DNA of 63,980 nt, filler included, from Reclinomonas americana ATCC 50394 (lineage: Eukaryota): assembly GCA_048213135.1 (NCBI GenBank). It is 6 parts of 3 records of this genome, joined end to end, with 100 filler letters (N's around TTAATTAATTAA, not from the genome) between each part and the next. Parts side by side here need not be neighbours in the genome. Positions count along the whole stretch, not along the records: positions 20,191 to 49,766 come from PS015097.1; 5 more parts are not named here. The stretch is one strand, 5' to 3'. A program made the translations under genes and the position numbers. Positions 1-63,980 of the stretch are shown piece after piece. Each line of letters opens with the position of its first letter. Positions within the stretch are counted from its first letter, which is position 1. The notes below the pieces were generated by a model. That model made no database searches. It was not told the origin of the DNA and saw only the letters and a list, made by a program, of their open reading frames with translations.

Positions 1-402
1 ACATCTCTTTCAGCATCATCAGCTCAGCAAACAGGTCGACACGCACGAGAATCATCGACACCTCCAGGTTCTTCTGCACAGTGCTGGAATGCCTCGCTTG
101 CAGCACTGGAGAAGAGCGATGACAGTGAACGAGAGGGAGAGTGAGTGTGTCACCAGAGAACCGCGACACAGATAGACAAGGAATGGAAGCAGAGAGAGAG
201 AGAGAGAGAGAGGCGGTGTGTCATATACACACTCACATACACACACGCACACACACGCACAGAGGAGAGCAGTGCGTACGCGTGTTATATACACACGCAC
301 AAGAACACAAAGCCACTCACCACCTGACATGCATCGGTGCTGTTGGAAGACAAGGCAAGTCCGAAGCACCGAGGTTGTGCGGAGGAGGTGAGGTGAGAAC
401 AT
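1..402 (-). CDS. Array gene type B, 5' part only (runs off window start)
   Basis: Near-identical to the 5' exons of the copies at 3660-4102 and 6550-6986 (MFSPHLLRTTSVLRT...). Start codon choice uncertain. Confidence 0.55.
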
Positions 403-681
403 CGCTCTGTCGTGCTGATCGTCTCGCAATGAAACGCAGCAGCGTGCGAACTGTAGACTGATGAGTCCGCAGCGCGGCGAATATTATTAATTTCTTTCGC
501 TGAATGTATTCTTCGTGATGCGCATGCTTGCAATGGCCAACGTTGCACAGTGCCTTTTACATCGGTTGTTTACTGGCACGTATGTGCCGTCGTCTTCTCA
601 TGCAAACTTGCTAGCAAACTGCATATCTGGCCGTGGAGCTCATGGCTCTTCGAATTCTCACTTGGTCTCATTCTCCTTCCG

Positions 682-2492
682 CTAACCGACTGCGACCTCT
701 TCCAGCGACGACGACTGCGGGGCAACAAGAGGCACCTTCGTCACCTCGAAGTTGAGACGCCGAAACTCGGCCATCGCAGTGAGCAGTTCTTGCTTCACGG
801 GATCCAAGTCATCGGGAATCAACAGCTTGTCCGCGTGCGGGTTCTCCTCAAAGCGGCACAGCTCCTCAGCCGTGTCCACGATGATTCGAGCCACCTCCGC
901 GTGGCTCTTGCCGGCGAGGAGCTGTGCACGTGGCTTCTCGACGATGGCCTCGAACAAGTAACGGCCAAAGCTGGTCCCGTGCTGTAAGTGGAAGGTATAC
1001 CGACTTACGCGGTCCTTGGTTGTGTAGGTGATGCGCTTGGGTATCCTGNNNNNNNNNNNNNNNNNNNNNNNNNNNNNNNNNNNNNNNNNNNNNNNNNNNN
1101 NNNNNNNNNNNNNNNNNNNNNNNNNNNNNNNNNNNNNNNNNNNNNNNNNNNNNNNNNNNNNNNNNNNNNNNNNNNNNNNNNNNNNNNNNNNNNNNNNNNN
1201 NNNNNNNNNNNNNNNNNNNNNNNNNNNNNNNNNNNNNNNNNNNNNNNNNNNNNNNNNNNNNNNNNNNNNNNNNNNNNNNNNNNNNNNNNNNNNNNNNNNN
1301 NNNNNNNNNNNNNNNNNNNNNNNNNNNNNNNNNNNNNNNNNNNNNNNNNNNNNNNNNNNNNNNNNNNNNNNNNNNNNNNNNNNNNNNNNNNNNNNNNNNN
1401 NNNNNNNNNNNNNNNNNNNNNNNNNNNNNNNNNNNNNNNNNNNNNNNNNNNNNNNNNNNNNNNNNNNNNNNNNNNNNNNNNNNNNNNNNNNNNNNNNNNN
1501 NNNNNNNNNNNNNNNNNNNNNNNNNNNNNNNNNNNNNNNNNNNNNNNNNNNNNNNNNNNNNNNNNNNNNNNNNNNNNNNNNNNNNNNNNNNNNNNNNNNN
1601 NNNNNNNNNNNNNNNNNNNNNNNNNNNNNNNNNNNNNNNNNNNNNNNNNNNNNNNNNNNNNNNNNNNNNNNNNNNNNNNNNNNNNNNNNNNNNNNNNNNN
1701 NNNNNNNNNNNNNNNNNNNNNNNNNNNNNNNNNNNNNNNNNNNNNNNNNNNNNNNNNNNNNNNNNNNNNNNNNNNNNNNNNNNNNNNNNNNNNNNNNNNN
1801 NNNNNNNNNNNNNNNNNNNNNNNNNNNNNNNNNNNNNNNNNNNNNNNNNNNNNNNNNNNNNNNNNNNNNNNNNNNNNNNNNNNNNNNNNNNNNNNNNNNN
1901 NNNNNNNNNNNNNNNNNNNNNNNNNNNNNNNNNNNNNNNNNNNNNNNNNNNNNNNNNNNNNNNNNNNNNCTCTCCTCGCTCCCTTTGCAACGCGACATGA
2001 GGCAGCGAGAGGCTGTGCATACAGGGGTCGATGACTCACTGATCATGTGACGGCACGTCAGCCTCCCCAGCATCGACTGCACTGCCGTTGTCAGCTGTGT
2101 CCGCAGTGAGTGTTCGCTCAACAGAGAGAGAGAGAGGGAGAGAGCAGTGAGGTGGAACGGAATGCTAACCTCTCGAACCCGGGCTTCCTTCTGCTGCACT
2201 ACCACCTCGGTCTCCTTCAGTCGCGCGTTGACATACGCGTTCTTCTCTTCGAGAAGCGCTTCCGTCTTTAGCAGCAGTGCGTCGAGCGACTCGACTTGTT
2301 GCTTCAACTGTCGTCAACGCGAGGGAGTCAGGCATCTTCGGCAACAAAACCAACAATAACAAAGACACAACAACAACGACACCAACGTGTGTACAACAAC
2401 ATATTGACACACACACATAGAATGCACACTGGAGTACGCACGGCAGCCAGTTCCTTCTTCGGATCCAGAGTCGTCGGCGACACGGTGGCCAT
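682..2492 (-). CDS. Array gene type A: coiled-coil plus divergent BTB/POZ-like domain (spans N gap)
   Basis: Exons MATVSPTTLDPKKELAAVRTP / LKQQVESLDALLLKTEALLEEKNAYVNARLKE / ...RIIVDTAEELCRFEENPHADKLLIPDDLDPVKQELLTAMAEFRRL, with GT-AG introns. The last block resembles the KCTD-type BTB pattern DRDxxLFRY...LxxPxD...ELLxxEAEFY. Confidence 0.65.
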
Positions 2493-2966
2493 GGGAGTCT
2501 GCACACATGCAGTCGTTTTCAACTCTGTGGAGTTGCACACACACACACAGAGAGTGAGAGAGAGAGAGAGAGATAAAGCAAAGTGGGCGGTGAGTGCAGG
2601 AAGTGAGTACAAGACGAGAGTGATGAGAGTGCGCGCAGCAAGAGAGAACCAAAAGCAGATCTGACAAATGATAACGTAAACGCTGCCACACCACAACATC
2701 TCACCATTCGACATGCATCTGCACTGTCGAGAGACATGATAGGAGGACCGAAACAGAGAACCTGCACGGAAGAGACGAAGCGAGAACATCTGCGTTGATC
2801 GTCACAAACTTACTGTAGACAGACACACACGCACGACACTTGAAATTTTGCATTGCGCAGTCTCCTCACTCATCCTCCTCCCTTGTCCTCCTCCTCCTCG
2901 TCATTCCTCTTGAATATCCGGCGGCAAGGGGCGAGAGCTGCTTCACAAAGCAACTCATTCTGTCCA

Positions 2967-4102
2967 TCACTCATCATAATCTTCATCGGGCTCGGATGCA
3001 AGAGGCATCTGCGCCACATCAAAGACGAGCTCACGCTCGTCGGCCAGCGCGAAAAGCAACTCCTGCTGCACGGGATCCATCTCGTCAGGAACCAGCAGTG
3101 TTCTGGAGTTTGGATACTCTTTGTAGCGACCCAGATCCTCGTACGTGTCCACGACAAGGCGAGCCACTTCCACGTGGCTCTTGCCGGCGAGCAGCGGCAT
3201 CTTGACGATGGTCTGGAACAATCGACGGCCGCCGCTAGACTCGTCTTGCAAGTGGAGAGTCCAGCGACCAACACGGTCTTCGACTGCGTGGGTGATCTGC
3301 GTGGACATGCGGTCCTTCTCCTCGCTCTCTGCGCACCAGAGGAGTGTGAGAAGCACAGTCACGGTAGCTGTCAACGAAAAAGGGACAACGACTCACCAAT
3401 CAGACGACGGCATGACAGCTGGCCACGGATCGACAGCGTTGTTGTCGTAAGCTGCGGCAGCAGTAGTCAGTATGTGATGAAGAGAGAGAAAGAGAGCGAA
3501 GAGAGAAGAGAAGGCACTCACGTCCTTGATGCGTTTGTCTTTCATCTCGATCTGCGCGTTCAAGCTCTGCATCATCCTCTTGAGATAGACATCCCTCGTT
3601 TCGAGAAAGGCCACGTTGGTCTGAAGCACTGATTGGAGAGCCTCGACTTGTACTCTCAACTGTTGTTTGTTGACATCAGTTGCATCTCTTTCAGCATTAT
3701 CAGCTCAGTAAACAGGGAGACACGCACGAGGATCACCGACGCCTCCGGGCTCATCTGCGCAGTGCTGGTATGGCTTGCTTGCAGCACTGGAGAAGAGCGA
3801 TGACAGTGAGCAAGAGAGTGTGAGTGACTGTGCTCACAGAGAACTGTGAGGCACAGACAGACAAGGACGGGAAGCAGAGAGAAAGAGAAGCAGTGCATGT
3901 CACATACACACACACACACACACACAGGAGAGAAAGTGGTAGAGAGAAAGAGAAGCATGAGTGTGTCATCTTCACATGCACAGAGAGAGAGAGAGAGAAA
4001 GAGCTCAAGAACACACTCACAGTCTGACATGCAATGGTGCTGTTGGAAGACATGGCATGTCCGAAGCACCGAGGTTGTGCGGAGGAGGTGAGGTGAGAAC
4101 AT
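2967..4102 (-). CDS. Array gene type B: coiled-coil plus divergent BTB/POZ-like domain
   Basis: Coiled-coil exon LRVQVEALQSVLQTNVAFLETRDVYLKRMMQ and final exon ...RLVVDTYEDLGRYKEYPNSRTLLVPDEMDPVQQELLFALADERE; homologous to type A. Confidence 0.65.
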
Positions 4103-4323
4103 CGCAATGGCGCTCAGTGTAATGACAATGAATGACAAAAATCGTTTGGAGCAGCTCATGCACACTGTGTAGACTCGTGTTCGACACATCGTTGTGCATG
4201 TGTGCGTGCGAATGTGCAGTGGATATCGTTGTGCAGTGCTTCTACAGGGGTGTTTACTGACACCTGCGCGCCGTCGTCGCCCTTTCTCATGTAAACTGCG
4301 TGTCGGGTCTCATTCTCGTTCCG

Positions 4324-4678
4324 CTAACCGACTGCGACCTCCTCTAGCGGCGACGACTGCGGGGCAACAAGAGGCACTTTCGTCACCTCGAAGTTGAGAC
4401 GCCGAAACTCGGCCATCGCAGTGAGCAGTTCTTGCTTCACGGGATCCAAGTCATTGGGAATCAACAGCTTGTCCGCGTGCGGGTTCTCCTCATAGCGGCA
4501 CAGCTCCTCATCCGTGTCCACGATGATTCGAGCCACCTCCGCGTGGCTCTTGCCGGCGAGGAGCAGTGCACGTGGTTTCTCGACAATGGCCTCGAACAAC
4601 GAAAGGCCAAGCCGCAAGTGGACAGCCCAGCGACCTACGCGATCTTTGGTTGTGTAGGCGATGCGCTTGGGTATCCAA
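4324..4678 (-). CDS. Array gene type A, 3' exon (rest lies in N gap)
   Basis: WIPKRIAYTTKDRVGRWAVHL...DTDEELCRYEENPHADKLLIPNDLDPVKQELL; paralogous to 682-1048. Confidence 0.65.
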
Positions 4679-5856
4679 NNNNNNNNNNNNNNNNNNNNNN
4701 NNNNNNNNNNNNNNNNNNNNNNNNNNNNNNNNNNNNNNNNNNNNNNNNNNNNNNNNNNNNNNNNNNNNNNNNNNNNNNNNNNNNNNNNNNNNNNNNNNNN
4801 NNNNNNNNNNNNNNNNNNNNNNNNNNNNNNNNNNNNNNNNNNNNNNNNNNNNNNNNNNNNNNNNNNNNNNNNNNNNNNNNNNNNNNNNNNNNNNNNNNNN
4901 NNNNNNNNNNNNNNNNNNNNNNNNNNNNNNNNNNNNNNNNNNNNNNNNNNNNNNNNNNNNNNNNNNNNNNNNNNNNNNNNNNNNNNNNNNNNNNNNNNNN
5001 NNNNNNNNNNNNNNNNNNNNNNNNNNNNNNNNNNNNNNNNNNNNNNNNNNNNNNNNNNNNNNNNNNNNNNNNNNNNNNNNNNNNNNNNNNNNNNNNNNNN
5101 NNNNNNNNNNNNNNNNNNNNNNNNNNNNNNNNNNNNNNNNNNNNNNNNNNNNNNNNNNNNNNNNNNNNNNNNNNNNNNNNNNNNNNNNNNNNNNNNNNNN
5201 NNNNNNNNNNNNNNNNNNNNNNNNNNNNNNNNNNNNNNNNNNNNNNNNNNNNNNNNNNNNNNNNNNNNNNNNNNNNNNNNNNNNNNNNNNNNNNNNNNNN
5301 NNNNNNNNNNNNNNNNNNNNNNNNNNNNNNNNNNNNNNNNNNNNNNNNNNNNNNNNNNNNNNNNNNNNNNNNNNNNNNNNNNNNNNNNNNNNNNNNNNNN
5401 NNNNNNNNNNNNNNNNNNNNNNNNNNNNNNNNNNNNNNNNNNNNNNNNNNNNNNNNNNNNNNNNNNNNNNNNNNNNNNNNNNNNNNNNNNNNNNNNNNNN
5501 NNNNNNNNNNNNNNNNNNNNNNNNNNNNNNNNNNNNNNNNNNNNNNNTTGACAAGCAAGAAGGTAAACACTGCCACACCACAACATCTCACCATTCGACA
5601 TGCATCTGCACTGTCGAGAGACATGATAGGAGGACCGAAACAGAGAACTCGCACGGAAGAGACGAAGCGAGAGCATCTGCGTGCTGATCGTCACACAAAC
5701 TTACTGTAGACACTTGAAATTTTGCATTGCGCAGTCTCCTCACTCACTCATCCTCCCCTCCTCCTTCTCCTCCTCCTCCTCCTCCTCCTCGTCACTCCTC
5801 TTGAATATCCGGCGGCGGGGGACATGAGCTGCTTCACAAACAACTCATACTGTCAA

Positions 5857-6986
5857 TCAGTCATCATAATCTTCATCGGGCTCGGATGCAAGAGGCATCT
5901 CGACGGCATCGTAGTTGACATCACGCTCGTCGGCCAGCGCAATGAGCAGCTCCTGCTGCGCGGGATCCATCTCGTCAGGAATCCTCAGTGTTCTGGAGCG
6001 TGGATACTCTTTGTAGCGACCCAGGTCCTCGTACGTGTCCACGACAAGGCGAGCCACTTCCATGTGGCTCTTGCCGGCGAGCAGCGGCATCTTGACGACG
6101 GCCTGGAACAATCGACGGCCGCCGCTAGACTCGTCTTGCAAGTGGAGAGTCCAGCGATCACCACGGTCCTCGACTGCGCGGGTGATCTGCGTGGACATGC
6201 GGTTCTTCTCCTCGCTCTCTGCGTACCTGAGGAGTGTGAGAAGCACGGTCACGGTGGCTGTTAACGAAAGGGGACAACGACTACCAATCAGATGGCGGCA
6301 TGACAGCTGGCCACGGATCGACAGCGTTGTTGTCGTAAGCTGCGGCAGCAGTAGTCAGTATGTGATGAAGAGAGAGAAAGAGAGCGAAGAGAGAAGAGAA
6401 TGCTCACGTCCTTGATGGATTCGTCTTGCATCTCGATCTGCGAGTTTAAAAGCTGCATCATCTCCTTGAGATAGGTGTCCCTCGATTCGAGGAACGCTTT
6501 CCTACTCTGGAGCAGTGATTGGAGAACCTCGACTCGTTCTCTCAACTGTTCGTTGACATCAGTTACATCTCTTTCAGCATCATCAGCTCAGCAACAGAAC
6601 ACACGCACGAGCATCACCGCCGACACCTCCAGGTTCATCTGCGCAGTGCTGGAATGATGTCTTGCTTGCGTGCGCAGCACTGGAGAAAGAATGATGACAG
6701 TGAGCAAGAGAGTGAGAGTGAGTGTGTCAACAGAGAACAGCGACACACAGACAGACAAGGACGGGAAACAGAGAGAAAGAGAAGCAGTGCGTGTCACATA
6801 TACACACACACAGGAGAGAAAGTGGGAGAGAAAGAGAAGCATGTGTGTCATCTTCACATATGCATGAACAGAGAGAGAGAGAGAAAGAGCTCGAGAACAC
6901 TCACCATCTGACATGCAATGGTGCTGTTGGAAGACAAAGTAAGTCCGAAGCACCGAGGTTGTGCGGAGGAAGTGAGGTGAGAACAT
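5857..6986 (-). CDS. Array gene type B
   Basis: Same exon structure as 2967-4102; final exon ends EPDEDYDD*. Confidence 0.65.
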
Positions 6987-7215
6987 CGCAATGGCGCTCA
7001 GTGTAATGACAATGAATGACAAAAAATGGTTTTTCTGGAGCACTGTGTAGACTCGTGCTCGACACGTCGGTGTGCATGTGTGCGTGCGAATGTGCAGTGC
7101 AGTGCTTCTACATGGGCTGTTTACTGACACCTGCGCGCCGTCGTCGACGTCGCTGCCCCCTTTCTCATGTAAACTGCGTGTCGGAGCTCCATCACTGGGT
7201 CTCATTCACCATCCG

Positions 7216-8113
7216 CTAACCGACTGCGACCTCCTCCAGCGGCGACGACTGCATGGCAACAAGAGGCACCTTCGCCACCTCGAAGATGACATGCAAGTGC
7301 TCGGCCATCGCAGTGAGCAGTTCTTGCTTCACGGGATCCAAGTCATCGGGAATCAACAGCTTGTCCGCGTGCCGGTTCTCCTCATAGCGACACAGCTCCT
7401 CATCCGTGTCCACGATGATTCGAGCCACCTCCTCTTCGTTCTTGCCGGCGAGCGGTGGCTTCTTGACGATGGCCTCGAACAAGTGACAGCCACTGCTGGA
7501 CGCATGTTGTAGGTAGAGAGCCCAGCGACCCGCGAGGTCCGTAGTTGTGTAGCTCTGGGCAATACGATTAGGCATCCTGCTCTCCACGGTCACTGTTTGT
7601 GCAACGCGATATGAGGCAGCGAGAGCTGGTGCATATCGATATCATGCAAAGGTCGACGACTCACCAATCACGTGACGGCATGTCTGCGCCCCGAGAAGCG
7701 ACTGCATTGCCGTTGTCAGCTGCGGTAACAGTGAGTGTTCGCCAAACAGAGAGAGAGAGAGAAAGAGAGAGAGAGAGCGCGGTGAATGCTGACCTCTTCA
7801 ATTCGGGTTCCCTTCTGCTGGGCTACCGCCTCGGTCTCCTTCAGTCGCGCGTTGACATACGCGTTCTTCTCTTCGAGAAGCGCTTCCGTCTTTAGCAGCA
7901 GTGCGTCGAGCGACTCGATTTGTTGCTCCAACTGTCAATGCGAGGGAGTCAGGCATCTTCGGCAACAAAACCAACAACAACAAAGACACAACAACAACGA
8001 CACCAACGTGTGTACGACAACATATTGACATACACACATAGAATGCACACTGGAGTACGCACGGCAGCCAGTTCCTTCTTCGGATCCAGAGTCGTCGGCG
8101 ACACGGTGGCCAT
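7216..8113 (-). CDS. Array gene type A (complete copy)
   Basis: ATG at 8113, same exons as 682-2492, ends SSPLEEVAVG*. Confidence 0.7.
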
Positions 8114-8534
8114 GGGAGTCTGCACACATGCAGTCGTTTTCAACTCTGTGGAGTTGCACACACACACAGAGAGTGAGAGAGAGAGAGATAAAGCAAAGTG
8201 GGCGGTGAGTGCAGGGGAGCTCGAGTGTGTGAGAGAGAAAAGCAAACACTGATATCGATGATCATGACACAACACAACATCTCACCATTCGACATGCATC
8301 TGCACTGTTGAGAGACATGCATATGGCGAATGCTCACACGGAAGAGACGAAGCGAGAGCATCTGCGTGCTGATCGTCACACAAACTTACTGTAGACACTT
8401 GAAATTTTGCATTGTGCAGTCTCCTCACTCACTCATCCTCTCCTCCTCCTCCCTTATCCTCCTCCTCGGCATTCCTCTTGAATATCCGGCGGCGGGGGAC
8501 ACGAGTTGCTTCACAAAGCAACTCATTCTGTCCA

Positions 8535-8848
8535 TCAGTCATCATAATCTTCATCGGGCTCGCGATCGGATGCAAGGGGCAGATGCACCACATCAAAGAC
8601 GATCTCACGCTCGTCGGCCAGCGCGAAAAGCAGTTCCTGCTGCATGGGATCCATCTCGTCAGGAATCCTCAGTGTTCTGGAGCGTGGATACTCTTTGTAG
8701 CGACCCAGCTCCTCGTACGTGTCCACGACAAGGCGAGCCACTTCCACGTGGCTCTTGCCGGCGAGCAGCGGCATCTTGACGATGGTCTGGAACAACCGGA
8801 GGCCGCCGCTAGACTCGTCTTGCAAGTGGAGAGTCCAGCGACCAACAC
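8535..8848 (-). CDS. Array gene type B, 3' exon (truncated by scaffold end)
   Basis: LQDESSGGLRLFQTIVKMPLLAGKSHVEVARLVVDTYEELGRY...EPDEDYDD*. Confidence 0.65.
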
Positions 8849-8892
8849 NNNNNNNNNNNNNNNNNNNNNNNNNNNNNNNNNNNNNNNNNNNN

Positions 8893-8904
8893 TTAATTAA
8901 TTAA
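8893..8904. other. Artificial scaffold linker TTAATTAATTAA (also at 20135-20146, 49811-49822, 59553-59564, 62900-62911)
   Basis: Identical 12-mer with stops in all six frames, each flanked by short N runs of similar length. Confidence 0.97.
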
Positions 8905-9081
8905 NNNNNNNNNNNNNNNNNNNNNNNNNNNNNNNNNNNNNNNNNNNNCCTTTTACCCTTTTACCCTTCCTTCGTTGTCGTTCCTTCCTACCTACGTCGA
9001 CCACCTACCTCCCTTTCCCTTCCGTCCGTCCTACGTACGTACTACTACTCGTCTCCTTCCTACCCCACCCACCTACTACTA

Positions 9082-9122
<41 letters not shown>

Positions 9123-9149
9123 CCCCCTCTCCCTCCCACACATACACAC

Positions 9150-9294
9150 CCTTGTGCTGCTCCACCAGCGCCGTCAGGTTGAACACCACCCCAAAAGCCG
9201 ACACCCAGCAATCATACTCAGCATTGTGCTCGCCCACCTCCGCCTTCAGCCAGTAACGCGCAGGAGCGTCCTCGCGTGGAAACACGACCGTCAT
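9150..9294 (-). CDS. CYB5D1: Cytochrome b5 domain-containing protein 1-like, first exon
   Basis: RYWLKAEVGEHNAEYDCWVSAFGVVFNLTALVEQHKG matches the recalled CYB5D1 N-terminal pattern (RYFTPxEVAxHNxxxDLWVSxLGxVYDLTxL..xYKG); ends at a G|GTGTGT donor. Confidence 0.75.
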
Positions 9295-9364
9295 TTTCTT
9301 TCAATCAACGGCAGCAAATCCATCAATGACTCATCATCATTGTGGTGTTAATCAGTCAATCAGC

Positions 9365-12300
9365 ATGGAGGACGAGGAAGCCGCGCGCTCTCCTTCTCCT
9401 CCTTCCTCTCCTCTTCCTCCTTCTTCTCCTCCCGCTGCAGCAGCTGTGCATCACGGGGTGGAAGCAGGAGGCACTGTGGAGAGCACAGCAGTGGAGCGCG
9501 ATGAGTTCATGCGGAGCAATGTGGCACCGGCCGATGTCGATGGCAAGTCGCCGCCTTCTGCCTCCTCGCCCACTGTAGTCAGTGGCGCACAAGAGGTCGA
9601 GGATATCGTGCATGGTGAGCGTGCATTTGTATTTGTTCGATATCTCTCTCTCTTTGCGTGTGTGTCACGCTCCTCTCTCTCTCTCTGCAGTGATTCCCGA
9701 GTCTGCGGCGGCGCCTGCGGTGAATGGCAAGAAAACAAACAGTGTCTCGAATGGTGCTAGTGGAGGCAAGCGAGGGCGAATGACACCGCAGCAGACCTTG
9801 GAGGCCAATGGAGGCAGCAGCAGTTTGTCTCGGAAGCAATCGGCAGTGTCGGGCAAGCTCAAGTCGAGTGCGCGGTCGCGTGTCAGTGGTGCGTTGTGGG
9901 CGTTGTCGTCGTCTCCATCACTGCGCTTCTGACCAGGGTGTTTGTGTCTATGCAGAGGCACCGTCGTCGTCGTTGCGGCGATCGTCGACGCGGAAACTGA
10001 GCAGTCGGTCGCCGTCGCCACAACCGAGCCCGTATCATGCTCCGCTCTTGTCGGCGGACGTGGCCTCGGATGCACCCAGTTGCGCGCCTCTGCTCACTGG
10101 GGGGAGGGAAAGAGTCGCTCCTCTGCGGATCATGTTGGTGACGATTGTTTTTGTTTCTTTGCAGGCACACGCAGCAGCTTCCGCTCTCGTCCGTCGCATC
10201 AGCAGGATGCGATGCCGCAGGTGGGATCGACTGTCGACTTGCAGAAGCTCACTGTGTTTGAGGGCGACGACCAGCGCTTTGACGCCGAATTCGGTGAGTT
10301 CAGGCTTTCCGCATCTAAACAGCCACACCTCCTCCCTCCTCCTCCTCAACCTTCTCCATTTTCTTGTCTTCCTCCTCCACCATCCTCTTCTTCCTTCCTT
10401 CCTCCTCTTCTTACTCGCTTCCTTCTCCTTGCTCCTCCTCCTCCTTCCTCCTCTTCTTCCTTCCTCCCTCTTCTCCTTTGTCTTCTATCTTCTCCCTTTC
10501 TTCTCCTCTTCCTCCTCCTCCTCCTCTTCCTTTGCCTTCTTCTGCTTCTTCTTCCTCCTTCTTATCTTCTCCTCACCTTCTTGTTCTTCCTCCTCCACCA
10601 TCCTCTTCTTCCTTCCTCCCTCTTCTTCCTTCCTTCCTCCTCTTCCTCTTCCTTCCTCTCCTCCTCCTCCTCCCCCTCTCCGCTTCTCACTTTCCCCCCC
10701 GCGCTTGCAGTTCGCGAATCCGTGCGACGCGGTGTGCAGCTGGCGCACGAAGTCGAGACTCTGCACAACCTCCTGCGGCATCGTGATCAGGAGTACCAAC
10801 GCACGGAGCGCGAGTGGGAGGCCACGTTTGCGTCGCTGCGAGCGGAACTAAACGAGGCGCGTGACTACCACCGCAAGTACAACCGTCTCGTCAAGGAGAT
10901 GAACGAGGCCAAGCTCGACATGGCACAGATGCGCAAGGAGCTCGGCATCTACGCCCGCGACACGGACGATGCGGGATCGGTGCGCTTGCAACTGATGCGC
11001 ACGACGCAGGAGCTCGACAAGAAGGAGCGGCAACTCATGTCGAACAAGGCGGTGCGTGGAAATGACAGGGAAAGGGCCACTGGTGGTGTTTCTTGTCGCT
11101 GGAGACACTGATCACTACTGTGTGTGGTGTTCTGCACAGCGCTCTGCCAAGCAGCTCAGCGACGCCAGAACAGAAGTGGAGGGGGCTCTGCTAAAGGTCG
11201 AATCGCAGCGCCGAGAAATTCAGCAGCTTCGCGAGGCCGTGCATACTCGCGACTTGCAGCTGCAAGACTTGGCTCGGGAGCGTGACGACGCCATTCTCGA
11301 GTGCCAAGCCTTGGTGGTGCGCCAGCGACAGACGCAGCAAGAATACGATGATTTGGTGCGCGTTTTTTTTTTTTTGCGGCTCATTCCTCACGAGTGACTC
11401 ACTGATGGCGGTGCTGCAGGTGGAGACTACCAAGCTCGCACTGCGCCGCATGAGGGAAGAACGCACCGCTCTCCAGCGACGGATTCAAACGCTGGAGGAG
11501 GACAAGCACGATCTGCAGAAGCAAATCCCCTCCACGGTCGGCGTGTACTTGAACCAGCGTGACTTGCGCAAGTTTGCCAGCCGATCAGTTTCGCTCAGCA
11601 CCACCATTATCACCGTTTTCTTCTCTCGGCAACTCATTGTACGTGTGTTCGACAGCCGCCACCACCTGCCGGGAGCTCTGCAGCCAATAGCCGTCGTGGC
11701 CGCTCCAATCGCGCTTCTCCGTCGCCCTCCAAGAGCTCGGACCGACCGCCGTCGCGTGATCCACCGCGAGACGTGTGGTCCGATTCATTGGACGCTCCGC
11801 CTCCGTCCACCGGCAGTCAGCGACCGACCGCCCCCAGCAGCGGCGTGCCATCCCAATTGCCCGACATTCGTCGCCGGCCCTCTCAACAGCAGCAGCAGTC
11901 GCCAACTCGCGGCGGCAAGAAATCAGTCGCCGCTTCGTCTCCGCTGGCACGCTCGCCGTCCACCTCACAACGCGAGGGGATTGCACGCTCCCCGAGCCAG
12001 TCGCGCATGCTGCCATCGCAGTCGTCGCCGAAACGTGCCGCTGCTGCCAACGGTGGTGGCTTGTCGCCGTCGTCCGCCGCTGCCGCATCGTCGCCATCGG
12101 CCGGCTCCCCGTCTGCCGCACAGCGCCGCACTTCGCCACCGCGAACCGGCAACAACGTGCCATCGGCCGAGGTACTGCATGCGGGCAAGCGTCCGAGCGT
12201 CGCCAACGCCACCTTGGTGTCACCAAAGGCCTCGAAACCATCGTCACCTGCGCAACCGATTCGGCCGCCCAGCGGCAAGAAGGCGCCACTTGGGCCCATT

Positions 12301-12816
12301 GGACAAGGATCGCCTGCAGGCGCGACGTCTGCCTCCCCAACGGCGGCCACCGACGCCGCCGCCGCTGCCGCTGCTGCCGCCAGCCCCACAGTCGCCGCCG
12401 CCGCTGCCGATGTCGACAAGGCGCATGACACCGCCTTTTCTGCGCCGACCCCTACTGCCGCCGTCCCTTCTGAGCCGGAACCGTCTCCGGCGGCTCACAT
12501 CTCCTCACCACCCTCCCGTGTTGCGTCACCACCCGCGTCATCTATTGTGTCACCACCAAAGACCCCGAAGGCGTCGGCTGCGCTGTCGCCGCCCAAGACA
12601 CCGACAGCTTCATCATCGTCACATGCTGGACTCGAGGAGGAGAATGCACAGGCACCAGCGGAGAGTGTGGAAGACGCGTCGTCAACGGCACCTCCACCCC
12701 TATCATCACCTCCACCACCACCAGCGGCAGCAGCAGCAGCTGAGGAGGGGGAAGTCGCGGTGGGCGAGGAAGTGGGTGAATTGGAGGAGGAGAAGGTGGT
12801 GGACGGTGGCGACTGA
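9365..12816 (+). CDS. Unknown multi-exon protein: central coiled coil, long Ser/Pro/Ala-rich tail, acidic end
   Basis: Spliceable GT-AG exons; coiled-coil segment VRESVRRGVQLAHEVETLHNLLRHRDQEYQRTEREWE; final exon ends EEEKVVDGGD*. Confidence 0.7.
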
Positions 12817-12895
12817 GTGTTGCGGAGTGTTTGAAAAAATGTATCTTGTATTACGACGTGATATTCTATGTGAGTGTGTGCGTGTACCACCACTA

Positions 12896-15800
12896 TTACT
12901 GCAAGTCACTGGGGCAGTGCAGCAGTTCTCGAATGGCCATGGTGGCGTAGCACGATGGGGCGAGGTTGAAAGACACGCGGAGAGCAGTGTACCGTCCATC
13001 TGTGCGAGCCAGATGAGAGAAGAAGAAAAACAACACAGGCGCCAGTGTTTTACAGAAACAAACCAGGCACGGATTGCGGTGGCGGCCGTCCCTCCAGCAC
13101 GTCCATGTCCGAGTGCGACAACTGCAGCGTCGGGTCATCGTACTGCACAAAGTCCCTGATCGTGCAGCGTTCAGTGACATCACATGCACGGCACTCGTCA
13201 CACGACCGGAACGTACCACGACATGTCGGTGGGCTTGGCCACCACCGGTCGGTAGCCACCAACGAGGCTGAATTCGCTACGGAAGCAAAAAAAACCATAC
13301 ATGGATAATTAGGGGGTGGCACACATGGACTGCAGGACTGCTGACAATACGCAACACCAAGTTGGTGCGGAAGAGCTCCAGCGTGACACCGTCACGTGCC
13401 AGGCGATCGACATACATGGCACCGATCTCGTTCTCCGGGAGGCGAATGTTGAAGCCGGGGAACGGCAGCACCACGTCCTCCAGCGTGTACTGATCGACAG
13501 TCTCGGCGGTCAACACAGTTACCTCAACAGCAGGCGCGGCGCCACCACTGCCGCTGCCGCTTGCTCCACTACTGTCTTCCTCATCGGCCGCTGCCGCTGC
13601 TGTTGCGACCGTTACCTCGGAAGCTTCCACGCCCTCCTCGGCGGCCAGCGTGGCCAGATCGTCGGCATCGGCGGCACTGCCACGCGACAAGACAAGGTCG
13701 CCGATCTACGAGTCGACAGTGAGCACCTCGACAACCAGCTGATCTCGGCAACAAAACGCGGACGCACCACTGGTCGGCGGCCAAATCGCTCGATGCGCTC
13801 GCTGCACATCTCGTTGAAGACCAGACTCTGGTACGCGTGCACAAAGATCATGCGTGTGCTGCGCATAATCTGTCCTTGCCCATCCCCACATTAGACGAGT
13901 AGAGAGACATGTGCATCACATCACCAGCGACGTAACTCGTGCGACTGCGTTCTGGTAGCCACGCGGCATTTGTTGCAGCGACGCCATGACAGCACGCTCG
14001 GAGATCATCTTTCGCGGCATCAACTTCATGGCTGGCGAAGGGCACATACAATGAGTGTTACGCGTTGCCAGCAAAACGAGGCGACGTACCCGTGTCCAGA
14101 TCGCCTCTGGCAAAAGCGTGACGAGCCGCCACTGCGTCGGCCACCACATCTGAACATGGATGGCATCACAGGTGAGGGAGCGGTGAGAACACTGCGATTC
14201 ACCACGGAGGCGCCGCGCACCGACTTGTCGAGGAGCCATCAGGAGTTCCACCGCCTGCTGCCAGTCGTGCTTGATCATGGCCAAGCCAATGGTGGCGTTG
14301 TTGACACTCGATGATCCGAATCTGGTCGACACGTCAGTGGAGAGAGTGCACGTACGACGGCTGCAAAACACATTGTGCAACCTCTGCAGTCCGTAGTAAT
14401 TGATAAAACCGTGCTCGGCGAGAGCGCGCAGGTTTGTCTCCACTTGCTCGTGCGGCGATTCGAGAGCACTGCAGCAGCAACAGTGAGCTTGCGGTACCCC
14501 TGCCCACACATCGATTGTCGCCCGCACCGTACAATGAGCTGGAAGCGATTGCCGCCGAGTTCGCCGAGTCGGATTTCACGATCGACAAATCTGCGCGTGC
14601 GCATGAGTGTGGCGATGTGCAATTGGAGCAAAGAGCGTGACTGTCGGTGGCGCAACTTGAAGTTTCCGACATGGAGCCAATTGAATCGCTCGGCAGCACG
14701 CAGTACGCGGCTGGGCCGGAGATGCATGGCGCGGACCTCCTGCACCGTGATACCGCGCTTATCCTTGGTGCCTGCGTACGACAAGTTCTTGGGCTGTATG
14801 CTGCGCGCATACGCGGAGAGATGAGTAACGTGTGCGATGCAGCAGATCGATTTTTCTCTCTGTCGAGTCGAACCTCAGTGCGCTCGCCAACATGGACACA
14901 GCTGCGGCCGTGTCGGTGTTGACTTTGAGCAGCCGGAAAGAGAGAAAGCGTGGCACACTCGCCGGCCACCTGTCGCGTGAGCGGTAATCGAGTGATGCGC
15001 CGGCGGCTGCACAGCGAGAGGTGAGAGTGGCTTCTCACAAGGCACATTCCAATAAGAGTACACACGCACCCTCTTCGTCCCGGCCACCTCTGCCGCCTCC
15101 GCGACCGCGTCCACGGCCACCACCACCACGGCCGCCACGGCCGCCACCACCAGCGCGTAGCGCAGCAGCCTTGGCCTGCACTCGCACAGCGCGGTCATCG
15201 CCGTCGACATGTGTGTCCGACACAAAGGCCGAGTGCCACTGTGTGCGACACGGACGAGTCAGCAGATGCACAGCAGATCGTAGTGCAACGACGAGCACCT
15301 TCTTGATGTGCCCGTGCACAGCGCTTCGCTTGTCTTTCGACGCCTCAGCCTGTGGCACCGGGGTGAGCAGCGGGTGAGGAAAATACAAAAAAAGCGGTCG
15401 CACTCGACGCACCGCAAACACAAAAATGTTGCTTGTACTCTCCGAGTCCCGGAGGAAGGATGCGAAACGCTGCGCCTCTTCGGCGCCCACAAGCTCCTGC
15501 AATTCGCCAGTCGCCGCTTCCGTGGAGTCTCCGGCGGCAGCCGGAACGGCTTCTCGCACGACAAACGCCGACTGCATGCCACCGATCCACGAATGAAAAA
15601 CAGAGAGCGCAGGACGAGCGATGAGTGTAGCACAAGACAGACCTCGTCGTAGCTATTGTCGGTGAGATGGAGTACGGTGCCGTCAAGTGCAATCTCGTTG
15701 ACCAGAAAGTCGGAGAATGTGAAGAACCAGTTGTCAAGGGCGAGCACAACAAACGAGTGGGCAACAACAGGAAAGAAAACACAAAGGATATCTGTCCTTG

Positions 15801-16099
15801 AGGAGGCCGTTCATGGGCGCGGCCTCTGGGTTGAGGAAGGCACGAATTCCACACGGGTCTTCGCCGAGCGGGTGCGTGCGACGGCGCGATGCCAGTGGCC
15901 CCACATCATTGGACTGAGCCAGCTGTGATGCAGAAGTCAGGAAGGAAAAATACACCATACGAGGGCTGCGGCGGTGTCCATGTACCTCGGAGTCGACAGC
16001 GGCTGCTGTGCGCTTGCGCGGTGGCTGCTCGACTTCGTCGTCCTCGGCAGCGGCACTGTCACGCTCTCGTTTTCTGCTGCTGCTGCCATCGACGTCCAT
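12896..16099 (-). CDS. PUS7: Pseudouridine synthase, TruD family
   Basis: Motifs GLLKDR/FSDFLVNEI, SYAGTKDKRGITVQ (catalytic Asp), LGELGGNRF, GFINYYGLQR/FG, FVHAYQSLVFN, DVVLPFPG, SCYATMAIRELL, joined by many short introns. Confidence 0.95.
15719..15791 (-). other. U12-type (minor spliceosome) AT-AC intron, 73 nt, in PUS7
   Basis: Minus strand: gacag|ATATCCTTTG...CCCTTGAC(14 nt ending AC)|attctcc. Removal restores KDR-FSDFLVNEI in frame. Confidence 0.93.
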
Positions 16100-16187
16100 C
16101 GCAGACTGATAACACCAATACTCATCAGCTACACTGCAGAAAAAAGAAGAAAAGAACAGAAAGAGATAGAGTGTGTGTACGTGCGCG

Positions 16188-17315
16188 CTACTCCACTGTC
16201 ATGCACTCGTGCAGCAGGCGCTCGACCAGGTTGAGCGGCAGGCCTTGAACCGAATCAATGGCGCCGTCGATTTCGCGCACGTACTCGCTCATTCGCGGAT
16301 GTTCGACAATGAAGCCGCCAGCAGTCGTCAGGAACTCGGGCAGATGCGCCTGCAGGGAGAGAGAGAGAGGTCAGCGGAAAAGAGATGCAAACAAACAACA
16401 AATGCTGCGCACCAGTTCCTGAATTCGGTCTTCCGGAATTTCTGACCAGTGCACCGTGGCCACGTCGACATCCTTGCAAATCTTGCCTGCTCTCCAGCGT
16501 CAGCAGCAGCAGCAGCAGCAAAAGAGAGGAAAGAAAAAAGTGGCAAAAGCATACAAGCACTGGGGCTTCCCAAGTGGTCCCCCACCCTAGTACTGACCCA
16601 GCTGAACGCGGCTTAACTTCACAGATCGGACGGGATGTGGTGTTTTCCGCGTCATGTGGCCGTATGCGACTGCTTGAGCGAAAGAGTGCACGGGGGGATT
16701 GCAGGAAGAGTGCAGGAAGAGTGCAGGAAAGAGAGCACAAATAGCCCACTCTGCGTGCCACACACACACACACACCAGTCTTGAGGTTGGAGGCGACCAC
16801 CGCCGAGAATGTTTGCACCGACGAGTTGGAGTAGGAGCTGCAACATGCGACAGTGAGCACACACACAACGCACAACAGCACAGAACACACACACACCGAA
16901 TGAACTCGACGGCCTCCTCCACGCTCTCGGGCTTCTCGCGCACCACGCCATTGTAGACAGTGACCTGGTCGCACGTGAGCAGCACCCAAGTGTCGGCCGA
17001 GTGCATGTACTTGTCGGCGTCGGCGGCCACCACCGTGCTCATGAGTCGCTCCCGCTTCGCCGAGGCAATCGTCAGCGGCAGCACATGCGGGTCGGCATTC
17101 TGGCGCAGCGCCGGGTCCTTCTCGTCAATGTTGGGGTCCATGGTCTCGTAGGTGCCTGAAAAGCGTGTGTCAGAGAGTGTGCATGCATGCATGTGCGTGT
17201 GCGTGTGTGAATGCACACCGGCGCCAAGCAGCTGGTTGAGAATGCTTTGCCGGAACTTGCTGGTGGAGCCGAGAATGATCTTGGCGCCATGGAAGGTGAC
17301 GAGAGAGGATGCCAT
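16188..17315 (-). CDS. maf: Maf-family nucleotide pyrophosphatase
   Basis: KIILGSTSKFRQSIL, PNIDEK, LLTCDQV..NGVVREKPES, AGGFIVEHP, DSVQGLP; five exons. Confidence 0.92.
16549..16667 (-). rRNA. 5S rRNA: 5S rRNA gene (119 nt), inside Maf intron 3
   Basis: Minus strand GCATACGGCCACATGACGCGGAAAACACCACATCCCGTCCGATCTGTGAAGTTAAGCCGCGTTCAGCTGGGTCAGTACTAGGGTGGGGGACCACTTGGGAAGCCCCAGTGCTTGTATGC, then TTTT. Conserved CCCGTCCGATC, AAGTTAAGC and AGTACT; helices I, II, IV and V pair. Confidence 0.95.
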
Positions 17316-17412
17316 TGGCGCAGCGCAGAGTTTTTATGAAATTGGTGAGTGCCACACAGGACGCGGCGTGCGCACTCTGCCTCTGCTGCCGCTGCTGCTC
17401 GCGAAGCGATGC

Positions 17413-17860
17413 TCACTTGCGCTTGTCCGAGTCCTTGACGGTCTGCGCGGGGGGCGCCAGCACCGCAAAGATGACGGCGAAGATCGTGCACAGAGCGCCC
17501 CACGCAATGTTCACTGCAAGACGACGGTGTGAGACACACGAAAGACAGCGACGTGAAGAGAAACAAGGCGCAACTCTGCGGGTCAAACATATTGGCATTG
17601 AAGAAGCAGTACGCCTGGGCGGCGGCGCCAATCAGCATTGAGCTGGCGGCAGCATGAGCAAAGGCCTGCGCAATTTGGTTCACCATGCACACAGTTAGTG
17701 GCACTTGCACAGAGCGAGCGTGAGAGGCATATGGAGGAACACTACGTGCGTGGGCTTGACGGAGAGAGGAGATCTAGGGGGAAGAAGACGTGCGCGGAGA
17801 ATTAGGTATCTCTCTCTTGCTCTTGCTTCTGTCGCTCTCCATTGCTGCACCAGCGCGCAC

Positions 17861-17896
<36 letters not shown>

Positions 17897-18016
17897 TGTG
17901 TGTGTACGTGCTACTCTTAATTCTACTTTGTGCGCGTATGTATGTCAAGCCTCACCCGAGTGAGCGTAGCAGTGCAGAAAATGCCGCTGAGCATGATGCA
18001 GAGCACTCCAAGAGAC

Positions 18017-18077
<61 letters not shown>

Positions 18078-18379
18078 CAAGTCAGCAAGAATATGCACTG
18101 AAGAGAGACGGCATTCGACACGCAACTGAGTGAGAGCGAGCGCCGCGGTGACTTGCTCATCGGAAGCTCCCTCCGCGAGCAGCTTTGGCATGTGCACTGC
18201 CAGTGTGTGTGCGTGAGGGGGAGGGGGAGGGGGGAGGGTGGCAATTGCAAACCCTCTCTCAAATTCACACACAGCACCACGCAACATTCGACCACCGTAC
18301 GCGGTGCCGCGATGAAGAACACGCCAGTGGCGGTGTAGTAGGTGGAGAGGAAGAGCAGGAACACGCGACCAAAGCCCAT
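17413..18379 (-). CDS. Small ~4-TM membrane protein, paralogue 1
   Basis: Spliced MGFGRVFLLFLSTYYTATGVFFIAAPRTVVE/LHMPKLL.../SLGVLCIMLSGIF.../AFAHAAASSMLIG.../MNIAWGALCTIFAVIFAVLAPPAQTVKDSDKRK*; homologous to the adjacent gene. Confidence 0.75.
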
Positions 18380-18773
18380 GATGGATGTCAAGGAAAAATC
18401 GATCGATTGATGATGCCACAGGACAGAGTTTCGGGAGATGCGGGCACAAGCTCGATCCTGTGTTCTACAGGCACTCCCTGCCGCATCACCTTCCCGCGAA
18501 GTGCACTCGACAATGCATCAAATGTAAGAGCGACTTCACGACATCATGACAACACGCCTTTCCGAAGCCAGGCGACCACAGAAGCAGGTGCATGACGACC
18601 TCTGCCTTGAGGAACGAAGGTGAGGTTCCGGATTTGCGAGCAGGAGAAGGTACAGCGCGATCGATATCTCGCTCCTCCGAAGCTGAGCCAGCTGGCGAAT
18701 CCACGAGGCAAGGCAAGTCCTCATCAGAGGAGAGCTCCGCGAATTCGTGCAAGAGCGTTCCGCAGTCGTTTTA

Positions 18774-19449
18774 CTACTTGTGCTTGTCGGCATCCGGCAC
18801 CCGCCTGGACGGTGGTGCCAGCAGGAGCATCATGGTGGCACTCAGCACGAGCGACGCAGACCACGCCATGCCCGCTGTGGGTGGACACAAACACTTGACA
18901 AAGCATGCAGCACAACAACAACAAAACATGCAGATGCACACCTGTCGTGTTCACAGTGGCGGCGTTCTTGAGCGTGGAGACCGCCAGCGCAGCAGCGAGA
19001 AGCATCAGCGAGACAGCACCAGCGCGTGCAAAAGGCTGCGGAACAACACACACACACATCAGACAGCATCTCGCACACAAGCGCATACACAGAACACGCG
19101 TAACTCGTGAGGGTGTCGCCGACCAGAGCACCGCCGAGACAAAGAACAACACCACGCCAATCGATCTGCCAGTCATCGATCAATTCACGCGCATTTGCTC
19201 TTCTTTTTTCTGCGTTCCTCACGCAACTGCACCAAGGCAACAGCACCACGAATCTGCTCACTCACTGCAGTCGCGTCCACCAGCCGCGGCATGTGCACTT
19301 CATGCGCAGAGAAGTGTGAGACAACAAGGCATAGTAATGTGGAGCAAATAACAGACGCAACAGTCCAGCATGAACCGCGGTGCAAACACGCACAGTGCGC
19401 CCACGCAAGTGAAGGCCGTGGAGAGCAAGAGGAGGAACGCCCGAGACAT
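18774..19449 (-). CDS. Small ~4-TM membrane protein, paralogue 2
   Basis: MSRAFLLLLSTAFTCVGALCVFAPRFMLD/LHMPRLV.../SIGVVLFFVSAVLWSATPSR/PFARAGAVSLMLL.../AGMAWSASLVLSATMMLLLAPPSRRVPDADKHK*; same four intron positions as paralogue 1. Confidence 0.75.
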
Positions 19450-20004
19450 AGTGATTGCAAGTCAATTGGCGTGCAATTTCGTTGTTTTTTGGCCTTTTTT
19501 GTGTGTTTTGTGTTTGTGAGCATAGTATGAGCACTCTCGATGAGACCGAGGCCATGAATGGTGTGTGTGGCGCGCATATGTGTGAGACAGAGAGGCAGAG
19601 AGAGCGCGCAGTGGCGGCGTTCTTTTTTTGTGTGTGCGTGTGAGTGCCATCTCGCTCGTAACGATTTTTTTCGTTTGTGTGTGTCTGTGTGCGCGTGTGT
19701 GTGTGTCCACTGTCTGGCTCTTTGAATGTGTGCGTGTGTGTGTGCGTGCGCGCGCTTCTTGTTGTGTGCACGATCACGCGTGCCTGTGTTGTTTGGGCAT
19801 GTCACAGTCGACTTGTCGCGCTCTCGCTCCTTCTTTGTCGTGTGCGTTTGTGTGTGTGTGTGTCTTTGTTGTGAGTTGCCTCTCATGGTGGTGGTTCCAT
19901 GATCCTCATCTGCGAATGTTCGCATGAGCGTGTGCAAGAGACAGACAGACGCGCGTCGCGACGACGACGCGTGTCACACGTGTAGACAGAACACCTTGTG
20001 GCGT

Positions 20005-20090
<86 letters not shown>

Positions 20091-20271
20091 NNNNNNNNNN
20101 NNNNNNNNNNNNNNNNNNNNNNNNNNNNNNNNNNTTAATTAATTAANNNNNNNNNNNNNNNNNNNNNNNNNNNNNNNNNNNNNNNNNNNNTCCCTCTTGT
20201 GATGCTCTTTGTAACGATCTTGAGTCAGTGACGTGCTTCCATTTCTTTCTCTCACGATTGTTCTTCTGCAG

Positions 20272-23200
20272 GCTGCCGCTGGAGCTGGAATGTGTATCCG
20301 GCTTCACGCGTGGAGAGCCAGCGACTGGTGAGTGGAAAAGAAGATGACACACACACACATAGAGGGAGAGAGAGAGAGAGAGCTTCCTCTACGCGCCTTT
20401 CCCCTTCAATCCCCTTTCCTCACCAAACCCACGATCACCAGGTTGTCCCCTTGGCGTGCCTGTACACGCCCAAGAAGGAGATTCCGAACCTGCCGGCGCT
20501 GCCGTATGGTGTGTCGCCCTCCAAGCTGTTTCTCGCCAGTTGTTCCAGTCGTGCTCACACAGCTTTGAATCACAGAGCCTGTGTGCTGCCGCAGCTGCGC
20601 CAGCAAGCTGTCGCCCTACTGGTGCGTGTTGTCGGACCGACTCGCAGCTGCGCATGGTGCCTGACCCTCTCTCACGAACACAGCCGCGTGGAACTGGCCT
20701 CCAAGACGTGGACGTGCCCCTTCTGCACCACTCGCAACCAGTTCCCGCCGCACTATGGTGAGTGCTTCCCGTGCATGCACCTGTTGCCAAAACGGAAGCT
20801 GACCACCGCCATCGTGCACAGCGAACATCTCAGAGACGCAGCTGCCGGCGGAGCTGTTCCCGCAGTACACCACCATTGAGTACACGCTGCAGACGAGCCC
20901 GCAGGTGACAAGATTTGTTTTTTATTTTCGCTCTCGGATGCCCTATCTCACCCCTCCCTCTCCCTTCCCTTTCGACCCCACAGCCACCGGTTGTGCTCTT
21001 TGTGATCGACCTGTGCATGCCGGAGGAGGAGCTGAAGGCCGTGAAGGACTCGATCCTGCAGTCGGTCAACCTGCTGCCGCCGCACTTTTTGGTCGGCCTC
21101 ATCACATTCGGCACGTTTATCAACGTGTATGAGCTCTCGTACACCGAGTGCTTCAAGTCGTACTGCTTCCGTGGCAACCAGGAGTTTACGGCGGAGCAGC
21201 TGCAGGAGACGCTGCAGTTGCTGGCTGCACCGGCGCACGGACTGGCCATTCCCAACCGGTGAGCGAGTGCCTTTCTCCTTTCTCCCTCTCCCCTCCTCCC
21301 CTCCTCCACCCTCCTCTCTCTCTCTCTTCTCTAAATTTTCCCTCTCGCAGATTTGTGCAACCGTGGAACGCTCCCGACGTCGATGTGACTCTGTCGTCGA
21401 TTCTGGAGGAGTTGTCGCCCGACCCGTGGCCGGTGAAGCACAACAACCGTGCTCACCGCTGCACTGGTGCCGCGCTGTCGCTGGCCATTAACCTGCTGGA
21501 GCTGACTTGCGTCGGCTCGGGCGGCAAGATCATGCTGTTCCTGGGCGGCCCGTGCACGGCTGGACCCGGCACTGTGGTTGGTGAGTGCACTATCATCATC
21601 ATCATCACATCGGCGCGCGCCATTTGCACCTTTCACTCACTCACGCATTCTTGGGGGCAGGCATTCCGTTCACGGAGCAGATGCGTTCGTACAACGACAT
21701 CAACAAGGGTCGTGCGCAGTACATGGCCAAGGCCACCAAGTACTACGAGGGCCTGGCGGAGAAGTGCATTCGCAACTGCCACTCGGTGGACGTGTACTCG
21801 GCCAGTTTCGATCAGGTCGGTCTGCTCGAGCTGCGCGATCTCGTGCACAACTCTGGCGGCTACATGTACACCACTGAGGAGTTCAACTCGGACTGCTTCC
21901 GCAAGGTACGCCTCACGACGATCACTGCAAATGGACGGGCGTGTGTATCACTCATAATTGTGCGCAGACCATGGAGCGCGTGTTTGCGCAAAACGCCCAG
22001 TACGAGCTGACCATGGGCTTCAACGGCCTGGTGGAGGTGCAGACGAGCTCCGAGTGGAAGATCTCCGGCGCCATTGGCCCGTGCGTCAGCATGCGCAAGG
22101 CGTCGCCGAGTGTCGGCGACTTGGAGATTGGCGAGGGCAAGACGTGTGCGTGGCGCGTGTGCGGGCTCGCCCAAGACACCACGCTGGGCATCTATTTTGA
22201 AGTCGTCAGCCAGGTTGGTCTCTTGGCGAGCATCGTGTCCCTGTTTCGCGATACTAATTACCCTTCCCTTGCCCTTTTCTTCCTCCACTGCAGCACAATG
22301 CCCCGCTGCCACCCGACGCGCAGCGTTTCATCCAGTTCAGCACCGTGTACCAGCACTCATCGGGCCAGCGTCGCCTGCGCGTGACCACCTTGGCCTACCG
22401 CTGGGGCTCCACCGACCACATGGCGGACCTGGTGACTGGATTTGACCAGTACGCCTCGATTGCGCTCATGGCGCGCATGGCGGTGGAGAAGACGAAGCAC
22501 GAGCCGACCATGGACATTTTGCGCTGGCTCGATCGCAACCTCATTCGTCTCATGGCGCGCGTGGCCGAGTACGAGAAGGATGCGCCGCAGACGTTCCGCT
22601 TGTCGCCCATGTTCCTGCTGTTCCCGCAGTTCATGTTCCACTTGCGCCGCTCGCCGTTCCTCCAAGTGTTCAACCACTCGCCCGACGAGACCACCTTCCA
22701 CCGTTGCATCTTGATGCGCGAGAACGCCCGCAACACGGCCATGATGATCCAGCCGCACCTGCGCAAGTTCTCGTTCAAGGGTCCGCCCGAGTCGGTGCCG
22801 CTCGACGCCGCCTCGATTGAGCACGACGCCATTTTGCTCCTCGACACCTACTTCCACGTGGTGGTCTTCCACGGCGATGTGCGTAGCAGTTGAAAGTGGC
22901 TTTCACTTGCTCTCGTGCGGCGAGCTGACCTGAGTTGTTTACCTTTCTCTGTTTGTCGCACAACAGACGATTGCGCAGTGGTTCAAGGAGAAGCTGCAGG
23001 ATCGGCCCGAGTACGAGCACTTCCGCAAGCTGCTGGGTCACCCGGAGGCCGAGGGCATGAAGCTGCTGGAGAACCGCTTCCCGCGCCCGCGCTTTGTGAC
23101 ATGCGCGCAAGGGTCGAGCCAGGCCCGTCTCCTGACGTCCAAGCTCAACCCCAGCATCACGCACAAGAACATGGGCGGCGTGCAGTCGGGAGCCGGCGAG

Positions 23201-23272
23201 GTCATCATGACGGATGATGTGTCGCTGCAGGTGTTTATGGAGCGCCTGGTGCAGCTGGCGGTGCAGCAGTAG
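20272..23272 (+). CDS. SEC23: COPII coat subunit Sec23 (5' end missing)
   Basis: RWSWNVYP, zinc finger CRSC...WTCPFC..RNQFPPHY, LFVIDLC, RCTGAAL, FLGGPCTAGPG, GFDQYAS, FPQFMFHLRRSPFLQVFN, GSSQARLL, TDDVSLQVFM. Confidence 0.97.
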
Positions 23273-23921
23273 AGGAGCACCCCTTGGGTGTGTGTGCGAC
23301 GGCGGCGAAATACAGTAAGATGTGGCGAGTCCATTAAACAAAAGAGAAGAAGCGAATGACGATGATGGCGATGTACGCGATCATGAGGTTCACTAAAATT
23401 GGGGTTGGTTGCTGTAAAGATGCGAAGGAAGGAAGGAGTGGGAGAGAAAGAGAGAAGGACCGGGAAGCAGGCACAGTCGACAGGGTCACAGCAAATTTCG
23501 TGTCGACGGCCGCACTTCCGAAGCGAGGAGACCAAAGGAGGAGAGAATCAACAGCAACGGGGACAGGGCACACAGGTAGGTAGGTAATCATAATGAGACT
23601 AGGGGAATAGCCACGTGGTCGTGGCAAGACAATGGCGAGAGCATTGCAGGCCGAGAAGGGGCGCGCCAGCAGAACGCCAAGTCTTGCACTCGACACACGA
23701 AAGCGGTGATGAGGGCAGCAAAGGCCGGCAACAAATCAAACACGCAAGACACGGAGAAAACAATGAAAGAAATCGCACACGAATGAGACAACAAGCGGCA
23801 GGAAGAAAAATGTCATGGAAAACAATGAGGGGAAACAGTGCTAGCGGATGAAGAGAAAATGAGGACACACGAGAAAAATAGACATGGTGCTAGTAGAAAA
23901 TGGGAAGGAAGGGAGGTGGTG

Positions 23922-25039
23922 TCAGTGGATTGAGGCGCGGTACGACGCCACCAGCGACTGCACAATGCGGTTCGGCACCAGCGTCGCGTCCGTCAGCGGC
24001 TCACGCGTCACTGGAGAAACTTGGTTCGACGACAGCCTATCACGAGAAACAACAAAGTCAGAAGTCAAGCGAGAATATGAAAAGGCCACGACAATGCACG
24101 CAACCACTCAGTAATGGCGGAGCGCTCGTACGTGTTGCCATCCTGTGCCACCACCGGGTCCTCGAACAGCAAGTTACTGATTGGACAGACGAGTGCGCGT
24201 GGAGGCTCGCTCGATTTGTGCGGCGCGAACCACAGCCCGCCTGCATGCCAACAAGCCGCGCGGTGTTAGCATCATCACAGAGAGAGGGAGAGAGAGAGAG
24301 CAGAGAGGAAAAGGGGGGCGCACCATCACGAGCGCCTGCCTCATCGGGCAACAACAGTTCGGCGGCAAATAACATGATCTTGCGCCGATCGCCAAACACG
24401 TGGATGCCGAGGTCTTTGAGATCGCCGTCGCTAAGCGTCTTCAAGATGCGCACATCATCAATGCCATTGGCCTTGAAGAGATCCTGGTAGCGATCGAGGC
24501 GACACGAACGAAGCCAACGAGACACTTCGTTCTGTGACTCGCCGGCATTGGGGACGGCTGCCGACGCGGTCCCACCGGCGGCACCACTGCCTGGCGCCGT
24601 CGACAAGCCGCTGCCGAGGGTCATCGCAGAGGGCGTGCCAAAGAACAGGCTGCTGCCCTGCTCCGAGTCGGAGCCAAAATGTTCAAACTACACAACAGAC
24701 AACATCAGGTGAGACGACTCAACCCCTCGTCCTTCTCGCACACACATGCGCCCACGTACCAACGACGGTGCCACAGACTCGCGGACCGAATGGCCGTTGG
24801 AGAGGCCGCCGGTGGCGTCGAACAGTGAGAACTGACGGAACGCCTCCTCAAAGTCCAACGAGTCGCCGAGGCTGGCGGGCGCTGGCGCAGGGCGCGGCAC
24901 CACAGGCGAGTTGACGGCCGAACCCATGCCATTTGACGCCAACAGGCCCAAGGTCGTCTGCGGCGGCGAGCCCGCGCTGCCCATGGTGGTCAGCGGCGAG
25001 GCAGACGGGTCGACCACTGTCGGCGGTGGTTGCTGCTGC

Positions 25040-25084
<45 letters not shown>

Positions 25085-27455
25085 GACTGACCAACGGGAG
25101 ACGGCCCCTGTCCATTCGCCACGCCGCCTCCGGGTGCTCCAGACTGTGGCTGCGGCACACGCACCCCCAGCAGACCCTGCGGCGCGCTACCACCAGGGGC
25201 CGGCATGCCGCCAGGCGACACCGCCGGCGGACCTGGCTGCGCCGGGAAGAACTGGCTGCCGAATGCCGAGTACTGCTGGTAGCCGGTCGACGGGTGCGGC
25301 ATGTGCTGCGGTGGTACCACTTGCGGCGGCGGCAGGGGTGCCGCGCCTCGCAGACCACTCAACAGGTGCGGCGGCGGTTGCTGCGACGACTGCGGCTGCG
25401 GCGAGCCCATCATCGGCCCGCTATAGTACATGTGAGGCTGCGGCGGCGCAAGCAGGCCCGGCGGCGGTGCTCCATAATCGGCCGACGACAGCAGTGGCGA
25501 GTTGGTGGCGTACACTAGAGAGCCACCGGGCTGCGCACCGAGCTGCCGTGCCGAATCCGGCGGCGACTGCGTCGGCGGCGAACCGCCGGCCGACGAACCC
25601 ACCGACGTGGGAATGTCGCCGCTGCTGTGCACGTGACGCACATACGCACCTCCTTGAAGTTGCTGCTGCTGATGCTGCACCGCCGACAAGTGCGGCGACG
25701 AGCGCGGCGGTGTAATGGTCGACTGGCCGAGTTCGGCGCCCGGATAACCGTGCGACGAACCGTACGTCGGATCCATGTGTGCACCCCATGCCGACGAGGC
25801 CCCCTGCATGTAGTCAACCAGCATCAGTATCGCTGGCGGGGTCGGTGAGCACGAAAGGCCAACTCACCACGCTCGAATCGGCATCCGTGTCCGCCATCTG
25901 CATGCTTTCGTCGCGCAGCGCCAGTTTGGAACCTACATCACGAAACATTAGCAAGTGTTCGCGCGCGCACGTAGTAGGTCGAGTGTGACGCACCGACAAA
26001 GGATTGCTGACGCGCATCCAGACGCTCGTCTTTCTCCAAATACTGCAAATGCTCGTACTGGCTGCGCAGCCACTTTTGCTGCACCTCCTCGCCCCGGAAA
26101 CGCTCCTCCTCCTCGTGCACGTAGGCACAGAAGCGACCCGAGTGGCACGTCTCATCCTTGTGCCCGCACTCTCGCGTCTTGTAGTTGACCGGATGGTACT
26201 GAATCTCGATGCTAGAGTGCGCAAACACACAGGCGTCACCCAGCGAGCAGTTGACCACCAAATCCTGTTTGACGACATCGACACACAAAGGAGCGAGGGG
26301 GGGCGCGCGTCAGAATCACGCACTTGCATGCCACATGTGCACGGCAAGGCAGAGAAAAGAAAAAATGCAAAACGTAACTCGCTTGCCGATTCCCGCGCGT
26401 TCCGTGACATTCTTGCACATGAAAGGAATGTACAAGTAGCGGAACGGATCACGGCGGCGCTCCTTGGTGAGATGGTAGCGCAGGCACGGCCCACCATGGC
26501 CCGAGTACGTGAGGTACTTGCGAGGGCAGAAGCGCTCGTCGCACGGCTGCACGCGGAATCGCTCAAACTCATCCACCGTCATCACTGTGCCATCGCAGGT
26601 CAGTTGGCAAAATGCAATTCACCCGTGCACACACGCGCGCACACACACGCAACAGAGCGGTTTGCCCTTGAGACTGGAGTTGGACTGCGTGCGACGATGC
26701 TGATGCTGCTGCTGTTGCTGCTGTTGCTGCTGCTGCTGTGCTGAAATGGATGCGCCCACCACCGATGACGATTCACGCGACGGCACACCCGACAGCGCCG
26801 GTGCCGACATGGACGCCGCCATTCCACCAGGCAGCGGCAGCGGCTGTGGCATCGAGGCAACACCAACCCCACCTGGACCCATGATGGGCGACTGCGGATG
26901 ATGGTGGTGGTGGTGATGATGATGATGCAAATGCTGCTGCTGCTGCTGCTGCTGCGCTAGTGATGCAGCGGCGGCGGCGGCGGCGGCAGAGGGCGGCTGC
27001 TGCTGTGGTGGATGATGATGCGGATGATGCAATGGCAGATGATGCTGCTGCTGCTGCTGCAGATGATGATGATGACCAACTCCTTGTGCGGCTGCGGCAG
27101 GTGGAACAACTAGTGGAGAAGACGAGGAGGAAGATGATGATGAAGAGGAGGATGATGATGCTGATGAGGGGGCTATGGGCAGTGTCGCTGACGACACTAT
27201 TGTTGAGGATGATGATGATGATTGACCATTAGGGAGACTACTGATGACAAGGCTACTGGCGGCGGTGGCAGAGACAGTCATCTTGCTGACCACAGCGGGA
27301 CCACTACACAAAAAGACAAAAAAGAGAAGAGTGTGAGTGTTGGGGGTGTTGCGTAGGGGTTGTGTGTGTGTGTTTGTGTGCGGTCATGTCGGGAACACTT
27401 TTAGCACCTGCGCACACACAAAAATGTGCGCATACACTCACCTGTAAGGATCCAT
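23922..27455 (-). CDS. Unkempt-like CCCH zinc-finger protein with Q/H/P-rich regions, SAM domain and C-terminal U-box
   Basis: CCCH block CLRYHLTKERRRDP...CSLGDACVFAHSSIEIQYHPVNYKTREC...CHSGRFCAYVH; SAM EVSRWLRSCRLDRYQDLFKANGID...LKDLGIHVFGDRRKI; U-box LVCPISNLLFEDPVVAQDGNTYERSAITEWL...SPVTREPL...LVPN. Confidence 0.88.
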
Positions 27456-27701
27456 GGAGTGCGAGTGGCCAGACACACACACTCACACAACACAACACAG
27501 ACACAGGCAGAGAGAGAGAGAGGAGACCACGCGCGGACGACAACAAATTGGAGTGACTGCCCGTCGACCGCAATGGACGGTGAAACTCAATCAAATTTGC
27601 GCGCGAAACGTTTCCATTCATTCATGCTTCCTCTCTTCTCCTCTCTCACCGCGTGTGTGCGAAGGCTCGTCTTACCACTCCCCTCGTGTCGTCTCTTCAC
27701 C

Positions 27702-30700
27702 ATGGCAGCGTCTTCTCGTCCGAATCAACTGCAGTTTGACTTGTCCCCGGCCGACTTGGCCACACGGTTCGTTCCACCACACCATTCTTGTTGCTGTTTC
27801 CTTGCGTTTTCATGTGGATGATGAATGGGTGTGGGTGTGTGTATGCGGGATCCAGTGCCGATGCTCTGATTGAGCACATGCGCGGGCTTATTGACTCGGT
27901 GGTGGCGACGCCAGTGGGCGAGCGCTCGTTTGCTAATGTGGTCGAGCGATTGGCACTGGCCGAGGGTCACTGGGAGACTCGTTGCGCGCGTTGCACATGA
28001 CACCTTTGTGTGTGTGTTTTGGTGTGTCACTCACTGATGGAGGCACAGAGAGCTCTAATCTGACCTTCTTGTCATATGTCTCCGAGTTGCGCTTTCCGTC
28101 GTTGTTGTCTGACCACGACAACCGCCCCACTGATTGCTCGAGAGTGTGCGTGCGCGTAGGGACAAGGATGTGCGCGATGCGTCGACCGAGGCCAACAAGA
28201 AGCTGGAGGCGTTTGAGATTGAGAGCGACATGCGAGTGGATGTGTATGAGGCGCTGAACGAGGTCAACGAGAAGGTCGCCAGTGGCGCCGAGAAGCTGGC
28301 TGATGAGTTGCAGGCGCGCTTGTTGGAGCACATGGTGCGACAGAAGCGACGCAACGGTCTGCACTTGCCGGTCGAGGTGCGCCAGCAGGTCAAGGAGCTG
28401 AAGACGGAGCTGAGTGAGCTGCAAATCTCGTTTGAGCGCAATCTGGCCGAGGACAAGACCGAGCTGCAGTTCAGCGAGGAGGAGCTGGCCGGTGAGACGC
28501 AATCATTGTTGTACGTCACGGCCGCCTCCGTTGTGAGGCTCACGTGTGCACAGGTGTCGATCCGGGCCTGCTCAGCACGCTGAAGAAGGACGAGAGCAAC
28601 GGCAAGCTGATTCTGACGCTAAAGGTGATTGCCTGGCAATCCAGTGTATGTGTGTGTGTGTGTGGCTATGTTTGTGTTCCTCACTCCGTGTGGCGTGCGC
28701 AGTACCCGCACTACTTCCCGGTGCTGAAAAAGTGCCGCGTCGAGGCCACTCGTCGGACAATGGAGCGCGCCTACTCAATGCGTTGCCAGGAGGTCAATGT
28801 CGGCATTCTCGAGCGCATTCTGAGCCTGCGCCAGAGTTTTGTGGCAGTGGCTCCACTGTGTGTTTTCCGCATTGTGACTGACTCGAGTGCGTGCGCATTT
28901 GCAGAGTTGGCCGAGCTGCTGGGTTACAAGACTCATGGTATGTGTATCACTCCCTCATCCTCACCCTGTACGCTCCCCTCACTCTCGTCTTACAATTGTG
29001 CAGCGCACTACCAGCTGGAGATTCGGTTCGTGCAGTGTGTCAAGGAGTGAGTTGATGTTGCGATGTGCTGACTTGCTCTCTCCTTTTGCTTCCCCGTTGC
29101 AGCATGGCCAAGGTAAACAACGATCGTGCTTTGTAAATCATAATTCACAACTCACCCTCGAGTCGCACAGACGCCCGAGACAGTGATGGAGTTCCTGTAC
29201 GATCTGCGCGAGCGCCTGGACGGCAAGGCGCACGAGGATCTGGCAGGCCTGCTCGAGTTGAAGCGAGCGTTGCGTCGATCGAATGTGCCTTGTGAGTTTC
29301 GCGTTTGTTCACGATTGAAACAACAGAGAGAAGGAGGCTGCCGGCGAGGCGTTTGAGCCTGACCTGAACGCGTGGGACTTCCAGTACTACCACACCATGC
29401 TGCTGGAGCGCAAGTACCAGGTGTGCATCTTGCTGTAGTTTTCTTGTCGAAGAGAGAGAGAGAGTTCTTCGGTATTCAACGCGTGTTCGTGCAGGTTGAC
29501 CACGACAAAATCAAGCAGTACTTCCCCGCCGACCGTGTGTTGCGTGCGCTGTGTCCTTCTGACATCTACTCCGAATCTGCTGAGCTCTGCTGATTCATTG
29601 CTGACAATGAGCGTGCATGCGTGCAGCATCACGCACGTGCTGAAGCTGTACGAGACGCTGCTGTCGCTGCGCTTTGTGGAGTTGCCGGAGGGTGAGCGCC
29701 ACACGTGGCACAAGGATGTGAGCCAGTTCGCAGTGTACGATCAGGCGTCGGATGCGCTGATTGGCCACTTTTACCTTGACCTGTTGCGTGATTTTTGAAC
29801 CAACAACCGAACGTATTGTCTTTCTTTGTTGACGCATTGTCGTAGGTGGCCTCGCGAGGGCAAGTTTGGTCATGCCGCCGCCTTCCCGCTCGTGTGCGGT
29901 CATCGCCTTGCCTGTTGCGTTGCATATGAAGGGAGATGGCTTGCATGTCGACAATGTCCACTCACACTCACGTGTCGCAGCTGGTGAATTCGAGAAGCCC
30001 GCCTCCGCCATGGTGTGCAACTTCAATCCGCCCGGTGCCGACGGCGTGTCGCTGTTGAAGCACGACGAGGTTGTTACCTTCTGCCACGAACTTGGCCACG
30101 TGTTCCACGGTGTGTGCAGCACCTCGCCGTACGCTCGCTTCTCGGGCACGCGTGTGGAGCGCGACTTTGTCGGTGCGTTGTTGTAGATGTTGTGCACGTG
30201 TGGTTGACGATTTGTGTGCTGAAAAAATAGCGCGTGCACAGAGGCACCGTCTCAGATGATGGAAAACTGGTGAGTGTGGGGGAAACTACGTGTTGTCTCG
30301 GTGTCCAGCCATTCACTTATCTGCTGGTGACGGTGCAGGTGCTGGCAACCCGAATTTTTGGTGCGTTATCGACTCCATCATTTCTGCTTGTTGTTCACTT
30401 TCTCACACCTTTCCACGTGATGGCGCAGCGCGAGGTCTCGGGCCTGTACTCGAACCGCGAAGAGAAGCTGCCGGAGGATCTTCTGCACAGCTTGATTGCC
30501 GCCAAGCACGTCAACGACGGCCTCCTCTACCGTCGCCAGCTGTTCTTTGGTATCTTTGGTGAGTGGCGAGCGATATTCTTGCATACAGGTGGGTGTGCGA
30601 CGACTCACGTATCCAAAATCGCCTGTGCGGGCACAGACATGACGATTCATTATCTCCACTGGGCGGTCTGTGCACACTGGATCGCAACGGCCTGTGCATT

Positions 30701-31467
30701 TGATTGACTCTCTGCGTGTGCGCTGACAGGATCGCGACTCAACGGCACCGCCGCCCAACACGGAGGAAGTGTGGGCCTCTCTGCGCAAATCGGTACACCA
30801 ACAGAGTGTGTCCTGCTCTGAAATCGAGTGCTGAACATTTTCATCGCAGGTCACCCTCATGAACCACTCTGTCGGCACGAACCCGTCCGGTGAGCGGTAA
30901 ACATTTCTGCTTGTGGTTAAGTGCGCTGTGCTCATTCTTCTTCTTCTCTATCCAGCTGGTTTTGGTCACATGATGGGCTACTCGGCCGGGTGAGTGGCCT
31001 GTCGATATAGTCGTTGTCTTTTTCTCCATCATTCTGACCTGATTCTATGTGCACAGCTACTACGGGTGTGACTTTCTCTGTGGATTCGTGCGTCGGAGTT
31101 TTGTAGTCTCACTTGTGTTGTCACAGCTACGCGTACGCGGAGATGGCATGCTGCGACATGTTTGCGCAGTTCAAGCGCGCTGGCGTCATGAATCAAGAGC
31201 GTTGCGTGCCGCACAGTCGATGTCTTCTTGCTTCGTCCGCCCTCGCTCATCGTTTCGGTGGGTGGCAGTGGGTCGTCGATACCGCGAGACTCTGCTCTGC
31301 AAGGGTCATTGCAAGGATGCTGCCGACTTGCTGCACGAGTTGCGCCCTCCTTTACTGTGTTTTTGAATTGTCGCACTGTGCAGGTGCTCATTGCGCTCCG
31401 TGGCAGCTTCTTGGGTCGCGCGGTGGCGCCGGACGCGTTCCTGGAGGAGCTCGGCATTGCCAAGTGA
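27702..31467 (+). CDS. THOP1: Thimet oligopeptidase/neurolysin (peptidase M3A); 25 introns by manual splicing
   Basis: [35 protein letters not shown] (HEXXH), [39 protein letters not shown]...DAFL. Confidence 0.95.
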
Positions 31468-31599
31468 TTGCGATTCCAGCGTGACCATCGCCGTCAAACG
31501 AGACACACTCAGTGTAGACCCCACATCGTTGGAATGCATTGAGTATGTACACTGTTGCAGTATAGACAGCGATTGGATTCTTTTGTGTTTCTAAGAGGA

Positions 31600-34500
31600 T
31601 TACGCCCAAATGTCGCGCTGGTAGTGGCCGGTGGTGGTGAGAGTTATCAGGTACTGACTGGCCTCGTCGCGGTCCATGTTGGCATGGTCGATGAGCATGC
31701 TGACGAGGATGCGATGCACGTCCTTGACCATCGAGTTGGCATCACTGCGTGGCGAAGAGTGAGACGCGTGTGCGTGCGCGGTCGTAGAGCAACAGGAAGA
31801 AATCACACATCGACGCACCCGCACACATAGACAGTGGCGTTTTGCTTGGTGAGCATGTTGACCAGCACTTCGCCGTCCTCGCGCATCAGATCCTGCACGT
31901 AGGCGCCGCCGTACCACATGCCGTCGACAGGTTCGCGCGAGAAGGCCGCGCGCAGTTCGGTCAACACGCCTTCGGTCTTGTACGTTGCCAAGTCGTCGCG
32001 GTAGATAAAGTCCAAGTCGCGACGGCGGCAGCCAAAGTACAGCCACGAGGGGCCGAAAGAGCGCACGGCACCCGAGCTCTTGAGAGCCAGCCGGTGCTCG
32101 AGGAATCCACGGAAGGGCGCCACACCGGTGCCGGGGCCCACCATGATGATGGGTGCCAGCGGGTCTTTTGGCAGGCGGAATTCAACAGTGGCGCGTCGGA
32201 ACACGGGCAGCTGCATCTGCACCGATTGATCGCAGAGAGAGAGAGAGAGAGAGAGTGAGTGAGTGAGAGAGTGGGAGAGTGAGTGGGAGAGAGTGAGAGA
32301 CAACTGAGTGCGGACAGAGACGGGTGAACAGATTGTGACAGTACATGCATATATGTGTATGTGTGAGTGCGTGTGTGTGTGTGTGTACACAAACCACAGG
32401 CGCAGCGCGATTCGCATCGGCAGCATCAATGAGACTGTCGGCGATACCGCCCAACCAAGAGGTGCAAAGACCGACACGCTGGCGGCGACGCGGCAACTCG
32501 GTCTCGTACTGCACGGCGGAGAAGCAGAGGTGCACCATTCCCGGGGAGCGCAGCAGGCTCGACGCCACCGAGTAGTAGCGCGGCTGTTGCAGAGGTACCA
32601 CCTCCAAGAGATGTTCAAGTGGCGGGAAGCATGTCGGCACCTCCTCCAGCACCTCCAGCAGCGTCGATTGTCCACATCGCACATGCTGTCGATACTCGCG
32701 CTCTCCCTGCGGCGAGCACCAGTGCAGCAGGCGCTGCCGATCATTGCTCGACGCGCAATACTCTGCCATCACGCGCAGCAGCGAACGCGTGACCGTGCGT
32801 AGATCATAGATGTGCGTAAACAGATCCTCCACACACCAGGGCGTGGTCAAGTGCTGCAAGACAGCACACCGACTCAGCGCTCCGTTGCTGCCGACGCGAT
32901 GCAGTGGGCCTGGGCGACCGTGATTACCCGCGGTGGCGGCGGCAGTGGCAGCTGCCGCAGCAGCTGCAGTGGTGGTCACGGACTCGAGCACCGGCAGCGC
33001 ATCGTAGGAGACGGTAGAGACAAGCAGAGGTCCCGTCGAATACGGAAACGGAGATTCGTCGGCACCCGGCGACGGTGACGGAGTCCACGATGGAGCATAA
33101 CACAAGCCGCCGCCACCGCCACTGCCACTACTACTGCCGCCAAAGCCGGCAGTTCCGTCACCACTGCCGCAGCCGCCCTCAGCAGCACACTCATCCACAT
33201 CGTCCACACACTCACCACCGTCGTCGAGCGGAACCACCGACACCACATCCTGCGGCTCGTAATGCAAGCGCCGCAACACAGCCAACACCTCACTGCGCGG
33301 ATTGGGACACAAGACGCCAATCGCATCACCCGGCTCGTATTGCACACCGGCCTTGGCCACCGACAGCTCCATGTGGATCACACGACGGTCGCCCTTGACG
33401 AGAACCTTTGCCGACTGCACATCGGCCAGTGCCGGCGCCTCTGCACTGTAGTCCTCCCCTTCGTGTCGGCGAATGGCCGCGAGACGCTCCTCCCACGTCG
33501 GCAAGTCACTCGGCTGAATGAGTTCGTGCCGCACCAGACGATGCCGACACGGACGCAGGCGCATCCACACTCCCGCCGAAGTGACTGTGGCCAGCGAGGT
33601 GGCCGCCGTGGTCGGCGCCTTGCCTCCGGTGAAACTGGCGGGCGACGGCGGCAAGCGTGGCGGATCGGCTAGCACCACATCGATGACGGCGGGGTTGCGT
33701 GTCGTCTCACGTAGTGGTGAGGGACCACCGGGGGTGACCGCTGGTGAGCTCTTCAACGCTGGCGACACCTGCGGCGATATTTGTGGCGACGATTGGGCAG
33801 AGTTGCGAGCGCGACGAGCCAGCGATTTCCACACGGCACGAGACCACGGCTCGACCACCAGCTCCAAGCTAACAACAAATCACACAGGGTGAGGGTGACT
33901 GCGGCCGGGGCGAGGAGGGGAAGAGAGAGTGTGCGACGCACCCCACAGCGTCGTCGGCAAGACCGATTTCATGAAACTGGTGAGCGCCGAGCTCCAGGAA
34001 ACGCTTGTTGAAGTTCCGACCGGCGGCACAAAAGTTGGTGTAATTTGAGTCGCCAAGAGCTGCAATTCGTTCACCGCCACCACCACCATCATCATCATCA
34101 GCGAACAAGAATAGAAGGCAAACCCCCCCATTCTCTCTGGAGACGCACCCAGCACCGAGTAGCTGCAGTTCTCCAGATAGTTGGGCGGCAGTGCACGCGA
34201 GCGGAGCTTGCGCATAAACTGCAAGGCGTTGTCAGGCGGATCGCCATCGCCAGTCGTCGACACCACCATGACGACAAACTGTTCGCGCTGGAGTGCCTCC
34301 TGTCGGGGAGGTGCATGGGGAAGTGTGTGCGTGTGAGCCACCAGAGGATTGACTGATGCAGAGTATCAGTCACACGCCAAGAGAGAAGGAGCAATCACGC
34401 GCTGTGACTACGGATGACGACCACAGACAACAGAGAGTCCAGTGGGAAAAAAGAGAGCACACGTGCGCGCGTGTGTGCGTGTGTGACAGAGAGAGGAGCA

Positions 34501-34751
34501 CGGGAGGAGCATGTCGCGCACACTCTCTCTCTCAATGAAGCACGCCAATCGGCACAAGAGAAGACGGAGTGGGAGAGAGGGAGGAGAGAAGAGCATGCGT
34601 GTGTGCATCCGAGCAACGCAACAAGCGCGCAATCATTCATGCATTGCAGCTCGGGCTCGTGACCGCTCTCTGTGGCCAGCAGGCACACTTGTCGGGCAAT
34701 CTCCTCGGCGTTGCCTGTCTGCGAGCCGAAGAGAACCAGCACGCGAACCAT
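31600..34751 (-). CDS. MTRR: Methionine synthase reductase (diflavin reductase)
   Basis: FGSQTGNAEEIA, STTGDGDPPDNA, LGDSNYTNFC, GLADDAVG/LELVVEPW (MTRR-like), QPRYYSVASS, MVGPGTGVAPFRGFL, LYFGCRRRDLDFIY, YQRDIWA*. Confidence 0.9.
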
Positions 34752-34836
34752 TGCTCTCAACAAACACACACACAACAAGCTAAGCAACGAAAAGCTAGTC
34801 TGTCCTGTGTGCGTCCTCAATAGTCACTTTGCAAAC

Positions 34837-37829
<2,993 letters not shown>

Positions 37830-37924
37830 ACCATGCACGGAATGGACCAGCCCTCACGGAGGAGAGCTCACACAATTTAAACGAAGGGTGCCAACCAGTA
37901 TTTATTCACGGCGTCATCATCGCT

Positions 37925-37961
37925 CTACTCGTCCTCGTCGTCATCCTCCTCGTCATCGCTA

Positions 37962-38002
<41 letters not shown>

Positions 38003-38698
38003 TTTCGCGATGGATCCACCGCAGTGCGGACATTCCCTCTCCCCGTCTTCATCCTCTTCGCAGCAATCCTCGCACACTGCACGCTTGCAGTCTTTGCACT
38101 TGCCAGCCAGATTGTCGTCTACGCAGACCACACAGTAGCGCTCGGAGCATCCGCTGCACTTTTGCAAACTCCGCACACATCTGGCGCAGTACAGCCCCTT
38201 GCAGCGGTCACACGCGGTCCAAAGCTGCTTGCCGTGCTGCACGCAGCGCATGTCGTTGCACCGCCTGCACGATTCCATTTTTCCATATGCGACGTCCAGC
38301 TCCGCCACAAACTCGAACCGATCCTCGTCCGACGGACACTCCTCCATGCACTGGCGGCAGACGCGTTGGTAGCGGCACGGTTTTTCTCCGTTGGACCCCG
38401 CACCGACACACCAACCCGGCTCGCCATCCACCATGTCACCCAGCGTCTTGCTCTTTTTCTTGCCGCACTCGACGCACTTGATGGGCGACGGAATCGAGCT
38501 CGTCTCCCACAGGCGACAAAAGGCGGTGGAGACGCGCCAGAGGCTGCCGGCGCTCACGGACATGCCGAGGTATGGCATGAGGGTGTGGCGCACGACATCG
38601 GGCGGAAGGCGTGCGAACAGATCGCCACCCTCGCGGCGGGCGGCAGCCGCGGTGGTGGTGGTGGTTGATGAAGAGGAGGAGGTGCGGCGGCGTTTCAT
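37925..38698 (-). CDS. Intronless F-box protein with CxxC-rich repeats and acidic tail, copy 1
   Basis: LFARLPPDVVRHTLMPYL...LWRVSTAFCRLW (F-box-like), many CxxC motifs, poly-D/E tail. Confidence 0.8.
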
Positions 38699-39149
38699 GA
38701 GGGCGAACAGAAATGAGAGGCGCTCAATGCAAATCTGCGAGGACGCGAAGGTGGATTGAGGGCGGAGGGCTTGCTTCCGGGAGACAGTAGTATGTGCGCT
38801 GAGCTCCACTGCGGGTCACGGAAACATGCGTACTTTATTTCATTTCAAATTGTATGCAGAGGGCCTGATCGACGTCGATGGCGGTGATGGGGAGAAACGG
38901 GAATGGTGGCCGGCGGTTGGCGCTGATGGTGCAGATGACGAGTGTTGGCCTCCGATTGAAAGGCAAACTTGGTGAAGACGCCTGCAGTCCAGCTTCTGTT
39001 AGACGACGACGACGGTGGAGAAAGTGAAAGGTGAATTCGAATGAACGAGGCGTCGTACCTTGTCGCAGCTCTGCAAATCTAGAGTCATTCCACAAGCAAT
39101 TCCTCTGGCTGCTGTTGTTGACGTCCGCTGGTACCTCCCGTTACGCAAG

Positions 39150-39845
39150 TCACGTTGGTCCTCTCCTACATCTCCTTTTGCAAACCGAACAAACTTCCCC
39201 GCGCATGCGACCGATGCAGCCCACGCACATTTCTCGCTTGCACTCTGAACACTTGCCGACAAGGTACTTTGCAGCGCATCGACCACAGTGTATCCTGCAA
39301 CAGTTGGCGCACTCCAGCATCAATGGCAAACAGTGGCTGTAGCAGACTCGACGGCTGCACTTCTCGCACTTCCACCAGTCACTGCGCAAGCCCCAGTGTT
39401 CGGTACATCTGATGCGCTTGCACCCTGGGCACTCCTTGTACAGCAGATCCTCGTCTATCAAGTCATAGATATCGACATCAGACTCCTCGAGATCCTCCGA
39501 CATGCACACAGCGCACTGGCGGCACAAGCGGAGGTAGCGGCACGAGCGTTCTCCGCGTTCCACATCACCCGGACATCCAGCCGATGCGCCCTCCACCATG
39601 TCGGCCAGCGTCTTGCCCTCTTTCTCATGGCATGCAGCGCACGGAATGGGCGAGGGCATTGAACTCAATGTCGATTCCCACAGGCGACAAAAGGCGGTGG
39701 AGACGCGCCAGAGACCGCGTGTGCCCACGTCGATGCCGAGGAATGGCATGAGTGTGTGGCGGAGGACGTCGGCGGGGAGGCGTGAGAGTAGGTCGCGAGC
39801 GGGAGGGGCGGCTGTGGTGGTGGTTGACTGGGAAGAGTCACCCAT
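39150..39845 (-). CDS. Intronless F-box/CxxC-rich protein, copy 2
   Basis: 231-aa ORF; LLSRLPADVLRHTLMPFL...LWRVSTAFCRLW followed by CxxC repeats. Confidence 0.8.
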   Translation of the reverse strand: MGDSSQSTTTTAAPPARDLLSRLPADVLRHTLMPFLGIDVGTRGLWRVSTAFCRLWESTLSSMPSPIPCAACHEKEGKTLADMVEGASAGCPGDVERGERSCRYLRLCRQCAVCMSEDLEESDVDIYDLIDEDLLYKECPGCKRIRCTEHWGLRSDWWKCEKCSRRVCYSHCLPLMLECANCCRIHCGRCAAKYLVGKCSECKREMCVGCIGRMRGEVCSVCKRRCRRGPT

Positions 39846-40328
39846 GATGGCAGTGATGATGACGATGATGCGTATAGTGTGTGTCCGTCTCTGTCCCTGT
39901 CACACACACTCCCTCTCACCGCTCTCTGTGCGTGCGTGAGTGTGTGTGACAGTCAGCTGATCGAGTGGATCAGCGAACTGTGCATGCTTGTAGGTGAATA
40001 GTGGTATTGGTGCTGACTGCGTGGATCACGCTACCATGTGTGCAGCGTCGCCGCTCGCTTACTTCAGTGTCTTGGTCATCAAGACAGCTGTTTTGCTATT
40101 TATTTCAAACTGCATGATCGATGCATATGTGACCAGCGACAGGGACAGCGCAGCGCTCGGCTGGCAGACGACGGGTGCTGCCTTCCGCCCGAAATGCACA
40201 CTGGGTGAAGCCGCCTGTATTCCTGCTCCTGTTAGATGACGACGATCGATGGTGGAGATGGAGAAAAGGCGAACGAGGCGTCGTACCTTGTCGCAGGCCT
40301 TTATTCCTCGTCCTCCTCCTCCCGCATA

Positions 40329-40967
40329 TCACCATCGACCCGGTCGATGTCGTCGTGAGTTCTCGGCAGCGCAGTATGCACACGTTTGTGTGTCGTCCAG
40401 CCCGCATCTTTCACATGCGGCGCAAAACAAACGTTCGCATCCTTCGCAGTCCGTCATCCGACCATAACACTCGCTTGTGCAGAATTCCTTCTCGCAGCAC
40501 TGGCACTCGATCCACCCCCCCTCCTCCTCATCCCCCCAGTGTTCGTCGCATTTGACACGCTCGCACCCGGGGCATTGCTGGAGGTGATCTCCAGAAAGGA
40601 GCTCATACGCCAGCTCCTCCTCGTCGAACTCCGACTCGGCGCACTCGCGGCACACGCGCAGGTGGCGGCACGAGTGTTCTCCGCGTCTCGCATCACCCGG
40701 ACATCCAGCCGATGCGCCCTCCACCATGTCGGCCAGTGTCTTGCCCTGTTTCTCGTGGCATGCAGCGCAGAGAATGGGCGACGGAATCGCGCTCGTCTCC
40801 CACAGGCGACAAAAGGCGGTGGAGACGCGCCAGAGACCGCGTGTGCCCACGTCGATGCCGAGGAATGGCATGAGTGTGTGGCGGAGGACGTCGACGGGGA
40901 GTCGTGAGAGCAGGTCGCGAGTGGGAGGGGCGGCGGTGGTGGTGGTTGACTGGGAAGAGTCGCCCAT
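40329..40967 (-). CDS. Intronless F-box/CxxC-rich protein, copy 3
   Basis: ATG at 40967 (MGDSSQSTTTTAAPP); N-terminus near-identical to copy 2, Cys-rich C-terminus diverged. Confidence 0.8.
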   Translation of the reverse strand: MGDSSQSTTTTAAPPTRDLLSRLPVDVLRHTLMPFLGIDVGTRGLWRVSTAFCRLWETSAIPSPILCAACHEKQGKTLADMVEGASAGCPGDARRGEHSCRHLRVCRECAESEFDEEELAYELLSGDHLQQCPGCERVKCDEHWGDEEEGGWIECQCCEKEFCTSECYGRMTDCEGCERLFCAACERCGLDDTQTCAYCAAENSRRHRPGRW

Positions 40968-40986
40968 GATGGCAGTGTGTGTGTCC

Positions 40987-41028
<42 letters not shown>

Positions 41029-41208
41029 CGAGTGTGTGTGGCGAGTGGACCAATTTTCCGATTGCACGGTGCAGCATTGTCGCGTGATCGACCATATATA
41101 TCGATATGGAGGGCCAGCGCGCGCGCCATCAGTCGGCAACTGTGCACGTGCAGATGACGGCGGGGAGTTGCAACGTCGCCCTCCGATTGAAAGGCAACCC
41201 CAGTTTTT

Positions 41209-41570
41209 ATTCGCGACGTCCTCCTCGTCATCGATATCGTCGTCGTCGACGTCGTCGGGAGCTGCGTTTCACAATGGATCCACCGCACTGCGGACGTTCT
41301 ACGCGCCTCCCCGTCTTCATCCTCTTCGCAGCATTCCGGATCCACGCACACTGCACGCTGCGCTTGCAGTCTTTGCATATATATGCATTTGTCGGCCAGA
41401 TTCTTGTCTTCGCACTCACAGGCTTTGCATCATCGGCTTACAGGCAAGGCAGTATCTGTTGCCGCAGTCGTCACACTCGGTCCAGATCTGCTTGCTGTGC
41501 TTCACGCAGCGCTGATCGATATCGTCACACCGCAGACACGCCCATCAATACATCATGTACAGGAACTCCT
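41209..41570 (-). pseudogene. Degraded 3' fragment of an F-box/CxxC paralogue
   Basis: Matches the copy 1 tail (CKDCKR..., CCEEDEDGE, PxCGGSI) but split across frames, with no F-box portion. Confidence 0.7.
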
Positions 41571-42037
41571 CCGCTGCGATCATAACCCCATTAGTTTCAC
41601 GCAAAAACGTGATATTCGACACACACACACACATGAAAGCACTGCGGTTACACAGTCGCTGCGCTGCGCCAACAGAGTGAACATGTGCATGAGACTCTCC
41701 CTCTCCTGCGTTCTCCTCCAATCGTCCAAAAAGACAACTCATGAACAATTTGCATGCATTTATTGATGCACCCCTCCCCCCCCCCGCACCCGCACACACA
41801 CGCACACACAGGATGGTTTTCACCACGCCGCTGCGTGTTGCTCTTTGTGCGCCGCGATAAAGCAGACAATTGCTTGTTTCGGCCATTGACGCACAAGTCT
41901 TTGTGGACGCGCGACGTATCTGGCATGCACACGTTGTTCGCTGCGCTCACTGTCATCGCGCGCGCTCGATCATCACACACACACTGACTCGTTGGCTGCG
42001 CGCTCACCGCCACCTGACAATGCATTCAGCTCGATAA

Positions 42038-43043
42038 AAAGGGAGGGGATGACACAATCAGTAACAAAAACTCACTGAATGGGTTTCTCAGGCTTCTTGT
42101 GAGAGAAGTCCAATCCATTTCTCACAAGATATTCATGCAAGTCTGCGCGCATCGTGTCAAAGAGTTGAAAAGCTCGTCCATAGAGCTATCGAATGAGCTG
42201 CGCAGCGACGCCAGCAACAAAGCGGAACTTTTGTGGTGCACAAAAGACTTGATTTTCTCGCACCCCCCGACGGCGCGCACACGAAGCCCCGACCTTCCCG
42301 TGCCACACTGCGCGCGTGGCTAGCACCATTCTGTAGCTGGATCGCTGGCGTAGTGCCAGAATTCAGAAAAACAACACGCGACCTGTTGCGTCGACGTCTG
42401 TGGTCGACGCCGCTGTTCGCGCCACGAAATCAGACTGCATTTCCGACGATTTTTGTTGCAAACATTTTTTTCGGGGCCTCCGAAGGGGAACATGCAAGCG
42501 GGTATTCTCCACTCGATGTGCACTCACGCGGTGGTCAGCGGCGGTCGAAAAGTCGAGTGGGTTGGCCGAAAGATTTCAATCGGACACCGCTCCATCAGTG
42601 TGTCAAGGGCTGACATGAGGAAATCGGCTTGGGTGACGGTGTGACACAGCGTGCTCATCGATTGAGGCTCGCCGTTGCATTTTTCTGGATTTTGGCATCA
42701 GGAGAGCCACTCAGCTACACAATGAGCCCCTCCGCGAAGAGCGTGCTGCGTGGGAAGTGCGGGGCTTCGTGTGCGCGCTGAGACGACCATTTTGCCAGTC
42801 ACGAAAAATCGGTGTGGCGCGAGACTTTCTCCTCAGGCACTCAAGCACGCAGCACGTTTCTCACGTCATCTTGAAGCCCTTGCAGCGGCGCATCGAATGG
42901 GCTGCAAAACGACACGCGAGGATGCGTGTGTGAGATGAGAGATGGCGGGAACCTGGTTCGCGCCGAAGTCTGCCATTAGTGTCCGTTTGTAGAAACCATG
43001 TTTTTGTTACTGATGTTTCATTGATGTGTCATCCCCTCCCTTT
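42038..43043. mobile_element. Non-autonomous DNA transposon, 1006 bp, with TIRs and a 9-bp TSD
   Basis: Left end AAAGGGAGGGGATGACACA-ATCAGTAACAAAAAC; right end GTTTTTGTTACTGAT...TGTGTCATCCCCTCCCTTT. Flanked by direct repeat GCTCGATAA at 42029-42037 and 43044-43052. No transposase ORF. Confidence 0.9.
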
Positions 43044-43397
43044 GCTCGATAAGGAAAACGAGGAATTTGAACAACAACACCTCTTTCTTCTCCGGAGAGC
43101 ACGCACTAGTACTATCGCCATAGGACTCCATCTGTTGAGACACGTCAGTTGCGTGCTCCATGTCATGAGAGTCGATGCACATGCATGCATGCACAGTTCA
43201 GTCACCAGCATCTTTCTGTGCGCCCATCTCCATGATAGTCGTGTGCTCTCGTCTTCCCAGTGTTTGTGTATGATTGTGTGCCATTCATGTGTGCGAGTGC
43301 GCGTGTTCATCACTCTCCATTTTGTTTGCATTCTGCATCTTGCGCGCGCGTGTGTGTGTGTGTGTGGTCTAACGGGCCACTTTCCCGCCACAGAGAC

Positions 43398-44238
43398 ATG
43401 TCCCACCACGCCATTGCCGCTCATGATCAGCGCGTTCGCGAGGTACGTTCTGTCTCGCTGCGGTATCTGTGTGCATCATGCATCATGCGAACGCGCTGCG
43501 CGTTGCGCATGCGCGCGTGTTGTGGTATCAAATCTGATTCATGGTTTTATATTCTTTCCTCACTAACCTGCAGGTGCGCGCTCGTCGCTCTCTGTCCGCG
43601 CATGCCTCGGTGGCTATCGTGTTCTGCGTGGTTGCCTGCAGTTGCGCATTCTCTCTCTCTCTCTCTCTCTCTATACTTGTCCGCCTCACCCCCGCATAAA
43701 TTTCCACCACCACTGCAGTCGCTGCCATTGCCGCGGCGGCTTCGTCACCAGTGGAGGTGCACGATCGCAGCACCTCGTTCTCCACTCTTGGTCAGTAGCA
43801 CGGCCTCTGCTGACTGATCATGAGTGACGCCCAATGCTAACTTTCTCTTTTCTTCACTTGTCCTCATCATTAGGCGCGAATCCGCCGACTGCACCAACCA
43901 TCTACCCCGGCACGTTCAAGGTCGGCTCGGTGGCCGGCACTGTCGTCGGCACCATCACGGCGACCGACGCCGACGGCGATGCGCTCACGTACACACTGAG
44001 TGGCACCAACGCCGCCTCGTTCTCTGTCAGCGGCGGCAACAAGTTGGTGGTGGCCACTGGCGTCACGCTCTCGTCAGGCAACAAGGTCATCACGGTGACT
44101 GCGACGGACACCAGCGCGAACGCCACCTCTGCCACCATTACGCTCACTGAAGGTGAACTCATCGTGTTGTGACCGAGTGTGTACGCATGCAAGGCATGCA
44201 CGTATGTCTTCTCTCTCTTCTCTCTCTCTCCCCTCTCT

Positions 44239-44328
<90 letters not shown>

Positions 44329-47300
44329 NNNNNNNNNNNNNNNNNNNNNNNNNNNNNNNNNNNNNNNNNNNNNNNNNNNNNNNNNNNNNNNNNNNNNNNN
44401 NNNNNNNNNNNNNNNNNNNNNNNNNNNNNNNNNNNNNNNNNNNNNNNNNNNNNNNNNNNNNNNNNNNNNNNNNNNNNNNNNNNNNNNNNNNNNNNNNNNN
44501 NNNNNNNNNNNNNNNNNNNNNNNNNNNNNNNNNNNNNNNNNNNNNNNNNNNNNNNNNNNNNNNNNNNNNNNNNNNNNNNNNNNNNNNNNNNNNNNNNNNN
44601 NNNNNNNNNNNNNNNNNNNNNNNNNNNNNNNNNNNNNNNNNNNNNNNNNNNNNNNNNNNNNNNNNNNNNNNNNNNNNNNNNNNNNNNNNNNNNNNNNNNN
44701 NNNNNNNNNNNNNNNNNNNNNNNNNNNNNNNNNNNNNNNNNNNNNNNNNNNNNNNNNNNNNNNNNNNNNNNNNNNNNNNNNNNNNNNNNNNCTTCCTCTT
44801 CTTTGTTGTTGTGCTTTTGCCTCTTCCCCTCTCACTTTCTCCATCTGTCCGTCTGCATGTTTCTGCCTTCTCTCTGCCTTCCTCTCGCCTGCCTCACTGT
44901 CTCTTCCTCTCTGTCTCTCTCTTTCTCTCTCCTTCTTTCTTTTGCCCTTCTCTCTCGCCTGTCTCACTGTCTCTTCCTCTCTGTCTCTTTCTCTCTCTCC
45001 TTCTTTCTTTGCCATTTTCTCTCTCTCGCCCTCTCTTTCGCTCTTTGTCTCTAATTCTATCCCTTTCCCTCGCCCTGCTCCCTCCCTTTCCGCTCTCTCT
45101 CTGCCTTCGACGGACAACTCACACGTCCTGCGCCCCACCACTCTCCCTCTACACTCACAGAGAATGTGCCTCCGACAATCACCGGCTTCACCCCCTCCAC
45201 CAACCCGGTCAAGGTCCCTGTCGCCGGCCTGGCTGCCGGCGTTGCTGTGGGCGCGCTGAACCTCTCCGACGCCAACACCTCGCAAGGGCCGTGGAAGGTG
45301 CAACTCACTGCCGGCTCCGCCAACAACTCGTACTTCCAACTGGAGGGCGCCGACGACAACGGGCAAGTGTCGGTGACCACCATCACTACACCGGTGTCGG
45401 TGAAGGTGGCGACTGGCGGCCTGGCCTGGAACACACTCGTCTCCTCGGCTTCCTTGGCGGTGCGCCTGACCGACTTGACCCCGAGCACCGTGACCCAAAC
45501 GACCATTGTCGGACCGAGCTCGTCGGCCACTCCCTACGTGATCCCGGTGACGGTGGCCAGTCGACCGCTGACCATCGTCAGCTTGCTCACCACCACCAAT
45601 GCCGTGCCGGCGGTTGGCGGCGGCACCTACAACTTTGTCGGTGTTCCCGACGGTCTCGGCGCTCTCGACAACGGCGACGGCACCTTCACTGTGCTGGTGA
45701 ACCACGAGATCAGTAACACGGCAGGTGTCACGCGTGCGCACGGTGCTGTCGGCGCGTTCACCTCCAGATTCGTCATCAGCAAGAGCACGCTGCAAGTGCA
45801 GAGCGGCGAGGACCTGATCAAGAGCATCTACGGGTGGAACACGACGACTCAAGCCTCCAACGCCACCACCTCGACCATCGCTCTCAATCGTCTGTGTTCT
45901 GCCGATCTGTCGCCCGTCTCGGCCTACTACAACTCCGCCACCGGTCTCGGTACCACCGCGCGCATCTTCATGCACGGCGAGGAGGCTGGCACGACGGGCT
46001 CTCTCCTCGGCACCGTGGTCACTGGCGCCGACGCCGGCAAGAGCTACATTCTCGGCAAGTTCAACCTCAGCACCAACGGCTCTGGCCTGACTGGAGTGGG
46101 CGCGTGGGAAAACGCCCTTGCCAATCCGTACATGCAAGACAAGACGATTGTCATTGGCAATCACGACGGTGGCACGGGCATCATGAGCAACTCCATCACG
46201 GTCTACGTCGGCACCAAGACCAACACTGGCTCCGAAGTCAACAAGGCCGGCCTCATGAACGGCATCGCCAAATTTGTCGTTGTCACCGGCAACACGGCGG
46301 AGATCGTCAACACCACGACTCGTGCGACCAACATCACCAACGGCACGCGTTTCAGTTTGAGTGCAACCTCATCGACCACGTTTTCGCGGCCGGAAGACGG
46401 AGCGTGGAACCCGGCCAATCCGAAGCAGTACTACTTTGCCACCACCGATCGAATCGATCAGGTGACGGATGCTGTCGGAAGCCAAGTCGGTAGATCCCGC
46501 CTCTGGCGCCTGACATTCGACGACCTGGCGAATCCAGATGCCGGTGGCACGATTGATATGCTCATCAATGGTACCACTGGCACCAATATGTTGGACAACA
46601 TGGCCGTGATGGCCGACGGCACTCTGCTCCTTCTCGAAGACACCGGCAACGCCGCACACAACAACAAGATGTGGCGCTACGACCCGGCCACCGACACTCT
46701 CACGATGATTGCCAAACATGATCCGGCTCGCTTCGGTGACATTGGTGTGGCGCCGACGTCTCCCTTCAACGTCGACGAGGAGATGTCGGGAGTCATCGAC
46801 GTGTCGGATATTCTGGGAGCGGACGACGGATATCAGTACTTCCTGTTTACCGACCAGGCCCACTACATTATTTCTAACCCCAGCTATGCTGTCGAAGGCG
46901 GCCAGCTGCTGCTTGGCAAGACTCCGAAGACGTCGTCGTCCACGACGACTGGCACGTCCGTGGATGCCACGCTCTCATTCGCCGGTACGTGCTTCTGTTT
47001 TCTGATAATGTTCTAGCGCGAGTGTTCATCATTGTGCACCAGTGAACAACGCCCCGACCGCTCCCACGGTGTCGCCGACTACCTTCCAAGTCGGCGCAGC
47101 TCCAGGGTCTACTGTGGCCACAATTTCCAGCAGTGACCCGGAGAACGACGCCATCACGTTCGCACTCAGTGGCACGGACGCCAACCTGTTCCTGCTTGAT
47201 GTCAATCAAATCAAGGTCGCCAGTTCTGCACTGACCAGCGGCAACAAGAGTATCACCGTCACTGCTAGCACTGCAGGGCAGCAGTCGACAAGTGCCAACA

Positions 47301-48270
47301 TCACGTTGACGGCGACTGGGGGTGGTGGTGGTGAGTATGCGTATTTTTGCTTGGAAGCATTCTTCATCCCACCCACACCTTGCATCGTGCGTGTACAGCC
47401 ACTGGAGGTTCTACTTCCGGCTCCACCTGCTCCGCCACCCCCCATGGGTCGAAGCAAATCTGGTGGTCCGTCGCCTCCAACAGCGACGGCACCAAACTGG
47501 TGGCCGTGGTCGAGTTCGGTCGCATCTACACCTCCACCGACTCGGGCACGACGTGGACGCCCCACGAGTCGGATCGTTACTGGGTCAGCGTGGCCTCCAG
47601 CGCCGATGGCACCAAGTTGGTGGCCTGTGTGTACTGCAACGGCAACATCTACACCTCGGCCGACTCGGGGGCGACGTGGACGGCCCGCGGGCCACTGCAG
47701 GCGTGGTCAGCGGTGGCCTCCAGCGCCGACGGCACGAAGCTGGTGGCTGTAGCCATCAGTGACTACATCTACACCTCCACCGATGCTGGCGCGACCTGGA
47801 CGTCGCACGAGTCGAACCGGCAGTGGGTCGCGGTGGCCTCCAGCGCCGACGGCACCAAGTTGGTGGCGGCGGTGCGCGACGGTGCGATCTACACGTCGGC
47901 CGACGCTGGTGCAACATGGACAGCACGCGACTCCAACCGTCCGTGGGTGGCGGTGGCCTCGAGCAGCAATGGTGTGAAGCTGGTGGCTGTGACTGACGGT
48001 GGCCAGATTTACACCTCGGCTGATGCTGGTGCGACGTGGGTGGCTCGCGAGTCGGCGCGTCAGTGGCGGTCGGTGGCCTCGAGCAGCGATGGCTCCAAGC
48101 TGGTGGCTGTCGCCGGTCAAGACAAGGTGTACACGTCGAGTGACTCGGGCGCGACGTGGACGGCTCGCGACTCGAATCGCAACTGGTTCGCCGTGGCCTC
48201 CAACGCCGACGGCTCCAAGGTGGTGGCGAGTGTGTACGACGGTCGCCTGTACACGCTGGCGGGCTGCTAG
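43398..48270 (+). CDS. Putative secreted/surface mosaic protein: hydrophobic leader, cadherin-like repeats, PhoX-like phosphatase domain, Asp-box/BNR-type propeller
   Basis: Exons 43398-43442, 43574-43640, 43719-43790, 43874-44152, (gap), 45161-46984, 47043-47330, 47399-48270. Cadherin-like VGTITATDADGDALTYTLSG and SDPENDAITFALSG; PhoX-like PDGLG...VNHE, LCSA, GEE, WENA, RPEDG, LDNM, LLEDTG, EMSG; seven ~40-aa WxxVASSADGTKLVA repeats, six with the full IYTSxDxGxTW Asp-box tail. Confidence 0.85.
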
Positions 48271-48464
48271 TTTCGATGCGTCCAGCGGTTTTCGGTGCAA
48301 TGGAGTTACCACGTGATCATGAGGATGGATGGGCACGTGTGTTGCGTTCTCAAGAACGACCAATAATGAAACGAAAATACTTTGTCGTTCGCCATCGTGG
48401 TAAGATGAGATAGAGGTTTCTCTAACCACGCACAGTAACACTGTACTAGCATCCCTCCTGTCTA

Positions 48465-48822
48465 TCCAAAACATCAATACAAACACCAATCTTGAGGCAG
48501 CAGCAGGTTCCTTGTGTGTGTGTGTGTGTGTGTGTGNNNNNNNNNNNNNNNNNNNNTTCGCTCGGAGCTCCGAACAAGTCGAGAACTGCGATCTTCACAC
48601 CGCATAAGCGTGGTTGACCAGTGGATTGCATAAGAAAGACGCACAGCGTTTTCTGCGATTGTTCATGGCACATCGAATTTGGGAAAAGGCCAAATATATG
48701 CATAGCCAGGATTCTAGGAGATCGCAGTTCTCGACTTGTTCGGAGCTCCTAGAGCGAACACACACACACACACAAGGAACCTGCTGCTGCCTCAAGAGTA
48801 GTGTCTGGGTTGATGTTGTGGG
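48465..48822. repeat. Fold-back inverted repeat (~105-130 bp arms, ~124 bp spacer); third diverged arm at ~49029-49165
   Basis: TCTTGAGGCAGCAGCAGGTTCCTT(GT)n..GGAGCTCCGAACAAGTCGAGAACTGCGATCT at 48490-48594 is the reverse complement of 48719-48797; weaker match extends outward. Confidence 0.85.
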
Positions 48823-49403
48823 TACGGTTGAACTTGGTCATCAAGACAGCTGTAGCTTGTTTGTTGGTGAATGAATTTTGTTGTTGAATTTGTTGTTGTT
48901 AGGCAAACCAAGCGACTCCGGGTCCGGGTCCGGGAAGCTTGCGAAGCAGTAGATTTGCCGTGAACGACCGCTGAGCGTCCATACAAGTGCGTCAAATTCA
49001 CTGCGAAGCCACGCTGCTGTGCATGCGCAGATCGCAGTTCTCGATCTTCTTCGAATTCACAGCTCAAAATTCGAACAGAGAACAACCTACCGCTGCCATC
49101 AAGACTGGTGTTTGTGTTAATGTACTGGATATGGTTGGACTGGTGATCATCAAGCCAGGCTGCCTCGTGGACATCAATTGATCAATACTGGATGCCGGAA
49201 TTTTCGCAGCCTCAATCAATCCAATTACGCGACACCATTTTCGGAGCGCATCCACGCAGCGCGACACACACACACACAGGCAAGTAGTTTCTCGTGCCAC
49301 ACAGTGGAGGCTCTTTACCTCACCTGAGAGAAAGAGAGAGAGAGCTCCACACGCAAAAAGAGAGACAAACTTCTCACTCTCTCATTCTCGCACACACACA
49401 GAG

Positions 49404-49570
49404 ATGCATCGCCAACAACAACGCGAGGAAAACGCATGTCGGCGGCCACACAGAGCCACAATAAGGCGACCATATCGTGTGCTGCTGACGATCCTCATTG
49501 CCGCAATGTGCCTCCTAATAAGCATGCGAGTGATGATGGCCAATGCACAGCTGGTCTCCTCGTGGTCAAG
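49404..49570 (+). CDS. Possible first exon with hydrophobic leader (gene runs off scaffold)
   Basis: MHRQQQ...PYRVLLTILIAAMCLLISMRVMMANAQ, followed by a G|GTTTTT donor candidate and microsatellites. Confidence 0.35.
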
Positions 49571-49581
49571 GTTTTTGCGAC

Positions 49582-49629
<48 letters not shown>

Positions 49630-49872
49630 TGTTGTTGTTGTGTGTGTGTCGTCGTCTCTTCTTCGTTGTTGTTGTTGTGTGTTCGCGAGAGTGTCGTCGT
49701 GTGTGTCGTCGTCGTCGTTACGTACGTACGTTTACGGTTTTGGTTGGTACGTACGTCGTCGGTCGGNNNNNNNNNNNNNNNNNNNNNNNNNNNNNNNNNN
49801 NNNNNNNNNNTTAATTAATTAANNNNNNNNNNNNNNNNNNNNNNNNNNNNNNNNNNNNNNNNNNNNACACGC

Positions 49873-49939
<67 letters not shown>

Positions 49940-49950
49940 GTAAGACGCAC

Positions 49951-52900
49951 ATCAACAGGGAACGAAATGGAGACAGCGTCGAGGTCGACGACATCGCCGG
50001 CTTCGCGTTGTTGCAGCTCGTTTTCGTACACATGGAGCTTCTTGGAGGCGGCAAACTCGAACCGCGAGTACTGCAAGCATACGAAACAAGTGAGAGAAGG
50101 AGGCAGTGGTGTTTACCATGCAGAGAGAATGCGCACCCATCGAATGAACCGCGCACGGATTCCAAACTGGGGGATGGCGTACAGCAGGCCAGCGAAAGGC
50201 AACAAAAGAAGTGCCAGCAACGACAGGAAGAATGGCACAATAAGTCTGTATCACACGAACATATCATCAGTTGATCCGCCCACACGAGCACCATAAAAGC
50301 GCCGTTAACTTACCGCTGCGAGCCGGGGTGGAACTTTTCGATTGTCTGCGGCTCAGACGACGAACTGCCGGCACTCTCCGACTCGCCATCCTCACTGGTC
50401 CTGTCGTCGGTCATCGATGTCACCGACCCAGCAAAGCTGGGGATACTTTGCATTGGCTCCGGGGCGTGTGCCGCGGGTCCCGCTCCGAGCAGCCAGCCGA
50501 CCTGTTGTTATGAGATGACGTGCGCGCACGCTGCCTGCTCTTTAATCACGCACACACATACCTTGGTGTAGTTTTGCGCGCCACCACCGCCACCTTGCGG
50601 CATCGGCAGAACGGGCCGGCTGGACTGTCGGGTGACCGGCGGCGGAGCACCGCCACTACCGTCACCAGATCCCGCACCCGCTGATGCATTGCCGCCTCCC
50701 GCCGCAGCTGCGCTGCTCGCCGCCGATGCCACAAGAGCCGACGGGACCGCGGCGTTTGTTGGTGGCGACAGCAGCGACGAGGCGCTGGACGAGTTCATGG
50801 ATCCCGACCGCGACATGCCAGAACTCGCGACGGTAGCCGGAATCGCCATGACGCTCTCGGTAAGGCTCGGTTCCCGCCCGTGGGAGGAGCGGAACGAGGA
50901 ACTGCCGCGAGCAGAGCGATCCAACGAATCGCGTCCACGCGGTGTGAGCTCGGCTTGCGACTCGCTGTTCGAGCCACCAAGAGGTGCACCTGCCGCCGGC
51001 AACGACGGGCGTTTCTGCTTGGGCTTGCCCATGAGTGGGCGCGCCGGGTTGGAAAAGTTCCAGCCCACACGACTGCCCTCGATTAGTGGGGCCTCGCGAC
51101 GCGGCGCCTCAGCAATGCGTGGAGAGGACACTTGACGGGTCACTGTGGCCTCGGCGGCGACTTGTTGCTGCTGCTGCTGTCGCACCGTGTCCGAGGCGGC
51201 CGTCAAGACCACTGGAAAGGGGAAGGGTGAGGGAAGGGGTGGGAGGGAGGAGAGGGAAAGGGATGAGAGGGAGGAGAGGAGAGGGAGGAGAGGAGAGGGA
51301 GGATAGGAGAGGGAGGCGAGGAGAGAAGAGAGGAAGGGGCAAGAGGCAGGAGAAGGAAGAGAGAAGGGAAGGGAGCGAGCGCACGGATTACAAGCTGCAA
51401 CAGATGGCAGAGGGTGAATTGGGGTCAGAATGGGCAGTGCGGGGAGTGGAAGAGAGTGAAAGGGAAGGGGGCAATCCACACCGACTGAGCTCAAACTGAG
51501 GACTGATCATGCCCTCAGGGACAGCGCACAGATTACAAGCTGTCAAGGACGGCAGGAGAAGGGAGAGAGAGTGAGACAGAGAGAGTGGACTACGAGGCAG
51601 TCGGAGGTCGAATCGAAGACAGAGAAAGGATCGTAGGAGGATGCTCGAGAAGAAAAGGGAGAGTGCGATGATTACGGTGCTGTCAGATGGCGACAAGATG
51701 AAACAGAGTAAGACTGTGGTTTGATGTCACTCTGCACGCAACATGAGCGAGCCAGCTCCGCAGCCTCGGCACGCACAGGAGCGGTCTTGGGTTTGCCCCA
51801 CATGGACTCCACCACCGACTGCTTCTCGTCGGGCGGAATCGCAACGTTGGTGTGGCCGCCGGCCTGCTGCCGCAACTTGAGTCCGAATTTCTTCGCCTGC
51901 TCCACCAGAGTCAGCGGTTTGCCGGTCTCTGCATCCTTGGCCGGCGACTCTCCGTCGGAAACCGGCGATGCGGTGGCGGGAGTCTGATTGGTTGAGGTGA
52001 GCGACCTGGCGCAGAACAACAATGAAAGAAAAACTTCGCAAACAACTGCGTACCGCTGGCGTGCCACCGCTGTTGCCGCTGTTCAGTTCGGCAAAGGAAG
52101 GTCGTGCGCGTGGGGCGCCGCCGCTGGAGCCACTGCTAAGTTCAGCAAAGGTCGGTCGTGGGCGTGGACGCGGACTGTTGGTGCCCTCGGCGGCCGGCGC
52201 GGCAGGAGTCGCGGCAGCAGCAGCCGGGGCGGCCTCCTCGCCCGCGGGAGGAGCGAATGTGGGTCGACCGCGTGGTCCACTGGCCGGCGCTGGTGGCTGC
52301 AGGGTCTGCGCGGGAGGAGCACCCTCAGCAGCTGGTGGAGACGCCACTGGTGCGGGAGCGGCCTCGGGTGCAAATGTCGGTCGACCACGCGGTCCGCTGG
52401 TCGGCGCTGGTGGCTGCAGCGTCTGTGATGCGCCGTCACCAGCAGCTGGAGGTGCCAGTGTTGGGCGAGCGCGAGGTCCCGACGGTGCAGGAGGCGCAGC
52501 CTCCTCGCCCGTGGGAGGAGCGAATGTGGGTCGAGCGCGTGGTCCACTGGCCGGCGCTGGTGGCTGCAAGGTCTGCGCGGGAGGAGCACTCTCTGCAGCC
52601 GGTGGAGACGCCACCGGTGCGGGAGCGGCCTCGGGTGCAAATGTCGGTCGACCACGCGGTCCGCTGGTCGGCGCTGGTGGCTGCAGCGTCTGTGATGCGC
52701 CGTCACCAGCAGCTGGAGGTGCCAATGTTGGGCGAGCGCGAGGTCCCGACGGTGCAGGAGGTGCAGCCTCCTCGCCCGCGGGAGGAGCGAGTGTGGGTCG
52801 GCCGCGTGGACCATTGGCCGGCGCTGGTGGCTGCAGGGTCTGTGGGGGAGAAGCAGACTCCGGGGGTGCCAGAGTCGGCCGCGCACGAGGTCCCGATGCT

Positions 52901-53817
52901 GCAGGAGGCGATGCCTCCGCGCCAGCAGCAGCAGGAGGAGCTAGCGTGGGTCGGCCACGCGGTCCATTGGCCGGCGCTGGTGGCTGGAGCGTATGCGACG
53001 GCGAAGAAGGCGCACCTTCGCCAGCCGGTGGCGGTGGTGCGGGAGCGGCCTCTGGAGCAAACGTGGGTCGACCACGCGGTCCATTCGCCGGCACAGGCGG
53101 CTGCAGCGACTGCGCCGGGGGTGCACCTTCGCCAGCCGGTGGTGGTGCGGGAGCAATCGTGGGTCGACCACGCGGTCCATTCGCCGGCACAGGCGGCTGC
53201 AGCGACTGCGCCGGGGGTGCACCTTCCGGGGGTGCCAGTGTCGGTCGCGCACGAGGTCCCGACGGTGCCGGCGGTGCAGCCTCCTCAGGTGGAGGCGCAA
53301 ACGTCGGGCGACCGCGCGGTCCATTGGCCGGCACAGGCGTCTGTGACGCTCCCTCACCAGCAGGCGTCGGCCGCGCACGAGGTCCCGATGACGGCGGCAT
53401 TTCATCACCAGCAAATGTGGGCCGACCACGCGGTCCATTCACCGGCACATTCCCTCCAGCAGCAGCAGCAGCAGCCACAGTCGGTCTCATTTCATCACCA
53501 GCAGCGGCAGGAGGCGCAAATGTGGGCCGACCACCACCACCACCAAGTGACGATGACAAGTGCACTGAGTCACCACCAAACACCGACGCGCTTCCTCCTC
53601 CTGCAGGGAGATCAAGAAGAACGCCAGGCGAAGGCGGCTCGGTGACAATCACTGGCGACGACGGTGATGAGGAGGAAATAGGCGCGAACGAGTGCGCATC
53701 TTGGTTGTGGCGCAAGGTGGTGGGCGGAGGCGGAGGCGAGGAAGCTGAGGCCGCGCCACCGACACTACTACTGCCGCTGTCACTCAGCGCACCGTCGTCA
53801 GACGGTGACAGCGACAT
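49951..53817 (-). CDS. Unknown membrane protein with long Pro/Ala-rich GPR(G/A)RPT repeat N-terminus (3' end missing)
   Basis: ~1.75-kb first exon of repeats; spliced downstream exons include the hydrophobic segment LIVPFFLSLLALLLLPFAGLLYAIP. Confidence 0.75.
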
Positions 53818-53935
53818 GTTGAAGTGAAAGATTGTGTGTGATTCCACCGTCTGCTCCGGTCAACGGGTGTGTGTGCAGTTGTATTGTGTGTTTTTTTTGC
53901 GCGCGTGTTTGTGTGTTTGTGTGAGAGAGTGAGTA

Positions 53936-55906
<1,971 letters not shown>

Positions 55907-56065
55907 GAGATTTATAACCAGAAATTCGACTCACATCCGCCAGTGAGCGTGCGAGAGGGGGGGAGATTGTGTGTGTTGGTGTGTTGGTGCGGACGATCCA
56001 TGTACATGTGAAATGAGGGAGTTGATTGATCGTGTTTTTTTTGGCGATTCACTTGTTATGACATC

Positions 56066-59000
56066 TCATTTTTTCCTCGCTGACAAGACCGCAGCGCGAG
56101 AGGTGGACGTCGGGGAGGCGTACAGGTCGCGGTACGCTTTGAGTAGGGCATCTGTGCGCGCCGAATCCGTGCTGGATGCCGAGTTCTTTGGTGGGAGGAG
56201 GAGGGGGGAAAGAGGAGAAGGGTGTAAGCGAAGAGGACAAGAAATTCATGCAACTACGCTCGAGGGACACAGAGGCAGGGACAGTGACCGAATAATTAGC
56301 AGAACGCGAGGAGAGACGAGAGGAACGAAGACTACGTAACTGTGCTGCAAGAAAGAGCGAGAGAGGAGCAAGAAAGAGAGAACGATTGCGTGTGCCTTCT
56401 CTCTTTCTCTATTATGAGGAGAGGAACCTTGCGTCGTGCTCTTGCCGGTGAGGCCGTCGCACTTCCCGCCTCCCTGCCAGAAGCGCCAGTGGAGGCTGTC
56501 GGTGGTGGTGGGGCGGCGGATGATGTCGGGCCGAGGGCACTCAGGGTTAGCGCGCCAGACTGCGATGAAGATGCACGGTGAGAGAAGGACGGGAGATGGA
56601 CACAGGAAGGAGAAGATCTCTTGGCAAGTCAGAAAGGAGGGGAGAAACAGCCACACTCTGAGAGAGAAGGGAGAGCGAAGAGATCGGAAAGAAAAAGATC
56701 TCTCGGATAAAGGAGGGGAGCGACAAAGAAGCTCTAGATCCACTTCTGTCTGCCGCGCTCCGAGAGAAGGGGAAGTGAACAGACAAAAGACGAAAATCTC
56801 TCGGCAATAAGGAGAGGAGCGGCAAAGAAGCTCTACATGCACTTCTGTCTGCCGCGCTCCGCGAGAAAGGGGAGTGAGGAGACGAAGATATCTCGGCCAG
56901 TCTCTATCTCCATCGCTGAATAGAGGAGAGTTGCAAAGAAAGGCTTCATCAACAGCACTGTCTGCCCCTCAACCAGCCACACTCTGAGAGAAGGAGAAGA
57001 GTGAAGAGATCGGAAAGGAATATCTGTCGGCTAGAAAGAGGGGAACGACAAAGAAGCTCTAGATCCACATCTCTGTCTGCTTCATTACAAGAGGAGGAGA
57101 GCGAAGAGACAGGAGACAAACATCTGACGGCCAAAAGAGGGGAGCGGCAAAGAAGCACCACATCCACTTCTCTGTCTGCCTCACCCTGACAGAAGGAGAA
57201 GAGTGAAGGAAACGAAGATATCTCGGCCAGTCTCTGTCACTGTCGCTAAAAGAGGAGAGTGGCAGTGAACTCTTCATCAGCAGCACCCTCTGAGGGGACG
57301 AGTATCTGTAAAGAAGACCTCCATCACGAGAACTGCCTGCCTTCTCACTCCGCGAGAACGAGGAGAGATCTCTGTCAAGAACACTCTCTGTCACTCGTGC
57401 ACGCACATCAGAGCGGGTGAACGTCAGCTCCCGCGCGCTTGTCGGCTCACTGAGGGAGGAGAAGCTGCTGGAGGCCATCGACACCGAGTCGGACTGCGGA
57501 GGTGTCGGCGGTGGTGGACGGAGTGGCGGGACGGCAGCCGCGTCGCCGGGACTCACACGGTCGACGAGTACTCGCGCACGCTCCTCGGCTGCGCGCAGCG
57601 AGTGAGCTCCCACATGCACACAAGAGAAATTGTTGCCGGTGGGACGAACCTGCTTGTTTGGCATTCGCCGGCAGCAGCGGGCATCGCCACAGTGGGTGAT
57701 CGGCAAACAGCGGCCAGTCGCTGGCGATAAAGTCGGTGATCAGACCACTGCGTAAGCGCGCGCACGCGTGTCACTGCGTTAGAGAGAGAATCACCAAAGT
57801 GCGCAGCAAGAGCAGCACGCAACGATAACCGATGTGCGCCGAGGCTGGCGCACACACACAACATGGGCAGGGCGTTGTCGGTGGTGAGGCCCGCCTGTGC
57901 GGCCAGGCGCCTCCTCGCTTGTGCCAGCAGCAGCTGTGGTGCCTTGAGTAGGTTTCGTCGTTCGTGGGCCAGCAGGGACCTGCGAGAAAGAAAAAAAGAA
58001 GGGAATGCTCTTGAGCGTGTCCATTCGAGGTGGAGTGTTGCGATACCTGATAAACGCAACTCGAGCTCGTCGTACTTTTTCGATAGTTCCTCCTCGTCGC
58101 GGTGCAGCTCTTGCTTGGCGAGGGTGAAGGATTGGGTGAAGGCGGCGGTGGGGACGTACTGGGGAGGTGGGGGAGGTGGGGGAGGGGAGGTGAGGGAGGG
58201 AGGGGAAGGGAGGAGGGAGGTGGAGGGGGAGGGGGAGGCAGAGAGAGAGAGCAGAAAGACAAATGAAAGAGAATGCACAACAGCGATAGATGGAGAGAGA
58301 GAGAGAGAGCACAGGAGAGACAAGTAAAGGAGAACAAAGCAACAGTAGGGAGAAAGCACAACAGCGAGAGAGAGAAAGAGAGAGTGCGCAGGAGAGACAA
58401 GTGAAGGAGAACAAAGCTGCAGCGGGGAGAATGCACAACAGCGAGAAACAGACAGAGAGAGGGAGAGAGAAAGAGAAAGAGAGAGAGAGACGGACAGAAA
58501 GAGAGAGAGAGAGAGACAAGTGAAGGAGAACAAAGCTGCAGTTAAGATGCACAACACTTGAGAGAGAGAGAGAGAGAGCGCGCGCGCGCAGGAGAGACAA
58601 ATGAAGGAGAAGAAAGCAACAGCAGAGAGAACGCACAACAGCGAGAGACAGACAGAGGGAGGGAGAGAGAGAGAGAGACGGACGGAGGGAGAGAGAACAA
58701 TGCTGCAGTGGAAGGAGAATGCACAACTGCGAAAGATAAAGAGAGAGGGAGAGAGCACAAAAGAGACAAGTGAAGGAGAACAAAGCAACAGCGGAGAGAA
58801 TGCACAACACCGAGAGAGAGAGAGAGAGAGAGAAAGAGCGAGAGAGAGAGACGGACAGAAAGAGAGAGACGAGTGAAGGAGAACAAAGCTGCAGCGGGGA
58901 GACCGCACAACAGCGAGAGACAGAGAGAAAGAGAGAGAGTGCGCCACGCCACTCTCTCTTCGCCCCACTCCAACCTCACGCGCAGTCCTCGCAAAGCGAC

Positions 59001-59240
59001 GCAGACGTCGATCCAAATCCGCAGTCGACGCCGTCACCGACGTGTCGCCGTCGACAGCAGTGGCCGTCGACAACTCCTCCAGCGCCTCCTGCTGCCCCTC
59101 ATCGCTCTCACCGGCAGCGAGGTGATCCTCGGCGCCTTGTACGAACGAGGCCAGTGATTCATCGTACAAGCGCAAGAGCCAGCTCTTGAGCGCCGTGCGG
59201 AAGGTGTGTCTTCGCTTTTCCAGTGCGCGAACTGAAGGTT
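56066..59240 (-). CDS. Unknown multi-exon protein, 3' part
   Basis: Coding-like blocks LEKRRHTFRTALKSWLLRLYDESLASF, YVPTAAFTQSFTLAKQELHRDEEEL, LLAHERRNLLKAPQLLL and a putative last exon DALLKAYRDLY...ARKK*; boundaries uncertain. Confidence 0.5.
56600..57260. repeat. Degenerate tandem repeats, probably intronic
   Basis: CAAAGAAGCTCTAGATCCACTTCTGTCTGC-like core at ~56724, 56823, 57048, 57148; CAGCCACACTCTGAGAG at ~56648 and ~56974. Confidence 0.75.
58255..58935. repeat. Intronic repeat array: ~45-bp core separated by variable (GA)n tracts, ~7 copies
   Basis: GAGACAAGTGAAGGAGAACAAAGC(A/T)(A/G)CAG...GAATGCACAACAGCGAGA recurs through the interval. Confidence 0.85.
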
Positions 59241-59686
59241 CGCAAAGGGTGAGTGAGTGATGGGGGAAGGGAGGGGAAGGGAGGAAGGAGGGTGAGAGAG
59301 TGCAAGAGCGAGTGAATGAAAGGCAGATAGAGAAACAGCGACACAAGACTGCAGACAGGCAGGCAGAGATAGAAAGAAGGACTCAGAGAGAAAGAGAGTG
59401 TATGTGTGAGAGAGAGAGAGAGGCGAGTGGAGAGAGGGGAAGGGATGAGCGAATGAGTGCAGTGGGGACTGCAGATAGTCAGGTAGAAAGACAGACTGAG
59501 AGAGAGAGNNNNNNNNNNNNNNNNNNNNNNNNNNNNNNNNNNNNNNNNNNNNTTAATTAATTAANNNNNNNNNNNNNNNNNNNNNNNNNNNNNNNNNNNN
59601 NNNNNNNNTCACTCTCTCTCTCTCTCTCTCTCTCTCTCAATCTGTCTCTCTGCGTGCGTGCGTGCGTGCGAGTGTAATATTATCAC

Positions 59687-59952
59687 CTCAATGACATCAC
59701 TCCATGTGGGATTGAGCGAGCGCGGAATGACTTGCGTCTTGAAGGTCTTGAAGTGGTCCCAGTCGCCCTTCAGGTACGGATCACTGGTGCCACCACTGGA
59801 CAACACACAAACAAACACAACAACATCAGCGGCATGGCCCACACACTCACACTCTTCACCCATTCTCTCTCTGCGTGCGCTCACCGATCCTTGGCAAGCA
59901 GGTTCGTGGCAGAGAACGAGTGCAGACGCACAATGAATTTTGCCTTCACCAT
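59687..59952 (-). CDS. C2-domain protein, first two exons
   Basis: MVKAKFIVRLHSFSATNLLAKDR/GGTSDPYLKGDWDHFKTFKTQVIPRSLNPTWSD contains the C2 signatures SDPY and KT.VI..SLNP.W. Confidence 0.85.
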
Positions 59953-60206
59953 CAAAGTCGCGGAAGGATGGGGCTGTGCGGGTGTGACCCGAATCAGTTG
60001 ATCGAGTGGAATTGACTGACAAAACCTCTGGGTAACGTGCCAAAACAGCGATAGCACGAAGGCTAGTGTTCTGCGTGCTCCTCTAGACTGCTTTGGTTAA
60101 CGTTAGATAGTCAGCTGCATGCTGTAAGCGTCCACTTTCGGAAACGTGCCAATTTCGAATTCCCGGCTGCAATTTCGCAATTGTCTGCTTTCACAGCTCC
60201 GGCTGA

Positions 60207-60297
60207 GAGATCCATTCTTTTCAGAGGCCGAGATCCATTCTTTTTCGGTCCAGGTCGCCAGAGATCCATTCTTTTTCGGCCCGGGTCACCGAGATCT
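60207..60297. promoter_or_regulatory. GAGATCCATTCTTTT direct repeats in a divergent intergenic region
   Basis: Three perfect 15-mers at 60207, 60230, 60261 and a partial GAGATC at 60291. Regulatory role is inferred from position only. Confidence 0.45.
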
Positions 60298-60546
60298 CAC
60301 TGGCCCCGGACCCTCCCAATGATGATTGCGGACAATGCGGCTCCAACTGTCCTTTGTCCACAGCACACACACACTTTCGCGAGGAGTTCCTTCCGCGAGT
60401 TCTCTCGTCGCTCGCTCGCTCGCTTTGTGCGTGAGTGCGTGTGTGTGAGTGCGTGTGCGAGTGCATCGCGTGCGGGTGTTGCACTTTTGTTGGGACATTT
60501 CCACTCTCCTTCTCTTGCGCTCTCTCGCTCTCTTGTGCGCGGAAGA

Positions 60547-60941
60547 ATGGCCTCGTCAAGTGGTGCAGCGGCCTCTGCGGCGGCTTACCCGCCTGGTGTC
60601 GCCGGGTGAGCAGAAATCGAGAATCAAAAAAAGAGAGAGAGAAAAGCGGGCTCACTTTGATGATGTACACAGAACCAAGTTCAAGCACTTTAGCAAGATC
60701 ATTGACGACACCTACAACATCACCAAGCGACTGAAGTATGTGTTTGCGCTCATTGGTGAGTTTTGCATGCAGCGAGAGTGTGTGAGTGTGTGAGAGAGTG
60801 CGGTTTGATTGATTGAATGGTGATGCGCAGATGCACTGCCTCCGCCCGAGGTGTGCGTGTTCTTCCGAGAGCGTGCGGATAAGTGCTGGGATGTGTTCTG
60901 GAAGAGTCTGATGGAGTATCAGCGGGTGGCTGCAAAGAAGG
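60547..60941 (+). CDS. RALGAPA: Ral GAP alpha subunit-like, exons 1-3
   Basis: FSKIIDDTYNITKRLKYVFALI/DALPPPEVCVFFRERADKCWDVF resembles the recalled RalGAPA N-terminus (KVLD.KKD...RLKHL..L.D......KQFF). Confidence 0.6.
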
Positions 60942-61948
60942 GTGCGCGTGCGTGTGTGATGATCATCCGTGCAGTCTCCTCTCTCTCTTCTCTGCTCTCA
61001 CTCTCCGTCCTTCCTACTGGTGCATGTTCTTCTCCCTCTNNNNNNNNNNNNNNNNNNNNNNNNNNNNNNNNNNNNNNNNNNNNNNNNNNNNNNNNNNNNN
61101 NNNNNNNNNNNNNNNNNNNNNNNNNNNNNNNNNNNNNNNNNNNNNNNNNNNNNNNNNNNNNNNNNNNNNNNNNNNNNNNNNNNNNNNNNNNNNNNNNNNN
61201 NNNNNNNNNNNNNNNNNNNNNNNNNNNNNNNNNNNNNNNNNNNNNNNNNNNNNNNNNNNNNNNNNNNNNNNNNNNNNNNNNNNNNNNNNNNNNNNNNNNN
61301 NNNNNNNNNNNNNNNNNNNNNNNNNNNNNNNNNNNNNNNNNNNNNNNNNNNNNNNNNNNNNNNNNNNNNNNNNNNNNNNNNNNNNNNNNNNNNNNNNNNN
61401 NNNNNNNNNNNNNNNNNNNNNNNNNNNNNNNNNNNNNNNNNNNNNNNNNNNNNNNNNNNNNNNNNNNNNNNNNNNNNNNNNNNNNNNNNNNNNNNNNNNN
61501 NNNNNNNNNNNNNNNNNNNNNNNNNNNNNNNNNNNNNNNNNNNNNNNNNNNNNNNNNNNNNNNNNNNNNNNNNNNNNNNNNNNNNNNNNNNNNNNNNNNN
61601 NNNNNNNNNNNNNNNNNNNNNNNNNNNNNNNNNNNNNNNNNNNNNNNNNNNNNNNNNNNNNNNNNNNNNNNNNNNNNNNNNNNNNNNNNNNNNNNNNNNN
61701 NNNNNNNNNNNNNNNNNNNNNNNNNNNNNNNNNNNNNNNNNNNNNNNNNNNNNNNNNNNNNNNNNNNNNNNNNNNNNNNNNNNNNNNNNNNNNNNNNNNN
61801 NNNNNNNNNNNNNNNNNNNNNNNNNNNNNNNNNNNNNNNNNNNNNNNNNNNNNNNNNNNNNNNNNNNNNNNNNNNNNNNNNNNNNNNNNNNNNNNNNNNN
61901 NNNNNNNNNNNNNNNNNNNNNNNNNNNNNNNNNNNNNNNNNNNNNNNN

Positions 61949-62677
61949 GACGCCGACACCAAGCCGATGCGTGCACTGTATGGTCGGAAGAGCACCGGCA
62001 CCACCTTCTTCACAAACAGGTCCAACCAGTAGTGTGTCTTGGCGTCGGGAACATCGCGTTCCGTCGCTCGGCGCAGGAAGCGTGCGAACAACATGGCCGA
62101 CTCCTGCTCGAGCACCGCTGCTGGCGGCTGCGGAGCCGATGACGACGCGGGACTCGAGAAACGGAATGGAATGACATCTGCGTACACAGCGCAGGTCAGC
62201 TCCCTGTGGAACCTCACTTTGATGATGGAGTTAAGACGCAACACTCGGAAATGGCGATCGAGTTCGACCGAGGCAGCTGCCGTACGTACGGAAGCGCAGG
62301 TACCTGCTGCACATACATGGGCATGTCGCTCGGCAAAAAGATGCCGAATCCCAGCGACCACAGCAGCAGCTCAATGTGCTCCTGCGTCGCCGCCGGTCCC
62401 ATGGTCTCCACGTAGTCCATGACTCGCTGCAATCACACAAGAAGAGCGACGCTGTCAATACACCCGACGGCAACGCGTGACACCAGGCGAAAAAAACGCA
62501 CATCGAGACCGAGTTCGCGATGCTGGTACGTCGACGTGCCGGGCGTGCACAGTTGCACCAGCAACGACATGACCTCCTCCGCGTGCCATCCCGAGCGGAT
62601 CTGATCCACGCAGTTCATCACCAGGTTCTGCCAGATAATCGCCACGTTGGACACTTCTTGTGCTGGAATCGCTCGAC
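61949..62677 (-). CDS. RALGAPA: Apparent continuation of the RalGAP-alpha-like gene on the opposite strand
   Basis: [40 protein letters not shown]...RELGL resembles the next RalGAPA block (...PERI..RW...I...LKKLLH.GN...R.EG); phase-1 acceptor fits the donor at 60942. Confidence 0.55.
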
Positions 62678-62710
62678 CTGGACGTGAGGGGGGCAGAGAG
62701 GGATGAGTGG

Positions 62711-62830
<120 letters not shown>

Positions 62831-62955
62831 GAGGAGGAGGACGAGAGAGAGAGAGNNNNNNNNNNNNNNNNNNNNNNNNNNNNNNNNNNNNNNNNNNNNT
62901 TAATTAATTAANNNNNNNNNNNNNNNNNNNNNNNNNNNNNNNNNNNNNNNNNNNN

Positions 62956-63980
62956 CAGGCGAGCATGTTAGCAGGCGAGTCGCTCGCATTATATCGACAC
63001 ACACGCGCACACGCTTCATGCCGTCATGGCAACGCAACTGTGTCACAGAAGAACACAGTACCAGTGACCGGATCGACCTTGACAAACGTCGGTCGCCGCA
63101 TCAACGCCGCCGCCCCAACACCATCCACTTCGCCCTGCACACCAGCCTGACCGGCCAGCGTACTCACCGTCATGGTGGTGAGATCGGCTACACGAATCAC
63201 ATAGTTGCCGAAGTCGGCAATAATCAACCGTTGCCGAACACTGTCCAGAGCAAGGCCGTTGATGTTCTGGAATGTGGCACTCGCAGCCGGTCCATCGGCG
63301 TGGCCCTGGTTGGACAGCGCATCGCCACTGCGATACGTTGTCGGCAGCGGCACACCGACCACAACCACCACCGATCCGTCGGCGAGCGACACGCGACTGC
63401 AGTACACATGGAGAGCAAGAGTGCACGTGAGTGGAGTGCACACCGCCGCGCACACATATCGACACACTTCACGCACCGAACAACACTGCCGTCGTACTCG
63501 CCCACGTACAGATAGCCATTGTCACTGTCCAGCGCAAGAGACGATGGCGCATTGAAGCGCGCGTTCGCTCCCGTTCCATCTGACGACCCCAGCTGTCCGC
63601 ACTTGCCGGCCAGCGTCGTCACAATGTGAGTGACGGCATCGTATTTGCGGATGCAGTGGTTGTAGTACTGACGGCGGAGGAGGATATCAGCGAAGAAGAA
63701 GACAACAGAGCACACCTCATGTGTATGAGAGAGGGACGCCTGGCACAGGCAAACGCAACATCAGCCATGTACACGTGGCCGGTGTTGAGATCGAAGGCGA
63801 CGTCGTTGATTCTGCGATGCGCAGCCGCAAAGGGGAAAGTAGGTTCGTGTGTGAGTACACACTCATGTGCGATACCGCTGACGGATGAGTGTCGACACGA
63901 ACAACCGACTCACCGATTGAACCGCGCTGCGTCTGCCGGCCCGTCCACATAATCGCCGCCAACATTCTTTCCAGCAAGAA
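62956..63980 (-). CDS. NHL-repeat protein, internal exons
   Basis: VTTLAGKCGQLGSSDGTGANARFNAPSSLALD, IIADFGNYVIRVAD..TMTVSTLAGQAGVQGEVDGVGAAA. Confidence 0.85.

Follow-up and report, generated by a model that had tools for sequence, protein, structure and literature searches.

An intact 5S rRNA gene in the sense orientation within a predicted intron of a Maf-like gene in Reclinomonas americana

A full-length, structurally intact 5S rRNA gene with no visible decay is found in sense orientation within a Maf-like gene of Reclinomonas americana ATCC 50394, inside what appears to be the third intron of that gene. It was studied in a stretch of 63,980 nucleotides, filler included, referred to below as the window. 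Judged from its sequence, it is probably a bona fide nuclear 5S gene, whose parts are ordinary and whose place is unusual. The most likely arrangement, which we consider probable though far from certain, is that of an autonomous Pol III unit that Pol II would read through and that the spliceosome would discard, because the conserved core of the gene is kept and its terminator is placed as in other 5S genes. The features of the locus are collected in Table 1.

Table 1. Features of the 5S rRNA gene, its predicted host intron and the Maf-like gene model (positions in the window)
Feature	Position	Strand	Details
5S rRNA gene, full length	16548-16667	(-)	RF00001, 103.2 bits, E 1.7e-21; 29/29 consensus pairs standard
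Pol III terminator-like T runs	16534-16548	(-)	T4 16548-16545, T6 16539-16534
Four copies of the 12-nt motif STGCWCTCTTYC	16680-16738	(-)	nearest copy at -24 to -13 from the 5S start
(GT)8.5 microsatellite, 5' end of intron 3	16759-16775	(-)	
(CTG)6.7 microsatellite, 3' part of intron 3	16501-16520	(-)	
CTGAC, branch-point-like	16499-16503	(-)	A 13 nt before the 3' splice site
Maf exon 1 (predicted)	17219-17315	(-)	ATG at 17315-17313; Pfam Maf positions 1-18; spliced model aligns
Maf intron 1 (predicted)	17156-17218	(-)	63 nt, GT..AG, CTGAC before AG
Maf exon 2 (predicted)	16897-17155	(-)	Pfam Maf 29.0 bits (cut-off 27), positions 22-88
Maf intron 2 (predicted)	16838-16896	(-)	59 nt, GT..AG, CTCAC
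Maf exon 3 (predicted)	16776-16837	(-)	ends ..NLKT plus the first base of a Gly codon
Maf intron 3 (predicted)	16487-16775	(-)	289 nt, phase 1, GT..AG; 5S at intron positions 109-228
Maf exon 4 (predicted)	16413-16486	(-)	last two bases of the Gly codon, then KICKDVDVATVHW..
Maf intron 4 (predicted)	16350-16412	(-)	63 nt, GT..AG, CTGAC
Maf exon 5 (predicted)	16188-16349	(-)	Pfam Maf 29.0 bits, positions 144-186; stop TAG 16190-16188

The identity of the gene is established by a cmscan search of the whole window against Rfam 15, in which the match extends over the entire model (positions 1-120 of 120), is not truncated and scores far above the gathering score of 38. It is the sole match at gathering level in the 63,980 bases, and a laxer scan of positions 9000-24000 (E<=1) adds merely two sub-threshold matches elsewhere, both at chance level. 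The first-pass annotation had described an intact, solitary 5S sequence of 119 nt followed by TTTT. This is the same object as the Rfam match, since the first T is position 120 in the Rfam count. The word 'intact' stands, on the strength of the full-length RF00001 match and the standard pairing of its helices, while 'solitary' holds only within the window.

Comparators were drawn from a metagenome collection, as environmental 5S loci that carry an exact 21-nt stretch of the window gene; 36 such loci were obtained, and an exact 47-nt 5S pattern occurs at none in the same collection. A 5S-like sequence is present in 35 of the 36 (blastn). The best full match to the window gene, in locus L014, reaches 81% over 107 nt, and 17 loci are 85.7% identical to it over 84 nt. 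Rfam was run on 20 of the 36 loci and finds a 5S match in 19 of them. Among the 16 environmental matches that are uncut by a contig end, 15 score between 93.6 and 115 bits and one scores 54.6; the window gene falls inside the range of these 15 environmental eukaryotic 5S genes.

As a side observation, the 17 loci sharing the identical 84-nt 5S match (among L004-L036) belong to one GC-rich (about 60-65%) environmental eukaryote or group with many dispersed 5S copies, whose flanks are shared in part and which have a TATA-like box around position -30.

The fold of the RNA was examined in an alignment of the window gene with ten environmental genes, for which RNAalifold gives a consensus of 29 pairs in helices II-V. 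All of them are standard in the window gene. Compared with the majority pair of the ten comparators, the window gene differs on both sides at six pairs and on one side at a single pair (G-C to G-U), and no pair is broken. The compensatory changes are located in helices II, III and V, outside the stretch used for selecting comparators; the invariance of helix IV arises by construction, because the comparators were required to be identical to the window gene in alignment columns 75-95. Helix II pairs as UGACGCGG/CCGCGUUCA, and the pairing of helices II, IV and V that had been claimed earlier is recovered both in the cmscan alignment and in the consensus fold. In helix I, eight of nine pairs are standard in the cmscan alignment read by eye, with the innermost C.C flagged, and the three-way junction with helices I-V is kept by standard pairs apart from this C.C. 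The minimum free energy of the single sequence is no more stable than that of shuffled sequences (z -1.14), which is usual for 5S and uninformative. In the 11 aligned genes, positions from about 45 to 57 and from about 74 to 101 vary little or not at all, columns 75-95 being fixed by the selection of comparators. The A box, intermediate element and C box of a putative internal control region would be expected at the positions known from Xenopus work.

Intactness would be equal in a copy that has only recently been silenced or duplicated, and this speaks against reading the locus as an active Pol III unit. A rival explanation is therefore that of a silent passenger, i.e. a recent duplicate or an epigenetically repressed gene yielding little or no 5S rRNA, with the supply coming from other loci (an array, rDNA-linked or dispersed copies) and with intactness reflecting youth or gene conversion. 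We hold this account to be possible but rather doubtful. The compensatory nature of the differences, the lack of any one-sided break, an intact terminator and a Rfam score in the environmental range all count against it, with no decay to be seen in any of them. Two other aspects of the locus, namely its upstream region and its position inside a presumably active Pol II unit, are in its favor and are considered below.

The host is predicted, from profile and homologue matches, to be a Maf-like gene of the nucleotide pyrophosphatase family with a housekeeping role. Matches to PF02545 (Maf) on exons 1, 2 and 5 are colinear with the profile, that of exon 1 (15.3 bits) lying below the cut-off of 27. 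Exons 3 and 4 (20 and 24 amino acids) have no Pfam match when taken alone, and both align to homologues within the spliced model. This model joins 17315-17219, 17155-16897, 16837-16776, 16486-16413 and 16349-16191 into a protein of 217 amino acids, and scores 162.4 bits as one domain against P0122, compared with a best score of 54.6 bits for exon 2 alone. With exon 2 as the query, an exhaustive HMMER search of representatives retrieves 81 library proteins at E<=0.001; an earlier exon 2 search among longer proteins had given 56 candidates, none of them at E<=0.001. The six best Maf homologue clusters comprise two named 'septum formation protein', three that are nameless and one with an MMETSP transcript label.

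The interval from 16775 to 16487 has the properties expected of a U2-type spliceosomal intron, and is predicted to be one. Its signals read GTGTGT...CTGAC-N11-AG, and a stretch rich in T and C follows the 5S gene; all four Maf introns carry CTGAC (CTCAC in intron 2) 10-20 nt before the AG. The joint between exons 3 and 4, at residues 139/140 (..NLKTG/KICKDVDVATVHW..), is gap-free and conserved in all seven displayed alignments, which represent six Maf homologues (P0157, with two domains, P0122, P0125, P0137, P0140 and P0152). Given this gap-free alignment over the joint, a normal Maf protein can be made only if the 289 nt are removed by splicing. The first-pass annotation is upheld in its description of the host: an intron of 289 nt, flanked by exons that join in frame as NLKTG/KICKDVD in agreement with homologues, and holding the 5S gene on its sense strand, with 16548-16667 lying within 16487-16775 and both on the (-) strand. 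Its figure of ~55-90 nt for most introns holds within the Maf gene, whose other three introns measure 63, 59 and 63 nt.

A protein-coding reading of the interval was considered and rejected, as the ORFs 16313-16744 (+) and 16255-17124 (-) have no Pfam match. Intron 1 has no in-frame stop and a length that is a multiple of 3, so that its retention would keep the frame open and add 21 residues. No such 21-residue insertion is present at this site in the aligned Maf homologues.

Could the arrangement be an artefact, either of an assembly mis-join or of an interval that is not an intron and separates, for example, two partial Maf genes? The assembly is a draft, the window contains 16 N runs, and repeated 5S sequences can be mis-joined by assemblers. 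We hold an artefact of either kind to be very improbable. The region from 8949 to 20090 has no N run, so the locus is one contiguous piece. The flanks also make a mis-join implausible, as they follow directly on each other within one gene: they encode colinear, in-frame segments of a single Maf protein that align to homologues without a gap, and the splice signals between them match those of the gene's other introns.

The 3' end of the 5S gene bears on the polymerase that would transcribe it. The first base of the T4 run is the last position of the 5S gene, the T6 run begins 5 nt after T4, and a further T4 lies 3' of the gene at 16523-16520 (-). The 120-nt gene itself has no run of four or more T (sequence read). 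A run of at least four T that starts within 5 nt of the 3' end is found in 16 of 16 5S genes, comprising the window gene and 15 comparators. These T runs are weaker evidence here than they would be in a spacer, because they also form part of the pyrimidine tract of the intron. With this reservation, the combination of T4 and T6 favors transcription by Pol III over processing from the intron.

Processing from the intron is the basis of another explanation, according to which the 5S rRNA, or a share of it, would be freed from the spliced Pol II intron by debranching and exonucleolytic trimming, in the manner of a snoRNA, with the Maf promoter driving its production. The sense orientation inside an intron would suit such a route, as would the lack of a recognisable upstream Pol III element, and a precedent for processed 5S exists in the dicistronic tRNA-5S genes of Yarrowia lipolytica (PMC2566860). 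We nevertheless judge it improbable. A terminator-like T4 placed exactly at the mature 3' end, with T6 behind it, is what other 5S genes have; the demand for 5S rRNA would hardly be covered by the transcription of a housekeeping Maf gene; and the literature searched offers no example of a nuclear 5S rRNA made by Pol II. In a milder version of the idea, which the first-pass annotation also raised as a possibility, this compact genome might house its 5S genes in introns as a rule.

Upstream of the gene, inspection by eye of the 50 nt that precede it reveals no TATA-like box, unlike several dispersed comparator 5S genes, in which an A/T-rich box of this kind is seen about 25-30 nt upstream. An upstream promoter element that the lineage might need is thus not found, which is a point in favor of the silent passenger as well. 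The four copies of STGCWCTCTTYC in this region may represent a lineage-specific upstream element or a plain minisatellite; in its strict form, the 12-nt motif occurs nowhere else in the window.

The flanks were also inspected for traces of mobility. Neither direct repeats (target-site duplications) nor inverted repeats were found around the 5S gene, and it is followed by T runs and the (CTG)n tract instead of an A-rich tail; a retro-copy is unsupported for these reasons. A 5S-derived SINE or a retroposed pseudogene is not supported either, on the same observations together with the full length and undecayed state of the gene. An introner-like or repeat-family origin of the intron was likewise discarded, since only its microsatellite parts recur in the window and its unique parts do not.

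To our knowledge, the nuclear 5S genes studied all belong to type 1 of the Pol III genes and contain an internal control region. This region is part of the conserved 5S sequence and is recognised by TFIIIA and TFIIIC. Taking the autonomous Pol III unit as the working explanation, an intact nuclear 5S copy would have come to lie, in sense orientation, in intron 3 of the Maf gene. Its internal control region, inside the conserved 5S sequence, would be the target of TFIIIA and TFIIIC, and Pol III would start at the first base of the gene and stop at T4, or at T6 behind it. Pol II, while transcribing the Maf gene, would pass through the T runs, and the spliceosome would discard the entire 289-nt intron from the Maf pre-mRNA. 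The two polymerases would thereby share DNA and presumably hinder each other to some extent.

The environmental 5S genes most like the window copy occupy conventional settings. In L014 (498-2324), the 5S gene is upstream of the start of the SSU rRNA gene with a tRNA between them, and in L005 (1-2095) it is downstream of the end of the LSU rRNA gene. It lies beside U6 in L025 (177-1211) and beside two tRNA genes in L020 (1646-2094), all as assigned by Rfam. In L019, it adjoins an aldo-keto reductase ORF, so that L019 and L020 are examples of 5S beside ordinary genes. A Maf match is found by tblastn in none of the 36 loci. Pfam searches of 81 of the 330 ORFs of at least 80 amino acids in these loci give three matches, to a sulfatase, an aldo-keto reductase and a sub-threshold TSP1_spondin, each to one side of the 5S gene. 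No intronic placement is shown by the 81 scanned ORFs, most of which are unassignable. As similar environmental 5S genes are found in conventional settings (rDNA-linked, beside U6 or beside tRNAs), conventional loci may also exist in the genome of R. americana, and this again supports the possibility of a silent passenger.

It is well known that 5S genes turn up at very varied genomic addresses, being linked to the rDNA spacer, SL RNA, U snRNA or tRNA genes. In Diplonema, for example, they form part of SL RNA-5S-U2 repeats (PMC10161547). The 5S gene of R. americana differs from such linked genes in that it has no RNA gene family as a partner in the window, where ARAGORN detects no tRNA gene and Rfam gives no other match; its partner is the intron of a single-copy protein gene, versus multigene families elsewhere. 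Dispersed 5S genes offer another parallel. Those of Yarrowia lipolytica are scattered over the genome (PMC2566860; PMC2911113), and in Schizosaccharomyces species they number about a hundred, of which some lie at centromeres (PMC10085805). The window copy resembles these as a single unit among protein-coding genes with a T-run terminator, and departs from them in being intronic and in sense orientation, whereas the yeast copies are described as intergenic, centromeric or tRNA-fused.

Pol III units inside Pol II introns are also on record. A MIR SINE in intron 1 of Polr3e is occupied by Pol III and lowers the expression of its host (PMC5358760), and in Arabidopsis, tRNA-Pro clusters inside introns of protein-coding genes are silenced, the expressed copies being mostly intergenic (PMC7544208). 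The Arabidopsis case lends weight to the silent passenger, the window gene being likewise inside a presumably active Pol II unit. The common trait with these intronic tRNA genes and the Polr3e MIR is a short Pol III unit in a Pol II intron, for which interference is expected. The difference is one of promoter and direction: tRNA genes and SINEs have type 2 promoters and the Polr3e MIR is antisense, while the 5S gene is of type 1 and in sense orientation.

Intron-encoded snoRNAs have no promoter or terminator of their own and are trimmed from the lariat. The 5S gene shares with them its nature of a small structured RNA, in sense orientation, in the intron of a housekeeping gene, and is distinguished from them by the Pol III-type terminator at its 3' end. 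Dispersed 5S genes, RNA-linked 5S genes and Pol III units in Pol II introns are all established. A 5S rRNA gene inside the intron of a protein-coding gene is not described in the literature searched, a search that lay mostly outside subscription journals. The present locus is a bona fide 5S gene at an address known for other Pol III genes, and not a new kind of system.

The surroundings of the Maf gene offer an indication of how the placement arose. An upstream open frame, identified by reading of the sequence, ends 97 nt before the Maf ATG (17316-17415), and the next ATG-led open frame on the same strand starts at 16099, 88 nt past the Maf stop (16100-16187). Spacers of 97 and 88 nt between putative open frames on the same strand imply very dense packing or overlapping UTRs. 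With spacers so short, a 5S copy on the move would find introns no less accessible than spacers. A neutral origin of the intronic placement is the simplest reading of this local spacing: dispersed 5S copies would come to lie in introns where, as here, spacers are short.

Beyond its annotation, the locus would be of interest in several respects. If active, it would be a natural example of a type 1 Pol III gene that is transcribed within a Pol II unit of ~1.1 kb and in the same direction, and would offer a compact system for the study of polymerase interference and of how splicing in a gene with short introns is affected by a stable RNA fold of 120 nt. It would also add to the 5S arrangements on record in protists, whose range is commonly taken as evidence that these genes wander neutrally. 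Should many 5S or other Pol III genes prove to be intronic genome-wide, this would inform how gene-dense nuclear genomes fit in their small RNA genes. A Pol II-derived 5S rRNA, for its part, would mean a snoRNA-like route for the rRNA that otherwise defines the type 1 product of Pol III. As it stands, one locus known from sequence is an annotation-level curiosity.

Several minor observations concern the remainder of the window, which carries exons of Sec23, TruD-like and FAD/NAD-reductase genes according to Pfam. Downstream of the Maf gene, in the region 13916-16099 (-), the ORF 13916-14575 has a Pfam match to TruD (tRNA pseudouridine synthase D). A Maf-type house-cleaning pyrophosphatase, a pseudouridine synthase and an internal 5S gene may together form a small RNA-metabolism neighborhood, or they may be assembled by coincidence. 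The Sec23 exons at 20232-22893 (+) have best matches that are only 54-62% identical among 5.8 billion proteins; those that carry a name are spread over very different eukaryotic groups (insects, red algae, a haptophyte and a cryptomonad relative), with no close relative in the collection. Paired gaps of 44 N with 12 bases between them recur through the window, filler included. Long (GT)n/(CA)n microsatellites are frequent, e.g. at 18020-18074, 35640-35727 and 54824-54906, and several introns in the window begin with GTGTGT.

Follow-up and report, generated by a model that had tools for sequence, protein, structure and literature searches.

Two neighbouring genes for membrane-type proteins in Reclinomonas americana ATCC 50394 share four intron positions and differ, at some of these, in the sequence with which the intron begins. 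The locus therefore raises the question of whether the start of an intron follows the last base of the preceding exon, one type of 5' splice site being able to turn into another, or whether the types mark introns of separate origin. We considered this question across the window, by which we mean the whole stretch of DNA analysed (63,980 nucleotides, filler included), and we distinguish class A donors (GTTGCG or GTTACG) from class B, or loose, donors, which comprise all the others. The sample consists of five genes in one 64-kb window, and all junctions were predicted from sequence. Our main conclusion is that a GT-AG donor is probably adequate here in either of two ways, namely an exon-end G with a loose intron side or a non-G base followed by GTTGCG, and that the paralogue pair displays the switch between them.

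The first gene of the pair, P1, is predicted at 17413..18379 on the minus strand, with five exons (18379-18286, 18196-18127, 18016-17956, 17665-17575 and 17513-17413) encoding a hydrophobic protein of 138 aa. About 400 nt upstream on the same strand, in a head-to-tail arrangement, lies P2 (18774..19449, minus strand), which is predicted to encode 137 aa, also in five exons (19449-19362, 19297-19228, 19165-19105, 19035-18942 and 18874-18774). Each gene yields a single open frame once four GT-AG introns are removed, and the frame of P1 is restored only by excising its four introns. The exons of P1 and P2 measure 94/88, 70/70, 61/61, 91/94 and 101/101 nt, and the proteins carry three to four hydrophobic 19-mers each, found in P1 at residues 6-24, 51-69 and 108-126. 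Introns 1 to 4 have phases 1, 2, 0 and 1 in both genes, and their junctions occupy matching columns of the protein alignment (31, 54, 75 and 106); the four common intron positions reported in the initial annotation are thus the same in both column and phase. Of 136 aligned residues, 56 (41%) are the same in the two proteins, and the global alignment score of 242 stands far above the scores of 1000 shuffles (mean -26, sd 12, maximum 22; z=21.7). P1 and P2 are, on these models, old tandem duplicates keeping four homologous introns that are predicted to be spliceosomal.

Along the minus strand, intron 1 of P1 (18197..18285, 89 nt) begins at AAT|GTTGCGTG (GTTGCG; rank 1 of 30 candidates), intron 2 (18017..18126, 110 nt) at TCA|GTTGCGTG (GTTGCG; rank 1 of 4), intron 3 (17666..17955, 290 nt) at CGG|GTGAGGCT (GTGAGG, of the loose class; rank 1 of 2) and intron 4 (17514..17574, 61 nt) at AGA|GTTGCGCC (GTTGCG, without alternative). 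A (GT)n run lies inside intron 2 of P1. The P2 counterparts, likewise on the minus strand, are intron 1 (19298..19361, 64 nt) with ACT|GTTGCGTC (GTTGCG; rank 1 of 13), intron 2 (19166..19227, 62 nt) with GCA|GTTGCGTG (GTTGCG, without alternative), intron 3 (19036..19104, 69 nt) with CGA|GTTACGCG (GTTACG; rank 1 of 5) and intron 4 (18875..18941, 67 nt) with CAG|GTGTGCAT (GTGTGC; rank 1 of 9). Introns 1 and 2 had been described as non-G|GTTGCG in both genes, and the exon ends AAT, TCA, ACT and GCA bear this out; the donors that had been placed at 17955, 19104, 17574 and 18941 are correct in both coordinate and motif. Homologous introns are unlike in donor class at two of the four positions, so an intron lineage is not bound to one donor class. 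Within the pair alone, G is found at -1 in none of the six GTT[GA]CG donors and in both of the two others, an outcome with an exact probability of 1/28 (hand calculation).

One might suspect that some or all of these eight junctions are misdrawn, or that the genes are unexpressed, in which case the switch would be an illusion of the annotation. We compared each junction with those GT-AG alternatives within ±45 nt that keep the frame and contain no stop, scored against the other paralogue, and the curated site came first at 8/8 junctions (for introns 1-4, the alternatives numbered 29, 3, 1 and 0 in P1 and 12, 0, 4 and 8 in P2). The suspicion draws on the thin margins at P2 intron 3 (242 vs 237, a margin of 5) and P2 intron 4 (242 vs 240, a margin of 2), which are both switching introns, as well as on the fact that translation could run on through P2 intron 3, which is in frame and stop-free; retention of any of the other seven introns breaks the ORF. 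It also draws on the absence of a recognisable family or relative: none of the ten single exons of P1 and P2, used as queries, matched Pfam at E<=10, a homology search with the P2 read-through ORF (18724-19179) gave no relative among 609 candidates, and an Atlas search returned no usable match. What speaks against misdrawn junctions, besides their ranks, is the agreement between the genes in exon length (70/70, 61/61 and 101/101), phase and alignment column, together with the z score given above. Moreover, the 11-mer at the P2 intron 4 donor is identical to the donor 11-mer of intron 10 in an M3 peptidase gene of the same window, and the homology-checked genes described below follow the same donor rule. 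Taken together, we consider an artefact of gene modelling to be highly improbable.

Since introns with boundaries independent of the donor motif were wanted, two unrelated genes were curated against fetched homologues; both models were built by hand, guided by family motifs, and then tested. The M3 (thimet-oligopeptidase-like) peptidase gene (27878..31467, plus strand) has 25 exons, among them two micro-exons of 10 and 9 nt, and 24 introns, and its single exons match PF01432 in Pfam. The resulting 650-aa model is collinear over its whole length with 27 of the 29 full-length homologues, the remaining two (P0123 and P0228) being aligned only to about residue 460-470. When GT-AG alternatives within 36 nt were scored over the whole protein against 12 homologues, the curated site ranked first at 24/24 junctions, with margins of 19 to 678 and one junction without alternative. 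An earlier version of the test, whose scoring window moved with the junction, had placed the curated site first in 19/24; in our view that version was flawed, as residue-deleting alternatives drew more conserved sequence into the scored stretch, and whole-protein scoring replaced it. The M3 donors comprise eight GTTGCG, with C, A, C, T, T, T, C and A at -1, fifteen others that all follow G, and one A|GTTTTG.

The second curated gene, Sec23 (20274..23272, plus strand), has 10 supported introns, with Pfam Sec23 domains collinear over its exons and a best identity of 61-62% to many unrelated eukaryotes; its first exon was left out, the 5' end being lost near an assembly gap. All ten junctions ranked first against 12 homologues. 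Nine of its introns have a loose donor preceded by G, and intron 10 begins at GAT|GTGCGTAG (T|GTGCGT). A flavoprotein reductase gene (FAD_binding_1; 31600..34751, minus strand) with five ab initio introns served as a weaker comparator, checked against two homologues at about 30% identity with margins of 0-28 and a tie at intron 4, which has a G donor. The best identity of a reductase exon was 30%, to a Tribonema protein. Four of the reductase donors have G at -1 and one is CTT|GTTGCGTT (T|GTTGCG).

The M3 (24), Sec23 (10) and P1/P2 (8) introns, each checked by homologues or by the sister paralogue, make up a table of 42 introns in which the link between donor class and -1 base, first seen in the pair, held in the larger sample. 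None of the 14 class A donors follows a G (A in six, T in five, C in three), against 26 of the 28 class B donors (A in one, T in one). Pure chance is rejected as the source of this association (Fisher exact p=2.3e-9), which is also found without the paralogues, in M3 and Sec23 (0/8 vs 24/26, p=2.5e-6). The two class B exceptions are AGA|GTTTTGTG (A|GTTTTG, M3 intron 5) and the T|GTGCGT donor of Sec23 intron 10.

The two classes also differ in how strictly the intron side is kept. After an exon-end G, the donor takes loose forms such as GTGAG, GTGCG, GTACG, GTGTG and even GTAAAC. After A, C or T it is almost always GTTGCG, rarely GTTACG, GTTTTG or a perfect GTGCGT. Among the class A donors, +3 is T in 14/14, +4 is G in 13/14, +5 is C in 14/14 and +6 is G in 14/14. 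Class A makes up about a quarter of introns, both in the three comparator genes (9/39) and among ab initio introns (10/41).

Outside the curated genes, we looked at introns called by an ab initio finder that scores donors from +3 to +8 only and is hence blind to exon bases. G was found at -1 in 1/10 GTT[GA]CG donors and in 21/31 others (p=0.0025), the single exception being G|GTTGCG at 24104. Given that the finder was seeded with both motifs and mispredicted several M3 junctions, we treat this as a secondary result only.

These counts bear on the proposal in the initial annotation that the two donor classes interconvert under selection. The interconversion is consistent with what we found, as class follows the -1 base window-wide and two of the four homologous introns have switched. 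The selective part is something we infer: that non-G donors so seldom lack a strong intron side suggests that selection may maintain the rule.

Is G avoided before GTTGCG, or simply dispensable there? GTTGCG is about as frequent in the window as expected (54 sites vs 52.4), and the 62 GTT[GA]CG sites divide into 14 supported donors, 10 ab initio donors and 38 that are neither. The base before exonic non-donor GT is G in 24% of cases; the figure is 11% for exonic GTT and 16% for GTT anywhere in the window, and 5 of the 38 non-donor GTT[GA]CG sites have a G in front of them. The class A count of 0/14 is lower than the exonic GT background (p=0.02), and compared with the non-donor motif sites it gives p=0.31; because G is scarce before GTT generally, the count is not clearly below the GTT background. 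The wording "non-G" for GTTGCG donors is thus apt in that G is dispensable there, but it does not extend to an avoidance of G. For class B, the frequency of -1 G (26/28) is far above the 24% before exonic GT (p=1e-14), and at these predicted junctions it is firmly shown that the loose class needs the -1 G and that the GTTGCG class does not.

If the intron start follows the exon, then what sets the last exon base? Only 1/14 class A introns are in phase 0, against 12/28 class B introns. For an intron in phase 1 or 2, the -1 base falls on the first or second position of a codon, where a G would alter the amino acid. The class A junctions 11 and 12 of M3 split codons that are conserved as V (in 17/20 homologues) and L (18/20), and such codons cannot hold G at that position, whereas the remaining class A junctions lie at variable residues. 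At many class B junctions in phase 1 or 2, the codon that is split encodes a conserved residue (G, E, D, A, W, C or R). The paralogue pair has a split Met codon (A|TG) at intron 4 of P1 where P2 has a split Ala codon (G|CG), and the codon before intron 3 is CGG in P1 and CGA in P2; at both positions, a codon change at a homologous junction may have brought about the change of donor class. Our reading, for which the support is partial, is that the protein code would largely set the last exon base and that the start of the intron would adapt to it.

A quite different account would make the GTTGCG introns mobile introner copies that were inserted after non-G bases, the class marking their origin and not their function. 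Introner elements are known from Micromonas, Aureococcus and others, and consist of many short introns with a recognisable common start. Class A is similar to them in this respect, as its members have a donor 6-7-mer in common and are of similar length (median 68 nt); the median for class B is, however, the same (68.5 nt). When intron cores (positions 9 to -7) were compared by local alignment, the mean scores were 8.4 for A-A, 7.6 for B-B, 7.9 for A-B and 6.9 for shuffled A cores, and homologous P1/P2 cores scored 5 to 10. The likeness among class A cores is therefore no greater than that among other introns or than shuffles allow, and, unlike introners, class A introns have no similarity beyond the donor and change class at homologous positions of old paralogues. 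An introner family was rejected on the lack of whole-length similarity among class A copies, in agreement with the initial annotation, which had set such an origin aside, and we give it hardly any credence.

The rest of the intron was also compared between the classes. Motifs of the branch-like form CTNAY are present in 10/14 introns of class A and in 22/28 of class B, and the acceptor has C at -3 in 11/14 and 28/28, respectively. U12-type introns are marked by /RTATCCTT at the donor and by a branch site resembling TCCTTAAC; this type was rejected, all 14 class A donors being GTT[GA]CG and not /RTATCCTT.

How a single type of spliceosome might read GTTGCG is suggested by the alignment of the two classes with each other. 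Offset by one base, the two look alike: what class A has at +4 to +8 (G, C, G, T/C, G/C) is similar to +3 to +7 of class B, in which GTGCG is common. Our best guess is that GUUGCGU may be read as GUGCGU plus one extra U, with U1, and subsequently U6, pairing in a bulged or shifted register. If a T were inserted into G|GTGCGT, the resulting G|GTTGCGT would be redundant and could then lose its exon G, and this would offer an easy route between the classes.

We calculated duplex energies with RNAduplex for the canonical U1 5' end, which may not be that of the host's U1; on this basis the mean energy is -0.9 kcal/mol for class A (n=14) and -7.2 kcal/mol for class B (n=28). A shifted register is predicted for 2/14 class A sites, at about -2 kcal/mol, which equals the best class A duplexes, again with a canonical U1 that is maybe not the host's. 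With the canonical U1 5' end, the idea of a bulge or shift is energetically weak. An Rfam search of the window for RNA genes found a 5S gene only and no snRNA gene.

Class A might instead be read by a dedicated guide, either a second U1 or another small RNA complementary to GUUGCG(U), for which the -1 G would be irrelevant. The almost absent pairing of class A with canonical U1 (-0.9 vs -7.2 kcal/mol) is in favour of such a guide, as is its invariance over +3 to +6, which is far stricter than that of class B. The frequency of class A points the same way, since about a quarter of introns is a large share when set beside the 54-68 of 201,541 human sites predicted to use the bulge +2/+3 register (PMC4856993). 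On the other side, class B is well explained by canonical U1, and the mirroring of class B +3 to +7 by class A +4 to +8 fits one machinery with a bulge; a dedicated guide appears to us rather unlikely. We know of no organism whose major spliceosome works with two kinds of U1 specificity. A genuinely dual code for 5' splice sites, with a variant U1 (CGCAAC-type 5' end) for GUUGCG and canonical U1 plus an obligatory exon-end G otherwise, is in our opinion similarly doubtful. If such a code were true, introns would pass between both systems as the adjoining codons change.

We favour the reading in which GT-AG donors become adequate either through the exon-end G or through GTTGCG, and if this is genome-wide, it would provide an unusually clean natural system in which exon-side and intron-side recognition are almost fully separated and the choice of class is dictated by the junction codon. 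It would then open to experiment the questions of which spliceosomal RNA or protein recognises the exon side and which the intron side, and of how one class evolves into the other. There is also a practical consequence, as gene finding in this genome calls for two donor models. The ab initio finder missed or misplaced many GTTGCG introns before the class was modelled, and naive gene finders showed wrong gene chaining or drift to T-rich donors.

Among the matches listed in a literature search by the GTTGCG/GUUGCG motif, none described such a donor class, which hints only weakly that the motif has not been published. Two-class 5' splice sites as such are known. AG//GUNNN and NN//GURAG sites are anti-correlated, with simple evolutionary routes between them (PMC11732430). 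Our pattern is similar to these U5-type and U6-type sites in that an exon-side G(-1) is anti-correlated with the intron-side consensus (0/14 vs 26/28). It differs from them in that the split is almost binary and in that the intron side is GUUGCG (+3 U, +4 G, +5 C); none of the 14 class A donors matches the known //GURAG (+3 R, +4 A, +5 G). Unlike in AG//GUNNN, only the -1 G appears to count on the exon side, A being found at -2 in 8/28 class B donors.

A comparable division into left- and right-handed 5' splice sites, regulated by LUC7 paralogues, is described in a 2025 Nat Commun paper (PMC11842720). The likeness is that one class matches the consensus upstream of /GU and the other downstream, whereas here the right-handed motif is non-canonical, the comparison being drawn from sequence alone. 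A mark of such two-class systems (U5-type and U6-type, or left- and right-handed) would be opposite responses of the classes to perturbation of U6 m6A, SNRNP27K or LUC7.

The original paper on the shifted register is said to be that of Roca and Krainer from 2009. Shifted and bulge +2/+3 U1 registers in human, the latter predicted for the small number of sites quoted above, are treated in Tan et al. (NAR 2016; PMC4856993). Class A would resemble a +2/+3 bulge or a one-base shift, GUUGCGU being GUGCGU with an extra U after GU. It is unlike the human sites, a tiny minority, in comprising about a quarter of introns and in pairing very weakly with canonical U1. The concept of two splice-site classes is known; what looks unusual is that one class is GUUGCG, that it is coupled in a near-binary way to the -1 base, and that it is so frequent. 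Overall, the pattern is an extreme, nearly binary form of the known compensation between the exon side and the intron side of the 5' splice site.

The homology- or paralogy-supported donors of the GTTGCG class, GTT[GA]CG, carry a non-G base at -1, while G mostly precedes the remaining, looser class. On the minus strand at 24104-24108, the sequence offers two tandem candidate donors 3 nt apart, TGA|GTGGTTGC and GTG|GTTGCGTG, and the latter, if used, would be the sole GTTGCG donor with G at -1. We also found that intron 4 of paralogue 2, the second of the two tandem five-exon genes (donor at 18941, minus strand), and intron 10 of the M3 (thimet-oligopeptidase-like) peptidase gene (29421, plus strand) share an identical 11-base donor context, CAG|GTGTGCAT.

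A different combination, a non-G at -1 followed by a strong canonical hexamer, occurs in the GAC|GTGAG donors of two genes predicted on the minus strand at about 2967-3575 and about 5857-6640. Their 30-nt acceptor contexts are identical and large assembly gaps adjoin them; the pair looks like a recent segmental duplication.

Two introns of 69 nt, intron 3 of paralogue 2 (19036-19104, minus strand) and one in the M3 gene (28836-28904, plus strand), are in frame and stop-free, and retention of either would add 23 residues to an unbroken protein. The ab initio gene finder treated the M3 one as exon. Collinearity of the M3 peptidase with its homologues further requires two micro-exons on the plus strand, of 10 nt (29103-29112) and 9 nt (31057-31065). 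Both were missed by the gene finder.

A full-length 5S rRNA gene (16548-16667, minus strand, 103 bits) is flanked by exons of a Maf-like gene on the same strand. Since Pfam matches to Maf positions 1-88 (16899-17315) and 144-186 (16191-16349) lie on either side of it, the 5S gene falls within an intron or gap of the Maf-like gene.

The assembly joins (8849-8948, 20091-20190, 49767-49866, 59509-59608 and 62856-62955) each read 44 N, TTAATTAATTAA and 44 N, and one of them has cost the Sec23 gene its 5' end. In the protein collections searched with Sec23 and the FAD_binding_1 flavoprotein reductase, no close relative was found; best identities were 30-37% for the reductase and 61-62% for Sec23, the latter to proteins from widely differing eukaryotes.

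What the first reader, a model, noticed from the sequence alone, without database searches (positions are those of the whole stretch)
27702..31467. Frequent second class of 5' splice site: 1-nt-shifted GTTGCG donors used when the exon does not end in G
Seen: of 25 manually spliced introns in the oligopeptidase gene, 16 donors (GTGAGT, GTGCGT, GTATGT, GTTCGT etc.) all follow an exonic G. The other 9 (GTTGCG at 27981, 28086, 29269, 29539, 29783, 29914, 31201, 31339; GTTTTG at 28836) all follow A, C or T, and have the conserved G at +6 rather than +5, as if a T were inserted after GT. Frames and conserved motifs (e.g. FYLDL/WPREGK) force these cut points. The same class (GTTGCG, GTTACG, GTTTCG) occurs at 10079, 11588, 43641, 55793 (+) and 13355, 13936, 14656, 17574, 18126, 18285, 19104, 19227, 19361, 26378, 26653, 34622, 62242 (-), all after non-G. 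I found one exception, TG|GTTGCG in the U-box region near 24104, and a few normal GTGCGT donors after non-G (e.g. 22879). Established: rare human atypical donors of the GUUAAGU type pair with U1 in a shifted or bulged register. Inference: this organism uses such a register routinely, or has a variant U1/U6 snRNA or dedicated factor. I do not know of a genome described with this rule.
Basis: partly seen in the sequence, partly recalled or inferred. Interest (0 to 1): 0.9.

Follow-up and report, generated by a model that had tools for sequence, protein, structure and literature searches.

The report
Second splice-donor class GUUGCGY
In this intron-packed eukaryotic genome about a quarter of the introns start with GTTGCG(T/C) instead of the usual donor pattern, and this motif does not fit the standard U1 RNA that normally recognises intron starts, so something else probably reads it.

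Summary
The M3 oligopeptidase gene (27702-31467, +) has 25 GT-AG introns and a stop-free 2040-nt CDS. Sixteen donors follow G. Nine (8 GTTGCG, 1 GTTTTG) follow A, C or T. Spliced alignment of 7 homologs supports 8 of the 9; 29269 stays ambiguous. Over five genes I count 38 ordinary donors (37 after G) and 14 class-2 donors (13 after non-G), Fisher p = 3e-10.

- Class 2 does not measurably avoid G. G precedes GTT in 15% and GTTGC in 9% of cases anyway, and one G|GTTGCG donor (24104) is real. The solid rule is that ordinary donors need -1G and class 2 does not. That echoes the known split of 5' splice sites into exon-side and intron-side classes.
- A shifted or bulged register on canonical U1 is not supported. 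Class-2 sites pair with the canonical U1 5' end worse than decoy GT sites (AUC 0.34; class 1 0.91). The position equivalent to class-1 +4 is C in 13 of 14 and never A.

On the sense strand of four verified genes, GTT[GA]CG[CT] is a donor in 12 of 12 cases. My best guess, untested, is a dedicated guide such as a variant U1 complementary to GUUGCGU. No genome, snRNA gene or RNA-seq could be examined.

The parts
27702..31467 (+). M3 (thimet-type) oligopeptidase gene: 26 exons, 25 GT-AG introns of 57-89 nt, with 16 class-1 and 9 class-2 donors
   Evidence: CDS of 2040 nt without internal stop. Spliced alignment of 7 homologs.
27981..27987 (+). class-2 donor c|GTTGCGC
   Evidence: 6/7 homologs
28086..28092 (+). 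class-2 donor a|GTTGCGC
   Evidence: 7/7 homologs
28836..28842 (+). class-2-like donor a|GTTTTGT (G at +6, no C at +5)
   Evidence: 7/7 homologs
29269..29275 (+). class-2 donor c|GTTGCGT, ambiguous by homology
   Evidence: 3/7 homologs and 2/7 with GC priced like GT. It closes the ORF with a CAG acceptor and a branch motif.
29539..29545 (+). class-2 donor t|GTTGCGT
   Evidence: 7/7 homologs
29783..29789 (+). class-2 donor t|GTTGCGT at FYLDL/WPREGK
   Evidence: 7/7 homologs
29914..29920 (+). class-2 donor t|GTTGCGT
   Evidence: 6/7, 5/7
31201..31207 (+). class-2 donor c|GTTGCGT
   Evidence: 5/7 homologs; the GC donor 3 nt downstream gets 1/7
31339..31345 (+). class-2 donor a|GTTGCGC
   Evidence: 6/7 homologs
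13053..15577 (-). Pus7/TruD-type pseudouridine synthase gene, 14-exon model: 9 class-1 donors after G, 3 class-2 donors, and one uncertain donor (15289, C|GTTGCAC) left out of the counts
   Evidence: Complete stop-free ORF. The junction at 14381 was corrected by the YYGLQRFG motif. TruD profile order. PUS7 structure matches.
14650..14656 (-). class-2 donor a|GTTGCGC of a 66-nt in-frame intron (14591-14656)
   Evidence: Yeast Pus7 residues and TruD profile positions become contiguous once the 22 codons are removed.
13930..13936 (-). class-2 donor a|GTTACGT
   Evidence: TruD profile 226-254 then 259-284, extrapolating to 255/256 at the junction.
13349..13355 (-). class-2 donor t|GTTGCGT
   Evidence: ORF continuity in the 14-exon model only.
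34616..34622 (-). class-2 donor t|GTTGCGT in a diflavin reductase (NDOR1-like) gene, 31606-34748
   Evidence: Donor chosen by 4/10 homologs, with varying acceptors.
24098..24104 (-). class-2 motif after G: g|GTTGCGT, 68-nt intron in a U-box gene
   Evidence: U-box motif continuity ...ERSAITEW^LSSNQVSPVT, with a branch motif and TAG acceptor.
20271..23269 (+). Sec23 gene, 10 introns, all class 1: 9 after G, 1 after T (22879 GAT|GTGCGT)
   Evidence: 10 homologs, junctions chosen 7-10 of 10. CDS in frame and stop-free.

Best explanation
Shown: this organism has two kinds of GT-AG donor. Class 1 is exon-anchored, G|GU followed by a loose GURNGU-like sequence, and carries the imprint of a canonical U1 5' end. 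Class 2 is intron-anchored, |GUUGCG(U/C), makes up about 27% of the supported introns, and is indifferent to the -1 base. Both classes share intron length, a YU[CG]AY branch motif and a YAG acceptor. So both look like U2-type introns that differ only in how the 5' end is recognised.

Inferred: class 2 is not read by canonical U1 in any register. It is read by a dedicated complement, most simply a second U1-type snRNA or U1 paralog with a 5' end like ACG(C/U)AAC that forms a continuous 7-bp helix with GUUGCGU. The first GU is still the cleavage site.

The link to -1G is the familiar seesaw. Donors with little intron-side pairing need the -1G:C9 contact, and donors with a full intron-side helix do not.
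For: The donors are real:
- Homolog-guided junctions, profile and structure continuity, and stop-free CDSs.
- Supported set: class 1 has 37 of 38 after G; class 2 has 1 of 14 after G. Fisher p = 3e-10.

The motif acts as a signal:
- On the sense strand of four verified pre-mRNAs, GTT[GA]CG occurs 14 times and 12 are donors. The 2 non-donors have A or G at +7. There are 10 antisense copies.

The rest of the splicing machinery looks shared:
- Median intron length is 67.5 (class 1) and 68 (class 2).
- Branch motif in 16/16 and 9/9.
- Acceptor CAG in 16/16, versus 7 CAG and 2 TAG.

Canonical U1 is present but blind to class 2:
- An unbiased scan of all 7-mer guides gives CUUACC(C/U/G) and ACUUACC as best for class 1. 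That is the canonical U1 5' end. It gives CGUAAC(A/U) for class 2.
- With the canonical 11-mer, class 1 averages -6.8 kcal/mol, always in register 0. Class 2 averages -1.4. Decoy GT sites average -3.2.
- AUC against 469 sense-strand decoy GTs is 0.91 for class 1 and 0.34 for class 2.
- A hypothetical ACGCAAC guide gives class 2 -10.1 against decoys -4.8, AUC 0.93.

Class 2 is not class 1 shifted by one base:
- Class-2 +5 is C in 13 and T in 1 of 14. Class-1 +4 is C 19, A 12, T 5, G 2. Fisher p = 0.008.
- Only 2 of 8 GTT[GA]AG[TC] sites in the window even look intron-like.
Against: - No snRNA gene could be examined. None is in the window and no genome is held. The variant guide is purely a prediction.
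- The U1 5' end is among the most conserved RNA sequences in eukaryotes. I recall no case of a natural second U1 serving a quarter of the introns.
- The shifted register does explain, with no new component, the invariant U at +3, G at +6, Y at +7 and the indifference to -1.
- Nearest-neighbour energies ignore U1C, LUC7 and U1-70K, which stabilise weak duplexes. Some class-1 donors also pair weakly: G|GUACAC -4.3, G|GUUGCA -4.2.
- The sample is small: 52 supported introns from five genes in one 64-kb window, and no RNA evidence.
- A noisy ab initio set outside the main gene shows a weaker contrast: class 1 47 G and 33 non-G, class 2 2 G and 12 non-G.
Confidence: 0.4

Rival explanations
1. The ordinary U1, and later U6, read class 2 in a register shifted by one base, or with the +3 U bulged. 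Then +1G takes the place of -1G opposite C9, +3U the place of +2U, and +6G/+7U the places of +5G/+6U. Cleavage still goes to the only GU.
For: - Apart from +5, class-2 positions +4 to +9 resemble class-1 positions +3 to +8.
- +3U, +6G and +7Y are invariant and -1G is not needed, as this model predicts.
- -1G is nearly obligatory in class 1 (37/38), which suggests the C9 contact matters.
- Shifted and bulged registers are proven for rare human sites (PMC4856993, passages read).
Against: - RNAduplex with the canonical U1 5' end finds no stable duplex in any register. The mean is -1.4 kcal/mol, below the decoy mean. Only 5 of 14 sites show any +1-offset pairs. AUC is 0.34.
- The model predicts A, pairing with pseudouridine 5, at class-2 +5. 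It therefore predicts many GUUGAGU or GUUAAGU donors. Observed: A 0 of 14, C 13 of 14.
Confidence: 0.25
2. Class 2 is recognised mainly without snRNA pairing at the first step. Either a sequence-specific protein binds UUGCG (a LUC7/U1C-type or other RNA-binding factor), or selection is U1-independent and driven by U6/U5. Class 2 would then be this lineage's version of the intron-side ('right-handed', U6-type) class.
For: - Known two-class architecture: AG//GUNNN versus NN//GURAG, linked to U5 and U6 and to LUC7 paralogs (PMC11732430 passages; PMC11842720 abstract and passages).
- Class 2 has no canonical U1 complementarity.
- A fixed C within GCG is easier to explain by a protein or a G-containing partner than by U1 or the U6 ACAGA box.
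Against: - No candidate factor was identified.
- By inspection, GUUGCG does not pair with ACAGAGA in any register. I did not compute this.
- A seven-position motif with near-invariant bases is typical of RNA-RNA pairing.
Confidence: 0.2
3. The motif is a relic, not a signal. Class-2 introns descend from a mobile 'introner' family whose end happens to be GTTGCG, and the -1 pattern reflects its insertion site.
For: Extreme intron density (25 introns in a 2-kb CDS) suggests massive intron gain. The motif is unusually uniform.
Against: - Class-2 introns are no more alike internally than other pairs. Mean local alignment score is 8.6, against 7.7 and 7.9.
- No target-site duplication: the slide ambiguity is 0 on the left for all 9.
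- On the sense strand the heptamer is a donor in 12 of 12 cases. That points to present-day function and to selection against stray copies.
Confidence: 0.05
4. Artefact. The junctions are misplaced (for example GC-AG introns starting 3 nt downstream at GTT|GCG), or the gene models are wrong.
For: One donor (29269) is unresolved by homology; a GC alternative is chosen by 5/7 when GC costs the same as GT. There are no RNA data.
Against: - With equal GT and GC cost, 8 of 9 class-2 donors stay the majority choice. The +3 GC alternative gets 1/7 at two sites.
- At 29783 the conserved FYLDL/WPREGK motif allows no extra residue (7/7).
- The ORFs are stop-free.
- Independent support comes from profile and structure coordinates in another gene.
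Confidence: 0.03

Closest known systems
Two major 5' splice site classes / seesaw linkage (AG//GUNNN versus NN//GURAG; 'left-handed' versus 'right-handed' sites)
   Same: Donors fall into an exon-anchored class that needs -1G and an intron-anchored class that does not, and the two features rarely co-occur (PMC11732430 passages; PMC11842720 abstract and passages; PMC9803359 seen in the search listing only).
   Different: - Here the intron-anchored class is not //GURAG. It is //GUUGCGY, with G at +6 instead of +5, an invariant U at +3 and C at +5.
- The normal non-G//GURAGU type is almost absent (1 of 38, at 22879).
- Within the ordinary class, even strong GUGAGU donors keep -1G.
Shifted (+1) and bulged U1 registers of rare human 5' splice sites
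   Same: GU is used for cleavage while -1G and +5G are missing, and the conserved G sits one base further in. It looks as if a U were inserted after GU.
   Different: - Human noncanonical-register sites amount to about 2% of donors and have A-rich cores that pair with U1 (PMC4856993 passages).
- Here the class is about 27% of supported introns.
- Its core is GCG, and it shows no predicted pairing to the canonical U1 5' end in any register.
U12-type (minor) introns read by U11 instead of U1
   Same: It is a second, sharply conserved 5' splice site consensus coexisting with the major one. That is the precedent for a separate guide RNA.
   Different: The class-2 donor is not /RUAUCCUU (consensus recalled). 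Its branch motif, length and acceptor equal those of class 1.
Variant U1 snRNAs (for example human vU1)
   Same: They are extra U1 genes with altered 5' ends that could read other donor sequences (PMC3561869 and PMC10870369, abstracts in the search listing only).
   Different: No variant U1 is known to me (recalled) to serve a large, defined intron class. None could be looked for here.

Membership tests
Shifted-register (+1) U1 recognition | The donor lacks the canonical-register contacts -1G and +5G but keeps GU at +1/+2 | tested here: met
   13 of 14 class-2 donors lack -1G. None has +5G. All have G at +6.
Shifted-register (+1) U1 recognition | Shifting by one base restores stable complementarity to the U1 5' end | tested here: not met
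   With the canonical 11-mer the mean is -1.4 kcal/mol, below the decoy mean, and +1-offset pairs appear in 5 of 14. AUC is 0.34. The organism's own U1 could not be examined.
Shifted-register (+1) U1 recognition | Rescue by suppressor U1 in the shifted but not the canonical register | not testable with these tools
   This needs minigene experiments.
Bulged-nucleotide U1 registers (bulge at +2/+3) | A one-base bulge gives a more stable U1 duplex than the canonical register | tested here: not met
   RNAduplex allows bulges and found none with useful energy. -1G is not enriched, although a bulged helix should need it more.
Two major 5' splice site classes (seesaw) | Anticorrelation between the exon-side -1G and the intron-side consensus | tested here: met
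   37/38 versus 1/14, Fisher p = 3e-10.
Two major 5' splice site classes (seesaw) | The intron-side class has //GURAG with +5G | tested here: not met
   The consensus is GUUGCGY: +3 U in 14/14, +5 C in 13/14, +6 G in 14/14.
U12-type introns | /RUAUCCUU donor and UCCUUAAC branch site close to the 3' end (consensus recalled) | tested here: not met
   The donor is GUUGCGY. The branch motif YU[CG]AY is found in 9/9 class-2 introns, as in 16/16 class-1 introns.
Introner (transposon-derived) introns | Shared internal sequence, terminal repeats or target-site duplications | tested here: not met
   No excess similarity among class-2 introns and no flanking direct repeats in 35 introns. This covers two genes only.
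GC-AG introns | The intron starts at the GC of GTT|GCG | tested here: not met
   With equal GT and GC cost the +3 GC site is chosen 1/7 at two donors and 0/7 at the others.

The most novel reading that the evidence does not exclude
This lineage runs a third mode of 5' splice-site recognition beside U1 and U11. A dedicated U1-like snRNA has a 5' end complementary to GUUGCGU, defines about a quarter of otherwise U2-type introns, and frees them from the -1G requirement.
Probability: 0.3. Interest if true: 0.9.

Novelty: new variant of a known kind. Interest (0 to 1): 0.7.

Why it matters
How the 5' splice site is chosen is still debated: U1 pairing, U5/U6 interactions, or LUC7-type proteins. This genome would be a natural experiment. 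A quarter of its donors carry a high-information motif that is invisible to canonical U1, while the rest bear a clean canonical-U1 imprint with an almost absolute -1G.

If a matching variant snRNA exists, it shows that the major spliceosome can evolve a second 5' guide. If none exists, these introns are a large natural set of U1-pairing-independent donors.

There is also a practical point. Gene finders trained on GTRAGT-type donors would miss about one intron in four here.

Tried and rejected
- No whole genome is held for the window, so U1, U6 and U11 genes could not be searched.
- Rfam at gathering and at E<=1 finds only a 5S rRNA and weak miRNA-like hits, no snRNA.
- Sequencing runs: no RNA holder was listed, so no reads could be laid.
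- A donor-neutral ab initio chain finder recovered 20 of 25 introns in the main gene. Run on the whole window it merged genes and strands and degraded on self-training. I use its output only as a noisy side count.
- A Pus7 exon query found no homolog at E<=0.001. The query contained an unspliced in-frame intron.
I could not model it convincingly.
- NDOR1-like gene: only 3 class-1 junctions and the 34622 donor came out consistently; the rest were scattered.
- Rejected on test: GC-AG re-parsing, introner or target-site-duplication origin, U12-type.
- Rejected on argument only: a sequencing insertion of T. It would not depend on the -1 base or recur at about 30 sites.
- Earlier findings of this scan: nothing relevant.
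- Literature: full-text searches for GTTGCG plus 'splice site' and for GUUGCG found no paper describing such a donor. The search for two classes, U1 and protist listed none either. Supplementary files were not consulted.
Full report
**The locus.** The window is eukaryotic, about 56% G+C, and is stitched from several contigs by N44-TTAATTAATTAA-N44 spacers. The finding sits in an M3 (thimet-type) oligopeptidase gene.

**The main gene.**
Exons are as short as 9 and 10 nt, and introns are 57-89 nt.
- I fetched 7 full-length homologs with the HExxH exon. I aligned each to the genomic DNA with a spliced aligner of my own that allows GT-AG and GC-AG introns in all phases.
- All 16 ordinary donors follow G.
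- Support for the nine class-2 donors: 27981 6/7, 28086 7/7, 28836 7/7, 29539 7/7, 29783 7/7, 29914 6/7, 31201 5/7, 31339 6/7, 29269 3/7.
- With GC donors priced like GT, eight of the nine remain the majority choice. The obvious re-parse, GTT|GCG as a GC-AG intron, is chosen 1/7 at two sites only. 29269 lies in a poorly conserved stretch and stays unresolved by homology.

**Other genes.**
- Sec23 (20271-23269, +) has 10 introns, each chosen by 7-10 of 10 homologs, and all are ordinary donors. Nine follow G. One, GAT|GTGCGT at 22879, follows T in 10 of 10 alignments. The CDS is stop-free.
- A diflavin reductase gene (31606-34748, -) gives three solid G|GTGCGT junctions (8-10 of 10). The class-2 donor 34622 is used in 4 of 10 alignments.
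- A Pus7 gene (13053-15577, -) assembles into a complete 14-exon ORF.
- In Pus7, the class-2 donor 14656 heads a 66-nt in-frame intron. Yeast Pus7 residues become contiguous only after its 22 codons are removed. TruD profile coordinates are contiguous across 14656 and across 13936.
- The supported set is therefore 38 ordinary donors (37 after G) and 14 class-2 donors (13 after non-G). Fisher p = 3e-10. Class 2 is 27% of this set.
- One uncertain Pus7 donor (15289, C|GTTGCAC) was left out. The nine Pus7 class-1 donors rest on the ORF model rather than on multi-homolog alignment.

**What the -1 rule really is.**
- G precedes GT in 21-24% of cases, GTT in 15-16% and GTTGC in 9%.
- Against that background, 1-2 G among about 30 class-2 sites is not a significant depletion (P = 0.17-0.46).
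- In contrast, 28 of 29 G among ordinary donors is far from chance (1e-14 or smaller for any background tried).
- So ordinary donors need -1G, and class-2 donors are indifferent to it.
- A cruder window-wide count gives the same picture. It uses motif plus a downstream branch motif and YAG, and ignores -1. Strong ordinary hexamers have -1G in 31 of 66 intron-like sites against 23 of 159 others. GTT[GA]CG[TC] has 1 of 23 against 3 of 22.
- My ab initio models chose donors from intronic positions only and are noisy. They give 47 G and 33 non-G for class 1, and 2 G and 12 non-G for class 2, outside the main gene.

**The motif behaves as a signal.**
- On the sense strand of the four verified pre-mRNAs, GTT[GA]CG occurs 14 times and 12 are donors.
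- The two non-donors have A or G at +7 and one lies inside an intron. So GTT[GA]CG[CT] is a donor in 12 of 12 cases.
- The antisense strands hold 10 copies.
- In the main gene, class-2 and class-1 introns have the same median length (68 and 67.5), the same branch motif (9/9 and 16/16) and the same YAG acceptor. Only 5' recognition differs.

**Mechanism tests.**
- I folded each donor (-4 to +10) against the canonical U1 5' end, as printed in PMC4856993, using RNAduplex, which allows bulges and internal loops.
- Class 1 averages -6.8 kcal/mol, always in the canonical register. Class 2 averages -1.4. Random GT sites average -3.2.
- Against 469 non-donor GT sites on the sense strand of two verified genes, AUC is 0.91 for class 1 and 0.34 for class 2.
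- An unbiased scan of all 16,384 7-mer guides returns CUUACC(C/U/G) and ACUUACC as best for class 1. That is the canonical U1 5' end, so this organism very likely has an ordinary U1.
- For class 2 the best guides are CGUAAC(A/U). The best single guide for both classes, (C)GUAACC or GCAACC, serves class 1 worse than the canonical one.
- Class 2 is not class 1 moved by one base. Class-1 +4 is C 19, A 12, T 5, G 2. The equivalent class-2 +5 is C 13, T 1 (p = 0.008).
- GUUGAGU-type sites would be the best shifted-register sites for canonical U1. They are essentially absent: 8 in the window, 2 of them intron-like.
- These results argue against routine shifted or bulged pairing and for a dedicated partner containing CGC. 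The simplest candidate is a variant U1. This is inference: no snRNA could be inspected.

**Other readings.**
- Introner origin is unlikely. There is no excess similarity among class-2 introns and no flanking repeats.
- Every class-1 intron has the trivial one-base slide ambiguity, G|GT...AG|. I note it but draw nothing from it.
- U12-type membership fails on both donor and branch site.

**Comparison with known work.**
- The split into an exon-anchored class (-1G, any intron side) and an intron-anchored class (any -1) is the known 'seesaw', or two-class architecture: AG//GUNNN versus NN//GURAG, or left- versus right-handed sites. I read passages of PMC11732430 and the abstract and passages of PMC11842720.
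- What is new is the form of the intron-anchored class: GUUGCGY with G at +6 and no fit to canonical U1, together with the near absence of the normal non-G//GURAGU type.
- Human shifted and bulged sites are the nearest formal analogue. They amount to about 2% of donors and do pair with U1 (PMC4856993 passages).
- Full-text searches for GTTGCG plus 'splice site' and for GUUGCG found nothing on such donors.

**Limits.**
- The data are one 64-kb window, five genes and 52 supported introns, with no RNA evidence and no snRNA sequences.
- The energy model ignores proteins.

Noticed in passing
window 8849-8948, 20091-20190, 49767-49866, 59509-59608, 62856-62955: Five identical spacers, N44-TTAATTAATTAA-N44 (stops in all six frames), often flanked by (CT)n or (GA)n runs. 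The window is a chain of separate contigs, so neighbouring genes across a spacer need not be linked. Larger N gaps lie at 1049-1969, 4679-5547, 35846-36138, 44329-44791 and 61040-61948.
   Followed up: partly
window 16548-16667 (-): A 5S rRNA gene (103 bits) lies on the same strand as, and inside the span of, an ab initio Maf-like gene model (15794-17638). Two predicted 'introns' there (16597, 16769) are probably artefacts of the model running through it.
   Followed up: no
window 28905-29170 and 31057-31126 (+): The oligopeptidase gene has micro-exons of 33, 22 and 10 nt in a row, and one of 9 nt. That is 25 introns in a 2040-nt CDS, an extreme intron density.
   Followed up: partly
window 14591-14656 (-): The class-2 intron in Pus7 is 66 nt, in frame and stop-free. 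If retained it would insert 22 residues without breaking the ORF. My donor-scoring ab initio model read through it.
   Followed up: yes
window 2068-4602 and 5896-8774 (-): Two neighbouring gene copies look like paralogs. They share donor contexts (TCG|GTTAGCGG at 4328 and 7220; TTG|GTGAGTCG at 3396 and 7664) and have similar sequence at the edges of the N gaps. Comparing them could show how donors evolve.
   Followed up: no
window 45130-46983 and 47470-48264 (+): Two long, nearly intron-free ORFs (618 aa, and 265 aa of ...VASSADGTKLVA...IYTS.D.GATW... repeats) sit in an otherwise intron-dense sequence. The overlapping ORF 45166-47013 had no Pfam family; the second ORF was not searched. Possibly foreign or recently acquired genes.
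   Followed up: no
window 35393-35489: A palindromic low-complexity stretch (GTAC/GGTC-type repeats) gives weak, sub-threshold miRNA-precursor hits on both strands. Most likely a simple hairpin-forming repeat.
   Followed up: no
They are unverified.
   Followed up: partly
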